Part shown: one piece after another, positions 1 to 64,000 of the stretch
Layout: each line of letters begins with the position of its first letter
How positions within the stretch are numbered: position 1 is the first letter of the stretch
DNA from: an uncultured Chloroflexia bacterium
GTDB lineage: Bacteria; Chloroflexota; Dehalococcoidia; GIF9; AB-539-J10
Direction: 5' to 3'
DNA: 64,000 bases
NCBI GenBank assembly: GCA_963769975.1
Contig: CAVYNS010000003.1
Span: forward strand, 384,434-448,433
Made by a program: the position numbers and the translations under genes
Notes under the pieces: generated by a model
Seen by the model: only the letters and a program-made list of their open reading frames with translations
Told to the model about the DNA's origin: nothing
The model's database searches: none

Positions 1-295
1 ACCCGCCTCTTTCTTCCACAATCGGTACCACGGCTAAATAAGCATCGGGACAAAGGCGCCTGTTTAACTCCAGCTCCTGACGACAGAAGAAATGGCGTTT
101 CTCCAAAGTGGTGTAATCCAGATAGCCTAGGTTGACCGGCTTTTTAATCTTGTATACATATTCGCCGGTAAGGAAAATAAAGGACATCTGGGTCTGGACC
201 AGCTCTATCCTTGGTGGTTTGTGGGGATAGGCCTGGGGCTTAAGAAGAGCTTCAACTGTAGATGGTAATATTGACACCGTACTTCTCGCGAAATT

Positions 296-1591
296 TCAGG
301 GCCTTTCCCATACGGCTGCCATCCCTTGCCCGCCACCAATACACATGGTCTCCAAGCCACGATGCAGATTTCTACGCACCATATCATAGATAATGGTGAC
401 CGCTATCCTGGCTCCGGTGCAGCCAATAGGATGACCCATAGATATGCCACTACCATGAGGATTAACGTGGTCGAAATCCCAACCCAGCTCTTTCAGGCAA
501 CCTAGTACCTGAGCAGCAAAGGCTTCATTAAGCTCAATAACATCCAAATCTTTATTACCCAGCCCCGTCTTTTTGAGCACCTTCCTTACCGCCGGCACAG
601 GACCTAGTCCCATGTATTTGGGGTCTGTCCCGCCTGAAGCCCAGGCTCTCAGGGTTGCCATAGGTTCGAGCCCCAATTCTCTAGCTTTGTCTCTGGACAT
701 AAGCACTACGGCCGCCGCCGCATCATTAATTCCCGAAGAGTTACCGGCAGTGACCGTTCCATCTTTCCGGAATGCCGGAGGGAGCTTGGCCATTTTCTCC
801 ATAGAAGTGTCCATAGGCCTCTCATCGGTATCAAAAACAATGGGCTCGCCTTTTTTCTGAGGAATAGGAAAAGGAATTATCTCATCCTTAAATAAACCCT
901 CCACTATGGCTTGGCGCGCCCGAATATGGCTAAGACAGCCTATCTCATCCTGCTGTTGGCGAGTGAAGCCATATCTCTTGGCGATTTCCTCTGCGGTATT
1001 TCCCATATGATAGCCGTAGAATATTTCCCACAATCCATCATAGACCATGAGGTCTATAATCTCTCCCCTGGCTCCAACATCCATGCGATAGCCCCAGCGG
1101 GCTTTAGGGAGAAGATAGGGAGTATTGCTCATGCATTCCATGCCTCCAGCAACCACAACATCGGCTTCGCCCAGCATTATAGCCTCTGCTCCCAAAGTGA
1201 TAGCTTTTAAACCGGAGGCGCAGACTTTATTCACTGTAAAGGCGGGGGTTTCTTTAGGAATGCCTGCGTAGATACAGGCCTGGCGAGCTGTGTTCTGTCC
1301 TTGCCCGCCCTGAAGGACATTCCCCATAATTACTTCGTCAACCTGAACAGGATGCAAAGAAGAATCGTAAGCATAGTGCTTTTTCTCCAGCTCTATTATT
1401 CCATCAGACTTGAGTGCATCAGAGCCATAACCGAGTAATTTTTCACCGGACTTCGGCCTTAGTCCAGCTCGCTTAAGCGCCTCTTTGATTACCACGGCAC
1501 CCAGCTCAACAACAGATATATCTTTTAAAGAACCACCAAAAGCGCCAATAGCTGTCCGGGCACCACTGACGACAACTACTTCTTTTTGCAT
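296..1591 (-). CDS. acetyl-CoA C-acetyltransferase (thiolase II)
   Basis: 431 aa; the N-terminus VVVVSGARTAIGAFGGSL and the C-terminal catalytic Cys/His region are typical of biosynthetic thiolases. Confidence 0.85.
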   Translation of the reverse strand: MQKEVVVVSGARTAIGAFGGSLKDISVVELGAVVIKEALKRAGLRPKSGEKLLGYGSDALKSDGIIELEKKHYAYDSSLHPVQVDEVIMGNVLQGGQGQNTARQACIYAGIPKETPAFTVNKVCASGLKAITLGAEAIMLGEADVVVAGGMECMSNTPYLLPKARWGYRMDVGARGEIIDLMVYDGLWEIFYGYHMGNTAEEIAKRYGFTRQQQDEIGCLSHIRARQAIVEGLFKDEIIPFPIPQKKGEPIVFDTDERPMDTSMEKMAKLPPAFRKDGTVTAGNSSGINDAAAAVVLMSRDKARELGLEPMATLRAWASGGTDPKYMGLGPVPAVRKVLKKTGLGNKDLDVIELNEAFAAQVLGCLKELGWDFDHVNPHGSGISMGHPIGCTGARIAVTIIYDMVRRNLHRGLETMCIGGGQGMAAVWERP

Positions 1592-1683
1592 GCTCTAATC
1601 TCCTTTTACCAGAATTTCCTCTCAGATAGTGCAATCCACATATCCGAGCGAAGCCAAATCACAGTTCAGCACTTTAATACAGG

Positions 1684-2118
1684 CTATGAAGGTTTGAATG
1701 CCAAAAAGGTCGTCGAGTTTTCTCCTTCGCCCCTATGTAAGAACTCTACCTTAAGAGGAGTGCCAATTTTTATGGTTTCAGGCTTGTTCCCATCCACTCC
1801 TTCAATGCGAGCGACAACCCTCACCCCCTCCTCCAACTCTACGACTCCAGAAACATAAGGATGTTTCCTATCGTAACCTTCTTTTATCATGAGTGGAGGG
1901 CCTATAGCTATGCAGGTGAAGGCAACAAGCTTACCCTTTCCCTTCATCTCAACCCATCCCATTTCCGAGCCATAGCACTTAATGCAAATGGAGCGGGGAG
2001 GTACAGAAAGGACACCACATTTCTGGCACCTCGACCCCATCAGTTTATCCTCGCTGAGAAATCGCTCATAGGAAATATCATTAAAGGGCCTTACTTCCAT
2101 TGGCTGTGTCTCCTTCAT
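1684..2118 (-). CDS. DUF35-family Zn-ribbon/OB-fold protein (thiolase partner)
   Basis: 144 aa; has a CxxC...CxxC zinc ribbon followed by an OB-fold; sits between two thiolase-family genes and its stop overlaps the next gene. Confidence 0.7.
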   Translation of the reverse strand: MKETQPMEVRPFNDISYERFLSEDKLMGSRCQKCGVLSVPPRSICIKCYGSEMGWVEMKGKGKLVAFTCIAIGPPLMIKEGYDRKHPYVSGVVELEEGVRVVARIEGVDGNKPETIKIGTPLKVEFLHRGEGENSTTFLAFKPS

Positions 2119-3383
2119 TATCTTCTTTCAAGAATGGTAAGCGTACAAGTACCTCCTGTCCCCCCCAGGCTCTGGGTTGCCCCGATTCGCAAATCCTTAA
2201 TGGGAACTTGCCTTTCTCCAGCTTCACCCCTTAATTGTTTCCAAATTTCCACAAGTTGCCCTGTGCCTGTGGCTCCCACAGGATGACCTTTGCATTTAAG
2301 TCCCCCCGAGGTATTGATGGGCTTGGAGCCATCCAATCTTGTCAGGCCCTCCTCTACTGCTTTATATCCTTCCCCGGGCTTGAAAAAACCCAGGTCCTCG
2401 ATGTGAAGGATTTCAGCTATGGAGAAGCAATCATGCACCTCAGCAATTTGAACGTCTTCGGGCTTGAGCCCTGATAGCTCGTAAGCTTCTTGTGCTGCAT
2501 ATCTCGTGGCTTCAAAATAGGTAAGGTCTTCCTTGGCATGCAATCCCTTGCCACTCCCCTGCCCTATACCAACAACATATAGTGGGTTATCGGTGAAGTC
2601 TTTGGCTATTTTCTCGGCTACTAACAAAACACAACTTGCTCCGTCGCTTATGGGGCAGCAATCATAGAGATGCATCGGCCAGGCAACCACAGGATTAGCC
2701 CTGGGATCACGGAGGAATTCCTTCTCGTCCTTCCAGGTAGGTACAGGCTCCCCTTTATTTTTAGCCTTTTCAATTCTCTGATTCATAATATCGCGGATTG
2801 AGACATTAAACTGTGCCTTGGGATTGAGGCGAGCATTATTATGGCTTTTTATGGTGACATTCATTAGATGCTCCCGGCTGGCACCATATCTGGCAAAATA
2901 AGCAGTGGCCATGGCACCAAAAACACCCGGGAAGGTAAATCCCGCTTTTACTTCATAAGGACTAGCCGCCATGGCCAGGCCTTGTGTAACTTCTTCTGTG
3001 CTGCGTTTCGACATCTCCTCGACCCCACCAACTAGAACCACATCATAAAATCCTGAGGCTATAGCAAAAACCCCCTCTCTAAAAGCGAGGGCGCTGGAAG
3101 CGCAGGCACCCTCCGTCCGCGTTGCCGGCTTTGGCGTAAGCCCCAGCAAATCCGAGATTATCGGCCCCCAGTGTCCTTGATGTACAAAAAAATCGTTCGT
3201 GAAATTCCCCAAATAAAGGGCATCAATATCTTTGGGGTCTATCCCTTTATCCACTGTGGAAAGCATTTCACGGAAAGCTTCAGCAAACAAGTACTTTGAG
3301 TCCTTGTCGCTAAACATGCCGAATTTCGACATCCCTGCACCCACCACAGCTACCCCCCTTCCCAATTTTCTTCGCCCTCGCAT
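2118..3383 (-). CDS. thiolase-like protein (SCP-x type / HMG-CoA-synthase-partner thiolase)
   Basis: 421 aa; GVAVVGAGMSKFG N-terminus with active-site Cys and His characteristic of the archaeal-type thiolase / DUF35 complex. Confidence 0.75.
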   Translation of the reverse strand: MRGRRKLGRGVAVVGAGMSKFGMFSDKDSKYLFAEAFREMLSTVDKGIDPKDIDALYLGNFTNDFFVHQGHWGPIISDLLGLTPKPATRTEGACASSALAFREGVFAIASGFYDVVLVGGVEEMSKRSTEEVTQGLAMAASPYEVKAGFTFPGVFGAMATAYFARYGASREHLMNVTIKSHNNARLNPKAQFNVSIRDIMNQRIEKAKNKGEPVPTWKDEKEFLRDPRANPVVAWPMHLYDCCPISDGASCVLLVAEKIAKDFTDNPLYVVGIGQGSGKGLHAKEDLTYFEATRYAAQEAYELSGLKPEDVQIAEVHDCFSIAEILHIEDLGFFKPGEGYKAVEEGLTRLDGSKPINTSGGLKCKGHPVGATGTGQLVEIWKQLRGEAGERQVPIKDLRIGATQSLGGTGGTCTLTILERR

Positions 3384-3444
3384 TTCACCTCCTGAGTAGG
3401 ATGCTATTTATAATCTCCCTACTATATCAAATTCCTGGGCTACA

Positions 3445-3960
3445 TTAAAGAATTATCTTGGGGCGGCATTTACTACAAAAATGCGCCTCCTTAAAGTCGG
3501 TATCAGCCAGGCTATTGGAAAAGTGCATGACACATTTGTTATTGGGGCAATGCCCCAGGCCAAAAGTATGCCCCAATTCATGGACTATCTCCTTGGTGGC
3601 TCTTTTCAAAAATAAAGCCTCGTCCGAGACCAAGCCATAATATTCCTGTCTTAGCCTGCACAGGGATACGATGGCTGTTCCGGAGATGACATCGGCTTCG
3701 CCAAATACGAAGTTAAGCCTGGGAACATAAAGGTCAACATCAGCTATACCTACAACCCTTTCCTCTCCTTCCGACTTTCCAAGAGAGGCCAGCAATTTTG
3801 AGGAAAGGTATTGCTTCCTCTCTGGATTATAAGCCTGGGCCAAATCGCTAAAGCCTGCTTTTATTTCTACTGGACAATGGAAAATACCGCCAACACTATC
3901 CTTAAGCTTCTCTATTATCTCGTCAGCTACATTACCTAACGGTTTAAGCGTGATTTTCAC
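3445..3960 (-). CDS. amzA: archaemetzincin-family zinc metallopeptidase
   Basis: 171 aa; HELGHTFGLGHC motif followed by CxxC...CxxC, the archaemetzincin signature. Confidence 0.8.
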   Translation of the reverse strand: MKITLKPLGNVADEIIEKLKDSVGGIFHCPVEIKAGFSDLAQAYNPERKQYLSSKLLASLGKSEGEERVVGIADVDLYVPRLNFVFGEADVISGTAIVSLCRLRQEYYGLVSDEALFLKRATKEIVHELGHTFGLGHCPNNKCVMHFSNSLADTDFKEAHFCSKCRPKIIL

Positions 3961-4070
3961 TTAAATTTTTGCTTGCTCTCTTCTCTCAAATAATATTTTA
4001 AGATTTTAGCACAGACTGAGCAGCACATGATGCGTAAGTAGTATAATTGCTGGATTAATGAGGCGAGGAA

Positions 4071-5393
4071 ATGAACTACAGCCAAGCGGAAGAGTATCTC
4101 AATAGTTTTACTAATTATGAGCTGATTCCGGGCATAACTTATGCCCAGCCTGGTTACAGCTTAAGGCATGTGGAAGAGTTGCTAAACCGTATGGGCAACC
4201 CTCAGTTGGCAGCCAAGACGATTCATATCGCCGGCACCAAGGGGAAAGGGAGTGTGGCGGCTATGATTGCTCAGGTTTTGAGTAGTTCAGGATATAAAAC
4301 AGGACGGTATACCTCCCCCCATCTTCATAATCTAAGGGAGCGTATTAGCATAGATAGCAACTTGATTTCTGAAGCTGATTTTGCTGCGGCTATGGCAGAA
4401 GTCAAGCTTTTTATCGAATCCATAAAGCAAGACGCAACTTTTAGGCAATTGACTTATTTCGAGGCATTGACTGCGCTGGCATTCGCTTATTTCCAGAAAA
4501 AGCGGGTGGACTTTCAAGTACTGGAGGTCGGTTTAGGAGGCAGGCTCGATGCCACTAATGTTGTGGCTAATCCTGCGGTCTGTATTATCACTTCTATCAG
4601 CCTGGACCATACTCAGATTCTGGGTAATAGCCTGGAGGAAATAGCCCGGGAAAAAGCAGGCATTATCAAGTCCGGCTGTTGGGTGGTAATTTCTCCCCAG
4701 TCAGAAGAGGCAGCTTCGGTAATCACCGATATTTGTCGGGAGAAAAAAGCGAAGGTGGTTCAGGTAGGCAAGGATGTCACCTGGCATAAGATAGGCGGTG
4801 ACCTTCATCAGCAATCGCTAGAGATCGAGGGTAGAACAAATAAATATCAAGTTAGCATTCCTCTTTTAGGCGACTTCCAGCTTGAGAATGCCGCCACTGC
4901 CGTAGCTGCTTTAGAGATTTTGGCTTCTCAGGGCTTTGCCATCTCAACCGCCGATATTACTCAAGGGCTTGCCCGAGTTAAGTGGCCGGGGCGATTTCAA
5001 ATTTTGCAGCAACACCCTACGGTGTTGGTTGATGGTGCTCATAACGTGGCGTCAATGAAAAAGTTGGTGAGTAATATCAAAGCATACTTCGCTCACAAAC
5101 GGATTTTTCTTGTTTTTGGGACATCCTGTGACAAAGACATACCAGGGATAATAAATGAGCTAGTTCCCCTCTCCCCCCAAGTTATAGTCACGCAGGCATC
5201 CCACTCCCGTGCCGCCCCTCTTTCAACTCTGGTTGCCGAGTTCGCCAAACAAGGCATTGAGTCTAAAACCGGAGAAACTGTAACCAAAGCTATATCCCGA
5301 GCTTTGTCTCTGGCAGGCAGGACAGATATTATCTGCGTTACCGGCTCTCTGTTTGTCGTGGCGGAAGCGTTAGATTATTTCTCAGGGGGCTGA
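4071..5393 (+). CDS. folC: folylpolyglutamate synthase / dihydrofolate synthase
   Basis: 440 aa; Mur-ligase P-loop GTKGKGS and the DGAHN motif. Confidence 0.85.
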   Translation: MNYSQAEEYLNSFTNYELIPGITYAQPGYSLRHVEELLNRMGNPQLAAKTIHIAGTKGKGSVAAMIAQVLSSSGYKTGRYTSPHLHNLRERISIDSNLISEADFAAAMAEVKLFIESIKQDATFRQLTYFEALTALAFAYFQKKRVDFQVLEVGLGGRLDATNVVANPAVCIITSISLDHTQILGNSLEEIAREKAGIIKSGCWVVISPQSEEAASVITDICREKKAKVVQVGKDVTWHKIGGDLHQQSLEIEGRTNKYQVSIPLLGDFQLENAATAVAALEILASQGFAISTADITQGLARVKWPGRFQILQQHPTVLVDGAHNVASMKKLVSNIKAYFAHKRIFLVFGTSCDKDIPGIINELVPLSPQVIVTQASHSRAAPLSTLVAEFAKQGIESKTGETVTKAISRALSLAGRTDIICVTGSLFVVAEALDYFSGG

Positions 5394-5650
5394 GTTTCCA
5401 TAGGAGAGACCATGGCTTCCTTGGGTAACATCTTGCCTAGAATTTGCTGGAGCGCCATGATATGGCTACATATCTTCCATTGGGAAAAGAAATGGCAGGT
5501 ACAATGCCATTTTCCATGGGCATAGCTTAGCTTATGGTCATCATTCTCCCCACGGAAAACAGCGGTTAAACCTGAGAAAGTGACACGATCCGGTTCTTGA
5601 GCATACCTTTTGGCTTTTTCAATCTTCCCGATAAGGCTGGACCGCATCAT
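5375..5650 (-). CDS. SWIM zinc-finger domain protein
   Basis: 91 aa; CxC...CxH spacing (CTCHFFSQWKICSHIMAL); overlaps the folC 3' end by 19 nt. Confidence 0.5.
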   Translation of the reverse strand: MMRSSLIGKIEKAKRYAQEPDRVTFSGLTAVFRGENDDHKLSYAHGKWHCTCHFFSQWKICSHIMALQQILGKMLPKEAMVSPMETQPPEK

Positions 5651-5707
5651 ACTCTCTTATTTTAAGTATACAACAGGGCACAGGAAAAATCCAGCATCCG
5701 TAACCAG

Positions 5708-6277
5708 ATGCAATTATGCTATCATAATAGTTGGTTTGGAAATGATGTAATGGTCGTTCAGCCGCAACTCAAGATTCTTATCAGCCGTGACGAGATAGCT
5801 AAAGCTGTAGCGAAGCTGGCTCGTGAAATCAAGAGGGATTATCAAGGTAAGCAGCCTCTGCTTATTAGCGTCCTGAAAGGGTCCTTTGTGTTTATGGCTG
5901 ACCTTATTCGCCAGCTTGATTTGCCTCTAGAGCTCGATTTTATTAGGCTCTCCAGCTACGGCGCTGCCAGGGAGAGTTCAGGCAAAGTGAAAGTAGTTCA
6001 AGGAATCAAGACGCCTATAAGAGGCCGAGATGTTCTGGTGGTCGAGGATATCGTGGATACTGGAATTACCATCTCTTTCTTACTCGATTACTTGCAGAAA
6101 AAGAACCCAGCTTCGCTTAAGCTCTGCGTTTTAACAGACAAGCCGTCTCGGCGCAGGGTTTCGGTACCCATTCATTATCTGGGCTTCACCGTGCCCGATA
6201 AATTCATCGCGGGATATGGACTGGACTTCGACGAGAAATTCCGCAATTTGCCCGATATATATACCCTAGAGGATTAG
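5708..6277 (+). CDS. hpt: hypoxanthine phosphoribosyltransferase (an alternative start at 5747 is plausible)
   Basis: PRPP-binding motif VLVVEDIVDTGIT; length and layout match a type I PRTase. Confidence 0.85.
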   Translation: MQLCYHNSWFGNDVMVVQPQLKILISRDEIAKAVAKLAREIKRDYQGKQPLLISVLKGSFVFMADLIRQLDLPLELDFIRLSSYGAARESSGKVKVVQGIKTPIRGRDVLVVEDIVDTGITISFLLDYLQKKNPASLKLCVLTDKPSRRRVSVPIHYLGFTVPDKFIAGYGLDFDEKFRNLPDIYTLED

Positions 6278-6280
6278 GAG

Positions 6281-7993
6281 ATGAATTTAAAGAAGCTTAT
6301 CTCTGTGGCTAGAGGGGAAACACCGGCTGATTTGCTCCTGAAAAATTGCCGGATAGTAAATACTTTTATCGGAGAAATAGAGCAAGGCAACGTAGCCATC
6401 TATGACGATAGGATTGCCGGCGTAGGGGATTATGATAATGCCAAGGAAATTATAGATTTACAAGGCCGGTTTTTAGCTCCCGGGCTGATTAACGGGCATA
6501 CGCATATAGAAAGCTCTATGCTTCACCCGGCAAGGTATGCTCAAGCCGTGGTCACCAGAGGCACTCTGGCTGTGGTTACTGACTTACACGAAATCGCCAA
6601 CGTTTGTGGACCTGCAGGCATAAAATTTGTCATGGATTGGGCACGAAAGCTCCCACTGGATATGTTGTTCATGGCTCCGTCATGCGTGCCAGCAACCCAT
6701 CTGGAGACATCAGGTGCTCAAATCAGTTCCAAAGAAGTAAAGAAAATTCTAGCCTCCCCCAATGTAATTGGTCTGGGAGAGATGATGAACTTTCCCGGCG
6801 TAGTCAGCGGGGATGAAGAGGTTTTGCAGAAGATCGGTGCCTCTCAGGGCAGAGTTATTGATGGACACGCTCCGGGACTCAGTGGTAAAGAACTGAATGC
6901 TTACTTGTCCGCTGGCATTCTTTCCGACCATGAATCCACTACCCTGGAGGGAGGAAAGGAGAAGTTGCGCCGGGGCATGTACCTCATGATTCGAGAAGGC
7001 TCTTCAGAAAAGAACTTGGATGCCCTTCTGCTTCTGGTTACCGACAATACTTATAAAAGATGCTTCTTCGTGGTGGATGACCGTAGTTGCTCGGATTTAC
7101 TTCGGGAAGGCGATATTGACGCTGTGGTCCGAAAGGCTATCAACCAAGGTCTGGAGCCAGTTCGGGCAATTCAAATGGCAACGATTAATACTGCCGAGTA
7201 TTTCAGACTCCATGACAGAGGAGCCATTGGTCCGGGTTATATGGCCAATCTCATAACCATCACCAACCTGGCTAAACTAGAGATAGACATGGTGTTTTAC
7301 CAGGGAAAGCTAGTAGCAAGTCAAGGCAAGCTCTTGTCCTCCTTGCCTCCTGTTACTCTGGAGCTAAAAGACACGGTACGCATCAAGCCCATTATGGTGA
7401 AATCGTTGTCATTGCGAGCGAAGCAAAGCAATCTCAGTGAGGAAAGCTACCCGGTTATCGAAATCATCCCCGGACAGATAGTCACCAAAAAGACAATAGA
7501 AGAGATAAAAGTTGTGAATGGGACACTTATGCCCGATGTGGAAAGAGATATTCTAAAGCTGGTGGTGGTGGAAAGACACAAGGCTAGCGGCAATATCGGC
7601 TTGGGACTGGTCAAGGGATTTGGCTTGAAAAAAGGAGCATTAGCCTCATCAGTGGCTCACGACTCTCACAACATAATAGCGGTGGGCACCAATGACCTCG
7701 AAATCCTCAAGGCAATTGAGGAAATTAATAGGCTGCAAGGCGGGCTGGTTGTTTGCGCCGACCTGGAAATTCTCGCTTCTTTACCGTTGCCTATCGCCGG
7801 CCTCCTTTCACCGGAGCCGCTCGATGTGGTCGTATCCCAGTATGAAATTGTTGAGAGGGCTGCTGCCAGCCTGGGCAACTTACCTCCAGCTCCATTTTCT
7901 ATCTTATCTTTCCTGGCTCTGCCTGTGATTCCCGAGCTCAGGTTGACCGACTTAGGCTTAGTGGACGTGGTAGAGTTTAAGTTGCTCAAGTAG
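6281..7993 (+). CDS. ade: adenine deaminase
   Basis: 570 aa amidohydrolase with the HTHIES metal-binding motif and adenine-deaminase C-terminal domain; contains an in-frame copy of a palindromic-repeat arm at 7406-7433. Confidence 0.85.
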   Translation: MNLKKLISVARGETPADLLLKNCRIVNTFIGEIEQGNVAIYDDRIAGVGDYDNAKEIIDLQGRFLAPGLINGHTHIESSMLHPARYAQAVVTRGTLAVVTDLHEIANVCGPAGIKFVMDWARKLPLDMLFMAPSCVPATHLETSGAQISSKEVKKILASPNVIGLGEMMNFPGVVSGDEEVLQKIGASQGRVIDGHAPGLSGKELNAYLSAGILSDHESTTLEGGKEKLRRGMYLMIREGSSEKNLDALLLLVTDNTYKRCFFVVDDRSCSDLLREGDIDAVVRKAINQGLEPVRAIQMATINTAEYFRLHDRGAIGPGYMANLITITNLAKLEIDMVFYQGKLVASQGKLLSSLPPVTLELKDTVRIKPIMVKSLSLRAKQSNLSEESYPVIEIIPGQIVTKKTIEEIKVVNGTLMPDVERDILKLVVVERHKASGNIGLGLVKGFGLKKGALASSVAHDSHNIIAVGTNDLEILKAIEEINRLQGGLVVCADLEILASLPLPIAGLLSPEPLDVVVSQYEIVERAAASLGNLPPAPFSILSFLALPVIPELRLTDLGLVDVVEFKLLK

Positions 7994-8076
7994 AATTAAG
8001 TCTGAGTTCTCAAAGCCCGAGATCAGTGACAGTTGAAAGCCGCCCGCTGGATTGACTGGTTATACAATCATTGATC

Positions 8077-8445
8077 TTATACCCATTCAACCTTCTCAAT
8101 TGTAATCTCATTTCGAACGTTACCCGTATTGGGCACACCCTCTGGTTCAATAAGGATAGCTTTGTATCCATTCTCAGAAGAAGGCTTATGCTCGACTCCT
8201 TTCGGGATAACAATCATCTCCCCAGCGCCTACTTCCACATTGCAATCACGAAAGTTCATAACAAGTGTGCCCTCCATGATAATGAATGTTTCATCTGTTT
8301 CAGGATGGCTGTGCCAAATGAAGTCACCTTTGAATTTTACGATTTTGAAGTCGTAGTTGTTCATCTTAGCCACCAAACGCACTGCGTAGTCACCGGCTGG
8401 CAACTTTCCGAACTTATCCGAAAGGTTGATTTTTTCCACGGTCAT
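8077..8445 (-). CDS. cupin-domain protein
   Basis: 122 aa; His-containing cupin motifs (HSHPETDETF...GEM). Confidence 0.6.
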   Translation of the reverse strand: MTVEKINLSDKFGKLPAGDYAVRLVAKMNNYDFKIVKFKGDFIWHSHPETDETFIIMEGTLVMNFRDCNVEVGAGEMIVIPKGVEHKPSSENGYKAILIEPEGVPNTGNVRNEITIEKVEWV

Positions 8446-8801
8446 TATTCATCCTCCTTTTCTCTTATAGCCCGTTTTCCGCCAAAAGCATGAATAGTTC
8501 TTGTTCCCGGAAGACTTACCCCACCATGCAGCGTACCCTTGGGAATGAAATATTCTTCACCCACCTCTACAGGAATCCGCTTACCACCTATTGTTACATC
8601 ATATTGCCCTTGTACCACAACAAAATACTCGTCATATTCATGAGTGTGTTCGGCTGATATCCCTCCCTTTCGATTTGTCCATATCGCTATTTGGCTTCCG
8701 TCTATTCCATCAAATACATAACCTTCAATCCCCTGAGTATATTGACTCTGGGAAGCAATCCGATTTGATGGATTTCTCATAAATTCTGGGAAATTGTTCA
8801 T
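8445..8801 (-). CDS. cupin-domain protein
   Basis: 118 aa; cupin motifs (HTHEYDEYF...GTLHG); overlaps the previous gene by 1 nt. Confidence 0.6.
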   Translation of the reverse strand: MNNFPEFMRNPSNRIASQSQYTQGIEGYVFDGIDGSQIAIWTNRKGGISAEHTHEYDEYFVVVQGQYDVTIGGKRIPVEVGEEYFIPKGTLHGGVSLPGTRTIHAFGGKRAIREKEDE

Positions 8802-8820
8802 TACCTTCTCCTTTGCGCAG

Positions 8821-8867
8821 CAAAGATTATGTCACCTTCCCATCTACATCAAGCGATATGTATGGTG
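8821..8867 (-). promoter_or_regulatory. promoter-like repeat module, copy 1 (upstream of the cupin gene)
   Basis: Conserved 47-nt module; on the coding (minus) strand it reads TTGATG-N15-(TGa)CATAAT about 25 nt before the start codon. Confidence 0.4.
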
Positions 8868-8869
8868 AA

Positions 8870-9736
8870 TCAGTTTTCTTTCTTATCCGACCGACGTTCC
8901 TCTAAAAGCACCCAGTCAAGCTTTGCAGCTTCAGGATTGTCTTCTAATTCGTCCAAGGCAATTATCTTTGTTTGCAGTAATAATTTAAAATAGCCTTGAA
9001 GATACTTATCTTGGCACTCTGCTGCCCATTGTTGCCATGAACTTTTGATGGTTTCTTCTACAAGCTCTTTCTCTGACTTTTCCGATACCAAGATCTTGGG
9101 GAGGTAGCGGGCTTCTTTCTTAATCTCATGGTTGTAAACAGCAGGGAGGAGAAGTGGAACTCCATCTTTAGGAGTATCACCTAGTTTAGCATCATGGTAA
9201 ATATTAACTCGACAACGCCATTCTCTCTCATGAGTCCAATCTACTACATATCCATCTACGTTTGGTATTGGTTCATATCTAACCCATAAATATTGGTAAT
9301 CCTTTGCTAAGCCATTTTTGTAAATTTCTTTGCCTTCCTCATATCCAGGTTCATTAGGGCTAAGCAGTTCTCCGAGGATGTCTCCTGAATCATAGATTAC
9401 CGACCTACCGCCATATCGATAAAGAGCTCTTTTGTAAAGAGCTATGCCATAAGGGCTATATCGGTTTGGCAAAATTTTGCAGCTTTTCATAAAGTTTTCA
9501 AAAGTCTGCTCAGTGAATGATACGGCTGGATAGGGTCCTCTAACTGTAGGACGTTTAGGTCCACCATAAAAAGACGGCCTAGGGGCAAAACTTGGTTTTA
9601 AGTACCCACATTTAATTATATTTAGTAAAGTTGTAAGGGGTTCAATATATCCCCCCTCGTACCTGCGCCTAATCCAGTGAATCACATAATCTGTAATGTC
9701 GGTCCTTTCTTTCCTAATTCTTTCCCAGTCTTTCAT
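8870..9736 (-). CDS. hypothetical protein, 288 aa, partner of the OLD nuclease
   Basis: Long ORF with no recognisable motif; immediately downstream of the OLD-family gene on the same strand and carrying its own promoter-like repeat. Confidence 0.55.
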   Translation of the reverse strand: MKDWERIRKERTDITDYVIHWIRRRYEGGYIEPLTTLLNIIKCGYLKPSFAPRPSFYGGPKRPTVRGPYPAVSFTEQTFENFMKSCKILPNRYSPYGIALYKRALYRYGGRSVIYDSGDILGELLSPNEPGYEEGKEIYKNGLAKDYQYLWVRYEPIPNVDGYVVDWTHEREWRCRVNIYHDAKLGDTPKDGVPLLLPAVYNHEIKKEARYLPKILVSEKSEKELVEETIKSSWQQWAAECQDKYLQGYFKLLLQTKIIALDELEDNPEAAKLDWVLLEERRSDKKEN

Positions 9737-9816
9737 AGTTAAGAAAGTTTTACTTCTCCCCTATTGCATACGATGGTTGCTTTTTCAAAGGGCTCACTGC
9801 CGGGAATTTCGGGGGG

Positions 9817-9890
9817 CACCATGCTTAATTCCAAAGATTATGTCGCCCCCCCATCTACATCAAGAGATATGCATGGTGTCCCTTTAATTG
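9817..9890 (-). promoter_or_regulatory. promoter-like repeat module, copy 2 (upstream of the 288-aa gene)
   Basis: Same module as 8821-8867, plus flanks (gcTTAATTcc ... TTAATTg) that are shared only with copy 3. Confidence 0.4.
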
Positions 9891-9904
9891 GGTGACCTTG
9901 CGCC

Positions 9905-11776
9905 TCATTCGGATATAAGACCTTTCATGTCTCCAAACCACTCAAGGAGCTCCGCATCTGGATCTACCTTATCAAGCAAAGCCTTCGTCATATTCTTTGT
10001 AGCACGGGAACAGAGTACCTTCTTTGCCTTGGATTCCTTGTCCTCTTTCACTTCTTCGGGAAGGTCGTCCCACGGTTTGGGGCTTCCAGAGGTTTCATGA
10101 ACCAATCGCGCGATCTCTCGCGGAACATCATCAAACGGCCCGAAATCAGATCCTATCTGCAAGCTAATATCTAGTTCTTTATATGCAGCAACAATGGCAT
10201 CTTTGTGCAGGTAATTCTCCATTTCCTTCTTCGCTGTGTTTCGGGCTTTACAACCCTCACGAGCAGTTACCTGATCTACATAGCCTTGGTATTTCGCCGG
10301 TTCCGGCGGAGCGACATCCCTATCGCAAAGATGGAACTCGGGTCTACAGAGGGGTTCAAGACGGGAGGACCAGAGCGCCAGCGTACTGCCGCCAAGAGGA
10401 AAGAAGATGATTTCACCATCCAGTTCTAGCCTTTCCAGATCAATAACGTCAACACCGTCATTGCGTAAAGCGGAAGCTATAGTCCGCAGAAAAGTAATGT
10501 CATTCGGGCCTTCTACGCCAATGAATAACTTCACTGTATTGTCTGGCAGAACCCCAAGGGATTTGGTAAATATCGGATTCGTCTGGGGGCCGCCCTTCAG
10601 GATTCTCCTGGACTTGTCTTCATTGATCTCGATGTAGCGTAGGCAACTATCGGGTAAAGCACGTGCGAGCATAGGCGTGTGCGTACTTATGATCACTTGG
10701 GCTTCGGAAGACAGGTCTGACAAAGCTCTCAACAGCATTCGCTGATTGTTCGGGTGCTGGCAAGTTTCGGGCTCTTCAATGGCATAAACCACCGCCGTAT
10801 GACCTGTTTCTCCTGCAAGTTGTTCCGCTTTTGCACGAAAGAAGTTCAGTAAAATGAGTCTCTTAACACCGCTGCCACGCTTGTTGAGGGGAATGTCGTC
10901 ATCTGAGGTAATGCTGGCCTTAAAGAGGCTATCCCATTTAAGTGTGGTAAAGGTAGGGTTGAGTTCCGTTGCGAGAGTGGGATCCATTTCACGGAGTTTT
11001 TCTAACGTCGAATTAGCGATCTTCTGCACTTCAGCCCGAACGTATTCAGTGATTTCCGCAAGTTCTGCTTCCTTAGCCTTGATAGCCTCTTTGACGGCAG
11101 CCTTCAGCGGGTCCTGGGCTTCAGAGTCTTGGTCAGTACTTTCGCGGTCTGACTTAAAAAGCGCGAAGGCAGGAAGGTACTTGCGAAGCTCAGTCCATAT
11201 CTTCTTGGCGTTGTCTGCTGCGGTCAGCGGGATCAACGATGGAGCAAGCTGCAGGTCAACAAAATGATCTCGTATTCGTGCGCGTATCTGAGCATTGATT
11301 CTCTGATCAACACCCTCGAGATCTAAGTTCAGATCTTTGGCCCGCTGTTTAAGGCCAGGATTCGTGAGTTGTAAGAGATCATTTGCCCCATCCACAGTTG
11401 GATGGTTGGCGTAGGCTTCGATGCTCGTGCATTTTGGCTTCTGCAGATGTCCGCTGTAAGACTTATGGATCTCCAGTCTCCCCTCATCGTTTAGGAGAAA
11501 CTCAATGCCGAATTTTGTGGGATTTGCGTCATCTAAGACAACTTCATCTGGAAGATCAGTAAACTCACAGATTATTTTCAAATCATTCGGATCGCCGCCT
11601 TTTGAAGCATCATCTTTATCTGGATCAATGTCGTTCAGGAACAAGTACAGTGCGTCCAGGACCGTAGACTTACCGGAATCGTTCCTTCCGATAAAAGCTG
11701 TGATATCCTCGAACTCAATAGGTATTTCTTCCTGAAAACACCGGAAGTTACGAAGGCGTAATCTCGCGAGTTTCAT
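9905..11776 (-). CDS. OLD-family ATP-dependent endonuclease (ABC-type ATPase + TOPRIM), class 1 (single gene)
   Basis: 623 aa; Walker A GRNDSGKST, Walker B/D-loop YAIEEPE, H-loop STHTP, and a C-terminal TOPRIM (GVEGPNDITFL ... DRD). Confidence 0.85.
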   Translation of the reverse strand: MKLARLRLRNFRCFQEEIPIEFEDITAFIGRNDSGKSTVLDALYLFLNDIDPDKDDASKGGDPNDLKIICEFTDLPDEVVLDDANPTKFGIEFLLNDEGRLEIHKSYSGHLQKPKCTSIEAYANHPTVDGANDLLQLTNPGLKQRAKDLNLDLEGVDQRINAQIRARIRDHFVDLQLAPSLIPLTAADNAKKIWTELRKYLPAFALFKSDRESTDQDSEAQDPLKAAVKEAIKAKEAELAEITEYVRAEVQKIANSTLEKLREMDPTLATELNPTFTTLKWDSLFKASITSDDDIPLNKRGSGVKRLILLNFFRAKAEQLAGETGHTAVVYAIEEPETCQHPNNQRMLLRALSDLSSEAQVIISTHTPMLARALPDSCLRYIEINEDKSRRILKGGPQTNPIFTKSLGVLPDNTVKLFIGVEGPNDITFLRTIASALRNDGVDVIDLERLELDGEIIFFPLGGSTLALWSSRLEPLCRPEFHLCDRDVAPPEPAKYQGYVDQVTAREGCKARNTAKKEMENYLHKDAIVAAYKELDISLQIGSDFGPFDDVPREIARLVHETSGSPKPWDDLPEEVKEDKESKAKKVLCSRATKNMTKALLDKVDPDAELLEWFGDMKGLISE

Positions 11777-11978
11777 TTTGGCTCACCAAATATCTATATC
11801 TTATGCTTATTTTCTATACTTATTCTATAAGTATATATTGTAGGATAAGACAGCACGAAATATCAAGTATGAAATATTAAGGATTTCCCTATTTAGATTA
11901 TGTTGAAATGTGAGGGGGTAATTCGGTATAACGGTCTGCAGGTCAGTTGCAACCGCTTGTTAGATGGCTCACTCCTGA

Positions 11979-12242
11979 TTACAGCCCGTATCGAAAAGGT
12001 CTGACACATTCAAATTGTCCAGGCGAAACACGTCGGAACAATTCAGAGTTTTTCCTAGGATTCCCTACTGAGTGCTTGTCCAAGAATGCTTTATAAGTTC
12101 CATTGCCAAACCCTGGACAAGCCGCTCGAAAATCATCTTTCGAGAAAGGCTCGCTCAGTGACCCTTTGCGAACGGCTTTGATAATGGCCGTGTACACTCG
12201 GTGCGTCATCGCTGCATTCTCCAGGCTAGATATAGCTCCCAT
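11979..12242 (-). CDS. hypothetical small protein (87 aa)
   Basis: ORF only; overlaps the 3' end of the upstream repeat peptide by 17 nt. Confidence 0.3.
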   Translation of the reverse strand: MGAISSLENAAMTHRVYTAIIKAVRKGSLSEPFSKDDFRAACPGFGNGTYKAFLDKHSVGNPRKNSELFRRVSPGQFECVRPFRYGL

Positions 12243-12477
12243 CAGGACACATCACAGGCTGGCCAGCAACATAGGTGCCGTCGGGAGCCATCATTATTTC
12301 GCCGCCATCGCCCACATACTTTCCATTTGGGGCCATGCGCGGAGTGCCAGCCACATAGCTTCCGTTTGGAGCCATCTGTATCGCTCCTCCGTCACCGACG
12401 TAAGTACCATCTGGCGCAAGACGAGGCGTGCCGTTGACATACTTTCCGTTCGGTGCCAATGTCGGTCGTTTTGTCAC
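12226..12477 (-). CDS. repeat peptide, five copies of (L/M)APNG(K/S)YV(A/N)GTPR-like units
   Basis: 83 aa; GTG start with a strong SD (GAGGAGG) 6 nt upstream; internal periodic repeats. Confidence 0.45.
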   Translation of the reverse strand: MTKRPTLAPNGKYVNGTPRLAPDGTYVGDGGAIQMAPNGSYVAGTPRMAPNGKYVGDGGEIMMAPDGTYVAGQPVMCPDGSYI

Positions 12478-12609
12478 TTTCTACCTCCTCGTTTGCCGTC
12501 TAACATCTATTTTTTTATACCCATTTTCTATGCCCATTCTAGTTGCCCGCGGTCACATAGAGCCGATGCTGGGCAGCGTTTTCCACCTGGCATAGTCCGA
12601 GAATTGTGT

Positions 12610-13194
12610 CTACCTCTCGATACTCTCCGCTCCCAGACACCAAGGCTTGGTCTGCTTCGAAATCTCCATCTGGCGGTCACATGCACGAGTATTGCTTCGC
12701 TCCAGCTCTAGCAATCGTCTCTTAACCGACAATCCACCACCATATCCGACAAGCTCTCCACCGCTTCCAATTATTCGATGGCAAGGGACGATTATGCTGA
12801 TGGGGTTTGCCGCGTTGGCATTGCCCACAGCTCGAACAGCTCTTTCATTGCCTATTTCCCTTGCTATCTGTGAGTATGTTGATGTAGCTCCATATGGCAC
12901 CTTCATGAGCGCATTCCAGACGCTTTTTTGGAAGTCAGTCCCCACCATTAATACAGGAATGTCAAACTTTCTCTTAAGTCCCTTAAAATACTCATCAAGT
13001 TGCGTTCTCGTTTTCTCCAGAATTTCATCATCGTGTTCGACAAACTCGGCATTCAATGCCTTCTTGATCCTATCATCAACGGTTCTTCTCATTTCTCTGC
13101 TTCTGAAACCAAGCAAACACAGTTTGCCACGAAAAGAACCCAGTACGACTCCCCCAATCTCAGTTTTGTGAAGTTGAATGTTAATTTGGTTCAT
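12610..13194 (-). CDS. ogt: methylated-DNA--protein-cysteine methyltransferase
   Basis: PCHRII active-site motif and a helix-turn-helix; 194 aa, slightly extended at both ends. Confidence 0.8.
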   Translation of the reverse strand: MNQINIQLHKTEIGGVVLGSFRGKLCLLGFRSREMRRTVDDRIKKALNAEFVEHDDEILEKTRTQLDEYFKGLKRKFDIPVLMVGTDFQKSVWNALMKVPYGATSTYSQIAREIGNERAVRAVGNANAANPISIIVPCHRIIGSGGELVGYGGGLSVKRRLLELERSNTRACDRQMEISKQTKPWCLGAESIER

Positions 13195-13275
13195 TTTTCC
13201 TCTCTTTCCCTACTCATAACGGCGGGTATAACGACCCTGCGACGAGCGAAAGAAAGATGCTCTTCATTTCAGGGA

Positions 13276-13353
13276 CACCATGCTTAATTCCAAAGATTAT
13301 GTCAACTCTTTATCTACATCAAGAGATATATATGTACGATGTCCCCTTAATTG
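13276..13353 (-). promoter_or_regulatory. promoter-like repeat module, copy 3 (upstream of ogt)
   Basis: Same module; the coding strand has TTGATG ... TTGACATAAT about 100 nt before the start; shares the TTAATT flanks with copy 2. Confidence 0.4.
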
Positions 13354-13362
13354 CCAGAATTA

Positions 13363-14715
13363 TCACTTCTCCCTGGTGGCCCATAGTGATGAAGCATCGA
13401 AAGCCTCTCCTTTGAGTTTGGCTTCTATGACTTTCTTTAATTCTCCTATGGGCACTCGAATTTGCGATAGGCTGTCTCTTTCCCGAATGGTAACCTGCTT
13501 ATCTTCTAAGGACTCAAAATCTATGGTCACGCAGAACGGGGTACCGATTTCGTCCTGACGCCTGTACCTTCGCCCTATGCTCTGAGAATCATCGTAATCG
13601 GTGACGAAGCTCGGGCATAGTTGCTTGAAAACCTCTTTAGCCAGGGGGGTTAACTTTTCATTCCTGCTTAAGGGCAAAACAGCTACTTTAATGGGAGCCA
13701 GAGAAGGATGCAGATGCAGAACTGTCCTTTTTTCTCCTTCGACTTCTTCCTCATCATAGGCATCAACGAGGAAAGCCAAAAGAGAGCGGTCGACGCCAGC
13801 CGAAGGCTCAATAACATAGGGAACATATTTTTCGCCAGCCTCAGCATCATAGTAACTGAGCTCTTTGCCGCTATGCTTGGCATGCTGGGTGAGGTCGAAA
13901 TCGCCCCTGTTAGCGATACCCTCCAGCTCCGACCAGTCCATAGGGAAGAGATAATCGATGTCATAGCAGTCCCTGGCATAGTGAGCCAGCTCATCTTTGC
14001 CATGCTGGCGCAGGCGAAGGTTTTCCTTCCTGATACCCAGTTTGACATACCAGTCAAACCTCTCCTTGACCCAGTAGTCAAGCCACTTTTCATCAGTCCC
14101 GGGCTTAACGAAATACTCCAGCTCCATATGCTCAAACTCTCTGGTCCTGAATATAAAGTTGCCGGGGGTGATTTCATTGCGGAAAGACTTACCTATCTGA
14201 GCAATGCCCAGAGGCAACTTCTTCCTAGAGGTGGTGACCACATTCTCAAAGTTAACGAATATGCCCTGGGCAGTTTCGGGGCGGAGATAGACAATGCTTG
14301 CTTCCTCTTCCACAGGACCCATAAAAGTTTTAAACATCAGGTTGAACATGCGAGGCTCGGTTAGCTCACCACCACATTGGGGACATTTCTTGCCTTCTAC
14401 TGCGTCAGCACGCCACCTCAGGTGGCAGGACTTGCACTCTACAAGGGGGTCTGTGAAATTATCAATGTGGCCACTAGCAGCCCAGACTCCGGGGTGCATC
14501 ATGATTGATGTGTCCAGACCTACTACATCATCCCGCTCATGGACTACCGCCTTCCACCAGGCCTCTTTGACATTGCGCTTAAGTTCCACCCCCATAGGAC
14601 CGTAATCCCAGCAACTAGCTAAACCGCCATATATTTCGCTGCTGGGGAAAATAAAACCCCTCCGCTTACATAGAGAAACGATTCTATCCATATCTACTTT
14701 AGCAGGCATCTTCAC
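13363..14715 (-). CDS. glyQS: glycine--tRNA ligase (dimeric archaeal/eukaryal type)
   Basis: 450 aa; class II aaRS motifs, and the N-terminus [23 protein letters not shown] is typical of alpha2 GlyRS. Confidence 0.9.
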
Positions 14716-14805
14716 GTCTCCTTTGAGTTTCTTAGCTTACCAGCTTTATTCACAGGCGTCAAAGGGGTGTCCTCGTTCGCGGTACCTGAATGACACTTCC
14801 TCTCT

Positions 14806-14882
14806 GTCATTGCGAGGCTGGCGAAGCCAGCCGAAGCAATCTCGGTGGGGCTAAGAGATTGCCGCGCTTCGCTCGCAATGAC
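14806..14882. repeat. palindromic intergenic element (GTCATTGCGAG ... CTCGCAATGAC family)
   Basis: Imperfect 27-38-nt inverted repeat around a 12-nt loop, between glyQS and clpB; its translation yields the spurious ORFs 14712-14963 and 14845-15120. Confidence 0.6.
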
Positions 14883-14967
14883 GAAAGAAAGAGGGGCTCG
14901 CAATAACATGGGCTCAGCGTGGCAAAGAGAAAAGGTCATAGAGGAAAGCGAGTTGCTGAACAACCTA

Positions 14968-17403
14968 TTATTTAGTCTTAGCCCTGGCAGTTTTCAAGGC
15001 CGCGAAGCTCAGGTTATCTTCCTTCAAGCTAACAGCTATGGTATCTCCTTCTTTGAACTCACCCTGCAATATCTTGGTCGATATGGGATTTTCCACATAC
15101 TTCTGAATAGCCCGGCGTAAGGGGCGAGCTCCATATACCGGATCGTAGCCTTTCTGGACTAACCAGGCTTTGGCTTCTTCATTCACTTCAAGCTGAATAT
15201 TACGCTCAGCCAACCCACGTTCTACCTCACGGATAAGTAGGTCAACGATGCTCTTCAAGTGCTCTTTAGTTAGAGGGTGGAATATGATGACATCATCTAT
15301 CCGGTTGAGTAACTCGGGAAGTAAGTGTTCCTTTAAGGCGCTTTTCACATCGGTCCTCATTTTTTCTTCGTCGCCTTCCTCTTTACGGAGAAAACCTATG
15401 CCCCCACGCTGGAATTCCTTGGAGCCTAAGTTACTGGTCATGATTACTACCGTGTTTTTGAAATCCACAGTCCGGCCATGTCCATCGGTAAGCCGGCCAT
15501 CCTCCAGTAGCTGCAACAATATGCTAAGGACGTCGGGATGAGCCTTTTCCACCTCGTCGAACAGGATGACCCGATAAGGACGGCGGTGCACGGCCTCAGT
15601 CAATTGTCCCCCTTCCTCATAGCCCACATACCCGGGAGGCGACCCGATAAGACGGGACACAGTATGTTCTTGCATATATTCCGACATGTCCAGCCTTACC
15701 ATGGCGTCTTCGTCGTCGAAGAGAAACTCGGCTAAGGCACGAGCCAGCTCGGTTTTCCCCACACCGGTAGGGCCGAGGAAGATGAAACTGCCGATAGGAC
15801 GTTTGGGGTCCTTGAGCCCGGCTCGGCCACGCCTGATAGCCTCAGAAACGGCAGCCACTGCCTCATCCTGGTCCACTATCCTCTGGTGAATCCTCTCCTC
15901 CATATGAACCAACTTATCAGTTTCCGTTTCCATCATCCGCGAAACGGGTATGCCTGTCCACTGGGCAACCAGTCCGGCGATATCTTCCTCATCTACCACA
16001 CTGTCAATCTTCTTCTCTTTCTGCCACTTGAGTTTGGCCTGGTTGTATTCCTGTTCCAAACGTATCCTTTCCGCTTTCAATTCAGCAGCTTTCTTATAGT
16101 CCTGCCGCTGCGAAGCAGCCTCCTCCTCATCACGCAGGTGTTTCATCTTTCGGTCCAAAGTTTTAACTTCCTCAGGAGCGCTTTCCATATCAAGGCGTAG
16201 CTTGCTGGCTGCCTCATCGATTAAGTCAATTGCCTTGTCAGGCAAGAATCTGTCGGATATATATCTCTGGCTCAGCTTGGCAGCAGCTACCAGGGCGGAA
16301 TCTTCGATCTTTATTTTGTGATGTGCTTCATATCGGGGACGAAGTCCTCGAAGCATCTCTATGGTGGCTTCTACGCTGGGTTCATCTAGATAAACAGGGC
16401 TGAAACGTCTCTCCAGCGCCTTATCTTTCTCCACGTGCTTGCGATATTCATCCAGTGTAGTGGCCCCGATACATTGAATCTCACCGCGAGCCAGTGCTGG
16501 CTTTAGCATATTACTGGCGTCAATTGCTCCTTCGGCAGCTCCAGCCCCCACCACGGTGTGAAGCTCATCAATGAACATAATAACTTCACCAGCCGCCTGC
16601 CGGACTTCATCTAAAACCGCCTTTAGCCTTTCCTCAAACTCCCCGCGGAATTTGCTTCCCGCTACCAGTGCTCCCATATCCAAAGCCACCACCCTTTTCC
16701 CTTTCAGGGAATCGGGGACATCTTCAGCAGCAATCTTTTGAGCTAATCCCTCAGCAATGGCAGTCTTGCCCACGCCGGCGTCGCCAATAATCACAGGATT
16801 GTTCTTGGTGCGCCGGGAAAGTATCTGTATCACACGCTTGATTTCGTTTTCCCGTCCGATTACAGGGTCGAGCTTGCCCTGACGAGCTAACTCCGTGAGG
16901 TCATGCCCGTACTTTTCCAGGGAACGGTACTTGCTTTCCGCTTGACGGTCGGTGACGCGATGACCGCCACGGATTTTCTGCAAGACTTGATAAATTTTTT
17001 CCTGGGTGACGCCAGATTCAGCGAGAATTGTTGCGGCTTCGCCCCTGGTTTCTCCGGCAATAGCAATGAGCAGATGCTCAGTGCTGACAAACTCGTCCTT
17101 GAGCCTGTCAGCTTCCTTGTTGGCATTCTCGAGAAGAGCAGCAACTCGCGGAGTAGCATAAATTTGCCCCACCTCATAAGTTATCTTGGGGAAACTTTCA
17201 AGCGTTGCTCCTACCCGCTTTTTTATCATATCAATATCCACACCCAGCATCTGTAATATGTCCTTGGTTACTCCCTTTTCCTGCTCCAGCAAAGCTAACA
17301 GGACATGCTCCACATCCCACTGGTTATGGCGATAGCGACGAACTAGCTCCTGTGAGGCTTCTAGAACCCCTTGTGCTTGCTCAGTAAATCTCTCCGGTTT
17401 CAA
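14968..17403 (-). CDS. clpB: ATP-dependent chaperone ClpB
   Basis: 811 aa; two AAA+ modules (GVGKT Walker A twice), a coiled-coil middle domain and a Clp N-domain; TTG start with an AGGGGG SD. Confidence 0.9.
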
Positions 17404-17436
17404 CTTTTTATACCCCCTAATTGTCTATTTTGTCAC

Positions 17437-17521
17437 CCTGAGCGATAGCGAAGGGTCTAGATTCTTCGCAGACCCTGCCCTGAGCAGCATGAGATTCTTC
17501 GCTACGCTCAGAATGACAGAT
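17437..17521. repeat. palindromic intergenic element related to 14806-14882 (TGTCACCCTGAGCG ... CGCTCAGAATGACA)
   Basis: 85-nt element with 14-nt terminal inverted repeats in the clpB 5' region, downstream of hspR. Confidence 0.6.
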
Positions 17522-17538
17522 GAGTTGTTAAATGGTTT

Positions 17539-17901
17539 TTATACTTCCTTCCATTCTGCGTCTTCTATTATGTCCTCTATTATGTCTTCTATTTCAGTTT
17601 CGCCAATCATCTTAGCTTTCTTTTCCATCTCCTCAAGCTGGCGTTGCATATCTTTCATCCTCTGCATCAACTTCAACACCACCTCTACCCCAGCCAAATT
17701 AACGCCACAATCGCTCATCAGAGCCTTAATATAGCGCAAGCGGTCAACATCTTCCTCGGAATAGAGACGGATATTGCCACTGGAGCGCTCTGGTTGTACC
17801 AGCCCCAGCCTTTCGTAATACCGCAATGTGTGAGCCTCTATGCCTATCATTCTGGCGGCTATGCTTATCACGTATCTCGGTTTAGATTCCCAGTCTACCA
17901 T
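17539..17901 (-). CDS. hspR: MerR-family heat-shock repressor (HspR-like)
   Basis: 120 aa; MerR HTH (ISIAARMIGIEAHTLRYYERLGL); sits between dnaJ and clpB as in hspR operons. Confidence 0.75.
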   Translation of the reverse strand: MVDWESKPRYVISIAARMIGIEAHTLRYYERLGLVQPERSSGNIRLYSEEDVDRLRYIKALMSDCGVNLAGVEVVLKLMQRMKDMQRQLEEMEKKAKMIGETEIEDIIEDIIEDAEWKEV

Positions 17902-17915
17902 TGTGGCACCTCGCT

Positions 17916-18902
17916 TTATGCGGGTCGCAGAGACCGCAATCTCTCAAATAGTTTCCTTTCCTCCTCGGTCAAATTAGTAGGCAGAACCACTTTTACCTTA
18001 GCAAACATATTGCCGTAATTTGCATTGCCTAGTTGGGGCATGCCCTTCCCAGCCAGGCGAAAAACCTTGCCGTTTTGAGTCTCCGGTGGAATTTTAAGAG
18101 ATAGATTGCCATTCAAAGTGGGCAATCCGACTTCCCCACCCAACACGGCGGTGGCTAAAGGCACTGAGACTTCAGCATAAAGGTCATCTCCTTTGCGCTC
18201 AAAGAGTTGGTGAGGGAGAACCTTCACGACCAGATAAAGGTCACCTCCGTTGCCCTCAGCACGGCTAGGGCCGCCTTCCCCAGCTATACGGATCCTCGAG
18301 CCATCTCTGACTCCCGCGGGAATCTTAACCTCCAGGCGCTTGGGAATCACTTTGCCACCAGCACCGTTGCAAATAGTACAGACTCGATTGCCTACCTTGC
18401 CTGTGCCGCCACAAGCTGTACAAGGCTCTTCGGTCTCAAGCTGTATAACACGCGCAGAGCCATGGTAAGCTTCTTCAAGACTTACCTCAATTGGGGACTC
18501 TATATCCTGACCACGTTGTGGCCCACGTCTCATCCTGGAACCTATGCCAGCATCGCCGAACAGACTTGAGAAAATATCGCCAAAGCCACTGCGGTCGCCA
18601 TATTCGAAAGTTGTGCCACCTTTGCCAAAATCCCACCGGACTCCCTCCCGACCTCCAGCTTTAGCAAATTGCTCAGCATATTCCCACTGGTCACCAAATT
18701 GGTCGTACTTCTTGCGCTTTTCAGGATTGGAAAGGACTTCGTAAGCCGCATTTATCCCCTTAAATCTTGCCTCAGCCGATTTATCGCCAGGATTGAGGTC
18801 AGGATGATGTTTGCGAGCCAAACGGCGGTAGGCCTGCTTGATTTCCTTTTCCGAAGCATTCCTACTTACGCCTAAAATCTGATAATAGTCCTTGCCTGTC
18901 AT
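17916..18902 (-). CDS. DnaJ-class co-chaperone (J-domain, reduced zinc finger)
   Basis: 328 aa; J-domain HPD motif, CxxCxGxG repeats, DnaJ C-terminal domain. Confidence 0.8.
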
Positions 18903-18928
18903 TTTTCTCCCCTTGTGATTTCGCTCCT

Positions 18929-18957
18929 AATTATAAAATTGTTTAAATATTTTGTCA
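18929..18957 (-). promoter_or_regulatory. sigma70-consensus promoter of the dnaJ-hspR operon
   Basis: The coding strand reads TTGACA-N17-TATAAT, then a ~25-nt leader with an AAGGGGAG SD before the ATG at 18902. Confidence 0.55.
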
Positions 18958-19094
18958 AACATTTTTCAACAGCTTTCGAGGAAACTTAACAGGATTGTTT
19001 AATCCCCTTATAATACTTAGCTGAACTGAGAGTGGGGCTCAGTAACAAACTAAAAAAAGAGGTGAGCTAAACGGCTATAAAAGAGAGAAAATGA

Positions 19095-19715
19095 CTATTG
19101 CAGGGCCCCGCTCTCAGACTTCAACAAATCGATGAACTGTCTTAAAATCCTGGCGGTAGCCCCCCAGATGATATGACCTTCATACTCATAGGCGTAAGAG
19201 TCTTGCTTGAAATTGGCTTCATCCATCAGAAATGACAGGGGAACAGAAAAGGCTCCCTTTACTTCTCGGCCGTTGGTCTTCAAAGAGTGAGGAGTGGGTA
19301 TGAAGGCCACAAAAGGCGAAATAACATAGTTAGTGACAAGAGTCACACTATCGTCAAGCTCCCCTAAAATTTCAATATCTTTGACCTCTAAACCTATCTC
19401 TTCTTTACTCTCTCTGAGAGCAGTCTGGAGTAAACTGGAATCAGATGGCTCTCGGGTCCCCCCGGGAAAGCAGACCTGCCCTTTGTGAAAGACTACCTCA
19501 TCGCTTCTTTCGGTAAACAGAACATGATATTGCCCCTGGTCATAAAAAAGAGGTATGAGCACTGCCGAAGCTTTAAGGCTTTCGCCGATGATTTTCTTTT
19601 TCTTGCGATTACGGAGGATTTTTTTAATCTGCTGTTTCACGGCGTTGTGATTATACCACTTCCTAAGACGCCAAATATTCGCAAGCTCAGTAGCTGAAAG
19701 TTGTCGCATAAGCAT
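19095..19715 (-). CDS. NUDIX hydrolase (CoA-pyrophosphatase-like)
   Basis: 206 aa; Nudix box GGTREPSDSSLLQTALRESKEEIGL. Confidence 0.75.
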   Translation of the reverse strand: MLMRQLSATELANIWRLRKWYNHNAVKQQIKKILRNRKKKKIIGESLKASAVLIPLFYDQGQYHVLFTERSDEVVFHKGQVCFPGGTREPSDSSLLQTALRESKEEIGLEVKDIEILGELDDSVTLVTNYVISPFVAFIPTPHSLKTNGREVKGAFSVPLSFLMDEANFKQDSYAYEYEGHIIWGATARILRQFIDLLKSESGALQ

Positions 19716-19737
19716 TTAAGGATTATACTTAAAGTTT

Positions 19738-20838
19738 ATGGCGATAAAACAAGATTATTATGAAGTGCTGGGAGTGCCTCGAAACGCCAGTGGTGAGGAA
19801 ATTAAGAGAGCGTTTCGCAAATTAGCTTTCCAGTGCCATCCTGACCGCAATAAAGAGCCAGGAGCTGAGGAGAAATTTAAGGAAATAAACGAGGCCTACC
19901 AGGTTCTTTCCGACCCCGACAAAAGGAACAGGTATGACCGCTATGGCCGGGTAGATGTTGAGGGAGGCTTTCCCGACTCTGGCTTTGGTGGCTTGGGAGA
20001 TATTTTTGAATCCTTCTGGGATGGTTTTGGCACCATTTTTGGTGGGCGCACTGCTCAGCGTGTTCCCCAGCAGGGAGATAGCCTACAAAGTCACTTTACT
20101 CTTTCCTTTGAGGAGGCGGTATTCGGCTGTAATAAAGAAGTTGAATTACCCCGCATCGAGTTTTGTCCCTCCTGTCATGGCATTGGCAGCGAGCCGGGGA
20201 CAAATCCTGAAACCTGTCCCAATTGTCGCGGCACAGGCCAAGTGAGGAGAGTTCAGCAAAGCATTTTTGGGCGCTACACCAGCACCACCACTTGCTCTCG
20301 TTGTGGAGGTAGCGGCACTGTGATAAGCCATCCTTGTTCTCAATGCCAGGGGAGGGGAAGGATAAAGGTGAAGCGCAAAATAAAGGTTACTATTCCAGCT
20401 GGCGTGGATGAAGGACATCGATTACGCTTGGATGGAGAGGGGAGTGCCGGCGTATATGGAGGCCCCCCCGGCGACCTTTATGTCACTTTCTCAGTAAAGC
20501 CACACAATTTCTTCCATAGAGATGGCAGTGACATTCTTTACGAGTTACCCATCAATTTTGCTCAAGCCGCTTTGGGTGATGAGGTAAAAGTGCCATCTTT
20601 GGATGGAAAGGTAGATTTAAAAATACCGCCAGGAACTCAAAATGGGAAAACCTTTCGCTGTAAAGGCAAAGGAATTCCTTACATTGATGGCAAGGGCAGA
20701 GGAGACCTGCTTGTCAAAGTAGTGATAACAACTCCACAACACCTGGATAAAAACCAGCGTCATCTTTTTGAAGAATTGTCTAAGGTATTACCTCGGACTG
20801 AACCGCCTCAGGACACTCAATCCAGAGAGCAGCGATGA
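19738..20838 (+). CDS. dnaJ: molecular chaperone DnaJ (full length, 4x CxxCxGxG)
   Basis: 366 aa; J-domain, G/F region, four zinc-finger repeats, C-terminal domain. Confidence 0.9.
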
Positions 20839-21815
20839 CTTGCTACTAGTCCTTTGAATTTGCTCAATACTCGACTGGGAGGCAAGCCTTCAAAAAGAAT
20901 CCCATAAATAAGGTTGATAATGGGTAATTTAAGTCCCTGGTTTTTCGCCAACTGGTGGACCGCCGCAGTGGTGGAGACTCCTTCGGCGACGTGTGTCATA
21001 GAGGCAGATATCTCAGATAAAGAGCGACCCTTAGCCAATTCGTAGCCAACATAATGATTGCGGCTGAGAGTGCTGGCGCAAGTAGTTATCAAGTCACCTA
21101 AACCAGCTAGTCCATAAAAAGTGCCAGCCCTGGCTCCCAAAGTTACCCCTAGGGAAACAACCTCATCCCACCCCCAAGCAATGAAAGCTCCCTTAGCATT
21201 GTCACCTAAGCTTAATCCATCTATCATGCCAGCACCTAGAGCTATAATGTTTTTCAGAGTTCCGCCTAATTCAACTCCGATAACATCATCGCTAGTATAA
21301 AGAACGAATTTGGGCGACTCCATCAATCCCTTCGCTCTTTCCGCTAAAACTATGTCCAGAGCGGCAATGACCGAAACAGCCGGGAGGCCCTGGGCGATTT
21401 CCCCGGCTAGATTAGGACCAGAGAGAACACAAATTTGCCCTCTTAAGGAAGGAGCAATCTCCTCTGCCAGCACTTGTGACATCCTTTTACCACTATCCAC
21501 TTCCAATCCCTTGGCGGCGCTCATCAATAGCATCGAATTAGTCAGATAATCCTTGGCTTGCCTGACATTTTCCCTCAACTTTTGAGAGGGAACCGCCCAG
21601 ATTACCAGGTTGGCCTCGCTTAAGGCTTCCCCAATGTGGCTAGTAGATGAATAACTACGCCGTCCTTGATTTAGCTTTTCGGCTTCAGCCTTGCTTCGCG
21701 TCCACAGTGTTACTGCTGCTCCTTTATCACTCACCAAAGCACCTAAAGTATTGCCCCAAGAGGTATTGCCTATGACAGTGACTTTCAGACATGGCCTCTC
21801 GCGCTTTTTTACCAT
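20817..21815 (-). CDS. gpsA: NAD(P)H-dependent glycerol-3-phosphate dehydrogenase
   Basis: 332 aa; Rossmann GxGxxG N-terminus and GpsA core motifs. Confidence 0.85.
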
Positions 21816-22456
21816 AATCGGCGTTCCGTGCCTTGTCTTAAGCGTTTTATATTGTCTTGATGCTGGTAGACGAGCAATGCGGTAACTACTAACCCATAAA
21901 CTAGATAGATGAGAGGGAAGTTATACAAGATGGTTAAGGGTATCATTAAGCAACAAGCAGCGAAGGCTCCCAGAAGAGAACCAAGGGACATATGCCGGCT
22001 GTGTAATGCTGCTATAGCCAAAACTTCGGCACCAAATATACCCGCGGGAGGGAAAATAGCGAACAATGTGCCAAAATAGGCGGTTACACCTCTACCACCC
22101 CTAAACTTGGCAAATACAGGCCAGGTATGTCCTGCCACTGCCGCCAAGCCAGCTACAACCTGGGCTACATGCTGCCAGTTAAGAGATACGCTACCAATGG
22201 CTAAAACGCCGCTGCCTTTATCTATAATTACTGCGGCTAGCATGACCGCCACAGTAGCCTTAACCACATCGAGAACCAGAGTTAAAACGCCAAGCTTGGT
22301 CCCTACGGTTCTCATAACGTTAGTGGCACCAGTCTTACCACTTCCCTGTTCTCTAATATCAACGCCACTCTTAAATTTGCCTATTATCAGGCCGAAGGGA
22401 ATGGAACCAAGGAGATAAGCAATGACTACCACAGCCACAAACTTAGCTATCATCAT
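21809..22456 (-). CDS. plsY: glycerol-3-phosphate acyltransferase PlsY
   Basis: 215 aa membrane protein; GSGNxGATN-like motif (GSGKTGATNVMR). Confidence 0.85.
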   Translation of the reverse strand: MMIAKFVAVVVIAYLLGSIPFGLIIGKFKSGVDIREQGSGKTGATNVMRTVGTKLGVLTLVLDVVKATVAVMLAAVIIDKGSGVLAIGSVSLNWQHVAQVVAGLAAVAGHTWPVFAKFRGGRGVTAYFGTLFAIFPPAGIFGAEVLAIAALHSRHMSLGSLLGAFAACCLMIPLTILYNFPLIYLVYGLVVTALLVYQHQDNIKRLRQGTERRLW

Positions 22457-23793
22457 GCTCGCACTTCTACCTTTTTATTGGTTTTGCGGGAGGCCTTGGT
22501 GAAAATCAACTTCAAAGGAACGCCGCGAAAACCAAAACCCTGGCGAAGCTTATTTTCCAAATAGCGTCGATAGGAAAAATGAACCAGCTTAGGATCGTTA
22601 ACCTGGAGAACAAAAGTCGCTGGCTGAGATTCATTTTGATAGGCTCGAGCAATGTGTAATCGCCTAGAACCTGTGCGGGGTGGGGGATAACTATTTACTG
22701 CCTGTGTGATTAACTCGTCAACTTCTGATTGAGGTATTCGCTTCTGTCTTTCCTGCCAGATTTCCCAGGCTTGAGGTAGAATCCTGTTTATCCCCTGTCC
22801 TAGTTTAGCAGAGATGTAAACAACAGGTGTGTAGGAAGCAAATCTAAGTCTTCGTTCCAAGCTTCCTTTAAATTCTTGTCTTTGTTCTCGGGGAACAAGG
22901 TCCCATTTATTAACCACGAGCATCATGCCCTTTCCAACCTCAATAATATAGCCCGCGATATGCATATCTTGGGCAGTAATAAATTCACCGGCATCAATTA
23001 ACAATAAGGCAACATCGCAGCGGTTGATAGCCTGAAGAGCGCGCAGCAGACTATAATAATCCACTCCCGCATCAACCCTTCCACGTCGTTTAATCCCGGC
23101 GGTGTCGACAAGTAAGATCTCCTTGTCATCCCACTTCATTATAGCATCGAGCGAGTCGCGAGTCGTCCCCGGAGACTCATGGACAATGGCTCTTTCATCA
23201 CCTAGCAAGGCATTCAACAAAGTTGACTTGCCGACATTAGGTCGCCCCACGATAGCTAATTTAGCTTCTGCCGACTCGGCAATACTGACAGGCTCTGGAG
23301 GCAAAGAAGCCAACACGGCATCCATTAGTTCATCTATCCCTCGATTATGGTGAGCACTGATAGCTATAGGCCCACCCATGCCCAAGCGATAGAAATCGGC
23401 CACCTGATTTGCTTTCTTGGCAGAATCTACCTTGTTTACTGTTAGTATGATTGGCTTATTGGCGGCACGCAGTACATCAGCAATTTCCTCATCGGCAGCA
23501 ATAACTCCGTCTTTGACATCTACCAAAAAGATGATGACATCTGCCTGAGCAATAGCTGCTTCGACCTGCTGTTTGACCTTTTGCTCCAAAGACCCTTGTG
23601 GGTCTGCCTGCCAGCCACCAGTGTCCACCACAGTTAACTCCCGCCCCTGCCAGGAAACAAAAGCAAAAACGCGGTCTCTGGTGGTTCCCGGTAAATCAGC
23701 AACTACAGCTATCTGCTTGCCCGCCAGGCGGTTAAGCAAGGTGGACTTGCCCACGTTGGTTCTCCCCACAATGGCTACAATAGACCTAGTCAT
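22453..23793 (-). CDS. der: ribosome-biogenesis GTPase Der (EngA), tandem GTPase domains
   Basis: 446 aa; two G-domains (GRTNVGKST, GRPNVGKST) and a KH-like C-terminus. Confidence 0.9.
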   Translation of the reverse strand: MTRSIVAIVGRTNVGKSTLLNRLAGKQIAVVADLPGTTRDRVFAFVSWQGRELTVVDTGGWQADPQGSLEQKVKQQVEAAIAQADVIIFLVDVKDGVIAADEEIADVLRAANKPIILTVNKVDSAKKANQVADFYRLGMGGPIAISAHHNRGIDELMDAVLASLPPEPVSIAESAEAKLAIVGRPNVGKSTLLNALLGDERAIVHESPGTTRDSLDAIMKWDDKEILLVDTAGIKRRGRVDAGVDYYSLLRALQAINRCDVALLLIDAGEFITAQDMHIAGYIIEVGKGMMLVVNKWDLVPREQRQEFKGSLERRLRFASYTPVVYISAKLGQGINRILPQAWEIWQERQKRIPQSEVDELITQAVNSYPPPRTGSRRLHIARAYQNESQPATFVLQVNDPKLVHFSYRRYLENKLRQGFGFRGVPLKLIFTKASRKTNKKVEVRA

Positions 23794-25529
23794 GGCCTCT
23801 TAGCTTCAAAACGCCTTGCAATCTCTTCAAATCCCTTCAAGGACTTAAGATCTTCCTCGGAAAGCCTTTCTTTAAATTCTTTCATTGCTTCCTTCACCAC
23901 CTGAGCCATCCCCTCTTTGTCCGCCTCGTTCTTCAATTTAACCAGCACCAAAGCTCTCTCCTCAGCTCCTTTCATGTCCCCCAATCTAATGCTCTCCAAG
24001 CCAAGCCTTTGAAGCGCCACGCCTTTGTTATACCAGGCCTTGGCATCATCTGGCTTTAGCTTTATCGCCTTATCAAAGCAAGCCAAGGCTTCTCTATGCT
24101 GCCCAAGCTCGGCAAGCACCGCGCCTTTGTTGCTCCAAGCCTCGGCATCATCTGGCTCTAGCTTTATCGCCTCATCATAGCAAGCAAGCGCTTTTTCAGG
24201 CTGCCCAAGCTCGCCAAGCGCCACGCCTTTGCCGACCCAGGGTTCGATAAGAGTAGGTTTCAGTTCCAAGGCTTGGTCGAAGCAAACAATTGCCTCGTCA
24301 ATTTCACCAAGTTCATCGCATAGTATGGCTCCCTTGTTGTTCCAAGCTTCGGCAAAATCTGGCTTCAGCCTTATCGCCTCGTCATAGCAAGCAAGCGCTT
24401 CCTTATACCGCTCAAGCTTGCCAAGCGCCATGCCCTTGCCATACCAAGACTGGCAATCACTGGGGTCTAGCTTTAATATTTCACCGAAGCAAGCCAGGGC
24501 TTCTTTAGGCTGCCCAAGCTCGCCAAGCGCCGCGCCCTTGCCATACCAGGCCTGGCAATCATTGGGGTCTAGCTTTAATGCTTCATCGAAACAAGCAAGG
24601 GCTTCTTTAGGCTGCCCAAGCTCGCCAAGCGTCACGCCTTTGTTATACCAGGCCTCAGCAAAATCTGGCTTTAGCTTTACCGCCTTATCAAAGCAAGCCA
24701 GGGCTTCTTTAGGCTGTCCAAGCTCATAAAGCGTCACGCCTTTGTTATACCAGACCCCAGCATTATCTGCCTTTAGCTTTATCGCCTTATCAAAGCAAGC
24801 AAGGGCTTCTTTAGGCTGCCCAAGCTCGGCAAGCACCGCGCCTTTGTTGTTCCAAGCCTCGGCATCATCTGGCTCTAACTTTATCGCCTCATCATAGCAA
24901 GCAAGGGCTTCTTTAGGCTGCCCAAGCTTGCCATGCGCCATGCCTTTGTTATACCAGGCCTCAGCAAAATCTGGCTTTAGCTTTACCGCCTCAGTAACGT
25001 AAACCAGAGCCTTCTCACGTTCCGCCTGCATCGACAGAGCAGCGCCGATGAGGTTAAGGCAAATGGCCTGAAGGGGCTTATCATCGAGCTTTTGAGCAAA
25101 TTCATAGGCTCGGCGATAAGCTTTCTCAGCTTCGGAAAAGGCATCGGAGTGGAAGCTCTCGTCTCCATAGGCAATAAAGGCGAAGGTGCTAAATCGCAGC
25201 TTGTCTTCTTTAGACAAGGCTTTAACCTTAGGAGCCTTCAGAAGCCTCTGGGCATCTTCACTCCGCTTTATCTTTCTGCTCCGCACCTGCGGGTCTTCAA
25301 ATTCCTTCTTGTCCGCCTTGCTCAAGAGTTCTCTAGTTTGAGGGAGCTTCAGCAAAGTTTCCACGCCATAATCAAGAAGCTCCTTAGTCTTTTCGACAGA
25401 TGGCGCTCTTACTCTTATGCCTTTATCGCTCACCTCTATCTCCGCCTCACCAACCCCTAAAGCGCTCTTTACTTTTCCTAAAACACCTTTGGCAGCTTTT
25501 TTGGCTGCTTCCATTCCCAATTCTTCCAT
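23790..25529 (-). CDS. tetratricopeptide-repeat protein (about 13 near-identical TPR units)
   Basis: 579 aa; repeated EALACFDKAIKLKPDFAEAWYNKG units, also repeated at the DNA level. Confidence 0.8.
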   Translation of the reverse strand: MEELGMEAAKKAAKGVLGKVKSALGVGEAEIEVSDKGIRVRAPSVEKTKELLDYGVETLLKLPQTRELLSKADKKEFEDPQVRSRKIKRSEDAQRLLKAPKVKALSKEDKLRFSTFAFIAYGDESFHSDAFSEAEKAYRRAYEFAQKLDDKPLQAICLNLIGAALSMQAEREKALVYVTEAVKLKPDFAEAWYNKGMAHGKLGQPKEALACYDEAIKLEPDDAEAWNNKGAVLAELGQPKEALACFDKAIKLKADNAGVWYNKGVTLYELGQPKEALACFDKAVKLKPDFAEAWYNKGVTLGELGQPKEALACFDEALKLDPNDCQAWYGKGAALGELGQPKEALACFGEILKLDPSDCQSWYGKGMALGKLERYKEALACYDEAIRLKPDFAEAWNNKGAILCDELGEIDEAIVCFDQALELKPTLIEPWVGKGVALGELGQPEKALACYDEAIKLEPDDAEAWSNKGAVLAELGQHREALACFDKAIKLKPDDAKAWYNKGVALQRLGLESIRLGDMKGAEERALVLVKLKNEADKEGMAQVVKEAMKEFKERLSEEDLKSLKGFEEIARRFEAKRP

Positions 25530-25533
25530 TTGC

Positions 25534-26445
25534 TCATTCTCTCATAAGCTTCACCAGCAATGCTTTTTGCAGATGAATCCTGTTTTCTGCCTGGTCGAAG
25601 ACCACTGACCGGGGGTCATCTAGCAACTCGGCGGAAATTTCCTCGCCATGGTGGGCCGGCAAGGGATGCATGAACAAAACATCTCTTTTAGCCAAGTTTA
25701 ATAACTTATTATCCACTTGATAGCCTGAAAAGGCACGACGGCGTTTCTTTGCTTCCGCTTCCTGGCCCATGCTAACCCACACATCGGTATAAATTATATC
25801 AGCACCTTTGGCTGCTTCATGAGGGTCGTTAGTCAACTGAATCTGGCTGCCACTCCGAATAGCGAACCCCTTCCCCTTACTCAATACTTTCTCTTTGATT
25901 TCATAACCTGGAGGAGAGGCGAGGCGGAAATTCATACCCACTAGGCAAGCAGAGAGAAGCAAGCTGTTGGCGACATTATTACCATCGCCAATGAATGCTA
26001 AAGTCAAACCGGAAAGCCTCCCTTTCTTTTCATAAATAGTGAGAAGGTCAGAAAGAGCCTGACAGGGGTGTTCCAGGTCAGAAAGAGCATTAATCACAGG
26101 CACAGAAGAATGACCAGCGAGAATGTGCAAAGTCTCCTGGGAAAATGTGCGGGCGGCAATGCCATCGACATAGCGACTGAGCACCCGAGCTATATCAGCC
26201 GCTGATTCTCGCTTGCCCAAGCCTACCTCTTCTGGAGATAGGTAAATGCTGTGTCCGCCCAGTTGATACATAGCCATCTCAAAACTGACCCTTGTTCGCA
26301 AGGAAGGCTTTTCAAAGAGGAGAGCTAAGGTTCTCCCTGAAAGAAGAGTTGTCGCCCCTTCTTTTTTCATACGCCAGGCTTGCTTTATGAGTTGCTCAAT
26401 TTCCTTGTAGTTAAGGTCAACTATTGAGAGCAAATCCTTTTTCAT
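25534..26445 (-). CDS. argF: ornithine carbamoyltransferase
   Basis: 303 aa; STRTR carbamoyl-phosphate motif and the HPLP motif. Confidence 0.85.
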   Translation of the reverse strand: MKKDLLSIVDLNYKEIEQLIKQAWRMKKEGATTLLSGRTLALLFEKPSLRTRVSFEMAMYQLGGHSIYLSPEEVGLGKRESAADIARVLSRYVDGIAARTFSQETLHILAGHSSVPVINALSDLEHPCQALSDLLTIYEKKGRLSGLTLAFIGDGNNVANSLLLSACLVGMNFRLASPPGYEIKEKVLSKGKGFAIRSGSQIQLTNDPHEAAKGADIIYTDVWVSMGQEAEAKKRRRAFSGYQVDNKLLNLAKRDVLFMHPLPAHHGEEISAELLDDPRSVVFDQAENRIHLQKALLVKLMRE

Positions 26446-26680
26446 CTTTCGTCTCTCTTGATACTACTTCAGCGCATCACGTTTGTCAATTCGTAAAACA
26501 CAACTTTACAACAAGCTCCAGAGTTGTTATTGGGAATGGTAAACTACTTGTACTGTGTTACAATGAAACGAACACCTAACATTCAAGACAACTCACTCTT
26601 GATTCTATCCTGAGAGGATAAGCTAGACTGTCAGGTTTTATTATTATGTCAACTACTTTGTGGTATGACGGTGGCAAAAT

Positions 26681-26896
26681 ATGGAGATAAAAGTGAAATG
26701 CTATTCAGGCTACGTCTATGCTGAAGAACCACGGTCTTTTGTCTGGCAAGAAAAGGAACTAGGAATAAAGTCAATAGAAAAAGCCTGGCAGGAACCAGGC
26801 AAAAGGCTATTCAGGGTTGTTACTCAGGATGGCAAACTATTTGAACTGTGTTACAATGAAGCGGATGACCAATGGTCTGCGGTTGAATTGATGTGA
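26681..26896 (+). CDS. hypothetical small protein (71 aa)
   Basis: ORF with reasonable codon usage; a degenerate duplicate of its 3' end lies upstream at 26527-26575. Confidence 0.4.
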   Translation: MEIKVKCYSGYVYAEEPRSFVWQEKELGIKSIEKAWQEPGKRLFRVVTQDGKLFELCYNEADDQWSAVELM

Positions 26897-26913
26897 TGTC
26901 TTAAGGAGAACTC

Positions 26914-27396
26914 ATGAAAGAGATTTTTGAAATTCTAGAACAGAATGCCCGAGCCACTCCGGCACAGATTGCCACCTTGGTGGGTAAACCCGTCAGAGAA
27001 GTAGAAAAAATAATTAAGCAAGCTGAGAAAGATGGGACTATTCTGAAATATAAAGCCATAGTAAACTGGCCTAAATTAGAAAAGGAAGATATATGGGCTT
27101 TAATCGAAGTCAGAGTAACACCACAACGTGGTGTGGGCTTCGATGCCATTGCCGAGCGCATTTATCAATTCCCCGAAGTGTATTCTGCCTATCTAGTCTC
27201 CGGCACCTATGACCTATCTATATTAGTGAGAGGCAAAAATATGCAGGAAATTTCCAGCTTTGTCGCAGAGAAACTAGCTCCTCTAGACCAGGTGCAAAGT
27301 TCCGTCACCCATTTTCTGCTCAAACGATATAAGGAGTATGGGGAAACTTTTCACCTTCCTAAGGAAACAAATAGACGTTTACCAATAACGCCGTAA
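26914..27396 (+). CDS. Lrp/AsnC-family transcriptional regulator
   Basis: 160 aa; N-terminal HTH plus a C-terminal RAM domain. Confidence 0.8.
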   Translation: MKEIFEILEQNARATPAQIATLVGKPVREVEKIIKQAEKDGTILKYKAIVNWPKLEKEDIWALIEVRVTPQRGVGFDAIAERIYQFPEVYSAYLVSGTYDLSILVRGKNMQEISSFVAEKLAPLDQVQSSVTHFLLKRYKEYGETFHLPKETNRRLPITP

Positions 27397-27397
27397 T

Positions 27398-28603
27398 ATG
27401 CCAAAGACAAAGTCCACTGCAACCGAAGCCCCAGATAACCTGATTTCACAAAAGGTAGCTACGCTGCCGCCATCAGGCATCAGAAAGTTTTTCGACCTGC
27501 TTTCCTCCATGGAAGACGTTATCTCGCTTGGCATAGGTGAACCTGATTTCGTTACTCCCTGGCATATCAGGGAGGCCGGCATATATTCTCTGGAAAAAGG
27601 CTATACAATGTATACCTCGAATTCCGGCATGCCGGAATTACGCCAGGAACTAGCCAGCTATTTGGAGATTCATTACGGGGTAAGCTATCATCCTGAGCAC
27701 GAAATCCTCATTACTGCAGGAAGTAGTGAAGGACTAGACCTTGTTCTGAGAGCAATTATCAATCCCGGTGACGAGGTCGTAATCCCCGACCCTTGCTATG
27801 TAGCTTATCCTGCCGACATCACTCTGGCTGGTGGCACGCCTATTCTTATTCCCACAAACGAAAAAAACAACTTTGTTATCAGGGCCACCGATATTGAAGC
27901 CAAGATCACGAAGAAGACGAAGGCTATTTTGATAGGTTACCCGGCGAATCCCACGGGTGCAGTCATGTCCAAAAAAGAGGCGGATGCCATTGCCGAGCTG
28001 GCCAAAAAGCATGACCTATTGGTAATATCGGATGAGATATATGCTCGTTTGGTTTATGGGGTGGAACATGTCTGTTTTCCCAGCCTTCCCGGGATGAAGA
28101 AGCGTACCCTCTTGATTAGCGGATTTTCTAAATCTCACGCCATGACTGGTTGGCGTATTGGCTATGTGGCAGCCGATCGCCGTTTCATTCAGGCCCTGAC
28201 AAAAATTCATCAATACACTTTGCTCTGTGCCCCGACGATGACGCAGATGGCAGCCATCGAGGCCTTAAAAAATGGTGAGAGCGAGGTCGAAAAGATGGTT
28301 CAAGAGTACAACAGACGCCGTCGCTTCATGGTCAAAAGATTGAATGAGATTGATCTGTCCTGTTTTGAGCCCAAGGGTGCTTTCTTTGCCTTTCCCTCCA
28401 TAAAAGCTACTGGAATGAATTCAGAAGAATTTGCTGAAAAACTGCTATTGGCAGAAAAAGTTGCCGTGGTCCCGGGCGTTGCCTTCGGACCATGCGGTGA
28501 AGGTTTTGTCCGCTGCTGTTACGCTACTTCGTTACCCAATATCGAGGAAGCACTGAGAAGAATGGACAGATTCATCAGAAAAAGCAGGCGATCCACAGCA
28601 TAA
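27398..28603 (+). CDS. class I/II (aspartate-type) aminotransferase
   Basis: 401 aa; PLP-lysine region SGFSKSHAMTGWRIGY. Confidence 0.85.
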   Translation: MPKTKSTATEAPDNLISQKVATLPPSGIRKFFDLLSSMEDVISLGIGEPDFVTPWHIREAGIYSLEKGYTMYTSNSGMPELRQELASYLEIHYGVSYHPEHEILITAGSSEGLDLVLRAIINPGDEVVIPDPCYVAYPADITLAGGTPILIPTNEKNNFVIRATDIEAKITKKTKAILIGYPANPTGAVMSKKEADAIAELAKKHDLLVISDEIYARLVYGVEHVCFPSLPGMKKRTLLISGFSKSHAMTGWRIGYVAADRRFIQALTKIHQYTLLCAPTMTQMAAIEALKNGESEVEKMVQEYNRRRRFMVKRLNEIDLSCFEPKGAFFAFPSIKATGMNSEEFAEKLLLAEKVAVVPGVAFGPCGEGFVRCCYATSLPNIEEALRRMDRFIRKSRRSTA

Positions 28604-28758
28604 GAGGCAAATTAGAAACAAGCTTGAGTTTTACTCATTTCTTCCGAAAGGCGTACCAGTTTGCCCGTGGGGTATGGGATGACAGGAGTTCTCAGTGTGA
28701 CCCCATTAGCAACGGAAAGAATGACTCTACGTGAATTTTCTCAGGAGGTGAATTAGTT

Positions 28759-30101
28759 ATGGCTGGAGAAAAGGGAAAAAGGGCGATAAACCGGCTGAAA
28801 TCAATGCACCCGCTCAGGGCTAAGGTAAATGAAACATATCTAAAGAGTGTTGAAGCTATACAAGCAGGCAAGCCTGCTGTCTGGGGTATGCTCAATTTCT
28901 ACTATGGCGACCCCATCCTGAAAGCCATGGATATAGAAGTGGTCTACCCCGAAAATTATGGCGCCATTGCCGCGGCTACAGGAGTTGCCCGGCAATACCT
29001 GGACCGGGCTGATGCCGAGGGGTTTCCCACCCATCTTTGCGGTTATAGCCTGACCACCCTAGGCTATGCGTCCAGGATGATGAAAGAATTGAAGGGGCAG
29101 ATACCTCCGGAAGCACCCCTCGGAGGAATGCCCAAGCCCCTATTTCTAATGTCCTCAGCTGCCATCTGTGATGCAAGGTACAAGTGGTTCCAAGCGCTGG
29201 GACGTTATATGGATGTCCCGGTATGGCCACTGGAAGCCCCTCTCCCAGGCATCAAGGAATTTTTCATCGAGGGCTATTATGACAGAATGGTGAAACTGGG
29301 AGTCAAGCACCTGAGGGACTTTGTTGCTTTCGTGGAAGGCATGGTAGGCAAGAAGATGGACTGGGACAAGCTGGATAAAACAGCGAACCTCATGATAGAG
29401 GTTAACCGTGTTTGGCATGAAGTCAACGAACTGCGCAAGGCAAAGCCTTGCCCAATGCACAGCCGGGACTTCTGGAGTGCCATGCCCGCTGCCCTGTTCC
29501 TGGCTGGCGACCTCGAGGACTCACTGAGACTCTACCAGGATATGTACAAGGAGGTCAAAGATAGAGTCAATAACCATGTAGGCGCCATCCCCGATGAAAA
29601 ATACCGGCTGGTATTCGCCGAGCTCCCCCCTGGCATAGCCTAGCCTTCTTCGACAGGCTGGCTGAGAGAGGATGGAACTTCGTCATTGAGAGCGTTGGCT
29701 ACCATCCACCTATACCCTTGGACCTCAGCAAGGTCAGTGACCCACTGGAGCGCATCACCAAGTTCAGCCTCCAGTTCCTTGTCGGCTACTACGAAGATGC
29801 CCGGAAACAGAACGTGCTCGGCGGCACCACCGCCTATCCTTACCTGAAGTATGCCAGGGAATGGAAGTGCGATGGAGCGCTTCTTCATCCCCTTATCACC
29901 TGCCGCAGCGCTTCTACACACCTTCCATACGTCTCAGATATGCTCATGGAGAAACTGAAGGTGCCCTCACTGAGCATCGAAGGCGATATCGTAGACCTCC
30001 GCCTGTTTAACCCGGAAGACGCCTTAGCCAAGGCAGAGCCGTTCGAGGAAACTATGGAGCACTACAGAAAAATGAGGAAACAGGCAGGGTCCGACTGGTG
30101 A
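28759..30101 (+). pseudogene. 2-hydroxyacyl-CoA dehydratase / benzoyl-CoA reductase B/C-type subunit (HgdB/BcrB-like), split by a frameshift
   Basis: N-terminal 294-aa ORF (28759-29643) and C-terminal 127-aa ORF (29718-30101) in different frames; the second frame is open from 29598 and the two overlap at a C7 run (29624-29630); together they total ~420 aa, the expected length. Confidence 0.6.
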
Positions 30102-30137
30102 AATAATCCAGGATTTCAATCTAACAAGGAGGCAGCG

Positions 30138-31304
30138 ATGTCAGACAAAAATAAAGGTCTCAGCAAAGCCCGGGAAATCTATTCAAATAACTCACAGAGA
30201 GCCAGGGAGCTCAAGGCAGCGGGCAAAAAAATAATAGGCTATCCTTGTGTCTACGTCCCACTGGAGATGCTGACTGCCCTTGACCTTGTCCCTTACCGGA
30301 CATGCGGCGATATAAAGGAACCGGTCACTGAAGCAGACAGAGCTTTGCCTCATTCATTCTGCCCTATCATGCGCAACTGCCTCGATTGCGCCCTGAAGGG
30401 CAAAAACGATTTCCTTGATGGCATGGTTACCATTCACTCCAGCGACCCTCAGGAAAAAACAGCGCGCGTCTGGGAATCTTATACCAACTATCCCTACTTC
30501 CACTTCATAGACATGCCCATAACAGTCCGTCCCGAGGCTCTGGAATACTTCAAAAGCCAGCTAAGCGACTTCAGAAAGACTTTGGAGGCTTTCACCGGGA
30601 AGAAACTGTCTACAGACAAGCTTAAGGCAGCTATTAAAGCCCATAACCGGCAGCGGGCTCTAGTGAGAGAACTATACGAGCTGACAAAGTCTTCTCCTCC
30701 CTATATCTCGGGAACGGAAATCGTTCAGGTAGTAAAAACTCTGACAAGCCTGCCTGTAGTTGAAGGGAATGACCTGCTAACTGAGACTATAAGCGGAGTC
30801 AAAAACCGTACCGATAGACCAGAAAAGAAATCAGCGCGTCTCCTTATATGGAGCAGTACCCTTGACGATACCGACATCATGCAAGTATTCGAAACTAAGG
30901 CAAATGTGGTGATGAACGAAAGCTGTGGCGGTATCAGGGCTTACAGAAGTGAGGTAAAATCCACTGCTGACCCGCTGGAAGGGCTGGCCGACTACTATCT
31001 CAACGAAATCACCTGCGCCCGCACCTTCAGGCAGGCCACCCTCGGCGAGACCAGAAAGGACTATGCCCGAGACCTGCAAAGCCGTTTCGGCTATCTTAAA
31101 GGCATCATCAAAGACTGGAAAATTAACGGCGCCATAATGCTGCTCGTCAGGTACTGTGACCCCTTTGCCTTCGAAATGCCATCGCTCAAAGACTATTTCA
31201 ACAGCCTCGGCGTTCCCAGCACCTATATAGAATACGACTATACTACAGGAGCCCTGGCCCCATTGAGGACCAGGGTCGAAGCCTTCCTTGAGACAATCAG
31301 CTAA
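30138..31304 (+). CDS. 2-hydroxyacyl-CoA dehydratase / benzoyl-CoA reductase subunit (HgdA/BcrC-like)
   Basis: 388 aa; conserved Cys ligands of the HgdAB/BcrBC family. Confidence 0.75.
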   Translation: MSDKNKGLSKAREIYSNNSQRARELKAAGKKIIGYPCVYVPLEMLTALDLVPYRTCGDIKEPVTEADRALPHSFCPIMRNCLDCALKGKNDFLDGMVTIHSSDPQEKTARVWESYTNYPYFHFIDMPITVRPEALEYFKSQLSDFRKTLEAFTGKKLSTDKLKAAIKAHNRQRALVRELYELTKSSPPYISGTEIVQVVKTLTSLPVVEGNDLLTETISGVKNRTDRPEKKSARLLIWSSTLDDTDIMQVFETKANVVMNESCGGIRAYRSEVKSTADPLEGLADYYLNEITCARTFRQATLGETRKDYARDLQSRFGYLKGIIKDWKINGAIMLLVRYCDPFAFEMPSLKDYFNSLGVPSTYIEYDYTTGALAPLRTRVEAFLETIS

Positions 31305-32169
31305 TAGCAACCCCCAAGAGGTCTGCTTGTATTTCGCCGGTGTTGACATAGGTTCCACCATGACCAAAGTCGTGCTCATCGACAAGAGCAGCAATTTACT
31401 TTCGGCCATCAAGGGCCCTACCGGTCCAGAGTATCGCCAGCTTGCCAACGAGGTTATGCGGCAGGCACTGGAGCAAGCCAGCTTGCAGATTGATGACATC
31501 TCCTATATCGTAGCTACAGGCTATGGACGGTTCAACGTCCCTTTCGCAGACCGTCAAATAACAGAGCTTTCCTGCCATGCCCGAGGCGTCTCCAGCCTTT
31601 TTCCCAATGTCAGAACTGCCATTGATATAGGCGGCCAGGATGCCAAGTGTATGAAAATTAATAACGGCAAGCTGACCAGCTTCGTTATGAACGACAAGTG
31701 CGCCGCTGGAACCGGGAGGTTTCTTGAAGTGACTGCGGTTACACTTGGTATCAGGCTGGAAGACATGGGAGACATTTCCCTTAAAGCCACAAAAAAAATC
31801 CAGATAAGCAACCTGTGCACTATCTTCGCCCAGCAAGAAGTAGTAGCGCTCCTCTCCCGCGGGGAAAAGCTGGAGAACATCCTGGCCGGACTTCACGATG
31901 CCCTGGCCAGCCGCGTAGCAGCGCTGGCACGGCGGCTCGGGATAGAGCCCGACCTGGTGCTCACAGGTGGCGTTGCCAAGAACACCGGCATGGTTAGGGC
32001 AATGAAAGAAAGCCTGGGCTGCGAAATCTTCGTTCCTGAAGAGCCACTTCTGACCGGGGCGCTTGGCGCTGCCATCATGGCAAAGGAAATCTACATGAAA
32101 GCAGTGGCAGTGGGTGAGGCCTTGCCCACAAAATCACGGCGGTTAGAAAAAGCCACCTTCTTCAGTTAG
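31288..32169 (+). CDS. CoA-substrate-specific enzyme activase / ATPase (BadF/BadG/BcrA/BcrD/HgdC family)
   Basis: 293 aa; the N-terminus YFAGVDIGSTMTKVV is an ASKHA ATPase phosphate-1 motif. Confidence 0.8.
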   Translation: MRQSANSNPQEVCLYFAGVDIGSTMTKVVLIDKSSNLLSAIKGPTGPEYRQLANEVMRQALEQASLQIDDISYIVATGYGRFNVPFADRQITELSCHARGVSSLFPNVRTAIDIGGQDAKCMKINNGKLTSFVMNDKCAAGTGRFLEVTAVTLGIRLEDMGDISLKATKKIQISNLCTIFAQQEVVALLSRGEKLENILAGLHDALASRVAALARRLGIEPDLVLTGGVAKNTGMVRAMKESLGCEIFVPEEPLLTGALGAAIMAKEIYMKAVAVGEALPTKSRRLEKATFFS

Positions 32170-32177
32170 GAGCACCG

Positions 32178-32972
32178 ATGAGCTGGTTTATGGGCATTGA
32201 CATAGGCTCGGCATACAGCAAAGGAGTCATAATTAAAGACTTCGAGCTTGTTGCTTCACATATAATCATATCTGGAGCTAATTACCGAAAATCTGCCGAG
32301 GCTATAAGGACGGAGTTAATAAGACAGGTCAATCTGACTCAGAATGACATAGCCCATACTGTTGCCACTGGTTCCGGTGCCGACAATGTTTATTTTGCCA
32401 ACCAGAAGGCAAGCGATATAGTCTGCACTGCCAGAGGCATAAACAACTTCTTCCCGCAAGCCAGGACTGTAATCGATGTAGCCAGTCAATCCACCAAGGT
32501 AATACGGCTAAATGAAGAAGGAATTGTGACCAACTTCACTGTCAGCGAGAAATGTGCCGCCGGCGGCGGTCGCTTTATTGAGGTCATCGCCAACGTGCTG
32601 CGAATAGATTTGAGCGATTTTGGCCCGCTTGCAGCCAGGTCAAAGACCCCCATCACATTTAGTACGGGCTGTGCTGTTTTCGGCGAATCCGAAGCCATCA
32701 CCAGAATAAGCGAAGGCATCCCAAAAGAAGACATCGCCGCTGGTGTTAACAAAGCCCTGGCAAGCAAGATTTCCTCACTGGTCAAGAAGCTTAAGCTGGA
32801 AGAACCCTGCGCCATCTGCGGCGGCGGTGCCCTCAACACCGCTCTTGTCAAGACCATAGAAGGCGAATTAAACACCAACCTCCTGGTACCACTACACCCC
32901 CAGCTCATTACCGCTCTGGGCGCCGCCATAATCGCTAGGACATCAGCGACCTCAGAATCGACCAAAAAATAG
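32178..32972 (+). CDS. second activase ATPase (BadF/BadG/BcrA/BcrD/HgdC family)
   Basis: 264 aa; N-terminus FMGIDIGSAYSKGVII; paralogue of the previous gene. Confidence 0.8.
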   Translation: MSWFMGIDIGSAYSKGVIIKDFELVASHIIISGANYRKSAEAIRTELIRQVNLTQNDIAHTVATGSGADNVYFANQKASDIVCTARGINNFFPQARTVIDVASQSTKVIRLNEEGIVTNFTVSEKCAAGGGRFIEVIANVLRIDLSDFGPLAARSKTPITFSTGCAVFGESEAITRISEGIPKEDIAAGVNKALASKISSLVKKLKLEEPCAICGGGALNTALVKTIEGELNTNLLVPLHPQLITALGAAIIARTSATSESTKK

Positions 32973-33161
32973 AACTGCTAGGCTTTTCTAAGTCAAAACC
33001 TTTTTCCTAGGCAAACAGCAAATAGATTTCAAATATTCTGCGGGCTGCAAGTGAATATGGGGCAAGGTCTTGACAAGAACTGATGAGGATTGTAGTATTT
33101 TATCCTAGCCGATTTGTTCGAAAACGACTGACTCAATACGGCAAGCAAAGGTTCAGCAAAT

Positions 33162-33467
33162 TTGGAGGGGCAGATGAAAGCAATAATAACGAGTATTATG
33201 GTAGCCATTGTACTAGCTTCAATCTTTTCCTTGCCGGCTCTAGCCCAAGAAAACAGTACCATCACCATCACTATGACAGGAGCCAATGAAATTTCCATTA
33301 GCCTGGATAAGACACAATGGCCTCTCGGGAACGTGGCTTCAAACACAGAATATGAGACAAGCCCGCCCATAGAGTGGTGCACACTGACCGTACAGGGCAA
33401 TTGTAATGTAAATACCTTTATTGTAGGGGATGATGCTAAATGGGATTGCGCTCACACAATAACATAG
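33162..33467 (+). CDS. small secreted protein (signal peptide); C-terminus DCAHTIT
   Basis: 101 aa; hydrophobic N-terminus ending ALAQE; its stop codon lies inside repeat copy A. Confidence 0.5.
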   Translation: MEGQMKAIITSIMVAIVLASIFSLPALAQENSTITITMTGANEISISLDKTQWPLGNVASNTEYETSPPIEWCTLTVQGNCNVNTFIVGDDAKWDCAHTIT

Positions 33468-33512
33468 AAATGCTACCATTCAGGGTGTGTGTTTGAGGTG
33501 ACAAGACAGGCG
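33444..33512. repeat. mosaic intergenic repeat family, copy A
   Basis: acaataacatagaa ... ttcagggtgtgtgtttgaggtgacaagacagg; shared with 35521-35660, 36378-36515 and 56585-56760. Confidence 0.6.
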
Positions 33513-33550
33513 GTTGTGCAATTTCACACTTCGCTATGCTATGGCTCTGG

Positions 33551-34972
33551 TTAAACAGTGACCTTTATCAGCCAGACATCATAGTCCCCGTACGAAGATG
33601 TGGAACCGGCAATGATGTATCCTCCATCTGAGGTTTGCTGGACTGAGTAGCCATAGTCGTCACCTGAACCGCCAAAGGTCTTGTTCCACGCCAAATTTCC
33701 TGAAGAATCGGCCTTTATCAGCCAGACATCCCCACCGCTATACCAGGACAACGCCGTGTAACCGGCAATGATGTAGCCTCCGTCCGAGGTTTGCTGGACT
33801 GAGTGGCCATAGTCACAAGATGAACCGCCAAAGGTCTGGTTCCACGCCAAATTTCCTGAAGAATCGGTCTTTATCAGCCAGACATCACTACAGCCAGCCC
33901 CGTAGGAATATGTGTTAGCGATAATGATGTATCCTCCGTCCGAGGTCTGCTGCACGGAGTCGCCTTCGTCATCCAGGGAACCGCCAAAGGTCTTGTTCCA
34001 CGTTTCATTTCCTGCAGAATCTGTCTTTATCAGCCAGACATCACGACTGCCAGCCCCGTAGGAATCTGTGCAACCGGCAATGATGTATCCTGCATCCGAG
34101 GTTTGCTGAACCGAGTACCCCTCGTCATAACCTGAACCGCCAAAGGTCTTGTTCCACGCCAGATTTCCTGAAGAATCCGTCTTCATCAGCCAGACGTCCC
34201 TATCGCCAGCCCCGTAGTATTGTGTGGAACCGGCAATGATGTATCCTCCATCCGAGGTTTGCTGAACTGAGTACCCCTCGTCATAACCTGAAGCGCCAAA
34301 GGTCTTGTTCCACGCCAGATTTCCTGAAGAATCCGTCTTCATCAGCCAGACATCTAAAACGCCACCCTCGTATGAATATGTGTAACCGATAATGATGTAT
34401 CCTCCGTCCGAGGTTTGCTGGACCGAGTAGCCATAGTCATAATCTGAACCGCCAAAGGTCTTGTTCCACGCCAAATTTCCTGAAGAATCTGTCTTTATCA
34501 GCCAGACATCAACATTGCCAGCGCCGTAGGAATCCGTGTAACCGGCGATGATGTATCCTCCGTCCGAGGTTTGCTGGACTGAGTAGCCCCGGTCAGTACC
34601 TGAACCGCCAAAGGTCTTGCTCCATGCTACTTCAGGATTATAATAGGTAGTAGCCCTGAAATTAGCGGCGATGTTCTTATCCGAGTCCATGGTAATGGCA
34701 ATACTGGATGTGTTGCCCGACGCACTACCAGTCCAGTGGTCAAAAGTATAACCACTAGCAGGGCTGGCTGTTAGTGTCACCTGTGCACCAGATTCATATT
34801 GGCCACCTGAAGGGGAGACCGAGCCTGCTCCTATGGGGTCAACGACTGTGGTAAGCTTGTAAGTCTCGGCAGAAGCTGGTCCCTCCCATGGTTTGAAAAC
34901 AAATAAGACTATCGCTACGATAATAGCTATGGTGCAACCTACGATGATTCCTGCCAGCTTTTTCTTACTCAT
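33551..34972 (-). CDS. membrane-anchored protein with an InlB-B-repeat-like domain and ~8 beta-propeller (SBBP-like) repeats
   Basis: 473 aa; N-terminal TM helix, [12 protein letters not shown] Ig-like segment, then ~48-aa tandem units ([28 protein letters not shown]). Confidence 0.7.
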
Positions 34973-35058
34973 TCAATTCTCCCCTATTAGCATTATCAAG
35001 CAGAACTAGGATGTCTGGTCTAAGCAATGTCAATCCTCTCCAAATCCACTTAGCTTAT

Positions 35059-35427
35059 CTAGACATCGGCTGACCGCTCAAACTTACAATCTATGTAACC
35101 GTTAGGCTTGAAAACAACTTTAATGCAATTATATGTTTTCTGGCCGTAACTGCCTTTTTTTAAAGAGAATTGGTAGGCAGTATCTAGATTATCCAAAGCT
35201 ATATGAAACAACCATTCTACGATTGCTTTTTCGCCCCAACCTTTGCCCTTCCTTTCATCCCAGTAATCCTTTATTGTCTTCTGGTCTTCCGGGTTGAAAT
35301 AGTGTCGCTCTTTGCGATGGCTAACTCCCGTGTTCTTAGCATACTTGTCAATCCAGTCGTGCAGTTCACCGAATGCAAAACCAGTTCTCTTTTTACTAAT
35401 AGCACAGTGCTTCTTCACGTCAGGCAT
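35059..35427 (-). CDS. hypothetical protein (122 aa)
   Basis: ORF only. Confidence 0.4.
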   Translation of the reverse strand: MPDVKKHCAISKKRTGFAFGELHDWIDKYAKNTGVSHRKERHYFNPEDQKTIKDYWDERKGKGWGEKAIVEWLFHIALDNLDTAYQFSLKKGSYGQKTYNCIKVVFKPNGYIDCKFERSADV

Positions 35428-35520
35428 AGTATTCCCCCTTTTTATACATCATATGAGAATCAAGAATAACAGTCAATACGCCTGAAGGATGCACTGAGAT
35501 TGAGTTTGAGGATAGCTTGA

Positions 35521-35660
35521 GGGATTGTGGGGACACAATAACATAGAACTTTTGCCGTTCAGCGTGCGCGCTTAATGTCGCATAATCACAATACATCACT
35601 CCCAGTTCGTGTAATGAAATAACAAAACAGGCAATTGTTACCCGAACTGCACGAAATATC
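35521..35660. repeat. mosaic intergenic repeat family, copy B (includes a degenerate gene 3' end ...DCGDTIT*)
   Basis: gattgtggggacacaataacatagaacttttgccgttcag ... aataacaaaacaggcaattgttacccgaactg. Confidence 0.6.
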
Positions 35661-35777
35661 CTTTTGTTACATCAGAGGTAACAACTCAAGCTTCTCTTGT
35701 CATAGCTGCACATTATCGACTAATGTTCAATCTTGTTGCAGTCATGAGGCGGCAAAATTGACTTAGTCCATTGAGTG

Positions 35778-36125
35778 TTACTTGCCGATCGGAGATGGTG
35801 CCAACAAACCAGCTAACGCACCTACAGCCGCTGATCCAAGCGCCACGAGTATGTCTGGGGCAGTCTTACCACCTGACACCAGAATAATGCCACCCACAGC
35901 AGCCATCCATGCGAGCGCACCAAGTGCGCCGACGATCATCCGGTATATCCACTTGTCACTATAATATGCTGGTGGCGGCGTCTCTTTTTTGGCCTTGTCG
36001 GCCACCTTTTGCAGTTCTCGGAGGGCTTGGGTGGGATCGGAAGTGCTTATTATGTCTCGCCATGTCTGGGGGTGTTCTTTTAAAATGCTTAACACTTTAT
36101 CGGCAGACCGTTCCTTCTCTTGCAT
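35778..36125 (-). CDS. small membrane protein (2 TM helices)
   Basis: 115 aa; Gly/Ala-rich hydrophobic C-terminal half. Confidence 0.5.
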   Translation of the reverse strand: MQEKERSADKVLSILKEHPQTWRDIISTSDPTQALRELQKVADKAKKETPPPAYYSDKWIYRMIVGALGALAWMAAVGGIILVSGGKTAPDILVALGSAAVGALAGLLAPSPIGK

Positions 36126-36377
36126 TTCTACCTCCTTATTCCAATGTTCGCAGCAAAATAATCCTAGGAACTCAAGTGTTGCTAAACAAGGTAAGTCTCT
36201 ATACGAAAATTAGCCGAATCTGTAAATTCGTAACACATACATTTGACTACGCACTTTGACATTAGTCTCTAAGGGCTACTTCTTATTTAAAATATTCTTA
36301 TAGAAATTACTATACAACTATTTAAGAGAAATTGTCAATAGTTTGTTCGTGGTTTCCAAAACATACTATGGAGTTAA

Positions 36378-36515
36378 GGAGTCACAAAACGCTGCTTTGT
36401 GCAGTGCGCCACAATCGGGATTGTGGGGACACAATAGCATAGAATTTTTGCCGTTCAGGGTGTGTGTTTGAGGTAACAAAACAGACTATTGTTGCCCGAG
36501 TTGAACAATACGTCA
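36378..36515. repeat. mosaic intergenic repeat family, copy C (with a 24-codon ORF ending ...DCGDTIA*)
   Basis: gtcacaaaacgctgctttgtgcag ... gattgtggggacacaatagcatagaatttttgccgttcagggtgtgtgtttgaggtaacaaaacagactattgttgcccgagttg. Confidence 0.6.
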
Positions 36516-36616
36516 GATTGTGTCATCCATGTACGAATCTGTTATGGTTCTATCATAGCTCGGAAGTGACGGGGAGTAGGTTGGATAATCTCTTTTGGAC
36601 GATGTCTGGTAATCAC

Positions 36617-37222
36617 TTACTCGGGCTCAGCAAACTGTTTAGCCGCATTATCCACAATGAGTTGTAAACTTTTCAGGTACTTATCGAACAGGTCGATTGC
36701 TGGCTCTTTGTCCCATGGCTCATCAACGAAATACATATGGTCAATAGTCGCAACTGTTGTAGATTCTCGCTTACGTTTTTTCCGGCGGAGCCGTCTCCTT
36801 ATCGTTCCAATTCGTTGTTTAAAGTATGCCAAAAAATCTTGACGTAAGTAACGTAGCTTACTTCTCCAAGAGCCTCGAATTACAGTAGCAGTCGCTGTAA
36901 CATGAACGCCTATAGATACGTGTGCTTTCATGGTGACGACCTTTCGCACAGAAATACTTTTTTCCTTTAAAACGAAGTTCCTTTGATTTAGGAAGAATTG
37001 TGCTAGTGGGTCTGCTCCTAGTGCGCTCTGTTGGCTCTCATACCATTCTTTGAAGCCGGGAGTGTTATTATATTGCTTTTGTAGCAGAAAGGTAACGCTT
37101 CTTGCCCATACAATAGCCGTTTCAAAAAAGTGGCTGAACTGGATTCGGTCTTGCATTTCAACTGCAACCGCTTTGTCGTAAAAGAAACGGACTTTGTTAA
37201 GACACTTCTGACCTTCAATCAT
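36617..37222 (-). CDS. hypothetical protein (201 aa, Arg/Lys-rich segment)
   Basis: ORF only. Confidence 0.4.
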   Translation of the reverse strand: MIEGQKCLNKVRFFYDKAVAVEMQDRIQFSHFFETAIVWARSVTFLLQKQYNNTPGFKEWYESQQSALGADPLAQFFLNQRNFVLKEKSISVRKVVTMKAHVSIGVHVTATATVIRGSWRSKLRYLRQDFLAYFKQRIGTIRRRLRRKKRKRESTTVATIDHMYFVDEPWDKEPAIDLFDKYLKSLQLIVDNAAKQFAEPE

Positions 37223-37436
37223 TTTTATGTGCCTACACTATGGATATAGACAATCACCGATATTCCTCATTTTAACAGGAATGTTAATCTAAAGATTCCG
37301 AGTGCAAATGGGCGCCAAAGATGTAATAAGAAACCACATAGTCAGGTCACATTTCATCTTTTTGTTACTTGACAATTCTGACGAAGGTGTGATTATGCGC
37401 TATGCTAATCATAATTCGTTCGGACTTTGGAGTGAG

Positions 37437-37841
37437 CTATTTAGAATCTGCCTCAGATATAGTGACCTCTCTGCAAGGAGACCAATTAGAGGAAACGCCG
37501 CTACCAGTACTCACCACCCTTGCTCTGATACAGTAGAGGCCGGAGATATGCCAGGTATGGGATGCGGTTATAGAAGATCCTGAGTCTACCAAGTCACTCT
37601 CGCTATGATTACCGTCTCCCCAGTCAACATAATACTGAACACTAAAGCCCAGGCTAGAACTTGCTCCCCCAATTGTGTACGTCAGGGTTTGTCCTACATA
37701 TCCAGTAGAAGGGCCACTGGGTATATTCGGCGGAATGAGCCACTCAACGTCAGGGTAAAGACGGGGGTGAAACACAACTATGGTGGCTGCTGCACAGGCA
37801 AGTAGAGCCAAGATTAAGACCAGCTTCCACCTAGTTTTCAT
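37437..37841 (-). CDS. small secreted protein (signal peptide)
   Basis: 134 aa; N-terminus MKTRWKLVLILALLACAAAT. Confidence 0.5.
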   Translation of the reverse strand: MKTRWKLVLILALLACAAATIVVFHPRLYPDVEWLIPPNIPSGPSTGYVGQTLTYTIGGASSSLGFSVQYYVDWGDGNHSESDLVDSGSSITASHTWHISGLYCIRARVVSTGSGVSSNWSPCREVTISEADSK

Positions 37842-38180
37842 CCTTGTTCCTCATGTACCACTCATCCTCGAAAGTCTAGTGCCCATACCATCTGCATAAC
37901 AACGTTATGTTGAAGATATTTCTATCAAACAACTTGCCTGTTTCGAAGATCAAGTGTAGCAGAAAGACATGCCTCTTGAGAATATTGTCAAAGGCAATCT
38001 TTGGCACCATTCCCAATATGCAGAAGGATGTAATCGGCTCCCGTGCTCGCCCAATAGTAACAATATAGCGGATTGTGTAGTTTTCCAGGCGCTTTTAAGC
38101 GCTAAGAGCACCTTTCCTAGCCTTCCTAGTCATGGATAGCAGAGTTAACAATAAGATGTCTTGTGTAGCCAGCCGGTGTC

Positions 38181-38552
38181 CTACGCCTGAAGCTCATTCA
38201 TAACATCTTCAAGAAGTCTTCGAAACCAAACTTTCTGTCTTGCAGTTTGCACGAGGAGTCTTTTCCATACATCGACAGGTTCTGTAATTGTTGTTTGACT
38301 GCCCCAATTTAATGTATCCTTCGGTTTCCGATAGTACCCGATTCTAATCCAAAGTGGTTTCAGTTCACCTTGAAATTCAATGAGGTCCACAACATCCCAA
38401 TATGGAACACCCTTGGTTCTAGGATTGCTAATGATGACAGCTCTGTCTTTTAATATCCCTCTCTTATTCCCTTCGCCTCCCGGAAACTTAAATGAGACTG
38501 GTTTACCCATTTTTTGTTTGATTTTGTCAATTATTTTACGATCATGTGCCAT
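38181..38552 (-). CDS. hypothetical protein (123 aa)
   Basis: ORF only. Confidence 0.4.
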   Translation of the reverse strand: MAHDRKIIDKIKQKMGKPVSFKFPGGEGNKRGILKDRAVIISNPRTKGVPYWDVVDLIEFQGELKPLWIRIGYYRKPKDTLNWGSQTTITEPVDVWKRLLVQTARQKVWFRRLLEDVMNELQA

Positions 38553-38625
38553 GTAATTTCCCTTTCATAAACTTTTTTGCCGAACTCCACCTGAGACAAT
38601 GCTAAGGTCGGTCTAAATAAGTCAA

Positions 38626-39072
38626 TCAGTCTTTCAAAAGTGTTTTAAAAGCTTGAATATCAAAGGGATCGCTTTCAGCTTGGGATTTCCACTGCTGCAT
38701 CAAGCTCTTCCAGGCAGATGTTTCCTGAAGTTCTTTGAATAGTTTCACAGGGAGATGCCCTTTGAGGTCGTTGAGGTCATAACAAACAAGTTGATAACCG
38801 TAGGACTCGTCGTTCGGGGAAATGTGATCAATAGCAGCGTATAGTGGATGGCACCCCGCCTCATTGATATTTGGATTTCCATACTTCTTCTCGAAGAGCA
38901 TTGACGCATTGGAAAGGGAACATCGCCCTTTCTGCCTGATTATTAGCTCTCTAAGCTGAGAAGGACTTAACTTTTTCTTATTCTTAGTCCATGCAATTTG
39001 GGCTTTAGTTAAATAATAATCATCTTCCATGCTGGCTGTGTCCCATAACTCGTTAAAATTCCTGTCTGACAT
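38626..39072 (-). CDS. hypothetical protein, possible HNH-like nuclease fold
   Basis: 148 aa; Cys/His spacing (GRCSLSN ... GCHPLYAAIDH) loosely resembles an HNH motif. Confidence 0.35.
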   Translation of the reverse strand: MSDRNFNELWDTASMEDDYYLTKAQIAWTKNKKKLSPSQLRELIIRQKGRCSLSNASMLFEKKYGNPNINEAGCHPLYAAIDHISPNDESYGYQLVCYDLNDLKGHLPVKLFKELQETSAWKSLMQQWKSQAESDPFDIQAFKTLLKD

Positions 39073-39349
39073 ATCCTAACCCTGCTCTCCATGATAGTCA
39101 ATCTCCTCAGGTAACCAGCCCTTCTTCCAAGAATTCCAGCCCGGTCGGTTCCTGCTCCAACGCTCACTGCTGCACATAACTGACAAATGTGCAATCTCGC
39201 GCCTGCTCGATAAAAATACATAAGGCAAAATTTCAAGAACTAGCTATTATGTCGGTAATCCCAGGGGGATAGGTGTCAAAATTAACGATGAAAAAACCTC
39301 ACATTTCGGGGAGACATCTGTGCTGGGCAGATAGGCTAAAAGTGTTATA

Positions 39350-40249
39350 ATGGCAAGTAGCAACAGACTCAAGTGTTTAGTTACGAGCGACGAGGTAGCC
39401 TATATGAGCATATCGTCCAAATCATCATTAGAACTGGACGCAGCGAAGAGTCTCATGTGGTGGATAACACATGAGACTCTTGTTCCAATTGACAAGCCAG
39501 ATTGCAGCCAACCATCGAGGCCGGGAGGGAACCCTGATTTTATCTTCCAGGACTCGAGAAAGCGTAAGTATGTATTGGAAGTGACTCGGCTGCTAACTTC
39601 AAAGTTACGCAACCTCGAAAATACGGTAGCTGCCCAAGTTTGTGCTCCAGTAGAGTACCAAATTCCTGGTACCTACGGGTTGCATATCCACTTGACCGAT
39701 CCTCTTGGGCGGGGCAAGATCGCCCCCGAGGTTTTGAAGCAAACAGCGGAGGAAATATCTAGAATATTAAAAGATGGCACTTTGCAGGATACTCAACAAT
39801 TGAGCGCAGGGTTTATCCTTTGGAAGGCAAGGAGCGAAGGCAGTAAGCTAGTACCTTGGATTACCTCGCCGGAACTACCATTTGACCTAACTGATGCCCA
39901 TCCCATCGCCAAGGAACTGCGAAGTGTATTTGAGAAATTGATAGAGGAAGGTGATTTGAAGTTTCGAGGCTATGACCCGTACAGGCTCCTGCTTATTAAC
40001 ACTTCACAATCAGGATTGGACTTAAAATTCCATGCCGGAAGATTCAAGGATGGCAAAGGTATCTTGCTCACCTGGATGGATACTTTATGCCAGCGGATCC
40101 TCAACATCGATGCCATCTTCTTAGAACCCGGTATCAATGTCCGGTCAGCAGGAGGCAAAGTAATGGCAGGGCATAAATACGTTGAGAGCAAGTCTGGTCA
40201 CTACCTTGAGCTCTGGCATCGTAGTAGCGTTCCACCGCTTCTTATCTAG
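39350..40249 (+). CDS. hypothetical protein (299 aa)
   Basis: ORF only. Confidence 0.45.
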   Translation: MASSNRLKCLVTSDEVAYMSISSKSSLELDAAKSLMWWITHETLVPIDKPDCSQPSRPGGNPDFIFQDSRKRKYVLEVTRLLTSKLRNLENTVAAQVCAPVEYQIPGTYGLHIHLTDPLGRGKIAPEVLKQTAEEISRILKDGTLQDTQQLSAGFILWKARSEGSKLVPWITSPELPFDLTDAHPIAKELRSVFEKLIEEGDLKFRGYDPYRLLLINTSQSGLDLKFHAGRFKDGKGILLTWMDTLCQRILNIDAIFLEPGINVRSAGGKVMAGHKYVESKSGHYLELWHRSSVPPLLI

Positions 40250-40497
40250 CTGAATACTTTGGGACATCTAACAAATACTCATTATGTTGCCTTAACCCTT
40301 GCGGGGTATTGAACGAAATAGCGTTTTGTGACTGCTTAACCCTATGGCATCTTCTAAGCAAGGGTAGCAATAGCCCTGTGTTGTCAAAAATTCCTGCCAA
40401 GAGGGGAAAGCACGTGCTTTCCGAAAGCTGCTCCAGAGAAGCATGCTTTTTAGCTTAATGAAGCGCTTAAAAAGCAGCTGCTAATTTTATATTAGAT

Positions 40498-40875
40498 GAG
40501 CAGCTCGGGGTGAGCAGCTCGAAAGCAGCTTTTTTGAAGCCCTGATTACGAAGGGTCTCTTGGGGCAACTAGTCAAAACCCAGAAGCAGCTTCTGAATTT
40601 ACGTTTGGCCGAGCAGCTCGGAGCGCTGCTCGGAGCAGCTTTTTTGACCCCCTGATTACGAAGGCGTTATCTTAAGGCAACTAATCAAGGTTCGGAAGCA
40701 GCTCAAGATTTTACGTTGGCCGAGCAGCTCCGAGCAGCTGCTCAAGCAGCTTTTTTGAAGCCCTGATTACGAAGGCGCTATCTTAAGGCAACTAATCAAG
40801 GTCCGGAAGCAGCTCAAGATTTTACGTTGGCCGAGCAGCTCCGAGCAGCTCAAAAGCAGCTTTTTCTTGAGGAGA
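40498..40875. repeat. non-coding tandem repeat, 111-bp unit, ~3.4 copies
   Basis: Units start at 40498, 40611, 40722 and 40833; each contains gagcagctc(g/c)g ... agcagcttttttga(a/c)gccctgattacgaagg ... aaggcaactaatcaagg. Confidence 0.8.
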
Positions 40876-40985
40876 TTCTCGAGATGGGGAAAGTAATTTG
40901 CTTTCCACCGTGCGAAAATCATTTACTATTCGGCGAAAACTGCGCTCCATAGTAAGCATTCCCTAGAGCATCCAAACGTGCTATA

Positions 40986-41516
40986 ATGAGGCTGCGGGTA
41001 AAAGCTAGGGCGTGGGCTCAAGCACACGCGGAGGGTAACATGGCCCAAGTATCAGTTACAATCGATGCTGTTAGACGTGGCACACTGCGGGATGTGTGGA
41101 CGCTACTACTAAAAGAGAAGGTAGCAGAAGGATACCCGTCAATTGGACTCTATTTTTTGCCAATCTGGATAAGCCCATCCCAGGCAGATATTATAATCGG
41201 TGAGCTCCTGCAGCGACCCGACAAGAGCACGACTCCTGATATCTTCCTGGCCAGTATCAACGCGATTGAGTCCAAGATTGAATGCGCCACAATTTATCTG
41301 GAGGGTGAGACGTTTTACGCCAGGCTGCAACTTTTTCATCACGATGAGGTTCGCGAAGTAAAATGTCCAATAGCCGTAGCGGTAGCCCTGGCGTCCAGGG
41401 CAGGAGCATCCACTTTGGTTGAAGAAGCAACATGGGACAAAGCTGCCCTGACGATAAATCGGGACTGGACATTGGGTGTTGGTAATGCTGTCCCAGCGAC
41501 CGGCAAAACTGGGTGA
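40986..41516 (+). CDS. DUF151-family bifunctional nuclease-like protein
   Basis: 176 aa; pattern LPIWIS ... EAxxI ... RP ... D ... ETFYARLQL ... VKCPIAVAVALA matches the BFN/DUF151 fold. Confidence 0.55.
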   Translation: MRLRVKARAWAQAHAEGNMAQVSVTIDAVRRGTLRDVWTLLLKEKVAEGYPSIGLYFLPIWISPSQADIIIGELLQRPDKSTTPDIFLASINAIESKIECATIYLEGETFYARLQLFHHDEVREVKCPIAVAVALASRAGASTLVEEATWDKAALTINRDWTLGVGNAVPATGKTG

Positions 41517-41722
41517 CGCTAGCGCTTGACCCTATATCGGCCCTACCAAAACAACCTCGGTGGAGACGGCTGCTCGGGAGACAGGGGTAAGCCTCGGACT
41601 GTCTTATCGCTAACGCCTTGCCACTTTTGTTGCGTAATGGTGCTTCAATCGGCACGGGAAGGTTAGTATTTCCGCTTTCAACCGTTATTCCTTTACCCTA
41701 GATAATTCAACAAAAGAATCAA

Positions 41723-41947
41723 TCAGGGTGCGCTTTTCCCATTGATTACGTCCCTCAGCTTTAGCCCGTTGGCCTTCAGGACCCCAAAGATATATGCCGG
41801 ACTGCAACCCAGCTCGGTGGCCGCCGCCACCACGTTACGGTGTGCCTTTAACGACTCACAAACGTTTTTGAATGGTATATTAAGCCGTCTGCGTCCTAAA
41901 CCATTCACCGTTACCATTCCCCCGCAGTGCGGACAAGTAACTTTCAC
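41723..41947 (-). CDS. small zinc-ribbon / HTH DNA-binding protein
   Basis: 74 aa; CPHCGG zinc ribbon followed by a helix-turn-helix-like segment. Confidence 0.45.
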   Translation of the reverse strand: MKVTCPHCGGMVTVNGLGRRRLNIPFKNVCESLKAHRNVVAAATELGCSPAYIFGVLKANGLKLRDVINGKSAP

Positions 41948-41974
41948 CCCGCTTTACTCTCCAAATTTTTTCTC

Positions 41975-42155
41975 TGACACTTTCGTGCCTACTGCGCATG
42001 GCTTTACGCACTGACACTTCACTGACAGTACTCTTGACACTTTACTGACACTTTCTGACACTTTCAAAGTGTCAGTGCGTGGGCTGACAATTGTCAGAGA
42101 ATTTTTTAGCTTCAATCCGTGCGTAAGTGTCAAAGTGTCAGAACTGTCAGTGTCT
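41975..42155. repeat. iteron array of the 9-mer TGACACTTT (at least 5 direct and 3 inverted copies)
   Basis: Direct copies at 41975, 42012, 42035, 42046 and 42055; inverted AAAGTGTCA copies at 42066, 42130 and 42139; a TGACAATTGTCA palindrome at 42086. Confidence 0.7.
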
Positions 42156-42165
42156 CTATACTTTT

Positions 42166-43416
42166 TCAAACCGCCTCGTATCTCCTGACTTGCCGTCCTC
42201 TATCCGTTTTCTGGTACGAGTTCTTGATTAGTCCAATCTTCGCAAGTGGCGCTACCAGGCTTTCGAGTTCCTTCGCTGATATTGAGAGCCGCCGGTAAAC
42301 TTCCCGCTCCGGGACCGACCCGCCCTCAGCCCGCAAAAATTCTAGTAATTTAATCTCTTGAGCCTTGCCACTTGACGTTCCGAAGCTGGCGAATACTTCA
42401 GTTACGCTCGCTTCTAGATAGTTCCCCACTGCAATCGCCGCTTCTAGGTGGTCTACTGATATACTCTCTGACATCGTGTCTGCCGCATAGAGTAAAGCTA
42501 TCTTCCAAATGAAGTCCTGAATCCTGACAATAAGCGTGGGTATCAATCCCGGTTGCTGACAGCGCCGGTAATATTCGTGGTAGTATTCCTCAAACAGTGT
42601 GCTTGCCTCGTCTGAGATGGTTATCTCACCGTTGGGCACGTCCTCAGCCCAGCTACGAATCTGATTCAACTCCCGAACTAGCTCATTGCGCTTGTCCAGG
42701 TCAACCTTTGGCGGATTCGGCATGGGGTCTTTTGGCAAGCCATAAAAGTAACACCAGCGATTTGCGAAGCCGCCGTATATGTCCCTCTCGGTGAGCGCCT
42801 TTTGTAGCCAATCCTGTGTCGTGCCCGCCATTATGGAGAGGAAAGGCTCTTTAGCTGGCTTCACGTCTTTTTGATGCACTGGCGGATTTAACAGGTCTGG
42901 AGAATCGTACAACTCGTTGAGCGCTGGGATAATGTTACCTAGCGAATCTTGTTTGGCCTTTGCCAGTAAAGATAGCAGCTCGCCAAGCTGTATGAGCCTG
43001 ACTTTCCGCTCTCCGGCCAGTTCATCCAGCAAGCCTTCATAGCTTCTGATTCCCCTAAGTGTTTTGAATGGCGGACTTGGGTCATCCTCTGAGTACGCGT
43101 GAAGCATGTCCAATACGCTGCGGCCCCTTGACCATGTGGTGTCTTTGCGTGTTAGCCCGCTTCTACCTACAAGGCAGTTAAAGAAGTTAGGGAATAGCCT
43201 TGTTGCGTGATACGTAAAAAGGCGCCTGCCGATGGTACACCCAAAGACTTGAAGAAACGTGGCATAGTGGAAGGCATCTGCCGCCTCGGTAGTATTTGCT
43301 ACCATATCTCGATAGTCTTTCAATAAGCCTCGCCATGCGATAGCGGGTATTTCCAGACTGGCCGGAGTAGTAATCGGCTTTGAGAGTGCCTTTTCCGTAA
43401 TTATTATCTCTGGCAT
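42166..43416 (-). CDS. primase-associated protein (DUF3987-like C-terminal domain family)
   Basis: 416 aa with no P-loop; overlaps the upstream primase gene by 13 nt; arrangement typical of integrative-element replication modules. Confidence 0.4.
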   Translation of the reverse strand: MPEIIITEKALSKPITTPASLEIPAIAWRGLLKDYRDMVANTTEAADAFHYATFLQVFGCTIGRRLFTYHATRLFPNFFNCLVGRSGLTRKDTTWSRGRSVLDMLHAYSEDDPSPPFKTLRGIRSYEGLLDELAGERKVRLIQLGELLSLLAKAKQDSLGNIIPALNELYDSPDLLNPPVHQKDVKPAKEPFLSIMAGTTQDWLQKALTERDIYGGFANRWCYFYGLPKDPMPNPPKVDLDKRNELVRELNQIRSWAEDVPNGEITISDEASTLFEEYYHEYYRRCQQPGLIPTLIVRIQDFIWKIALLYAADTMSESISVDHLEAAIAVGNYLEASVTEVFASFGTSSGKAQEIKLLEFLRAEGGSVPEREVYRRLSISAKELESLVAPLAKIGLIKNSYQKTDRGRQVRRYEAV

Positions 43417-44369
43417 AGCTGCCCCCCTGTCGCTAGTAAATCGTCCAACCCCTTAAACTCTGCGTTCCAATCAGCCTCAAAGGTGCGTATTCTACGCTTG
43501 ATTAGGCAAGCAATTAAGGCGTTCTTATGGAGATTGACAACAGGATAAGATAGCTTGTCCATGTCAAAGGCAACAATCGCCCTTGCTGGTGCGAGTTCAC
43601 GGACTATCGGTATAATGCCCGGCCAATTGCCAACACCAGGCACGGCCAAAACAACACGCTCCAGCCTCAGAGCGGCAATATCGGCTTTAATCGGCCCTTC
43701 GGTAATCCACATTTCGCTCTTAGTGGACACTGGCCCTGCTACATGTACCGGCGCTCCTGGAGAACAGCCGGCGAAGTAGCCGCGAGAGCTTAACCACCTA
43801 TAGCGGCTACCGTTCTCTGTGTTGTCACACCGGATTTGCAATCCTATAATACGGCGCTTAGTGTCCCTTACGGGTATCAGAATCCCGGCTGGGCCTGAGA
43901 GCCTAACTTCCTCAAACCCAAGCCAGAAGCCCGGGACGCCGATTAGCTTGAATCCCTTTGCTTTGAGACTTTGCACTACGCCGCGCCTCCCGTTTACCGG
44001 GAATGATTTGTACTCTAGTCTGAGAATCTCATCGTCCGTTAGTCCCCGGCGTTGTAAGTTTGTGCGGTGGGTATCTGATAGTGACAGTTCTACGAGCAGG
44101 GCGTGGTAAGCTCTGTCAAGCACGTCTGGCGCCGCTTTTGGTATTTGCTTTGCATCAGGTCTAGGCTTAGGTAGCGGTAATGACTTCATGGTGTCCAGTT
44201 TGTGTATCCAACCTGCACCTTTCTTGCCTGCGGGTTTATCACTCTCAATGCGAGCGCAGATAGCGGCTTCCCCATCCTGTGATATAAGACACCAATCAGG
44301 CTTACCGCATACCGGGCACAGGTTATGCTTGGTAACACGAATCCACTTGTTAGCCGTTGCCGTGGTCAT
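43404..44369 (-). CDS. zinc-ribbon + TOPRIM primase (P4-type/DnaG-like)
   Basis: 321 aa; CPVCGKPDWC ... AAIC zinc ribbon, then a TOPRIM with conserved E (ITEGP) and DxD (AFDMD). Confidence 0.6.
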   Translation of the reverse strand: MTTATANKWIRVTKHNLCPVCGKPDWCLISQDGEAAICARIESDKPAGKKGAGWIHKLDTMKSLPLPKPRPDAKQIPKAAPDVLDRAYHALLVELSLSDTHRTNLQRRGLTDDEILRLEYKSFPVNGRRGVVQSLKAKGFKLIGVPGFWLGFEEVRLSGPAGILIPVRDTKRRIIGLQIRCDNTENGSRYRWLSSRGYFAGCSPGAPVHVAGPVSTKSEMWITEGPIKADIAALRLERVVLAVPGVGNWPGIIPIVRELAPARAIVAFDMDKLSYPVVNLHKNALIACLIKRRIRTFEADWNAEFKGLDDLLATGGQLCQR

Positions 44370-44597
44370 TTCTTTCCCTCACTTTCAGCCTTCAATTCAC
44401 GCTGGCACTCAGCGATTAGACGTGAAAAGAACTTCCGCCACTGTTGCCACGCCAGCGGTGATGCTGGCGGCCCTGGCCGAATGCTCATAATGACCTTAAC
44501 TTCGGCCTTATCTCTTGTCTTCGTTGGCTGCTTCGCCATCATCTTTTCTTTTGAGAGGGCGTATAGTCAGTTCACCGTCTGCAATCATCTTGAAATC

Positions 44598-44804
44598 CTA
44601 TCTCTCCGAGTGAGGGATAACTTTTAGCAAATGGTCGGCAGTAATTGGAACCTTCTGTCCTGGTTTGATGTTGTGGGCATCAACGAACTCCCTGGGGAGA
44701 TTCAGGTAGTAGGAACCATTGATGCAAATCACCCGCCGATTCTCCGTAATGGGGTCATTCACTTTGTGTTTGACTCTGTTTTTCCTTAGGTTTACTTTTG
44801 ACAT
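44598..44804 (-). CDS. AbrB/MazE/SpoVT-family transcriptional regulator
   Basis: 68 aa; swapped-hairpin beta-barrel motif (VICINGSYYLNLPREFVD). Confidence 0.6.
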   Translation of the reverse strand: MSKVNLRKNRVKHKVNDPITENRRVICINGSYYLNLPREFVDAHNIKPGQKVPITADHLLKVIPHSER

Positions 44805-44876
44805 TTTAAAATTCTACCTCTAGAATTTTAGTATTGATTAAACAATATTGGGCCGATAATTCGGGAATAGTTAGAA

Positions 44877-45320
44877 ATGTGGCTGACCAGTCAGGAAGCA
44901 CTACGTAAGCTTCAACTAATGGGCGTGGGGAAAAAAGCCGCCGACTCGTTGTTAAGTGAAGATCAATTTAGGAACTGGATTGGGTCGGGCAAGGTGTGGT
45001 TTGAAATATGTGAAGGGCAAAAGAAATTTGATAGCGGACACATAGAAGAGGTGGGGAGTCGTTACATCAAGAGCAGTGGTCTGGCATATTCGATTTACCA
45101 CTTTGACAAGGATAGCGGACGGCGGCTTGAGTATATCAACAGCTATCAGTGTGGGGGGATGTGGTCTGTTAGCGACAGACAGGCTCAAAACATCATAGCG
45201 AGCGGCAAACCAGCTGCCTTCGGCTCCCCATTTTCAATCGTTCGGAAGATTGGCAGGGAGAATTTCGTGCTTCGAGAAGCAGCCGAAGACTATGCTAATA
45301 AAAGACGGGTTTTGGTGTGA
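44877..45320 (+). CDS. hypothetical protein (147 aa)
   Basis: ORF only. Confidence 0.4.
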   Translation: MWLTSQEALRKLQLMGVGKKAADSLLSEDQFRNWIGSGKVWFEICEGQKKFDSGHIEEVGSRYIKSSGLAYSIYHFDKDSGRRLEYINSYQCGGMWSVSDRQAQNIIASGKPAAFGSPFSIVRKIGRENFVLREAAEDYANKRRVLV

Positions 45321-45593
45321 CGATGAATAAAACTGTTATCCTCAGCGTTTTACTTGTGCTAAGCTCAGCGTTCTGGATTTCTGGCACCAGGGCTTCAATC
45401 TCAGAAGTTGCACAACATAGTTTAGTTAGCGTTCCCTGAGACTTACCTGCACATTATGGCTGATTGTTACCTTAGGATATCAGCTTATCAACCAATAGGC
45501 ACAGGCTTGAGACCACAGGTCGTCTTAGTACGTTGTCATAAGGTAATAAATTCCTTATAATAAACTCACCTGGCCTGAGAGGGAAGAGGCAAA

Positions 45594-48317
45594 GTGGTTG
45601 ACTACAGCATAGAGGTTTCAGTTACCGAGGGTACGACAAATACTGAGCGTGGAAACTTGTTAGTAGAGTTGATGCGCGATGTATTTGATGCGACTAACCA
45701 TACCAGTGGTCCGTCTATTAGGGTCACTGGTATGGAGATAGATACTACTGCTACTCATAATGTCACCGGCGAGAAGATATATGCCGAGTGCAAGGCTTAT
45801 AGAGAACCTATACCAGCAGATACTATTTCAAAACTATTGGGCAACGTTTTTCTTAAGAACGTAGACCAGGGATGGCTGGTAACTACATCTAAGCTTTCTA
45901 AGGACGCCGAGGGATCAAAGGAAGAGTGGGAGAAGAAACCTCCAGAAGAACGTCGTCGATTACAGGTCTACAATCCTCCTAGACTGCTAACTCTGTTAAT
46001 AGCTTCAAACCGTATCTTTGATCCAGCCAAGATAACAGCTACCTCAGGAACGGAGCAGGGTAACTGGTATTTTCTTCTGACTAATCTTGGTCGTTACTGG
46101 GCAAAGTTGGTAGTAGAGGCAGGCATACCGAGTAGAGTCATCGTCTATAATGCACAGACAGGCGTGTTAGTAAACGATGCGGAGCTTTTGAAAAAACTCA
46201 AACTGACTGACACTAGCCTCCGCGATTTCAATTGGCCAATTCCTTCTCCCAATGGTTCAGGGGTGGGAGAGTTGCTTGCCTACTTATCGGAAACGGTTGT
46301 TGATGTCGCGACTGGTGATACTTGGGCGGATTATCGTCCTGCCAGACCTCAAGACTTTGTGGGTCGGCATGATCTTCAAGATACTATGCGAGATTTATTT
46401 CTAGGTATTAGGAATAGAAGTACTAACACTCGTTTATTCTCAATAACTGGACCGTCGGGATGGGGTAAAAGTTCTTTAATTGCGAAACTACGGGACCGCT
46501 GTAGTAATAAGGCAAATCGTAAGAAATTTTACATGACTGCATTTGATATGAGAGCCGCCAAATCGTCAAACTATGTTTCCGCTGCTCTCCTAAGGTGTTT
46601 CTCGTCAGCGATCCAACGAAATTTTATTCTTCGGCCTGTTATGCCACTGCAAGTGGGAGCTCCCACAACGCCTCTTGAAAGTGAATCCTTACAAGATTGT
46701 TTACAACAGCTTAAAGATAAGAACAAAGTACTCATCTTAGTTTTTGATCAGTTTGAGGAGGTACTTACTAAACCCGAATTGAGGCAGCTATTTGATAGAC
46801 TTCGGTTACTCGCTTTGTCAGTGGATGCACAAAAAGAGAATCTTGTCCTTGGCTTTGCTTGGAAAAGCGATGCTTTTCTTCCACAAGATCACCCCGCGTA
46901 CTATCTTTGGCATCAACTCAAGGACAGACGTCTTGATCTGGCTGTGCCACGTTTTGGTTCAAAGGACGTCTCGCAAGCCCTAACACACTTCCAAACCGAA
47001 TTGGGACAACGCTTGAATCCTGTTTTACGCTCACAATTGGTACAGCATTGTCAAGGTTTTCCTTGGCTACTCAAAAAGCTGTGTATTCATGTTCTTAACC
47101 TCGTAAGACGTGATCTAAGTCAGCTGCAGGTGCTAGAGCGAGGACTAGATGTACGAGGACTGTTCGAAGCAGATTTAAGTGGGCTTTCCAGTAAGGAAAC
47201 ACTGTGCCTTAAAGAAATCGCGCGGTTGGCACCTGTTGAATGGGTACAAATTGTCGAACAATTCGGGAATGATACATACACTTCACTACTAGGTAAACTG
47301 TTGATAGTTCGTAGTGGCGACAGGCTGAACCCATATTGGGATATTTTCGGAGACTATCTGCGCACCAATGAAATCCCACATGTGCCTGTGTCTTTTCTGC
47401 CAGGAACTGAAATCCGAACTTTAGCAAGAGCAGCTGTTATTACTGTTATGAACAGGCCAGCAGGAGTCACATTAGAAAAACTGAGCACATCGCTGTCTAT
47501 AAATAGTAGGTCAGCAGGTAATGTTGTTCGAGATTTACAGATGTTTAGTCTTGCAGAGAGAAAAGGTGATCATATCGTTTCAACGATAGCTATCAAGGAG
47601 ACAAGAGATGCAGTCGCTGAGATCGCAAGACTAATCGCTCGCGCCTTAAATAACCACACCTTTACAATTATACTTCGTAGGAATGTAGCAAAGGGTTCAG
47701 AGATTACTGAACAGGATTTGCTTGGGTTCTTTAATGAGGCATTCCGGTATGCGTCACTCCGTGATGTCACAAAGAGAATGTACACACTCCGACTCGCCAA
47801 ATACTTGACGGCAACCCGCTTTCTCGAGCGTGTTCCTAGCGTATGGATACTCATTGATGAATTGACGGGACAGTTGATATTAATGCCAAGAGTTAGAGGT
47901 GCAGGTGAGTTTCTAGGAGATGCTCCTCCTGGAAGAGTTTTGGAGGTGCTGCAGAAGCTGTCGGAGTCTCCTGTGCCGAGAGCAGTCTTGAATAAGTCTC
48001 GTCTGAGGAACGCGACAGCATGTGCAATAATGCTGGAGCTCGCAAGCACACGTGATGGCATCGTTTACAGGCTAGAAGATACTAAGGACATGGAGGCTTC
48101 ACTAGTTGGAGCAGTAACCAACACTAGGTCTTTTAAGATAGTTTCAGAGCTTATCTGCAAATCTCCCAACATATCAGCAACGGAAATCGGTAAAACTCTG
48201 TCTGCCCACCTTGATTTGCCTTGGAGTGAGGCATCAAACCTTCGCCGTGGTAACGCGCTTCGTAGGTGGGTTCGGTGGTCGCAAAGTCAGACTTCCACAC
48301 GATCGGAGCCTGTATAG
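45594..48317 (+). CDS. STAND-type P-loop NTPase with an N-terminal Mrr-like PD-(D/E)xK nuclease domain (Avs-like antiviral STAND candidate)
   Basis: 907 aa; N-terminus GMEID ... EKIYAECKAY (D ... ExK); Walker A GPSGWGKSS; Walker B LILVFDQFEE; ~450-aa C-terminal helical region. Confidence 0.75.
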   Translation: MVDYSIEVSVTEGTTNTERGNLLVELMRDVFDATNHTSGPSIRVTGMEIDTTATHNVTGEKIYAECKAYREPIPADTISKLLGNVFLKNVDQGWLVTTSKLSKDAEGSKEEWEKKPPEERRRLQVYNPPRLLTLLIASNRIFDPAKITATSGTEQGNWYFLLTNLGRYWAKLVVEAGIPSRVIVYNAQTGVLVNDAELLKKLKLTDTSLRDFNWPIPSPNGSGVGELLAYLSETVVDVATGDTWADYRPARPQDFVGRHDLQDTMRDLFLGIRNRSTNTRLFSITGPSGWGKSSLIAKLRDRCSNKANRKKFYMTAFDMRAAKSSNYVSAALLRCFSSAIQRNFILRPVMPLQVGAPTTPLESESLQDCLQQLKDKNKVLILVFDQFEEVLTKPELRQLFDRLRLLALSVDAQKENLVLGFAWKSDAFLPQDHPAYYLWHQLKDRRLDLAVPRFGSKDVSQALTHFQTELGQRLNPVLRSQLVQHCQGFPWLLKKLCIHVLNLVRRDLSQLQVLERGLDVRGLFEADLSGLSSKETLCLKEIARLAPVEWVQIVEQFGNDTYTSLLGKLLIVRSGDRLNPYWDIFGDYLRTNEIPHVPVSFLPGTEIRTLARAAVITVMNRPAGVTLEKLSTSLSINSRSAGNVVRDLQMFSLAERKGDHIVSTIAIKETRDAVAEIARLIARALNNHTFTIILRRNVAKGSEITEQDLLGFFNEAFRYASLRDVTKRMYTLRLAKYLTATRFLERVPSVWILIDELTGQLILMPRVRGAGEFLGDAPPGRVLEVLQKLSESPVPRAVLNKSRLRNATACAIMLELASTRDGIVYRLEDTKDMEASLVGAVTNTRSFKIVSELICKSPNISATEIGKTLSAHLDLPWSEASNLRRGNALRRWVRWSQSQTSTRSEPV

Positions 48318-48454
48318 ACCCCTTGCTGAACTTGTGTACAAACAAGGTCTTCATTAGGTTTATTAGGTGCTCGGTGAGGGTGAAATTAATATAGCTTATT
48401 CATGGTTAGGTAGCTGACACATTTCTAATAATCCGTCCCGACGTCACAATATGA

Positions 48455-48500
48455 CGAATTGTTACGCTAGAGGTAACAAAACAGGCTTTTGTGACTTTAA
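48455..48500. repeat. mosaic intergenic repeat family, partial copy E
   Basis: ttgttacgctagaggtaacaaaacaggcttttgtgac matches the 3' module of copies B and C. Confidence 0.45.
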
Positions 48501-48567
48501 GCCGTTGTTCTCCTCCTTCTGCCCTATGTTCTAGACAGACAATATGTTGAACCTCTAGACTATAGAC

Positions 48568-49329
48568 ATGGCACGAGAAACTTGGCATCAACCAACTATG
48601 GTAGAGAAGCGTGAAACCAGTATTAATGGGCAAACCATCACATATACAGTCAAGCGAAGCCTTAGGGCAAGGCATGTTCGGCTCGAGGTGAGACGGCAAA
48701 CGGGGCTTACGGTAGTTGTTCCTCACTCTTACAAGATTGGGCAACTCCCTAGACTTCTAGAATCGAAGGAACGATGGATCTCAAGTAGCTTGGCAAGATG
48801 TAGCAATTTCCAATCGCCTTATGCCGAGAAGGAACTCGGGAGTGGCGATACTGTCCCCTATCTTGGCCGAGACTTGAAGCTAGTCAAGCGGGAAAACCAC
48901 AGTGAAGTTGATAGTGTAACGCTAGAGGGAGATACACTGGCAGTGAGTCACGGATTATTTAAAAATGGTATCTTGGAGTTGGCTTTGGAACAGTGGTATC
49001 GGGCGGAGGCTGCTAGGCTGATAAACGAGAGAGCAGATAGGCTGAGTTCTCAGATGGGCATTCACTGCAAACGAATTGTCATACGAGGTCAAAAGACTCG
49101 CTGGGGCAGCTGCTCTCATAAGAAAAATCTTAGCTTTAACTGGAAACTAATAATGGCGCCAGAGCCTGTGATCGACTATGTTGTTATCCATGAACTTGCC
49201 CATCTGAAAGAGATGAATCATTCAAAGAGGTTCTGGGAATTGGTAGCTCAACACTGTCACAGATGGCGGGAGTATAAGAAGTGGCTCAGGCAACACGAGG
49301 CAAACCTTACTGCGAAACTCTGTCCCTAG
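48568..49329 (+). CDS. DUF45/YgjP-family metal-dependent hydrolase (WLM/SprT-like HExxH)
   Basis: 253 aa; HELAHLKEMNH zinc-binding motif. Confidence 0.75.
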   Translation: MARETWHQPTMVEKRETSINGQTITYTVKRSLRARHVRLEVRRQTGLTVVVPHSYKIGQLPRLLESKERWISSSLARCSNFQSPYAEKELGSGDTVPYLGRDLKLVKRENHSEVDSVTLEGDTLAVSHGLFKNGILELALEQWYRAEAARLINERADRLSSQMGIHCKRIVIRGQKTRWGSCSHKKNLSFNWKLIMAPEPVIDYVVIHELAHLKEMNHSKRFWELVAQHCHRWREYKKWLRQHEANLTAKLCP

Positions 49330-49431
49330 AAATAGCCTTGATTGCACATTTTGGACATTTGTTATTGAAACAAATGCCCAAAATAGGGCCGAGAGGGGCG
49401 TATCAGTTCGTCCTGAAGTGCTTCAGTCGCG

Positions 49432-50517
49432 CTACAGGTCAAACTCTGTCCAGACCGCTCCGTGATCCGACGCTGATGCGGTGATGCCGTTGTCCTGCAC
49501 TTCCGGCCAAGCAATTACTTCCCCGTTGGAGTACTTTGCAACATCAAAAATACCTCTGCGTTCGACTCCGGCCTGTCTGCACGCATTCTGGAGCGGTTCC
49601 GAGACAAGAATGAAATCAAGCTGCTGATTCACATCGTAATGGTATGTCCATCTGTCCTCAGGTTTTGCGATTTTCAGCGCCAGTACATCTTTTAGCTCTC
49701 TCACATTCATCAGCGGCGATAGTGACTTGCTGTCAGGCGCCGCGTTGAAATCTCCGAGTACCACGACTTTGTCTCTCGTCAGGTCATGATTCCGCTCTCT
49801 AATAATGTCACCCACCCGTTGTGCTTGACGCAGTCTTTTGGCATCGTTTTGCTCCTGTGAGCCGTATCCTTGACTCTTGAAATGATTGACGAAAAGGTAC
49901 AGGAAATCGTTGTCTGGGAGCTTGATTGTGACTTCAAGACAGTCGCGAGAGAAAATGCGTGAACGTCCAACTTTCTCAAACATGTGGGTCCTGATATCGC
50001 ACATCTCGAAGCGAGAAAGGAGCGAGACATCAATTCCACGGGGATCAAATGCGTCAATCAGCATACTGTACGGATACCTCTTTCTAATGAATTGAGAATT
50101 GAATATATCAAGGGTGGGTTTGCTCTCTACCTCAATCACGCTGATGATGTCCGCGCTCACAGAGTTGATGACTTTCGCAGTGTTCTTTCTTGTGATTTCG
50201 GTGAAGTCGTCGGCTTTGAATGCGATGAAGCCACCCCAGTCATCCCTGCCTTTCGCTTTTACGCCGACGACGTTGAACTTCCGGTCACGCTTGAATAGTT
50301 TCTGGCGCACTTCATTTATGTCGATGAAATCCTTTAGTTCTTCATAGAGACCAAGAATCTTCTTGCCATCGTAGGCCTTCTTCTCCAACTCCACTTGTAG
50401 TTGGTCAACTTTGGCGAGTATTTCATCCCCATCTCTCCGCTCTTCAAAATTAAAGACTTTTGCGCGGCGAAATAAGTTCTCCGCATTGAACGTCGCAATC
50501 TTTAGAGTGTCACGCAT
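49432..50517 (-). CDS. endonuclease/exonuclease/phosphatase (EEP) family protein
   Basis: 361 aa; N-terminus KIATFNAENLF; motifs VLGDFNA and SDHGAVWTEF. Confidence 0.75.
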   Translation of the reverse strand: MRDTLKIATFNAENLFRRAKVFNFEERRDGDEILAKVDQLQVELEKKAYDGKKILGLYEELKDFIDINEVRQKLFKRDRKFNVVGVKAKGRDDWGGFIAFKADDFTEITRKNTAKVINSVSADIISVIEVESKPTLDIFNSQFIRKRYPYSMLIDAFDPRGIDVSLLSRFEMCDIRTHMFEKVGRSRIFSRDCLEVTIKLPDNDFLYLFVNHFKSQGYGSQEQNDAKRLRQAQRVGDIIRERNHDLTRDKVVVLGDFNAAPDSKSLSPLMNVRELKDVLALKIAKPEDRWTYHYDVNQQLDFILVSEPLQNACRQAGVERRGIFDVAKYSNGEVIAWPEVQDNGITASASDHGAVWTEFDL

Positions 50518-50636
50518 CTATTGTCCTCCAGTTGAGCTTACGCCGATTCAGTATACCATAGCGGCGTTAGACTTACCGAACCTGGTTCAAAACCGTGTAC
50601 TACAAGGCCCGGGGCACGAATCGCCCAAATGTTAAG

Positions 50637-51569
50637 CTAGATATTGTTCGCGTTTCCTTGGAATATTTGCTTTCTACAAATCAAGGTGACGTCTCGGACT
50701 AGGCCTAAAGTTCTGGGAATTCGCTCTATTATAGTTGGTATTGCCTGAACGATTCCGAGTCCTTGAGTATAATCTTGTGGCTCCAGAAAACCTCCTGGAT
50801 ATCGTGTATAACTCTCGTGAGGGAAGGTTAACACTCCAAAGATATAACACTGACCTGCTGCCTGACCAAATTTCACCGAGGAATAGGTAACAATTGATTC
50901 TTTGTACTCAGGTAGGTATTCTGCAAAAACGGTTTTGACTTCATTTTCCTTCTGCTCTAATAATGGATGTGTTGTGAAGAGTGCGTCAGCAACTCTGATC
51001 AGTCCCTCTATGCCGAGTACACGGGGGGACGAGTTCATGGGCAGCTTGGCTAGCCGCTGTTGATCACTGTTAACTAGTTTCTTCACTTGGGTGATGGCTG
51101 TCTTGTAGTCTCGGTTATCAAGTGAGTTCAGTATACTCATCATCTCGTTGCCGGGCTTTTCTTCAATGATCTTCAATAGAGGTTGTGGAGTTCGATGAGT
51201 TGTGAGCAGTTCCTTAATGGTTACATCACCAATCGATAAGCAGAAAGCTTTCATGGCCTTTTCAATTGCTTGCTGGATGTGATAAACGCTCAGAGCAAGT
51301 TCCCCATGTTGAAAGAGTAAATTTGCCGCCCTATGATCTGCTTCTCCAGCGCCTAGGTATTTATCAGCAATGTCCAAAGAAGACGAATCTCGCCTTATCA
51401 CGACATGCTTGAGGGCACGCTTTACGAGTACTTCTGTTCGGAGCGAGTCTATCTGGTTAGCTTTCGGCATCAACTTCTTGATACCCGGCTTAACCCTAAG
51501 CCATAGCGTCTCGATTAGTTCATTTCCATTTTCGTTTGCCATTTGGTCGCCCGGAATGAATAACATCAT
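50637..51569 (-). CDS. hypothetical protein (310 aa)
   Basis: ORF only; follows the EEP gene on the same strand. Confidence 0.45.
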   Translation of the reverse strand: MMLFIPGDQMANENGNELIETLWLRVKPGIKKLMPKANQIDSLRTEVLVKRALKHVVIRRDSSSLDIADKYLGAGEADHRAANLLFQHGELALSVYHIQQAIEKAMKAFCLSIGDVTIKELLTTHRTPQPLLKIIEEKPGNEMMSILNSLDNRDYKTAITQVKKLVNSDQQRLAKLPMNSSPRVLGIEGLIRVADALFTTHPLLEQKENEVKTVFAEYLPEYKESIVTYSSVKFGQAAGQCYIFGVLTFPHESYTRYPGGFLEPQDYTQGLGIVQAIPTIIERIPRTLGLVRDVTLICRKQIFQGNANNI

Positions 51570-51776
51570 TCAGCCATTCAAATTCTACCACGATTCGCAT
51601 ATGGGAAGCGTGCTAACTTCGGTTATGAGGATAAACAAACCGCTAGATTGTATAGCCAATGTGACTAATCAACGAAATCAAGATTTGAACCTTAAGCGCT
51701 CCCTCTCAAAACTAGCTTGTCTAGGGACTTGCTGTATTAGCGAGAGTGCTCCGCAGCAAGCTGCGGGGAGGTTCAC

Positions 51777-54470
51777 TTAGAGATCGCGAATTATCTCGAT
51801 TGCAGGCTTTTGAGCAGCGCGAATCATCACAACACCGGCGCCTGATACTGCCGCTATCACTATACCTAGCACCAGAGCTAGGTATGTCCAGGGCACAAAA
51901 AGGTGCTCCGGCGGCGGATCGAACACACCGCTCATTATTCTGACCATGACTAGGGATAGTGACCATCCGGCAAGTGCACCGAGGACTATGCCACCGACGG
52001 TCAGGAAGAACGCCTCGCTCCATACAAAGGAGGACAACTGTTTGGCGTTTGCCCCAAGGGAGGCTGATATAGCGAATATCCTGCGGCGCTCGGCCAAGCC
52101 AAGAAGGAAGACGAGGCCCGAAGCCCCCGCAGCCAGAATCAATGCAAACAGCAGTTCGAGTTTCGTGAGGCCGGATAGATCAACCGCCGTCAAGCTAGAG
52201 AGTGTGACATGCAATTGGGTTTCGACATCCTGAACAGTCGCTCCCGATGCTGGGCCGAGTAGGTCGCGGATGCGACCGGCTACAACCTGTGGGGAGCCGC
52301 TGGTCTTCACAAGCAGGGTTTCGTAGGCTGACGAACCGGTTTCTTGAGCGATGTACGATGCATTAGCGATGAGAAAGGAATCTCGGGGCGCTGTAGGGAA
52401 TTCGCGTACTATCCCCACGTAATGGAAGTCCACCAGATGGTAAGCGTGGTCGCTGGCAAACTGAAGCCGGATGCGGATTAAGTCACCAGGCTGAAGCTGG
52501 AAATCATTGACGGTCTCTGCCGATACTAGGATGCCATCGGGTCTTGAGGCCAGTTTGCTGAGCATCTCATTCGCGCTTCCGCCTGAGAAGAAAGCGTTGG
52601 ACATCGGGGTTGCCTTGCGGATTAGCTCGGGGTCTATGCCGTAGAGGTCCTGGAGGTCTCTACCCACATATGCGAATCGGTGCTGCATAGGCTCTGCGTC
52701 GATTACACCCGTAATATTCTCTACAGATTGGGCCAACCCCTCCGGAAATCCGCTTGAAGCAGTCGTTGAAACCGTTACATCAGCACCATTGGTGAGTTGA
52801 GCGTCTACCCGGGCCTGATGCGAGTAGGTGGTGTTAAATACCGCAACCGTCACGGCAAATGAGAAGGCCAGCGCGAGGATGACAAGCCCCCTTGATAGCA
52901 GACTTCGTTGCCTTGACATCGATGCCGTTACCACCCCTGACAATCGTTGGGCGATCAGGGTTAGAGCTCGACGTAAGAATGGTTTTCCACGTGCCAGCGT
53001 AAGGTTGGAAAGTCGCCAGATCAGCAAGGCGAAACCAACCCACAGCATGAGGGGGGCCAGTAAAGTTAGGTAATTAATAGAAATGGTCGGGATGCCTTCC
53101 GGCGCGAGGATGACCTGGTAGGCATTTCGCATTGATTGCCAGAATATGATCCCACCGCCGGCAAGCAAAATGATGTCAAGATAAATGAGCGACCACAGTG
53201 GCGGGCGGGGATTCGTTATAGTTAACTGTGCCGCTCTAACGGTGAGACTTCTAGCATCGCGCCACGCTGGTAGAAGGATTGTCATAAAAGAAATGGCGAA
53301 CCCCAAAACCACGGCGGCGATAACCCAAGACACCGCCTGTATTGGCGTTGCTCCGAACCGCGAGGTACCGAACGCAATATGACCTGCGAGCACTGCTCCT
53401 CCGAGGCCCAATACTATTCCTATGGTTCCAACCAGCGCAGCTTCTGCTGCAGCAAGCCTTAGAACCTGCCGGGGCGATGCTCCGCGGATTATGAGAAGCG
53501 CCTGTTCCCGCCGCCGCCTGTCGCCGCCACTCATAGCGATGACGTACACCAACAATGCGGCAAGGACGACGCAGGGAAGGCCGAGAAACAGGAATAATAT
53601 CTGTGCGTAGGTGGCATCAGAACGTGCCCCATCCAGTTGAGCACCGAGATTATTACCCACAATACCGGCGCCTCCAAGTTCTGCTTCAAGACTATGTGCC
53701 CGGTGGATAACTTCGCTAAAGGCTGCCGTGGGATCCGCAGGAAGATCGCTCGCAAGCTTCACGTGAACCTGCATGTGAACGGAATTGGGATTACTCTTTG
53801 CTAACTCGTCAAACATCTGATGCCAGGTTGAGAGGGGCATGAGGACAACATTGTCAGGTGGTGCGGTGGGGTTGGCCCCGGGCACGCCACCGATGCTTTG
53901 GAACAGAGAATCGGCTGCCGGCAGATCGACGATTCCCTGCACTAGAAGCTCCGTTTGTGTCCCACCAGGTAGACCAACCGTCATGGTATCTCCCACCGTT
54001 GCTTGAAGATTTGCCGCGGTCTGTTGCGCCAACAATATGCCTTGGGTAGATCCGACCAGGAACCGGACCTCTCCGAGGAATGACGACGCATACCCGTCAG
54101 GGATCCCAAGGGCCTTGCCCTGTCCTGTTGTCTGAACGGTCCCACCTGCGGAAGTCCGTAGATAAACAACATCAGCGTAGCCCACAGGTTGGGCCTCTAC
54201 GACCCCCTTGGTCTGCTTGATAGTTTGAATGGACTGTATCAAGTCTGCATCCTGCGAGAGCTGAACCTGCCAGTCGACCGGGACCCCAGCGGTGGCTTCT
54301 TTGGTCATGTGGGCCCTGCTGGATACAAAGAACATGCCTAGCGAGGCAATCAGGCTCACTGCGAGACCGACACAAAGAACCATGCCGATCAAACGCGCTC
54401 TTCTTCTTTGTATTAACCCGCTGATCCAAGTCAGACTGAGCAAATGATCACCCCATCTGTAAATGCCCAT
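51777..54470 (-). CDS. ABC transporter permease, FtsX/MacB-like, duplicated (10 TM)
   Basis: 897 aa; two FtsX-type four-helix modules separated by large extracytoplasmic domains. Confidence 0.8.
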   Translation of the reverse strand: MGIYRWGDHLLSLTWISGLIQRRRARLIGMVLCVGLAVSLIASLGMFFVSSRAHMTKEATAGVPVDWQVQLSQDADLIQSIQTIKQTKGVVEAQPVGYADVVYLRTSAGGTVQTTGQGKALGIPDGYASSFLGEVRFLVGSTQGILLAQQTAANLQATVGDTMTVGLPGGTQTELLVQGIVDLPAADSLFQSIGGVPGANPTAPPDNVVLMPLSTWHQMFDELAKSNPNSVHMQVHVKLASDLPADPTAAFSEVIHRAHSLEAELGGAGIVGNNLGAQLDGARSDATYAQILFLFLGLPCVVLAALLVYVIAMSGGDRRRREQALLIIRGASPRQVLRLAAAEAALVGTIGIVLGLGGAVLAGHIAFGTSRFGATPIQAVSWVIAAVVLGFAISFMTILLPAWRDARSLTVRAAQLTITNPRPPLWSLIYLDIILLAGGGIIFWQSMRNAYQVILAPEGIPTISINYLTLLAPLMLWVGFALLIWRLSNLTLARGKPFLRRALTLIAQRLSGVVTASMSRQRSLLSRGLVILALAFSFAVTVAVFNTTYSHQARVDAQLTNGADVTVSTTASSGFPEGLAQSVENITGVIDAEPMQHRFAYVGRDLQDLYGIDPELIRKATPMSNAFFSGGSANEMLSKLASRPDGILVSAETVNDFQLQPGDLIRIRLQFASDHAYHLVDFHYVGIVREFPTAPRDSFLIANASYIAQETGSSAYETLLVKTSGSPQVVAGRIRDLLGPASGATVQDVETQLHVTLSSLTAVDLSGLTKLELLFALILAAGASGLVFLLGLAERRRIFAISASLGANAKQLSSFVWSEAFFLTVGGIVLGALAGWSLSLVMVRIMSGVFDPPPEHLFVPWTYLALVLGIVIAAVSGAGVVMIRAAQKPAIEIIRDL

Positions 54471-55122
54471 GCTCTATCGACCATTGGGTAGGGAGGAAGT
54501 CGGCCACGACTCTGTCATGCGTTGCAACCACCAGGGTAGCACCGATCTCTTCAACGAAATCTAGAAGAGAGTCCATCAGATACCGGGAGCCCTCACTGTC
54601 TTGTTGCCCAGTCGGCTCATCGGCCAGCAACAGCGCGGGACGTGTAACTAATGCCCGGGCGATACCTGCTCTCTGTGATTGGCCCCCCGAAATCTCCTCA
54701 GGCAAGCTGTAGCCAACGTCTGCAAGTGACATGCGTTCCAGCATTTCCCAAGCAGCCTTCAGCGCTTCGGGTTCGGGATCACCGGCTATAAGAAGAGGCA
54801 AAGCCACGTTTTCGGCGACGGTCAGGGGCGGAATGAGGCTGTGCCCCTGGAATGCCATTGCCACTAGCCTAGGCCTCAGCCGCTCTTTTGCTCCTAGAGC
54901 AGGCCACTGGATCATGCCGTTTGTGGGCGAATCAAGCCCCGCGACCAAGTGGAGCAACGTCGTCTTCCCGCTTCCCGACGAGCCGACCAACGCTATGCGC
55001 GAATGGGCAGAGATCTGAAAAGTAGCGCCCTCCAGCGCGATAACGGCGCGCTCACCTGTACCGTAGATTTTCCCGATGTTATCCGCTCTAACCAGTGGGT
55101 CATGCATCGGTGATCCTGCCAT
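54448..55122 (-). CDS. ABC transporter ATP-binding protein
   Basis: 224 aa; Walker A GSSGSGKTT, ABC signature LSGGQSQR, Walker B LLLADEPT. Confidence 0.85.
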   Translation of the reverse strand: MAGSPMHDPLVRADNIGKIYGTGERAVIALEGATFQISAHSRIALVGSSGSGKTTLLHLVAGLDSPTNGMIQWPALGAKERLRPRLVAMAFQGHSLIPPLTVAENVALPLLIAGDPEPEALKAAWEMLERMSLADVGYSLPEEISGGQSQRAGIARALVTRPALLLADEPTGQQDSEGSRYLMDSLLDFVEEIGATLVVATHDRVVADFLPTQWSIEHGHLQMG

Positions 55123-55789
55123 CTGAGAGTCGAATCAGGCGGTTGGCCTCTCTGGCCACGCGCTCGCTGTGCGTGACCACAACAACAGTACCCCCGGCCT
55201 CGGCCCTGTCCCTCATGATTTTCAAGATTGCTGCCTCGTTCTTGGCATCAACCTCGCCGGTCGGCTCATCGGCAAGGAGGATAGGTGGGTTGTTTGCAAG
55301 AGCTACGGCTAGACCGGCACGTGCTGCCTCTCCTCCGGAGAGTGTTGATGGCCAGGCGTTAGCCCGGGCCTCTAAACCTACAGCGGCCAAAATGGTACCG
55401 GCATCTGGATGCTCTCCCTTGACCAAATACTGAGCAACTTTAATATTCTGTGCGACCGTCAGGTGTTCCAATAGATTTCCTGACTGCAAGAGCACCCCCA
55501 TCCACTTGGCTCGCAGCTCAGTTCGCGCTGTTTCCGGTCGTCTGGTGATTCGGTCCCCAGCAATATCAACATGACCTCCGTTAGGTTCGTCGAGGCCAGC
55601 GATGCAGGCAAGCAGAGTAGATTTTCCACTTCCGGAGGGGCCTACAACCGCCACCATTTCGCCAGCGTGGACCGATAGGGATACACCACGCAGTGCAAAA
55701 GTCTCATCGTCCCCGTTATGGTAAAACCGGTATAGTTCTGAGACACGGATGAGGAGCTCGCCTGAGCAAAGGCTACCCGTTAGAGCCAT
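55100..55789 (-). CDS. ABC transporter ATP-binding protein (second ATPase)
   Basis: 229 aa; Walker A GPSGSGKST, signature LSGGEAAR, Walker B LLADEPT. Confidence 0.85.
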   Translation of the reverse strand: MALTGSLCSGELLIRVSELYRFYHNGDDETFALRGVSLSVHAGEMVAVVGPSGSGKSTLLACIAGLDEPNGGHVDIAGDRITRRPETARTELRAKWMGVLLQSGNLLEHLTVAQNIKVAQYLVKGEHPDAGTILAAVGLEARANAWPSTLSGGEAARAGLAVALANNPPILLADEPTGEVDAKNEAAILKIMRDRAEAGGTVVVVTHSERVAREANRLIRLSDGRITDA

Positions 55790-56352
55790 TTGAAGCTCTC
55801 CGAAATAATTTTCCAGGGATCCACATTATCTGCGCCCACCGGAGACGCAAGCATCAGATTCACCTGGAGACCGTTTCGATAAAACTCGTAAAGGAGCACA
55901 TCCATCCTGTACTTCTTTCCAGTGACCTGGTTTGGTGCGCTGTCCTTCTGGTATTTGATAAGTATCGCCGTACCTCCGGGCAAGGTGACCTGCTTGGTTT
56001 CGACAAGCTGGAATGCAGGCTCGGTGCTTGCTAGCTCCGGCACATCGACCGAGTTTGCCCGCTCGACAGTCGGCTCTGGAGCATCAGGAACCCACCTGAT
56101 GGATACTATGTTCAGCTTGTCGGTGAATTCAGTACTTGACTCAGAGGTCGACTGCGCCCATCCCTCCGGTACCTTGACCTCAAAACTCCCGCTGGTCGGC
56201 TTGTACATCACGAAGACCTGGTTGTCTGGAATATCACCAGAAGGATTAACCCCCTCGTTGCTTGCGGATTTTCCGTGTGCTAAAGCCAACAATACCGACC
56301 CGGTTGCTATTAATACTATTAATATCAGATAGACCAACCTTTTTTTCTTCAT
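55780..56352 (-). CDS. secreted/lipoprotein component of the ABC system
   Basis: 190 aa; signal peptide MKKKRLVYLILIVLIATGSVLLALAHG. Confidence 0.5.
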   Translation of the reverse strand: MKKKRLVYLILIVLIATGSVLLALAHGKSASNEGVNPSGDIPDNQVFVMYKPTSGSFEVKVPEGWAQSTSESSTEFTDKLNIVSIRWVPDAPEPTVERANSVDVPELASTEPAFQLVETKQVTLPGGTAILIKYQKDSAPNQVTGKKYRMDVLLYEFYRNGLQVNLMLASPVGADNVDPWKIISESFKWL

Positions 56353-56584
56353 CTAAACCTCCTTCGTTTGGCCACACGACCTCGCCATGGTTCTTATTCG
56401 AGAATCGTACTTGTCATTTAACCGACATTTCTCATATGACATCCCTGCCTGCAACATTATGCCACCTCACAGGCTGACCCCTAATGCCAGAATCGATGCC
56501 CCTATGTTCTTTTTGGGGAACATTTTGGTCAATTATATTACATCAAGATGAATAGGGGATGAAATAGCTAAATCGTATTCTTTA

Positions 56585-56760
56585 ATTTGCCGTTCACTCC
56601 CGGTTCATGTTGCTGTGTTTACATGGTCACAATAACACTCAGTTTTTGTCTTCAGGGTGTGTGTCTGACTACGCTGTTAATACCTTTTGTTGCTTTGTGG
56701 TTACAGGTATCAAGTCAAAGCAAGAAGTCACAAAACGCTAAAAAGTGCAATCAGATATAA
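56585..56760. repeat. mosaic intergenic repeat family, copy D (rearranged)
   Basis: tttgccgttcac ... ggtcacaataacactcagtttttgtcttcagggtgtgtgtctgac ... gtcacaaaacgctaaaaagtgcaatc. Confidence 0.55.
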
Positions 56761-56910
56761 CTAGGTGATCGCATAGTTGGTACTAAGTTGACTTGCGGAG
56801 AGGATGAGGTTTGGTGCTTAGAGACTGAGCGACAAATTGTCGAGTCCCACCATCTCGGTAACCATCCTTGTTTCACCCTGCCTCAGACATGAAGTAAAAT
56901 AGAGTATGTT

Positions 56911-57980
56911 GTGAGAATTCTCGATCAGGAGGGAAATACCGTGACGGATAGGAAAACAGACAACTTAGAGGATACACTTAGAATGGTACAGGAGGTCTTG
57001 ACAGCTAACAGAAAAGACCTCCGCTCACTGCTCTACAAAGACATTATCCTGAATTCGCTGAAGTGCAAACGAGATGAGCTTGATATTCTTGATCTCAAGG
57101 TCATCAATCGGGCAGTGGCCGAGTTCCGACATGCCGCGTGTGTCTTCAAACCGTACAGGATGGTTCGTAAAGTGTCCATGTTTGGTTCCGCTCGAGTAAC
57201 CAGGCACAGCCCCGACTATGAGCTAGCGCGCAGACTCGGCCGTTTGCTAGTTGAAAAAGGGTTCATGGTAATCACTGGAGCTGCAGAAGGTATCATGAGG
57301 GCGGAATTGAAGGTGCCGGCGCTGAAAACAGTTTTGGAGCTAACATCCTGCTCCCAATTGAAAGGGGGCCTACCAGTATAATTCGAGATGATCCAAAGGT
57401 GGTTCGGTTTAAATATTTTTTCACGCGCAAAATATTCTTTGTAATGGAAGCTGATGCTATTGCGCTATTCCCTGGGGGCTTTGGCACGCATGATGAAGGA
57501 TTTGAAGTGTTAACGTTGCTACAGACAGGTAAAGCACCGCCAATGCCTGTAGTGCTTATGGAATTGCCAGGGGAACAGTACTGGGAAACTTGGGATCAAT
57601 TTATAAGGCAGCAGTTGCTAACCCGGCGCTTTATCTCCCCGGAGGACCTTTCCCTTTACAAGATCATCCATTCTCCCGAGGAGGCGGTAGAATGGATTAG
57701 GTCATACTACGCAACCTACCATTCAACACGCCAAGTACGAGACCAGCTTGTCATCAGGCTAGAGAAAGAGCTTCTGGGCAGTCATATTAGGAAACTAAAC
57801 GAGTCTTTTCAGGACCTCGTTGAGTCTGGGGAAATTGCCAAAACACCCGCTCTAAAAGAGGAAGAAGACGAACCGAACCTCTCATTAAAACCCAGAATTG
57901 CTTTTGCGTACAACAAAAAAAGTGCTGGGCGCCTTAATCAGATGATATTAATGATAAACCAACTGGGCCAAACAATTTGA
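56911..57980 (+). pseudogene. LOG-family (TIGR00730-type) Rossmann nucleotide-binding protein, split by a 1-nt frameshift
   Basis: ORF1 (56911-57381) carries FGSARV ... VITGAAEGIM. The other frame, open from 57255 (track ORF 57399-57980), continues GGIEGAGAENSFGANILLP ... ADAIALFPGGFGT. The frames switch near 57295-57300. Confidence 0.6.
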
Positions 57981-58002
57981 GTGTTTGTGCAATCAGCAAC
58001 AA

Positions 58003-60210
58003 TCATTTGCTGTTCGAATTGTTTTCCCCTTCACTGAAAAACATACTCATGAAAGGTTCCCGACTAGATGTGTCGCGCGCTAGACCTACCCAGGATAAAA
58101 TACCTGCTTCATCCATTTTATGCACACAGTATTCTGGCAAGAACATCATGCGCTCAAGATTTGGTTTTTGTGTGCCATCTCCACAGAAATAGGTGAACCC
58201 CCATTGATTAGATGTGTCGATTATCGTGAAGTCTTTGAGCGCTCCGCCGCTATCTTTGGATCGACGCAAGGTGGACACAATACTTTCCTCGATGGCCTTT
58301 CGAAACGGATAACTAATGTCAAGTAGAGAGCAGCAAACATCAGTGTAACCCGGATTGTGAATCCGCTCCAAAGCCAGCAAGATGCTTTTCAGATGTCTCG
58401 GTATGAACTGACCCGGTCTTGGGACTCTTAACCTCAATCCTCTCTTATAATAGAAATATTGATCAAAATCGCTGGTTGCGTTAACAATATGAATCTTTTC
58501 TATGGGATCGGTGACCTTGGGCATCGGGATTTCCAGATTTAAGATAAAGTAGCACCCAAAATAGTCAAGTTCGTCAGATGCGTATACCTTCTCCGATACA
58601 CTCATCCTCTTTTTGAAGTAATGCACAAATTGAGAAGGAAAATCGATAAAATCTGAGATCAAACTCAAACTTCCTATGTAAATAGGCCAAGGATATTCAT
58701 CTGCTGAGAACAGTCCCAGAGATTTTAACTTTCTTGGATCTGCTGCCAGCACGTCAAATGAATCAAAGGTTACACTTATGAGAAAATAATTCTTGATGGA
58801 CCTCTTATCTATCGTAATTGTCGAACCGTCAGACAAAGTAAATTCTGCTTGGTCACTCATTTTTATATAGTCCTTGGCGCGTCTTGCCTGTCTAAAGGTC
58901 CTTTCGATAGATTGCTGAATATCATGTACTATAGGCTCTTTCACGCCTTTTTTTGATGCCTGGGTTACTGGGTGGGTTGCACATTCTATCAGGAACAGAT
59001 TGTTGTCATGTTGAACCAGAACGTCTAACTCGACTCTGATCCTTCTGCTATTTTCTATCACATTGTATTTAAGTCTATTGTAGGCAGCAGCTGTTGGGAA
59101 AATCTTCTTGAAAAGCCTCAATGATTCCTGTTCTAAGTAGCGTGACCTAAGACGGTTATATTTTTCTCGATACAATGAATCTCCCATCAACTCCTTGTCC
59201 AGGGAATAAAATAGACAGCGGGCCAAATAGGCTGAGGAATGGAAGAGATATGCCTGATCAAGTTTGACTACAGGGGTGTCCTGAAGAGGGTTGTCATCTA
59301 ACGGACTGGTGAACTTACCATCAACCTGTCCCGGTTCAATGGAAACCCATTTTAGAAAAGAAACCAAAGAATCTTGATCGTTAGAATTAACATTTTGAAG
59401 TAGTTCCTGTTCGGAAATGAAAAACAAACCTCTAGCCAGTTCTGGGAGTGTATTCAGAACATGCCCTGCTTCAACAGATTGCTTCTGGCTGCGTTTCTTT
59501 TTATAAATACCTATAGGCCAGGCGGTCGCATTAACTTCTGTTGAGGCCAGTTCTGTAAAAACCGTAATCAGTCTTTCTTTTTCCTTCTCGAATCTATTAA
59601 TTTTGAGGCGAGAAATCGTCTTTACAAAGGCAATCGCTTGAGCTATATTAAATCCAAACTTCTGTTCAAGGTACCGTGCCTGTGAATCAAATAGCTGTTG
59701 TGCCATCTCAAGAAAGTACGTGTCATAAGTTTCACCTCTGACGAGCATATAGTTCAGACGTGCATTTGTTAAGATATTCCACTTATCCTCGTCTGCATGC
59801 TCTGAGCTGTAGAATTGTGCTGCGCAGTATTCATTGCACAACCAAAATATTTTCTCGGAGAGGTCACGAATTGCGGTAGCGTCTTTGATGCTGGGATACT
59901 GCAGATTCCGAACATTATTTTTCAGTGCCAAAGCTGTAATGTATTCTATGAATGCCGGAGAATTTGGGTCTACGTACCCCCTCCGTACTTGTGCAGAACG
60001 TGCCATGTTTAATACTACTATTAGGGGCAATAAGGTTGACTTATCAAATCTGGCAATAGCGGACTCCAGTTGCGACGCTTCTGATTTGATTTGGTCATGT
60101 AGCTTAGCGGCATCTGGCAGTTCAAGCTCATCAACCCGCTTCTTATCCTTTGAACTCTTACCACCTAGCCACACTAGCTGGATACGTTCATTGAGATTTC
60201 GTCTTTTCAA
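58003..60210 (-). CDS. hypothetical protein, 735 aa, second gene of the TIR operon
   Basis: Long ORF 83 nt downstream of the TIR gene on the same strand; no P-loop and no recognisable catalytic motif. Confidence 0.55.
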   Translation of the reverse strand: MKRRNLNERIQLVWLGGKSSKDKKRVDELELPDAAKLHDQIKSEASQLESAIARFDKSTLLPLIVVLNMARSAQVRRGYVDPNSPAFIEYITALALKNNVRNLQYPSIKDATAIRDLSEKIFWLCNEYCAAQFYSSEHADEDKWNILTNARLNYMLVRGETYDTYFLEMAQQLFDSQARYLEQKFGFNIAQAIAFVKTISRLKINRFEKEKERLITVFTELASTEVNATAWPIGIYKKKRSQKQSVEAGHVLNTLPELARGLFFISEQELLQNVNSNDQDSLVSFLKWVSIEPGQVDGKFTSPLDDNPLQDTPVVKLDQAYLFHSSAYLARCLFYSLDKELMGDSLYREKYNRLRSRYLEQESLRLFKKIFPTAAAYNRLKYNVIENSRRIRVELDVLVQHDNNLFLIECATHPVTQASKKGVKEPIVHDIQQSIERTFRQARRAKDYIKMSDQAEFTLSDGSTITIDKRSIKNYFLISVTFDSFDVLAADPRKLKSLGLFSADEYPWPIYIGSLSLISDFIDFPSQFVHYFKKRMSVSEKVYASDELDYFGCYFILNLEIPMPKVTDPIEKIHIVNATSDFDQYFYYKRGLRLRVPRPGQFIPRHLKSILLALERIHNPGYTDVCCSLLDISYPFRKAIEESIVSTLRRSKDSGGALKDFTIIDTSNQWGFTYFCGDGTQKPNLERMMFLPEYCVHKMDEAGILSWVGLARDTSSREPFMSMFFSEGENNSNSK

Positions 60211-60292
60211 TTACGCGAACTCACAGAATGGGTTTTTCCTTAATCCTTCCCGCGCAGGACAGCGTGCATTCACATTCATTTGAGAGAATGCT

Positions 60293-61324
60293 TCACCTAG
60301 CCTCAATGGCTGGGAGCAAATCCTCTAGACCTCGTTGGTAGTTTGTCCTGAAATCTGCGTACCGCTTATCCGCAATGAGAGGTGGAATGTCACAATCAGC
60401 AATCAGAACTGGCAGGACTACTACATTCCTTGTTTGTAGTTCACGCATTAAGCCAGCACTCAGCTCTTTCTCAACCCAAGACGATTTTACTGAATTAGGC
60501 GATAGAATGAGTATGAGGTAGTCGTTCCTATTAATACTTTCGTTGATCTTCTTCGCAATAGAGTCGCCAACCTTTATTTCCCAACGATCCCACCATACTT
60601 GCTTCCCTGAGTTATTCAGGTCGTTCACGAGGCGTTCTACAAACTCAGCATCCTTACTTGAATAGCTGATGAAAGCGCTGGGTATTGTCTTGTCCTTTTT
60701 TAACACTGGCTTACGATTCTTCCTATAGGCAGACAGTTCCGCTTCTACCACAGGAATGATTTCAGCTGGCATGGTCCAATCTGGGTATTTATTACTGCCG
60801 GTTTTAAAGATCAGTTTTAGAGTGCGGAATCTTGGTAGCAAATAGGATGGGACAAATTCATAACCGAGCGCTGATTCAATGGCATCAAGAAGCTCGAAAT
60901 ATTCACTTCTTCCGCCTTTATCGATAATTCCTCGCAAGACACCGTAGGCTTTGTCTCCCCAGCGACTGAGCGCCTTTTGCACGTTCGCACGTACAGCATC
61001 CCAGGAACTTTCGACCTTCAGTCGACCACTTTCATCGCAAGTGTAATAATTTCCCTGGAATCCACCGAGGTCAAGGCCATACTTTGGCGGTTTCTTCATT
61101 ATGAGTTTGACCAGCGTTTCGTCAGAAATCACTTCTGCAATAGCTAAGGCCGCCTTTAACCTAGAATCATCCCCATATCCAATGTCCCAGTAATTCGCGA
61201 ATTTCTCAAAATAAGGAATACGCAGGATCTTACCTACATTATAGAGGTCCTCCAGCCAATAAAGGCGCATCAATAATAAGGCTCTTTCTTTTGTCCTTGC
61301 ATCCGTCAGTTCGTTAGATGGCAT
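60293..61324 (-). CDS. TIR-domain protein (unknown ~200-aa N-terminal domain + C-terminal TIR)
   Basis: 343 aa; the C-terminus FISYSSKDAEFVERLVNDL ... WWDRWEIKVGDSI ... ILSPNSVKSSWVEKEL matches TIR core motifs, including the catalytic-region Glu. Confidence 0.75.
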   Translation of the reverse strand: MPSNELTDARTKERALLLMRLYWLEDLYNVGKILRIPYFEKFANYWDIGYGDDSRLKAALAIAEVISDETLVKLIMKKPPKYGLDLGGFQGNYYTCDESGRLKVESSWDAVRANVQKALSRWGDKAYGVLRGIIDKGGRSEYFELLDAIESALGYEFVPSYLLPRFRTLKLIFKTGSNKYPDWTMPAEIIPVVEAELSAYRKNRKPVLKKDKTIPSAFISYSSKDAEFVERLVNDLNNSGKQVWWDRWEIKVGDSIAKKINESINRNDYLILILSPNSVKSSWVEKELSAGLMRELQTRNVVVLPVLIADCDIPPLIADKRYADFRTNYQRGLEDLLPAIEAR

Positions 61325-61628
61325 GTTTTAGCCTCGCGTTCTCGTGAGAGTTATGACCCAGATTCCTATTTTACCATTTTTAACATGTGTACCAAACGGT
61401 TCATGATCCTAGCTGTAAAACCTTGCTTATCTCTACGCATGGTATGCCAAGGCTTAACAATTGTCAGTATTGTTTAATGCAAAGAACACCGGTCTTCGGA
61501 GACTGAGACTAGGGTGGCGTTTTCATCGTGCCGAAATGAGACCCGACGGCCCGACACCACGAGGGGTTACACCTGACTACAACTGCCAACACTCGCGATA
61601 AGCGAGTAGTTAAGCGTTAAAATCCGAG

Positions 61629-61653
61629 AGGGGAAGCGTCAAGCCTCCCCTCA
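61629..61653 (-). terminator. putative rho-independent terminator after the hsdM-S gene
   Basis: Minus-strand hairpin GAGGGGAGGCTTGACGCTTCCCCTC followed by tcGGATTTT. Confidence 0.35.
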
Positions 61654-61680
61654 GCGGCTCTTTATTCCCTTGGTAAGGAA

Positions 61681-63660
61681 TCACGACGGCAGAAAGTCAG
61701 AGATAGTAACGCGCCTCTTTGAAGTTTTCATCAGCCCTTCTGTTTCACGTATTATCCGCTCTGCCAACTTAATAACTTCTTCATCCGACGAGGAATCTCG
61801 AAGCAATGTTGCTGCGTCAATCATTGCAGCTGCTTTGGTGGCGATTAGATGAGACTCAATTGCCTCATCTTGAAGGTCAGGCTTTGGGACGGGAATTATT
61901 ACACCACCGAGTTGACCGCTGCTCATTGTTACGTTAGTAGCTCCACACATCAGTGGGACCAAAAGTTCGTCGCACATGGCACTCAACAAAATGTGCAAAT
62001 ATCGCGGCCGGATAATGTCTTCATCTTTGACGAATAGTGCACACATAGTACTCGCCAAGGCAAATTTTCCCTCCTGAAAGTGGATCCGTTTGATATCCGC
62101 TTTGCCATGTCCCGCCGACGAGACTAATGGAATGCAGATCGCACTGCCTTCGAAGTCCCAGTGGTCGGCCGTTTTTCGCTCATCTGCTGGGACTACCAAG
62201 ACGAAGTCGCCTGGCGGAGTCGCCATATTGGGAGATAGCCCATCACGGATATCACACAGATCACCAAGGCGCATCAACGGGATATCCTTGCGATGTATGA
62301 CTCGGTTGGGGAGATCATGCCATCGGCCCAGAAGATGAGCCTTGTCGTTGCCCAGAAGTGTCACTTTAGATATTTCATATGACCTGACGCTAGTGAGAGT
62401 CCGTTTCCAAGCACGCCTCTCACTCACAGCACGCTTAAACGAAAGGATACACTGCTTAGCATCCTCAAGCTGCGATCCTGCTATTGGATCTCGGGTATCG
62501 GATTGAGAAAAGCCATCGTTTTCGATCTCCACGAACAGCACTGAATCGCTCTGGTGTGCGAGACTGCAGTCGATTATCAAGATATGAGTCTTGACACTTG
62601 CGTAAGGTTTAAAAACTCCGTGGGGAAGAGTAACATCGGCGAGCAAGAATCCTTTCTCCAACAAAGTCTTCCGTAATTGAGTGTGACCCGACTGTGCAAC
62701 AAAATGGATCCCTTCGGGTACGATAACCCCTGCCTTGCCTGCCGGAGTAAGGTGCTCGATTATGTAGTCCAGAAACAGAACTTCGCTGCGCCTGGAATGC
62801 ACCGAGAAGCGGTTATGTGGCTTGATGCCCCCTTTCGGTGTCATGAAGGGTGGATTAGCCATGATGACGTCTGCATATTCGTTCCAGCGCTCTTGACTCG
62901 TCAAAGTGTCGTACTCGGCGATGTGTGGGTCGGCGAAGCCGTGCAGGTACATGTTCACAAGCGACAGGCGCACCATGTCAGGCGATATGTCGTAGCCCTT
63001 GAAGTTCTGGGCGAGACGGCCTTTTTCATCCGGCGTCAGGGTGCTATTGCGCTCAGTATCGGTGTTGGCCTTGAGGATATGCTTGTAGGACGAGATGAGG
63101 AACCCGGCGGTACCACAGGCTGGGTCAAGTACAGTCTCGGTCTTTTTAGGGTCGACCACCTCAACTATGAAATCGATGATGTGGCGCGGGGTTCGAAACT
63201 GCCCGGCTTCACCTTGAGAGCCGAGTACGGAGAGCAAATACTCAAAGGCATCGCCAAGCCGTTCGCTGTGGTCGTAAGTGAACTCGTCGATGATCTTGAG
63301 GAAGGCGCGCAGGGTTTCCGGATCGCGGTAGGGCAGATACGCATTCTTGAAGATATCTCGGAAAAGCGGTGGAATACCGGGGTTCTCCGGCATCTTAGCA
63401 ATGGCGTCGGCGTAGAGGTTCAGGGTTTCGTGTCCCCCCAACCCAGAGCGCATTAGCTTGGACCATCCGTACTTGGCGAACTCATTGGCAAAGAACTTGC
63501 GCTTACCACCCATCTCCTCGGATTCGGCGTCCATATCGTCCATGAACTTGAAGATCAACGCGATAGTAATCTGCTCAACCTGACTCTTCGGGTCGGGTAT
63601 TTTGCCCACAAGAATATCTCGGGCGGTATCGATACGGCGTTTAGTCTCGGTGTCTAGCAT
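61681..63660 (-). CDS. hsdM: type I R-M N6-adenine DNA methyltransferase fused to a single specificity (TRD) domain (HsdM-S fusion)
   Basis: 659 aa; motif I VLDPACGTAGFL, motif IV NPPF; the C-terminal ~230 aa resembles an HsdS target-recognition domain. Confidence 0.8.
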   Translation of the reverse strand: MLDTETKRRIDTARDILVGKIPDPKSQVEQITIALIFKFMDDMDAESEEMGGKRKFFANEFAKYGWSKLMRSGLGGHETLNLYADAIAKMPENPGIPPLFRDIFKNAYLPYRDPETLRAFLKIIDEFTYDHSERLGDAFEYLLSVLGSQGEAGQFRTPRHIIDFIVEVVDPKKTETVLDPACGTAGFLISSYKHILKANTDTERNSTLTPDEKGRLAQNFKGYDISPDMVRLSLVNMYLHGFADPHIAEYDTLTSQERWNEYADVIMANPPFMTPKGGIKPHNRFSVHSRRSEVLFLDYIIEHLTPAGKAGVIVPEGIHFVAQSGHTQLRKTLLEKGFLLADVTLPHGVFKPYASVKTHILIIDCSLAHQSDSVLFVEIENDGFSQSDTRDPIAGSQLEDAKQCILSFKRAVSERRAWKRTLTSVRSYEISKVTLLGNDKAHLLGRWHDLPNRVIHRKDIPLMRLGDLCDIRDGLSPNMATPPGDFVLVVPADERKTADHWDFEGSAICIPLVSSAGHGKADIKRIHFQEGKFALASTMCALFVKDEDIIRPRYLHILLSAMCDELLVPLMCGATNVTMSSGQLGGVIIPVPKPDLQDEAIESHLIATKAAAMIDAATLLRDSSSDEEVIKLAERIIRETEGLMKTSKRRVTISDFLPS

Positions 63661-63666
63661 GAGATC

Positions 63667-64000
63667 TCCTTAGGCGGCGAACTGATCCACAGGAACATAG
63701 TCCTTGACATATTCAGGAACCAGCGTACGGTACTTCTCCGGAACGGCACGGAAGTCGCGTGTGGAGAACATGGCATTGGTGGCCAGATCGGTGAAATTAC
63801 GGCTCTCTATAATGTGACGTACCTGATCGCTGGTGATGTAGGCTTTGAAGTAGGTCTTGATAGCTGGGATAGCCTCGACCATCTCCGGTTTGGTATCGGC
63901 GATGAATTTGACGAACTCTTCTTCGAGCAGTTCATCTTTGGACTTGAAGCGTGGGATGAAACCGAAGATCTTTTCGAGCATTTCACGCAGTGTTAGGCGG
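63667..64000 (-). CDS. hsdR: C-terminal end of an upstream gene, probably the type I restriction R subunit (HsdR); truncated by the window edge
   Basis: The reading frame is open to the window boundary; it ends 7 nt before the hsdM start; the tail sequence is compatible with an HsdR C-terminal domain. Confidence 0.4.

Follow-up and report, generated by a model that had tools for sequence, protein, structure and literature searches.

A conserved type II-like LOG gene, probably a recent frameshift pseudogene, at the edge of a hypervariable region beside TIR genes

The question raised by the plus-strand locus at 56911-57980 of the window (the whole stretch of 64,000 nucleotides analysed here) is whether a LOG gene has been broken in the organism, has been broken only in the assembly, or is the remnant of a component of the TIR genes next to it. 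The locus holds two ORFs in different frames, one at 56911-57381 (156 aa, frame of 56911) and one at 57399-57980 (193 aa, frame of 56913). Translation of the N-terminal frame gives ...FGSARV...VITGAAEGIMRA, or ...KVSMFGSARV...FMVITGAAEGIMRA over a fuller stretch, followed by 26 unrelated codons up to a TAA, and the C-terminal frame reads GIEGAGAENSFGANILLPIE...ALFPGGFGTHDE..., includes ...PGGFGTHDE... and runs up to the TGA at 57978-57980. Restoring one base joins the two into a protein of 356 aa that aligns without gaps with 120 intact homologues, shares 96-97% identity with the intact 356-aa proteins P0136 and P0139, and matches the PF03641 profile (Lysine_decarbox, LOG) with 85.7 bits against a cut-off of 27. 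Consequently, the locus is a split LOG gene far beyond chance. The uninterrupted frame that a whole Rossmann fold would require is absent, as one base is gone at 57302/57303. The initial annotation, which had proposed a LOG-family gene with a single-base frameshift here, is therefore borne out by the ORFs, the Pfam profile match and the orthologue alignment.

The alignment with intact orthologues, which had been suggested in that annotation as a check, fixed the lesion as one base absent between 57302 (C) and 57303 (G). The DNA at the site reads ATGAGGGC-GGAATT in the window, ATGAGGGCTGGAATC in L081, L083 and L086, and ATGAGGGCCGGAATT in L096; codon by codon, ATG AGG GC- GGA ATT in the window is matched by ATG AGG GCT GGA ATC in the first three and by ATG AGG GCC GGA ATT in the last, leaving the Ala131 codon as GC- where the intact alleles have GCT or GCC. 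The change of frame had been placed near 57295-57300; the change itself stands, and its true site (57302-57303) lies a few bases further on. Similarly, the N-terminal ORF exists as described, with a length of 156 rather than 157 aa, the final 26 of which come from read-through in the wrong frame. At the lesion, the longest homopolymer is GGG (GGG C GG, with a loss of CC to C at most), in line with the earlier remark that the switch lacks a long one. The in-frame N-terminal part of the gene extends over 56941-57302 (121 codons) when counted from GTG 56941, or over 131 codons from the alternative longer start GTG 56911, which is chosen by some gene callers and yields the 356 aa. GTG 56941 is likely to be the true start, since a Shine-Dalgarno AGGAGG (56927-56932, by direct sequence reading) lies 8 nt before it and most orthologues (346 aa) begin at the equivalent position. 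The nucleotide-binding loop TGAAEGIM (57274-57297) is within this part. Beyond the lesion, the out-of-frame tail of 26 codons occupies 57303-57381 and ends in the TAA at 57379-57381. The C-terminal part of the gene occupies 57303-57980 in the -1 frame and contains R173 (57426-57428, by alignment with CgLOGII), the PGGFGTHDE motif (57471-57497, residues 188-196) and a conserved extension of about 90 aa that reaches the stop codon.

The repaired protein also matched PF18306 (SLOG cluster 4; 33.6 bits, cut-off 26.3) and fell just under the cut-off of TIGR00730 (91.4 against 96.35 bits). Its closest PDB matches are the type II LOGs 9us2, 1wek/TT1465, 5zi9 and 5wq3/CgLOGII (E values from 8e-34 to 5e-27). 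R173, D195 and E196 align with Arg155, Asp177 and Glu178 of CgLOGII, of which Arg155 and Glu178 are catalytic and Asp177 is the type-II-typical adenine-binding residue (PMC5379747). Type II LOGs are characterized by this Asp before the catalytic Glu and by an additional N-terminal helix through which hexamers form (Seo & Kim 2017); in the repaired protein D195 is present, and the alignment with TT1465 starts at residue 20 of the chain, within the helix region. Thus, CgLOGII (Cg1261, 5WQ3, Corynebacterium glutamicum) and TT1465 (1WEK, Thermus thermophilus) share with the window LOG the PGGxGTxxE motif, the catalytic Arg and Glu and the type II Asp, and the match to TT1465 reaches its N-terminal helix region. 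In contrast to these proteins, the window LOG has TGAAEGIM as its first motif in place of GGGPG(I/L)M, carries about 65 extra N-terminal residues and the conserved C-terminal extension of about 90 aa, which lies outside any Pfam model, and is encoded by a gene broken by a frameshift. The pyrimidine/purine nucleotide 5'-monophosphate nucleosidase PpnN (YgdH) likewise carries extensions at both ends of a LOG core, and weak similarity to it covers the region before the LOG core (NF038390 profile positions 89-337; PDB 3bq9 and 6gfl). However, the extension domains differ, and the window LOG, with 41.5 bits against an NF038390 cut-off of 450, is no PpnN equivalog or orthologue. Judged from these comparisons, the conserved chromosomal gene would encode a type-II-like LOG, a predicted nucleotide 5'-monophosphate phosphoribohydrolase whose Rossmann fold is flanked by a helix region on the N-terminal side and by a conserved extension on the C-terminal side.

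This family is widespread, with more than 586 genome loci and members in Krumholzibacteriia, Cyanobacteria and Verrucomicrobia as well as in Nitrospira, where the protein is still about 50% identical to that of Dehalococcoidia, which fits a housekeeping gene. The best named hits of the window LOG are labelled 'Thermoplasmata archaeon': it is 71-75% identical at the amino-acid level to proteins of MAGs labelled Thermoplasmata or Methanomassiliicoccales (L001-L004) and 66-69% identical to those of other Dehalococcoidia MAGs (L005-L010). This closer match to the archaeal MAGs may stem from mis-binned contigs or from transfer between domains in sediment communities. An archaeal origin of the window itself was rejected in view of its GlyRS, 89-96% identical to proteins of 'Dehalococcoidia bacterium' MAGs, and of its bacterial-type GpsA, MerR, DnaJ and ClpB genes; a Mur-ligase-like gene is also present, and the window is regarded as bacterial and Dehalococcoidia-like.

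The consequences of the lesion for the product can be read from the arrangement of the two frames. With one base of the Ala131 codon deleted two residues after TGAAEGIM, translation from the normal start would run into 26 wrong codons and stop at 57381, so that the nucleotide-binding loop would be made on the N-terminal ORF and Arg173, PGGFGTHDE and Glu196 would fall into the C-terminal frame. Translation could restart in that frame at GTG 57399 only; this codon opens its sole callable ORF (57399-57980, 193 aa), lacks an evident Shine-Dalgarno, and would leave out 32 residues (132-163), of which many are invariant across the family. The frame would be restored by a -1 shift at AGG GCG GAA, and neither a slippery heptamer (X XXY YYZ) nor an A/T run was found there (57295-57310). 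Because the catalytic residues are out of frame, the sole restart comes too late and no recoding signal is seen, the enzyme activity of the window allele is predicted to be lost. In other respects, the gene has kept its quality. Where at least 95% of the 120 homologues agree on a residue, the repaired protein departs from it at a single column (D290G), whereas an intact homologue does so at 2.4 columns on average; in a comparison of 11 close sequences the repaired protein shows one private substitution, fewer than most of them; its dN/dS is 0.22 against L096 and 0.11 against L083; and a promoter-like site and the Shine-Dalgarno are retained. Since no decay is found besides the deletion, the inactivation appears to be recent. 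Our preferred explanation, which we hold to be quite probable, is a real and recent single-base deletion by which a conserved type-II-like LOG gene has become a pseudogene in this strain. The mutation would be a real one in the natural population, too young for further decay to have followed.

It is important to consider that a gene with a single lesion may also be intact in the organism, with a base dropped from the consensus, and possible assembly error had been raised in the initial annotation. Such an artefact would equally predict an otherwise perfect gene with zero further decay; the window holds a second single-base frameshift, located in a C homopolymer, a context typical of indel errors; and the source contig, with a length of 737 kb, may derive from long reads. 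However, exact-protein look-ups led to three contigs of other assemblies that cover the site, namely L090 (with L093 from ENA ERZ935967, run ERR476714, project PRJEB6102, a sediment metagenome), L091 (with L094 from ENA ERZ27250423) and L095 (Logan assembly of SRR28002918, the same run giving L092 as a second contig). They are 99.94-100% identical to the window and carry the identical lesion over the 29 nt across the site; gene callers split the gene there too, calling the C-terminal ORF as a separate PF03641 gene in all three and annotating the N-terminal fragment in L095 as PF18306 (weak). A SNP at 61805 separates the window from L090, L091 and L092, which are therefore no copies of its assembly. 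Two of the three assemblies have contig names beginning with k127_ or k119_, which we take to be the style of the MEGAHIT short-read assembler. These assemblies represent one strain (at least 99.9% identity), possibly from related sites, and speak for reproducible sequencing rather than for a wide spread of the allele. Furthermore, the lesion has no homopolymer, and the closest intact alleles belong to slightly more distant relatives: a metagenome contig (L096) at 95.3% nucleotide identity reads GCC GGA, P0136 and P0139 are the intact alleles at the amino-acid level, a search of 5.8 billion protein clusters gave no intact one above 97% amino-acid identity, and a scan of metagenome DNA for a closer intact allele returned the 95%-identical relative as its sole match. 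With the identical lesion in three assemblies from different runs, a one-off assembly or consensus error at the LOG site is very unlikely, and we consider the artefact explanation as a whole improbable. A gene that still functions, by programmed -1 frameshifting, by transcriptional slippage or as two assembling polypeptides, would in turn agree with the lack of further decay, with the promoter-like site and Shine-Dalgarno that are kept, and with the assembly of the same allele from several samples. Against it, the site ATG AGG GCG GAA contains neither a slippery heptamer nor a homopolymer, and the shift is shared by none of the orthologues, all of which (at least 120) are single-frame; programmed frameshifting and slippage were rejected on these grounds. 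A split functional gene is unlikely as well, given the residues omitted by the restart at GTG 57399, and it would divide one Rossmann fold into fragments, with the nucleotide-binding loop on one and the catalytic residues Arg and Glu on another. Continued function by any of these routes seems to us very improbable.

For the recent pseudogene preferred here, the relation to the neighbouring genes has to be weighed in the same way. The convergent arrangement with a TIR operon, as first described, is confirmed by two minus-strand genes, one for a 735-aa PD-(D/E)xK-like protein (58003-60210; no Pfam hit and weak PADLOC hits) and one for a 343-aa protein with a C-terminal TIR_2 domain (60293-61324), and domain profile matches identify a fusion of N6_Mtase and Methylase_S on the same strand (61681-63660). 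The 735-aa gene ends 22 bp from LOG. This proximity, the match to PF18306 ('SLOG cluster4') and the binding of TIR-made cADPR isomers by ThsA SLOG domains, as reported in two papers (PMC11204291, PMC7272460), could indicate a present or former role of LOG as a SLOG-type accessory of the TIR system, ThsA-like and now degraded. Nevertheless, intact LOG orthologues at 86-97% identity have five different and mutually unrelated sets of 3' neighbours, including two unknown genes and a type I restriction-modification (R-M) system in L081, an unknown gene, an HTH_17 gene and MmeI/Eco57I-like methylases in L086-L089, a small membrane protein and a nitroreductase in L083-L085, and a 321-aa membrane protein in L096. 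No homologue of the 343-aa TIR protein or of the 735-aa protein was detected by tblastn in about 89 LOG loci of other strains, and no TIR Pfam domain was found in the called genes of L081-L089, the 80 genome loci being screened at the BLAST level only. Conversely, the 735-aa protein is rare (13 database clusters), and neither a TIR nor a LOG gene is among the genes called near its homologues in L097 (8001-10232), L098 (8001-10214) and L100 (2105-4327), with 8 kb fetched on each side. The initial annotation had proposed asking whether intact homologues co-occur with the TIR gene pair, and the answer is negative both from the LOG side and from the 735-aa side. As the homologues of the 735-aa protein lack TIR in 3/3 loci, the 'TIR operon' is probably not an obligate gene pair. 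In addition, similarity between the window and L096 stops at 57989, 9 bp past the LOG stop, which identifies the TIR genes as inserted cargo.

The protein itself also differs from the sensor that this comparison would call for. The window LOG shares the SLOG/LOG Rossmann superfamily with the ThsA SLOG sensor of type I Thoeris and has a TIR gene nearby, but in ThsA the SLOG domain is fused to an effector (SIR2, macro or transmembrane) and paired with ThsB, whereas the window LOG is of the stand-alone enzyme type, with PF03641 and PF18306 only, no SIR2, macro or transmembrane effector domain and no conserved TIR adjacency. PADLOC gave no ThsA model match for LOG, its only hit being a marginal one to PsyrA (E=0.0036), and a ThsA-like sensor was rejected on this result together with the lack of an effector domain. 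The enzyme catalytic residues are retained, and the degree of conservation between Dehalococcoidia and Nitrospira is housekeeping-like. A degraded TIR accessory component is therefore extremely unlikely, and the other possibility offered by the initial annotation, a coincidental proximity, is the one that agrees with the neighbourhoods. The initial annotation had named a conserved LOG gene with unrelated neighbours in relatives as grounds against the accessory reading, and this is what the loci show. On the evidence of unrelated neighbours in relatives and of about 89 LOG loci free of TIR or 735-aa homologues, LOG is a conserved chromosomal gene that borders a hypervariable region with defence genes, and its adjacency to the TIR genes appears coincidental, reflecting only a hypervariable slot 3' of LOG with varied, often defence, cargo. 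One could still speculate that acquisition of the TIR island favoured the loss of a LOG that degraded or disturbed nucleotide signals or NAD-derived products made by the island, or that the two halves form a split enzyme; the only basis for such ideas is the adjacency and the youth of the lesion, and we give them hardly any credence.

The slot that begins 3' of the LOG stop extends over 57990-64000 in the window, where the variable defence region lies outside the LOG gene with its genes on the minus strand, over 8462-17690 in L081 and over 1900-8965 in L086. Defence cargo was seen in the slot of 3/5 close lineages, different in each (TIR, 735-aa and methylase genes in the window, a type I R-M system in L081 and MmeI/Eco57I-like methylases in L086), and was absent from 2/5. 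Neither an integrase nor a tRNA was seen at the junction in the window, and a tRNA scan of the whole window was negative, so that a tRNA-type integration site is not indicated. Within the cargo of the window, the TIR protein consists of about 215 N-terminal aa of unknown kind followed by the TIR_2 domain; its best PADLOC match is PDC-S66 (E=4e-22), it has weak matches to ThsB models, and no canonical ThsA-type effector is adjacent to it. The 735-aa protein contains a weak PD-(D/E)xK/CARF_PDDEXK-like stretch at residues 349-433, and in 2/3 loci (L097 and L098) its homologues adjoin genes for Eco57I/type ISP-like methylases.

On the 5' side, conservation extends beyond the coding region. About 220 nt upstream of LOG (56722-56940, plus strand) are 70-82% identical at the nucleotide level among close relatives (L081-L089; for instance 7160-7373 in L081, 9816-10035 in L083 and 579-776 in L086), and the rest of the flanks is unrelated. 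This non-coding region probably comprises a promoter and leader. A consensus scan identified the promoter-like site in it, TTCACC-17 nt-TAAAAT at 56872-56900, whose function is assumed from its resemblance, and both hexamers lie inside blocks that are invariant in a four-sequence alignment. No conserved ORF was found in the region on either strand. A riboswitch was considered and set aside, as the region gave no Rfam match, and 3/45 predicted base pairs showed a compensatory change in an alignment of four sequences only. A profile built from the region in four close relatives gave zero detections at more distant LOG loci. Conserved blocks further upstream, such as GTCACAAAACGCTAAAAAGTGCAATCAG, could represent an operator or leader RNA.

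The second broken gene in the window, mentioned in the initial annotation as an HgdB-like frameshift, does exist. It is an HGD-D family (HgdB/BcrB-like) gene at 28759-30101 (plus strand), divided into ORFs of 294 and 127 aa by the loss of one base in a C run at about 29620-29626 (CTCCCCCCTGG, where ...ELPPWHSLAFF... is expected). It is the first gene of a cluster in which an intact second HGD-D gene and two genes for BcrAD/BadFG ATPases occupy 30138-32972. The C run is a classic error context. Exact-protein look-ups with the products of 28759-29643, 30138-31304 and 55780-56352 returned no other record. In a Pfam scan of about 45 of the roughly 48 larger ORFs, LOG and HGD-D were the two visibly broken genes of the window, and no pairs of partial domains were found in ten further ORFs.

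Defence and mobile genes are numerous in the window from about 36 kb on. No ORF of at least 120 aa occurs within the 1.2 kb of 35427-36617. The block at 36000-51600 includes genes with DUF3987 and DUF3854 (42166-44369), a 907-aa protein with Mrr_cat and STAND NTPase domains (45594-48317), a YgjP-like metallopeptidase, an endonuclease/exonuclease/phosphatase gene and a HEPN protein (50637-51569). It is followed on the minus strand by an ABC exporter block (51777-56352) with an 897-aa FtsX/MacB permease, two ABC ATPases and a 190-aa secreted-looking protein. The GC content of the exporter block, about 55% in surroundings of about 46%, suggests that it was horizontally acquired, and the block is absent from the LOG neighbourhoods of relatives.

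These results emphasize that the inactivation of LOG is an ordinary event of a known kind. It resembles other single-base-indel pseudogenes in having one lesion, an otherwise conserved gene and intact alleles in close relatives, and it differs from them in nothing notable except its youth and the lack of a second lesion. For annotation, the locus is best recorded as a LOG-family pseudogene by frameshift and should not be merged into the TIR system, and for the quality of the assembly it matters that at least the LOG frameshift appears to be biological. Furthermore, the slot 3' of LOG could serve in the search for new defence cargo in Dehalococcoidia-like genomes. Of minor wider value is also the uncharacterized 346-aa LOG subfamily to which the gene belongs, with its conserved C-terminal extension and high conservation across phyla.

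What the first reader, a model, noticed from the sequence alone, without database searches (positions are those of the whole stretch)
58003..61324. Two-gene operon: TIR-domain protein plus unknown 735-aa protein, a candidate Thoeris-like or new TIR-based defence system
The 343-aa product has a clear C-terminal TIR domain fused to an uncharacterised ~200-aa N-terminal domain. Its start is at 61324; the 735-aa gene (start 60210) follows 83 nt downstream on the same strand, and the 735-aa protein has no P-loop, SIR2, SLOG or obvious nuclease motif that I can see. TIR proteins in prokaryotic defence are NADase or signal-generating components (Thoeris ThsB, TIR-STING, SPARTA, Avs-TIR). Here neither partner looks like a known ThsA (SIR2/SLOG or TM/Macro), so the effector module may be new. 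The operon is embedded in an accessory region next to a type I R-M unit. It is convergent with a LOG-family gene, which is distantly related to the SLOG domains found in Thoeris sensors.
Basis: partly seen in the sequence, partly recalled or inferred. Interest (0 to 1): 0.8.

Follow-up and report, generated by a model that had tools for sequence, protein, structure and literature searches.

The report
Two stacked single-gene defence modules
The two genes are real and probably co-transcribed, but related genomes show them to be separate mobile anti-phage modules (a TIR NAD-cleaving protein with a new sensor domain, and a large stand-alone nuclease), not a Thoeris-like two-part system.

Summary
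Both ORFs exist as described: 343 aa at 60293-61324 and 735 aa at 58003-60210, both on the minus strand, 82 nt apart.

The 343-aa protein is a previously undescribed ~205-aa helical and winged-helix domain fused to an AbTir-like TIR domain. The catalytic Glu (E287), the cyclase Trp (W283) and the BB-loop Gly and Ser are all present.

The 735-aa protein is not an orphan. It belongs to a family of at least 3,400 sequence clusters of ~750-aa proteins with a central NERD-like PD-(D/E)xK nuclease. Its only significant structural match is the single-protein defence nuclease Upx.

About 45 non-redundant loci of nuclease homologues (22-79% identity to the window protein) have no TIR neighbour. TIR homologues at 91%, 80% and 37-39% identity have no such nuclease nearby. 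Only copies at least 96% identical keep both genes, as a discrete 3.5-kb block (57972-61474) that sits in unrelated flanks. Each gene also occurs alone elsewhere, with the same outer block ends.

Best reading: two independent single-gene defence modules stacked in a Chloroflexota defence island. I rate this a new variant of known kinds, of moderate interest.

The parts
60293..61324 (-). Gene for the 343-aa wHTH-TIR protein (module 1)
   Evidence: ORF. Pfam TIR_2 E 1.3e-30. AF2 model has mean pLDDT 85. Found without the nuclease gene in L008 (91% identity), L009 (80%), and L073 and L074 (37-39%).
60710..61324 (-). N-terminal domain, aa 1-205: six helices, a conserved GGFxGxYY hairpin and a winged helix with a KTGSxxYPxW wing. 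Presumed sensor or DNA-binding module.
60296..60679 (-). TIR domain, aa 216-343, predicted NADase/ADPR cyclase
61325..61474 (-). 150-bp upstream region that travels with the TIR gene. It has promoter-like hexamers and a 19-bp palindrome at 61456-61474.
   Evidence: Similarity to L020 (96.8%) and L008 (87.7%) ends exactly at 61474. Promoter-like sites at 61467-61439 and 61395-61368. The palindrome AACAAT-N7-ATTGTT is unique in the window (expected 0.02). L008 keeps it with a compensatory change.
60211..60292 (-). 82-nt spacer joining the two modules. Present only in the window lineage.
   Evidence: Conserved in L020 but replaced by unrelated sequence in L008, L021 and L010. No terminator-like site.
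58003..60210 (-). Gene for the 735-aa NERD-like PD-(D/E)xK nuclease (module 2)
58765..59175 (-). Central nuclease core, aa 346-482 (alpha-beta-beta-beta-alpha-beta): E360, D396, E409-C-A411, H413, K420, Q441
   Evidence: Secondary structure. PADLOC CARF_PDDEXK E 2.5e-5 and Pfam Card1_endonuc, weak. Relatives hit Pfam NERD at the same position. The alignment shows canonical E..D..ExK in the wider family and K411 replaced by Ala in all eight subclade members included in that alignment, with E409, C410 and A411 invariant across the 13-sequence subclade alignment.
57972..58002 (-). 31-nt tail after the stop codon that travels with the nuclease gene, forming the right edge of the block
   Evidence: Similarity to L020, L021 and L001 ends at 57971/57972 in three different contexts.

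Best explanation
Two autonomous single-gene anti-phage modules lie side by side and are probably co-transcribed in a defence island of a Chloroflexota (Dehalococcoidia-like) bacterium.

Module 1 is a sensor-TIR protein.
- The conserved N-terminal helical and winged-helix domain detects an infection cue. This step is inferred. Its very high conservation suggests a nucleic-acid or other invariant ligand rather than a fast-evolving phage protein.
- Sensing drives assembly of the AbTir-like TIR domain. The TIR domain then cleaves NAD+, probably with cyclisation to a cADPR isomer. This depletes NAD+ and aborts infection, as in SpbK-type single-protein TIR defences.

Module 2 is a ~750-aa stand-alone nuclease of a large uncharacterised family.
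- It has an N-terminal helical region, a NERD-like PD-(D/E)xK core and a C-terminal alpha/beta region.
- It resembles Upx in fold. By analogy it is kept inactive until a phage trigger allows it to degrade nucleic acid.

Shown: the domain identities, the catalytic residues, the separability of the two genes and their genomic settings. Inferred: the triggers, the enzymatic activities and the defence role.
For: Separability:
- L020 shares 96.8% nucleotide identity with the window only over 57972-61474, within unrelated flanks.
- L008 carries only the TIR part (60299-61474), with the same upstream end.
- L001, L021 and L010 carry only the nuclease part (57971-60212/4), with the same downstream end.

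No co-occurrence:
- Close nuclease homologues (47-79% identity) have no TIR neighbour. Several have no same-strand upstream gene at all.
- Of 53 loci of the wider family, only the window-lineage copy L020 has a TIR neighbour.
- No Pfam family occurs in more than 3 of 98 neighbouring proteins. The commonest are restriction-modification methylases, helicases and transposases or integrases.
- TIR homologues L008, L009, L073 and L074 lack the nuclease and sit on or near mobile elements.

TIR competence:
- G253, S255, W283 and E287 are conserved in 8 of the 9 aligned N-domain-TIR sequences, including the window's; the exception is P0125, which keeps W and E but not the Gly/Ser. Their roles in AbTir are documented.

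N-domain modularity:
- The same domain is fused either to TIR or to a different helical domain. In L014 that version sits between hsdS and hsdR.

Nuclease:
-.

Defence island:
- Mrr-STAND, YgjP, EEP nuclease, HEPN and HsdM/S genes are nearby.

Precedents:
- SpbK (PMC11984713), the E. coli TIR protein survey (PMC11350192) and Upx (PMC13099982, PMC13601566).
Against: - The two genes move together as one 3.5-kb block into at least two different contexts and are 82 nt apart with no terminator. A lineage-specific functional coupling therefore cannot be excluded.
- The TIR keeps the cyclase tryptophan, so it could make a signalling nucleotide rather than only deplete NAD+.
- In the window's nuclease subclade the canonical catalytic Lys is Ala (ExK becomes ECA). 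Nuclease activity is therefore unproven, although D396, E409 and E360 and the overall sequence are under strong conservation.
- No experimental data exist for either family.
Confidence: 0.68

Rival explanations
1. A lineage-specific two-gene TIR signalling system (Thoeris-like). The wHTH-TIR protein senses infection and makes a cADPR-type signal, which activates the 735-aa nuclease as effector.
For: The pair is kept with identical spacing in copies at least 96% identical that sit in two unrelated contexts. It appears also to be kept on further contigs of the same 90% clusters, an inference from matching contig lengths only. The block has its own promoter-like region and no internal terminator. 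The TIR domain has the cyclase Trp W283.
Against: There is no co-occurrence at any greater distance. The 735-aa protein is colinear over its full length with TIR-less relatives at 78-79% identity, so no extra receptor domain was gained. No SLOG, Macro, SAVED, CARF or STING-like domain was detected. The PADLOC CARF_PDDEXK hits cover only the nuclease part of those profiles. Several family members stand entirely alone.
Confidence: 0.15
2. One or both genes are not defence genes. For example, the 735-aa protein could be a mobile-element or DNA-repair nuclease, and the TIR protein an NAD-RNA decapping or regulatory wHTH protein. Their adjacency would then be incidental.
For: Neighbours of the nuclease family often include transposases, integrases and Tn7 TnsD. 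One member lies between housekeeping genes. The N-domain is unusually conserved (50-67% identity between bacterial and archaeal proteins), which is atypical for phage-protein sensors. TIR proteins can decap NAD-RNA (PMC10937652, listed, abstract only).
Against: The family shows patchy, horizontally transferred distribution. Members are embedded in or beside restriction-modification operons (window; L001, L002, L014, L041) and defence islands. Both families are nearly absent from 2.9 million viral contigs. The effector swap on the N-domain (TIR versus a second domain) is typical of defence proteins.
Confidence: 0.12
3. The 735-aa protein of this subclade is a catalytically dead nuclease-fold protein (K411A) that acts as a sensor or scaffold.
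For: All 13 subclade members have E-C-A instead of E-x-K, whereas the 40 wider-family sequences aligned keep a basic residue (K, in two cases R) at that position.
Against: The acidic residues E360, D396 and E409, as well as Q441, stay invariant. A conserved H413 and K420/K424 appear nearby. This is compatible with the lysine migration known in PD-(D/E)xK enzymes (general knowledge, not tested here).
Confidence: 0.05

Closest known systems
SpbK-type single-protein TIR defences (SpbK of ICEBs1; stand-alone TIR proteins tested in E. coli)
   Same: Both have an N-terminal non-TIR sensor region plus a C-terminal TIR NADase in one polypeptide. Both are carried on mobile or accessory DNA and have no dedicated effector gene (PMC11984713, PMC11350192).
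   Different: The N-terminal domain here is an unrelated, undescribed helical and winged-helix domain. The trigger is unknown. There is no experimental evidence.
AbTir/BtTir family of bacterial TIR NADases that produce 2'cADPR
   Same: These are among the closest TIR sequences and structures. The BB-loop G/S, the alpha-C Trp and the catalytic Glu are conserved.
   Different: AbTir has a coiled-coil N-terminal region, not this domain. The product of the window enzyme is unknown.
Thoeris (ThsB TIR plus ThsA effector)
   Same: A TIR protein with weak ThsB-type profile matches, with a downstream gene on the same strand.
   Different: There is no ThsA-like partner (SIR2-SLOG or Macro/TM), no conserved pairing and no signal-binding domain in the neighbour.
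Upx, a single-protein PD-(D/E)xK defence nuclease and terminase sensor
   Different: Upx is ~1,270 aa with two nuclease domains. No sequence similarity is detectable. The TM-score is low. The window subclade lacks the canonical Lys.
NERD-domain nucleases (Pfam PF08378)
   Same: Distant family members reach or approach the NERD threshold at the homologous central domain. They share the E..D..ExK..Q motif pattern.
   Different: The window protein itself does not match the NERD model. The ~350-aa N-terminal and ~250-aa C-terminal regions are specific to this family.

Membership tests
Thoeris | TIR-domain ThsB with a catalytic Glu | tested here: met
   TIR_2 E 1.3e-30. ThsB_TIR matches at 27.2 bits against a cutoff of 21.2. 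E287 is present.
Thoeris | Adjacent ThsA effector with a signal-binding domain (SLOG or Macro) and a SIR2 or TM effector | tested here: not met
   The 735-aa protein has no such domain in Pfam, NCBIfam or PADLOC. Its fold matches are PD-(D/E)xK nucleases.
Thoeris | Conserved co-occurrence of the TIR gene and the effector gene across lineages | tested here: not met
   The pair occurs only in copies at least 96% identical. It is absent from about 45 other non-redundant nuclease loci and 4 TIR loci.
Enzymatically active TIR NADase/cyclase (AbTir-like) | Catalytic Glu in the alpha-C helix, an aromatic residue 4 positions upstream, and BB-loop Gly/Ser | tested here: met
   E287, W283, G253 and S255 align to AbTir E208, W204, G174 and S176.
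Enzymatically active TIR NADase/cyclase (AbTir-like) | Measured NAD+ cleavage and identified product | not testable with these tools
   Needs biochemistry.
PD-(D/E)xK nuclease superfamily (NERD-like) | alpha-beta-beta-beta-alpha-beta core fold | tested here: met
PD-(D/E)xK nuclease superfamily (NERD-like) | Catalytic D...(D/E)xK triad | tested here: inconclusive
   D396 and E409 are invariant. K411 is Ala in the whole 13-member subclade, while the wider family has ExK.
PD-(D/E)xK nuclease superfamily (NERD-like) | Match to the Pfam NERD model above threshold | tested here: not met
   The window protein has no NERD hit. Relative P0152 passes (25.0 bits against a cutoff of 22.1), and P0222 and P0183 are below it.
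Upx | Sequence match to Upx models, and a dual-nuclease NTD-MD-CTD architecture of about 1,270 aa | tested here: not met
   No PADLOC Upx hit. No PDB sequence hit to 9wuf with family profiles. The protein is 735 aa with one recognisable core. The only similarity is structural.
Type I restriction-modification unit (context claim) | HsdM, HsdS and HsdR genes together | tested here: inconclusive
   An HsdM plus a single Methylase_S match (aa 463-597) fused in one 659-aa protein. The next ORF runs off the window and matches neither Pfam nor two HsdR proteins.

The most novel reading that the evidence does not exclude
The ~205-aa N-terminal domain defines a new, cross-domain (Archaea and Bacteria) family of single-protein immune sensors. 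One highly conserved winged-helix sensor is coupled to interchangeable effectors: TIR here, and a helical domain with an invariant RSKKxPxH (HEPN-like) motif in archaea. In the window lineage its cyclic-ADPR product might additionally have been co-opted to switch on the adjacent Lys-less NERD-like nuclease. That would make the 3.5-kb block a nascent two-component system.
Probability: 0.12. Interest if true: 0.75.

Novelty: new variant of a known kind. Interest (0 to 1): 0.42.

Why it matters
The result removes a false lead: this is not a new Thoeris-type pair. It points instead to two uncharacterised families that are absent from Pfam, and from the 2023 PADLOC models, as families.

- **The N-terminal domain.** It is a strongly conserved winged-helix sensor domain, shared between Bacteria and Archaea and fused to alternative effector domains.
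- **The nuclease family.** It comprises at least 3,400 clusters of ~750-aa stand-alone NERD-like nucleases with an Upx-like fold, found beside restriction-modification genes and mobile elements.

Both are inexpensive candidates for phage-challenge testing. The locus also shows how defence genes are shuffled as gene-sized modules with sharp ends.

Tried and rejected
- **Sequence searches with no significant result.** Profile searches of the nuclease family (A1, A4), of the N-domain (A8) and of the archaeal C-terminal domain (A6) against PDB sequences found nothing significant. The HEPN assignment for the archaeal C-domain therefore rests only on an Rx6H motif and is unproven.
- **PADLOC and Pfam.** PADLOC found no match to the N-domain region; three of the eight archaeal relatives had only insignificant chance-level hits (E 0.003 to 0.02). 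Pfam on 121 relatives found only TIR.
- **HsdR.** The ORF running off the window end did not match two HsdR proteins, so no HsdR is claimed.
- **Integron-like cassette idea.** The boundary palindrome and the tail motif are not repeated elsewhere in the window, and the ends do not fit attC consensus, so I dropped this.
- **Small upstream genes as a shared partner.** The upstream genes next to nuclease homologues (162, 190, 127 and ~330 aa) are unrelated to each other and to the TIR protein. Two apparent 'partners' (L042, L043) look like split N-terminal parts of the nuclease itself, judged by eye from shared motifs.
- **Phage origin.** One weak nuclease-family locus and no N-domain locus turned up in viral contigs.
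- **Tool limits.** The afdb50 fold library was unavailable.
Full report
**Observation**

They are separated by 82 nt. The N-terminus MKRRN.NERIQ is conserved in homologues of the 735-aa protein, which supports the TTG start. Pfam finds TIR_2 at aa 218-337 of the 343-aa protein (E 1.3e-30), and nothing matches its first ~205 aa. The 735-aa protein has no hit above threshold in Pfam, NCBIfam or PADLOC. It does show weak matches, restricted to aa ~350-433, to the nuclease halves of CARF-PD-(D/E)xK profiles (PADLOC E 2.5e-5; Pfam Card1_endonuc E 0.04). Upstream lies a 659-aa HsdM-HsdS fusion. Downstream and convergent lies a LOG-family gene.

**The TIR protein**

An AlphaFold model built from 121 relatives is confident (mean pLDDT 85; above 90 over the N-domain).

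The C-terminal domain is a TIR fold:
- It is closest in sequence to 7uxr and AbTir.
- In the HMMER alignment, 'KVGDS' and 'SSWVEKEL' align with AbTir 'KVGDS' and 'KDWTNYEL'. This places G253, S255, W283 and E287 opposite AbTir G174, S176, W204 and E208.
- For AbTir, E208A is inactive, G174A and S176A are nearly so, and W204 is needed for cyclisation to 2'cADPR (10.1101/2022.05.07.491051).
- These residues are kept in 8 of the 9 aligned N-domain-TIR sequences, the window's included; P0125 keeps W and E but has a divergent BB loop.

The enzyme is predicted to be an active NADase and probably a cyclase.

The N-domain (aa 1-205) has these features:
- It consists of six helices, a conserved GGFxGxYY hairpin, a long helix and a winged helix whose wing carries the near-invariant FKTGSxKYPDWxxPxE.
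- A profile of the domain finds nothing in PDB sequences.
- None of 121 relatives has a Pfam hit in this region.

The same domain, at 50-67% identity, forms the N-terminal half of a family of ~380-aa proteins. In species-representative genomes the 8 loci found are all archaeal: ANME-1, Methanoperedens, Thermoplasmata, Aenigmatarchaeota, Bathyarchaeia and Nitrososphaeria. Their C-terminal half is not TIR. It is a helical domain with invariant FNNR and RSKKxPxH motifs. The Rx6H spacing recalls HEPN, but I could not confirm this. In one Thermoplasmata locus this gene lies between hsdS and hsdR. One conserved N-domain is thus coupled to alternative C-terminal domains.

**The 735-aa protein**

A word-indexed search found only 13 relatives. 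A full HMM search with their alignment found 3,426 50%-identity clusters at E<=1e-3, and 788 at E<=1e-30. Most were matched over nearly the whole length and are 700-820 aa long.

- The AlphaFold model (pLDDT 71, pTM 0.71) shows a helical N-terminal region, an alpha-beta-beta-beta-alpha-beta core at aa 348-482 and an alpha/beta C-terminal region.
- Foldseek gives one significant hit, again Upx (E 1.2e-4, probability 1.00, 539 columns, TM 0.27/0.18).
- Some distant family members match Pfam NERD at the homologous position.
- The alignment shows the classical pattern YLE...ELDGLV...LFLIExK...ARRG...Q..RA..Y in the wider family. In the window's 13-member subclade the Lys is replaced (E409-C-A411), with an invariant H413 and 'SKKG' in place of 'ARRG'.
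- Family profiles find no PDB sequence, Upx included.

Upx is a characterised single-protein anti-phage nuclease that senses phage terminase (PMC13099982, PMC13601566). The resemblance is at the level of fold only.

**Are the two genes a system?**

This is the decisive test, and it fails.

Contexts of the close nuclease subfamily:

| Locus or protein | Identity to window | Upstream context |
|---|---|---|
| L001/L021 | 79% | Divergent type IIG methylase, no same-strand upstream gene |
| L010 | 78% | Unrelated 190-aa gene |
| L002/L003 | 66% | Unrelated 162-aa gene, beside a type ISP enzyme and an NTase-HEPN pair |
| P0007 | 60% | Alone |
| L004 | 53% | Alone, between a ferredoxin gene and yceD-rpmF |
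| L007 | 49% | After an integrase gene |
| L005/L006 | 47% | Unrelated 127-aa and 257-aa genes |

Other evidence:
- A pattern scan of metagenomes returned 53 loci of the wider family. A phmmer search with the TIR protein against all their ORFs hit only L020, the 96%-identical copy of the window block.
- Among 98 neighbouring proteins from about 45 non-redundant loci, no Pfam family occurs more than three times. The commonest are N6_Mtase/Eco57I, helicases, and rve, IS66, Tn7 or integrase genes.
- One member follows an hsdR gene directly (L041). One abuts Tn7 tnsD (L044). One precedes a metallophosphatase-STAND gene (L027).
- One subclade has its own ~330-aa upstream gene with an RNxxxxH motif.
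- The 91%-identical TIR gene (L008) is followed by a HEPN-family gene. The 80% homologue (L009) is followed by an opposite-strand gene.
- Homologues at 37-39% identity sit after an XRE/ImmA pair next to a resolvase (L073), or in an integrated element (L074/L075).

None of these has the nuclease nearby.

**Module boundaries**

- blastn shows that L020 matches the window at 96.8% only over 57972-61474. Both flanks are unrelated: in L020 they are a metallo-beta-lactamase protein and a helicase-PLD protein.
- L008 matches only 60299-61474, with the same upstream end.
- L001, L021 and L010 match only 57971-60212/4, with the same downstream end.
- The 82-nt spacer exists only in the window lineage.

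The locus is thus a junction of two gene-sized modules that also moved once as a joined 3.5-kb block. Matching contig lengths between the two 90%-identity clusters suggest that further contigs also carry both genes.

A strong hairpin with a short T-run follows the hsdM/S stop. The block brings its own promoter-like sites. The spacer has no terminator. Co-transcription of the two genes, separate from hsdM/S, is therefore plausible.

**Setting**

Near-identical copies of a neighbouring protein are annotated as Chloroflexota or Dehalococcoidia. The surrounding 20 kb holds:
- a Mrr-STAND NTPase;
- a YgjP peptidase;
- an EEP nuclease;
- a HEPN protein;
- DUF3987 and DUF3854 genes, which often sit on mobile elements (general knowledge, not tested here).

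Both families are essentially absent from viral contigs.

The LOG gene is split by a frameshift near 57290-57300. Apart from its last 9 nt, it lies outside the shared block. I see no link to SLOG-type signalling.

**Mechanism**

I favour two independent single-gene modules (confidence about 0.68).
- **Sensor-TIR.** The conserved winged-helix N-domain senses a cue and licenses assembly of the TIR domain, which cleaves NAD+. The precedent is SpbK, where an N-terminal region binds a phage portal protein and activates the TIR NADase (PMC11984713). Many stand-alone TIR proteins protect E. coli (PMC11350192).
- **Stand-alone nuclease.** It belongs to a large family with an Upx-like fold.

The triggers and activities are inferred, not shown.

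The main rival is a lineage-specific signalling pair (confidence about 0.15). It is kept alive by the joint transfer of the block and by the cyclase Trp. It is weakened by three points:
- there is no co-occurrence beyond near-identical copies;
- no receptor domain is detectable;
- TIR-less relatives are colinear with the window protein over their full length.

**Novelty**

Neither protein belongs to a named system. Both fit known kinds: sensor-TIR single-protein defences and stand-alone PD-(D/E)xK defence nucleases. The N-domain and the nuclease family's flanking regions are new. I rate this a new variant of a known kind, with interest 0.42.

Noticed in passing
window 56911-57980 (+): The LOG-family gene is split into two frames near 57290-57300: 'VITGAAEGIMRA' in one frame continues as 'EGAGAENSFGANILLPIE' in another. 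It is either a pseudogene or an assembly indel. Its last 9 nt fall inside the shared 3.5-kb block, so the block's insertion appears to supply its stop.
   Followed up: partly
window 61456-61474: A 19-bp palindrome, AACAAT-N7-ATTGTT, sits exactly at the upstream edge of the TIR module and overlaps a -35-like CTGACA. It is unique in the window (expected 0.02). L008 retains it with a compensatory change (AACAG...CTGTT). It may be an operator, possibly for the module's own winged helix.
   Followed up: partly
window 50637-51569 (-) and L008 4466-5323: The 310-aa HEPN protein of the window is homologous (29% identity, E 7e-30) to the gene that directly follows the 91%-identical TIR gene in L008. 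The same pool of defence genes seems to be reshuffled among related genomes.
   Followed up: partly
L011-L018 (for example L014 1968-3116): A family of ~380-aa proteins (archaeal in all 8 genome loci) shares the TIR protein's N-domain at 50-67% identity and has a helical C-domain with invariant FNNR and RSKKxPxH motifs (HEPN-like Rx6H, unconfirmed). In L014 it lies between hsdS and hsdR. In three loci a ~120-aa divergent neighbour is conserved.
   Followed up: partly
L025 4774-5796, L034 3808-4779, L036 2922-3920: One subclade of the nuclease family has a conserved ~330-aa upstream gene at a fixed 69-nt gap. It has no Pfam hit but carries 'EIREIRNASIGH', an RNxxxxH (HEPN-like) motif. This may be a clade-specific partner.
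   Followed up: partly
window 58003-60210, aa 409-424: The window's nuclease subclade replaces the canonical ExK lysine by Ala (E-C-A-T-H) and changes ARRG to SKKG. All 13 members share this, while the 40 wider-family sequences aligned keep ExK (two have ExR). It could be lysine migration or loss of catalysis.
   Followed up: partly
window 45594-48317 (+), 48568-49329 (+), 49432-50517 (-), 42166-44369 (-): Further defence or mobile genes lie nearby: an Mrr_cat-STAND NTPase (Avs-like architecture), a YgjP/M48 peptidase, an EEP-family nuclease, and DUF3987 and DUF3854 genes.
   Followed up: partly
window 51777-56352 (-): A block encoding an FtsX/MacB-type ABC transporter has GC ~55%, against ~42-48% on either side. 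It separates the HEPN gene from the LOG, nuclease and TIR genes, and may be a separate acquisition.
   Followed up: no
window 61615-61650: A 10-bp GC-rich hairpin (GAGGGGAGGC/GCTTCCCCTC) followed by TTTT lies just after the hsdM/S stop. It is terminator-like and was missed by the simple consensus scan.
   Followed up: partly
L042 601-1284, L043 2142-3047, L046: In some loci the nuclease family gene appears split into an N-terminal ORF (227-301 aa) and a C-terminal ORF (449-521 aa). This could be a frameshift or a genuine split gene.
   Followed up: no
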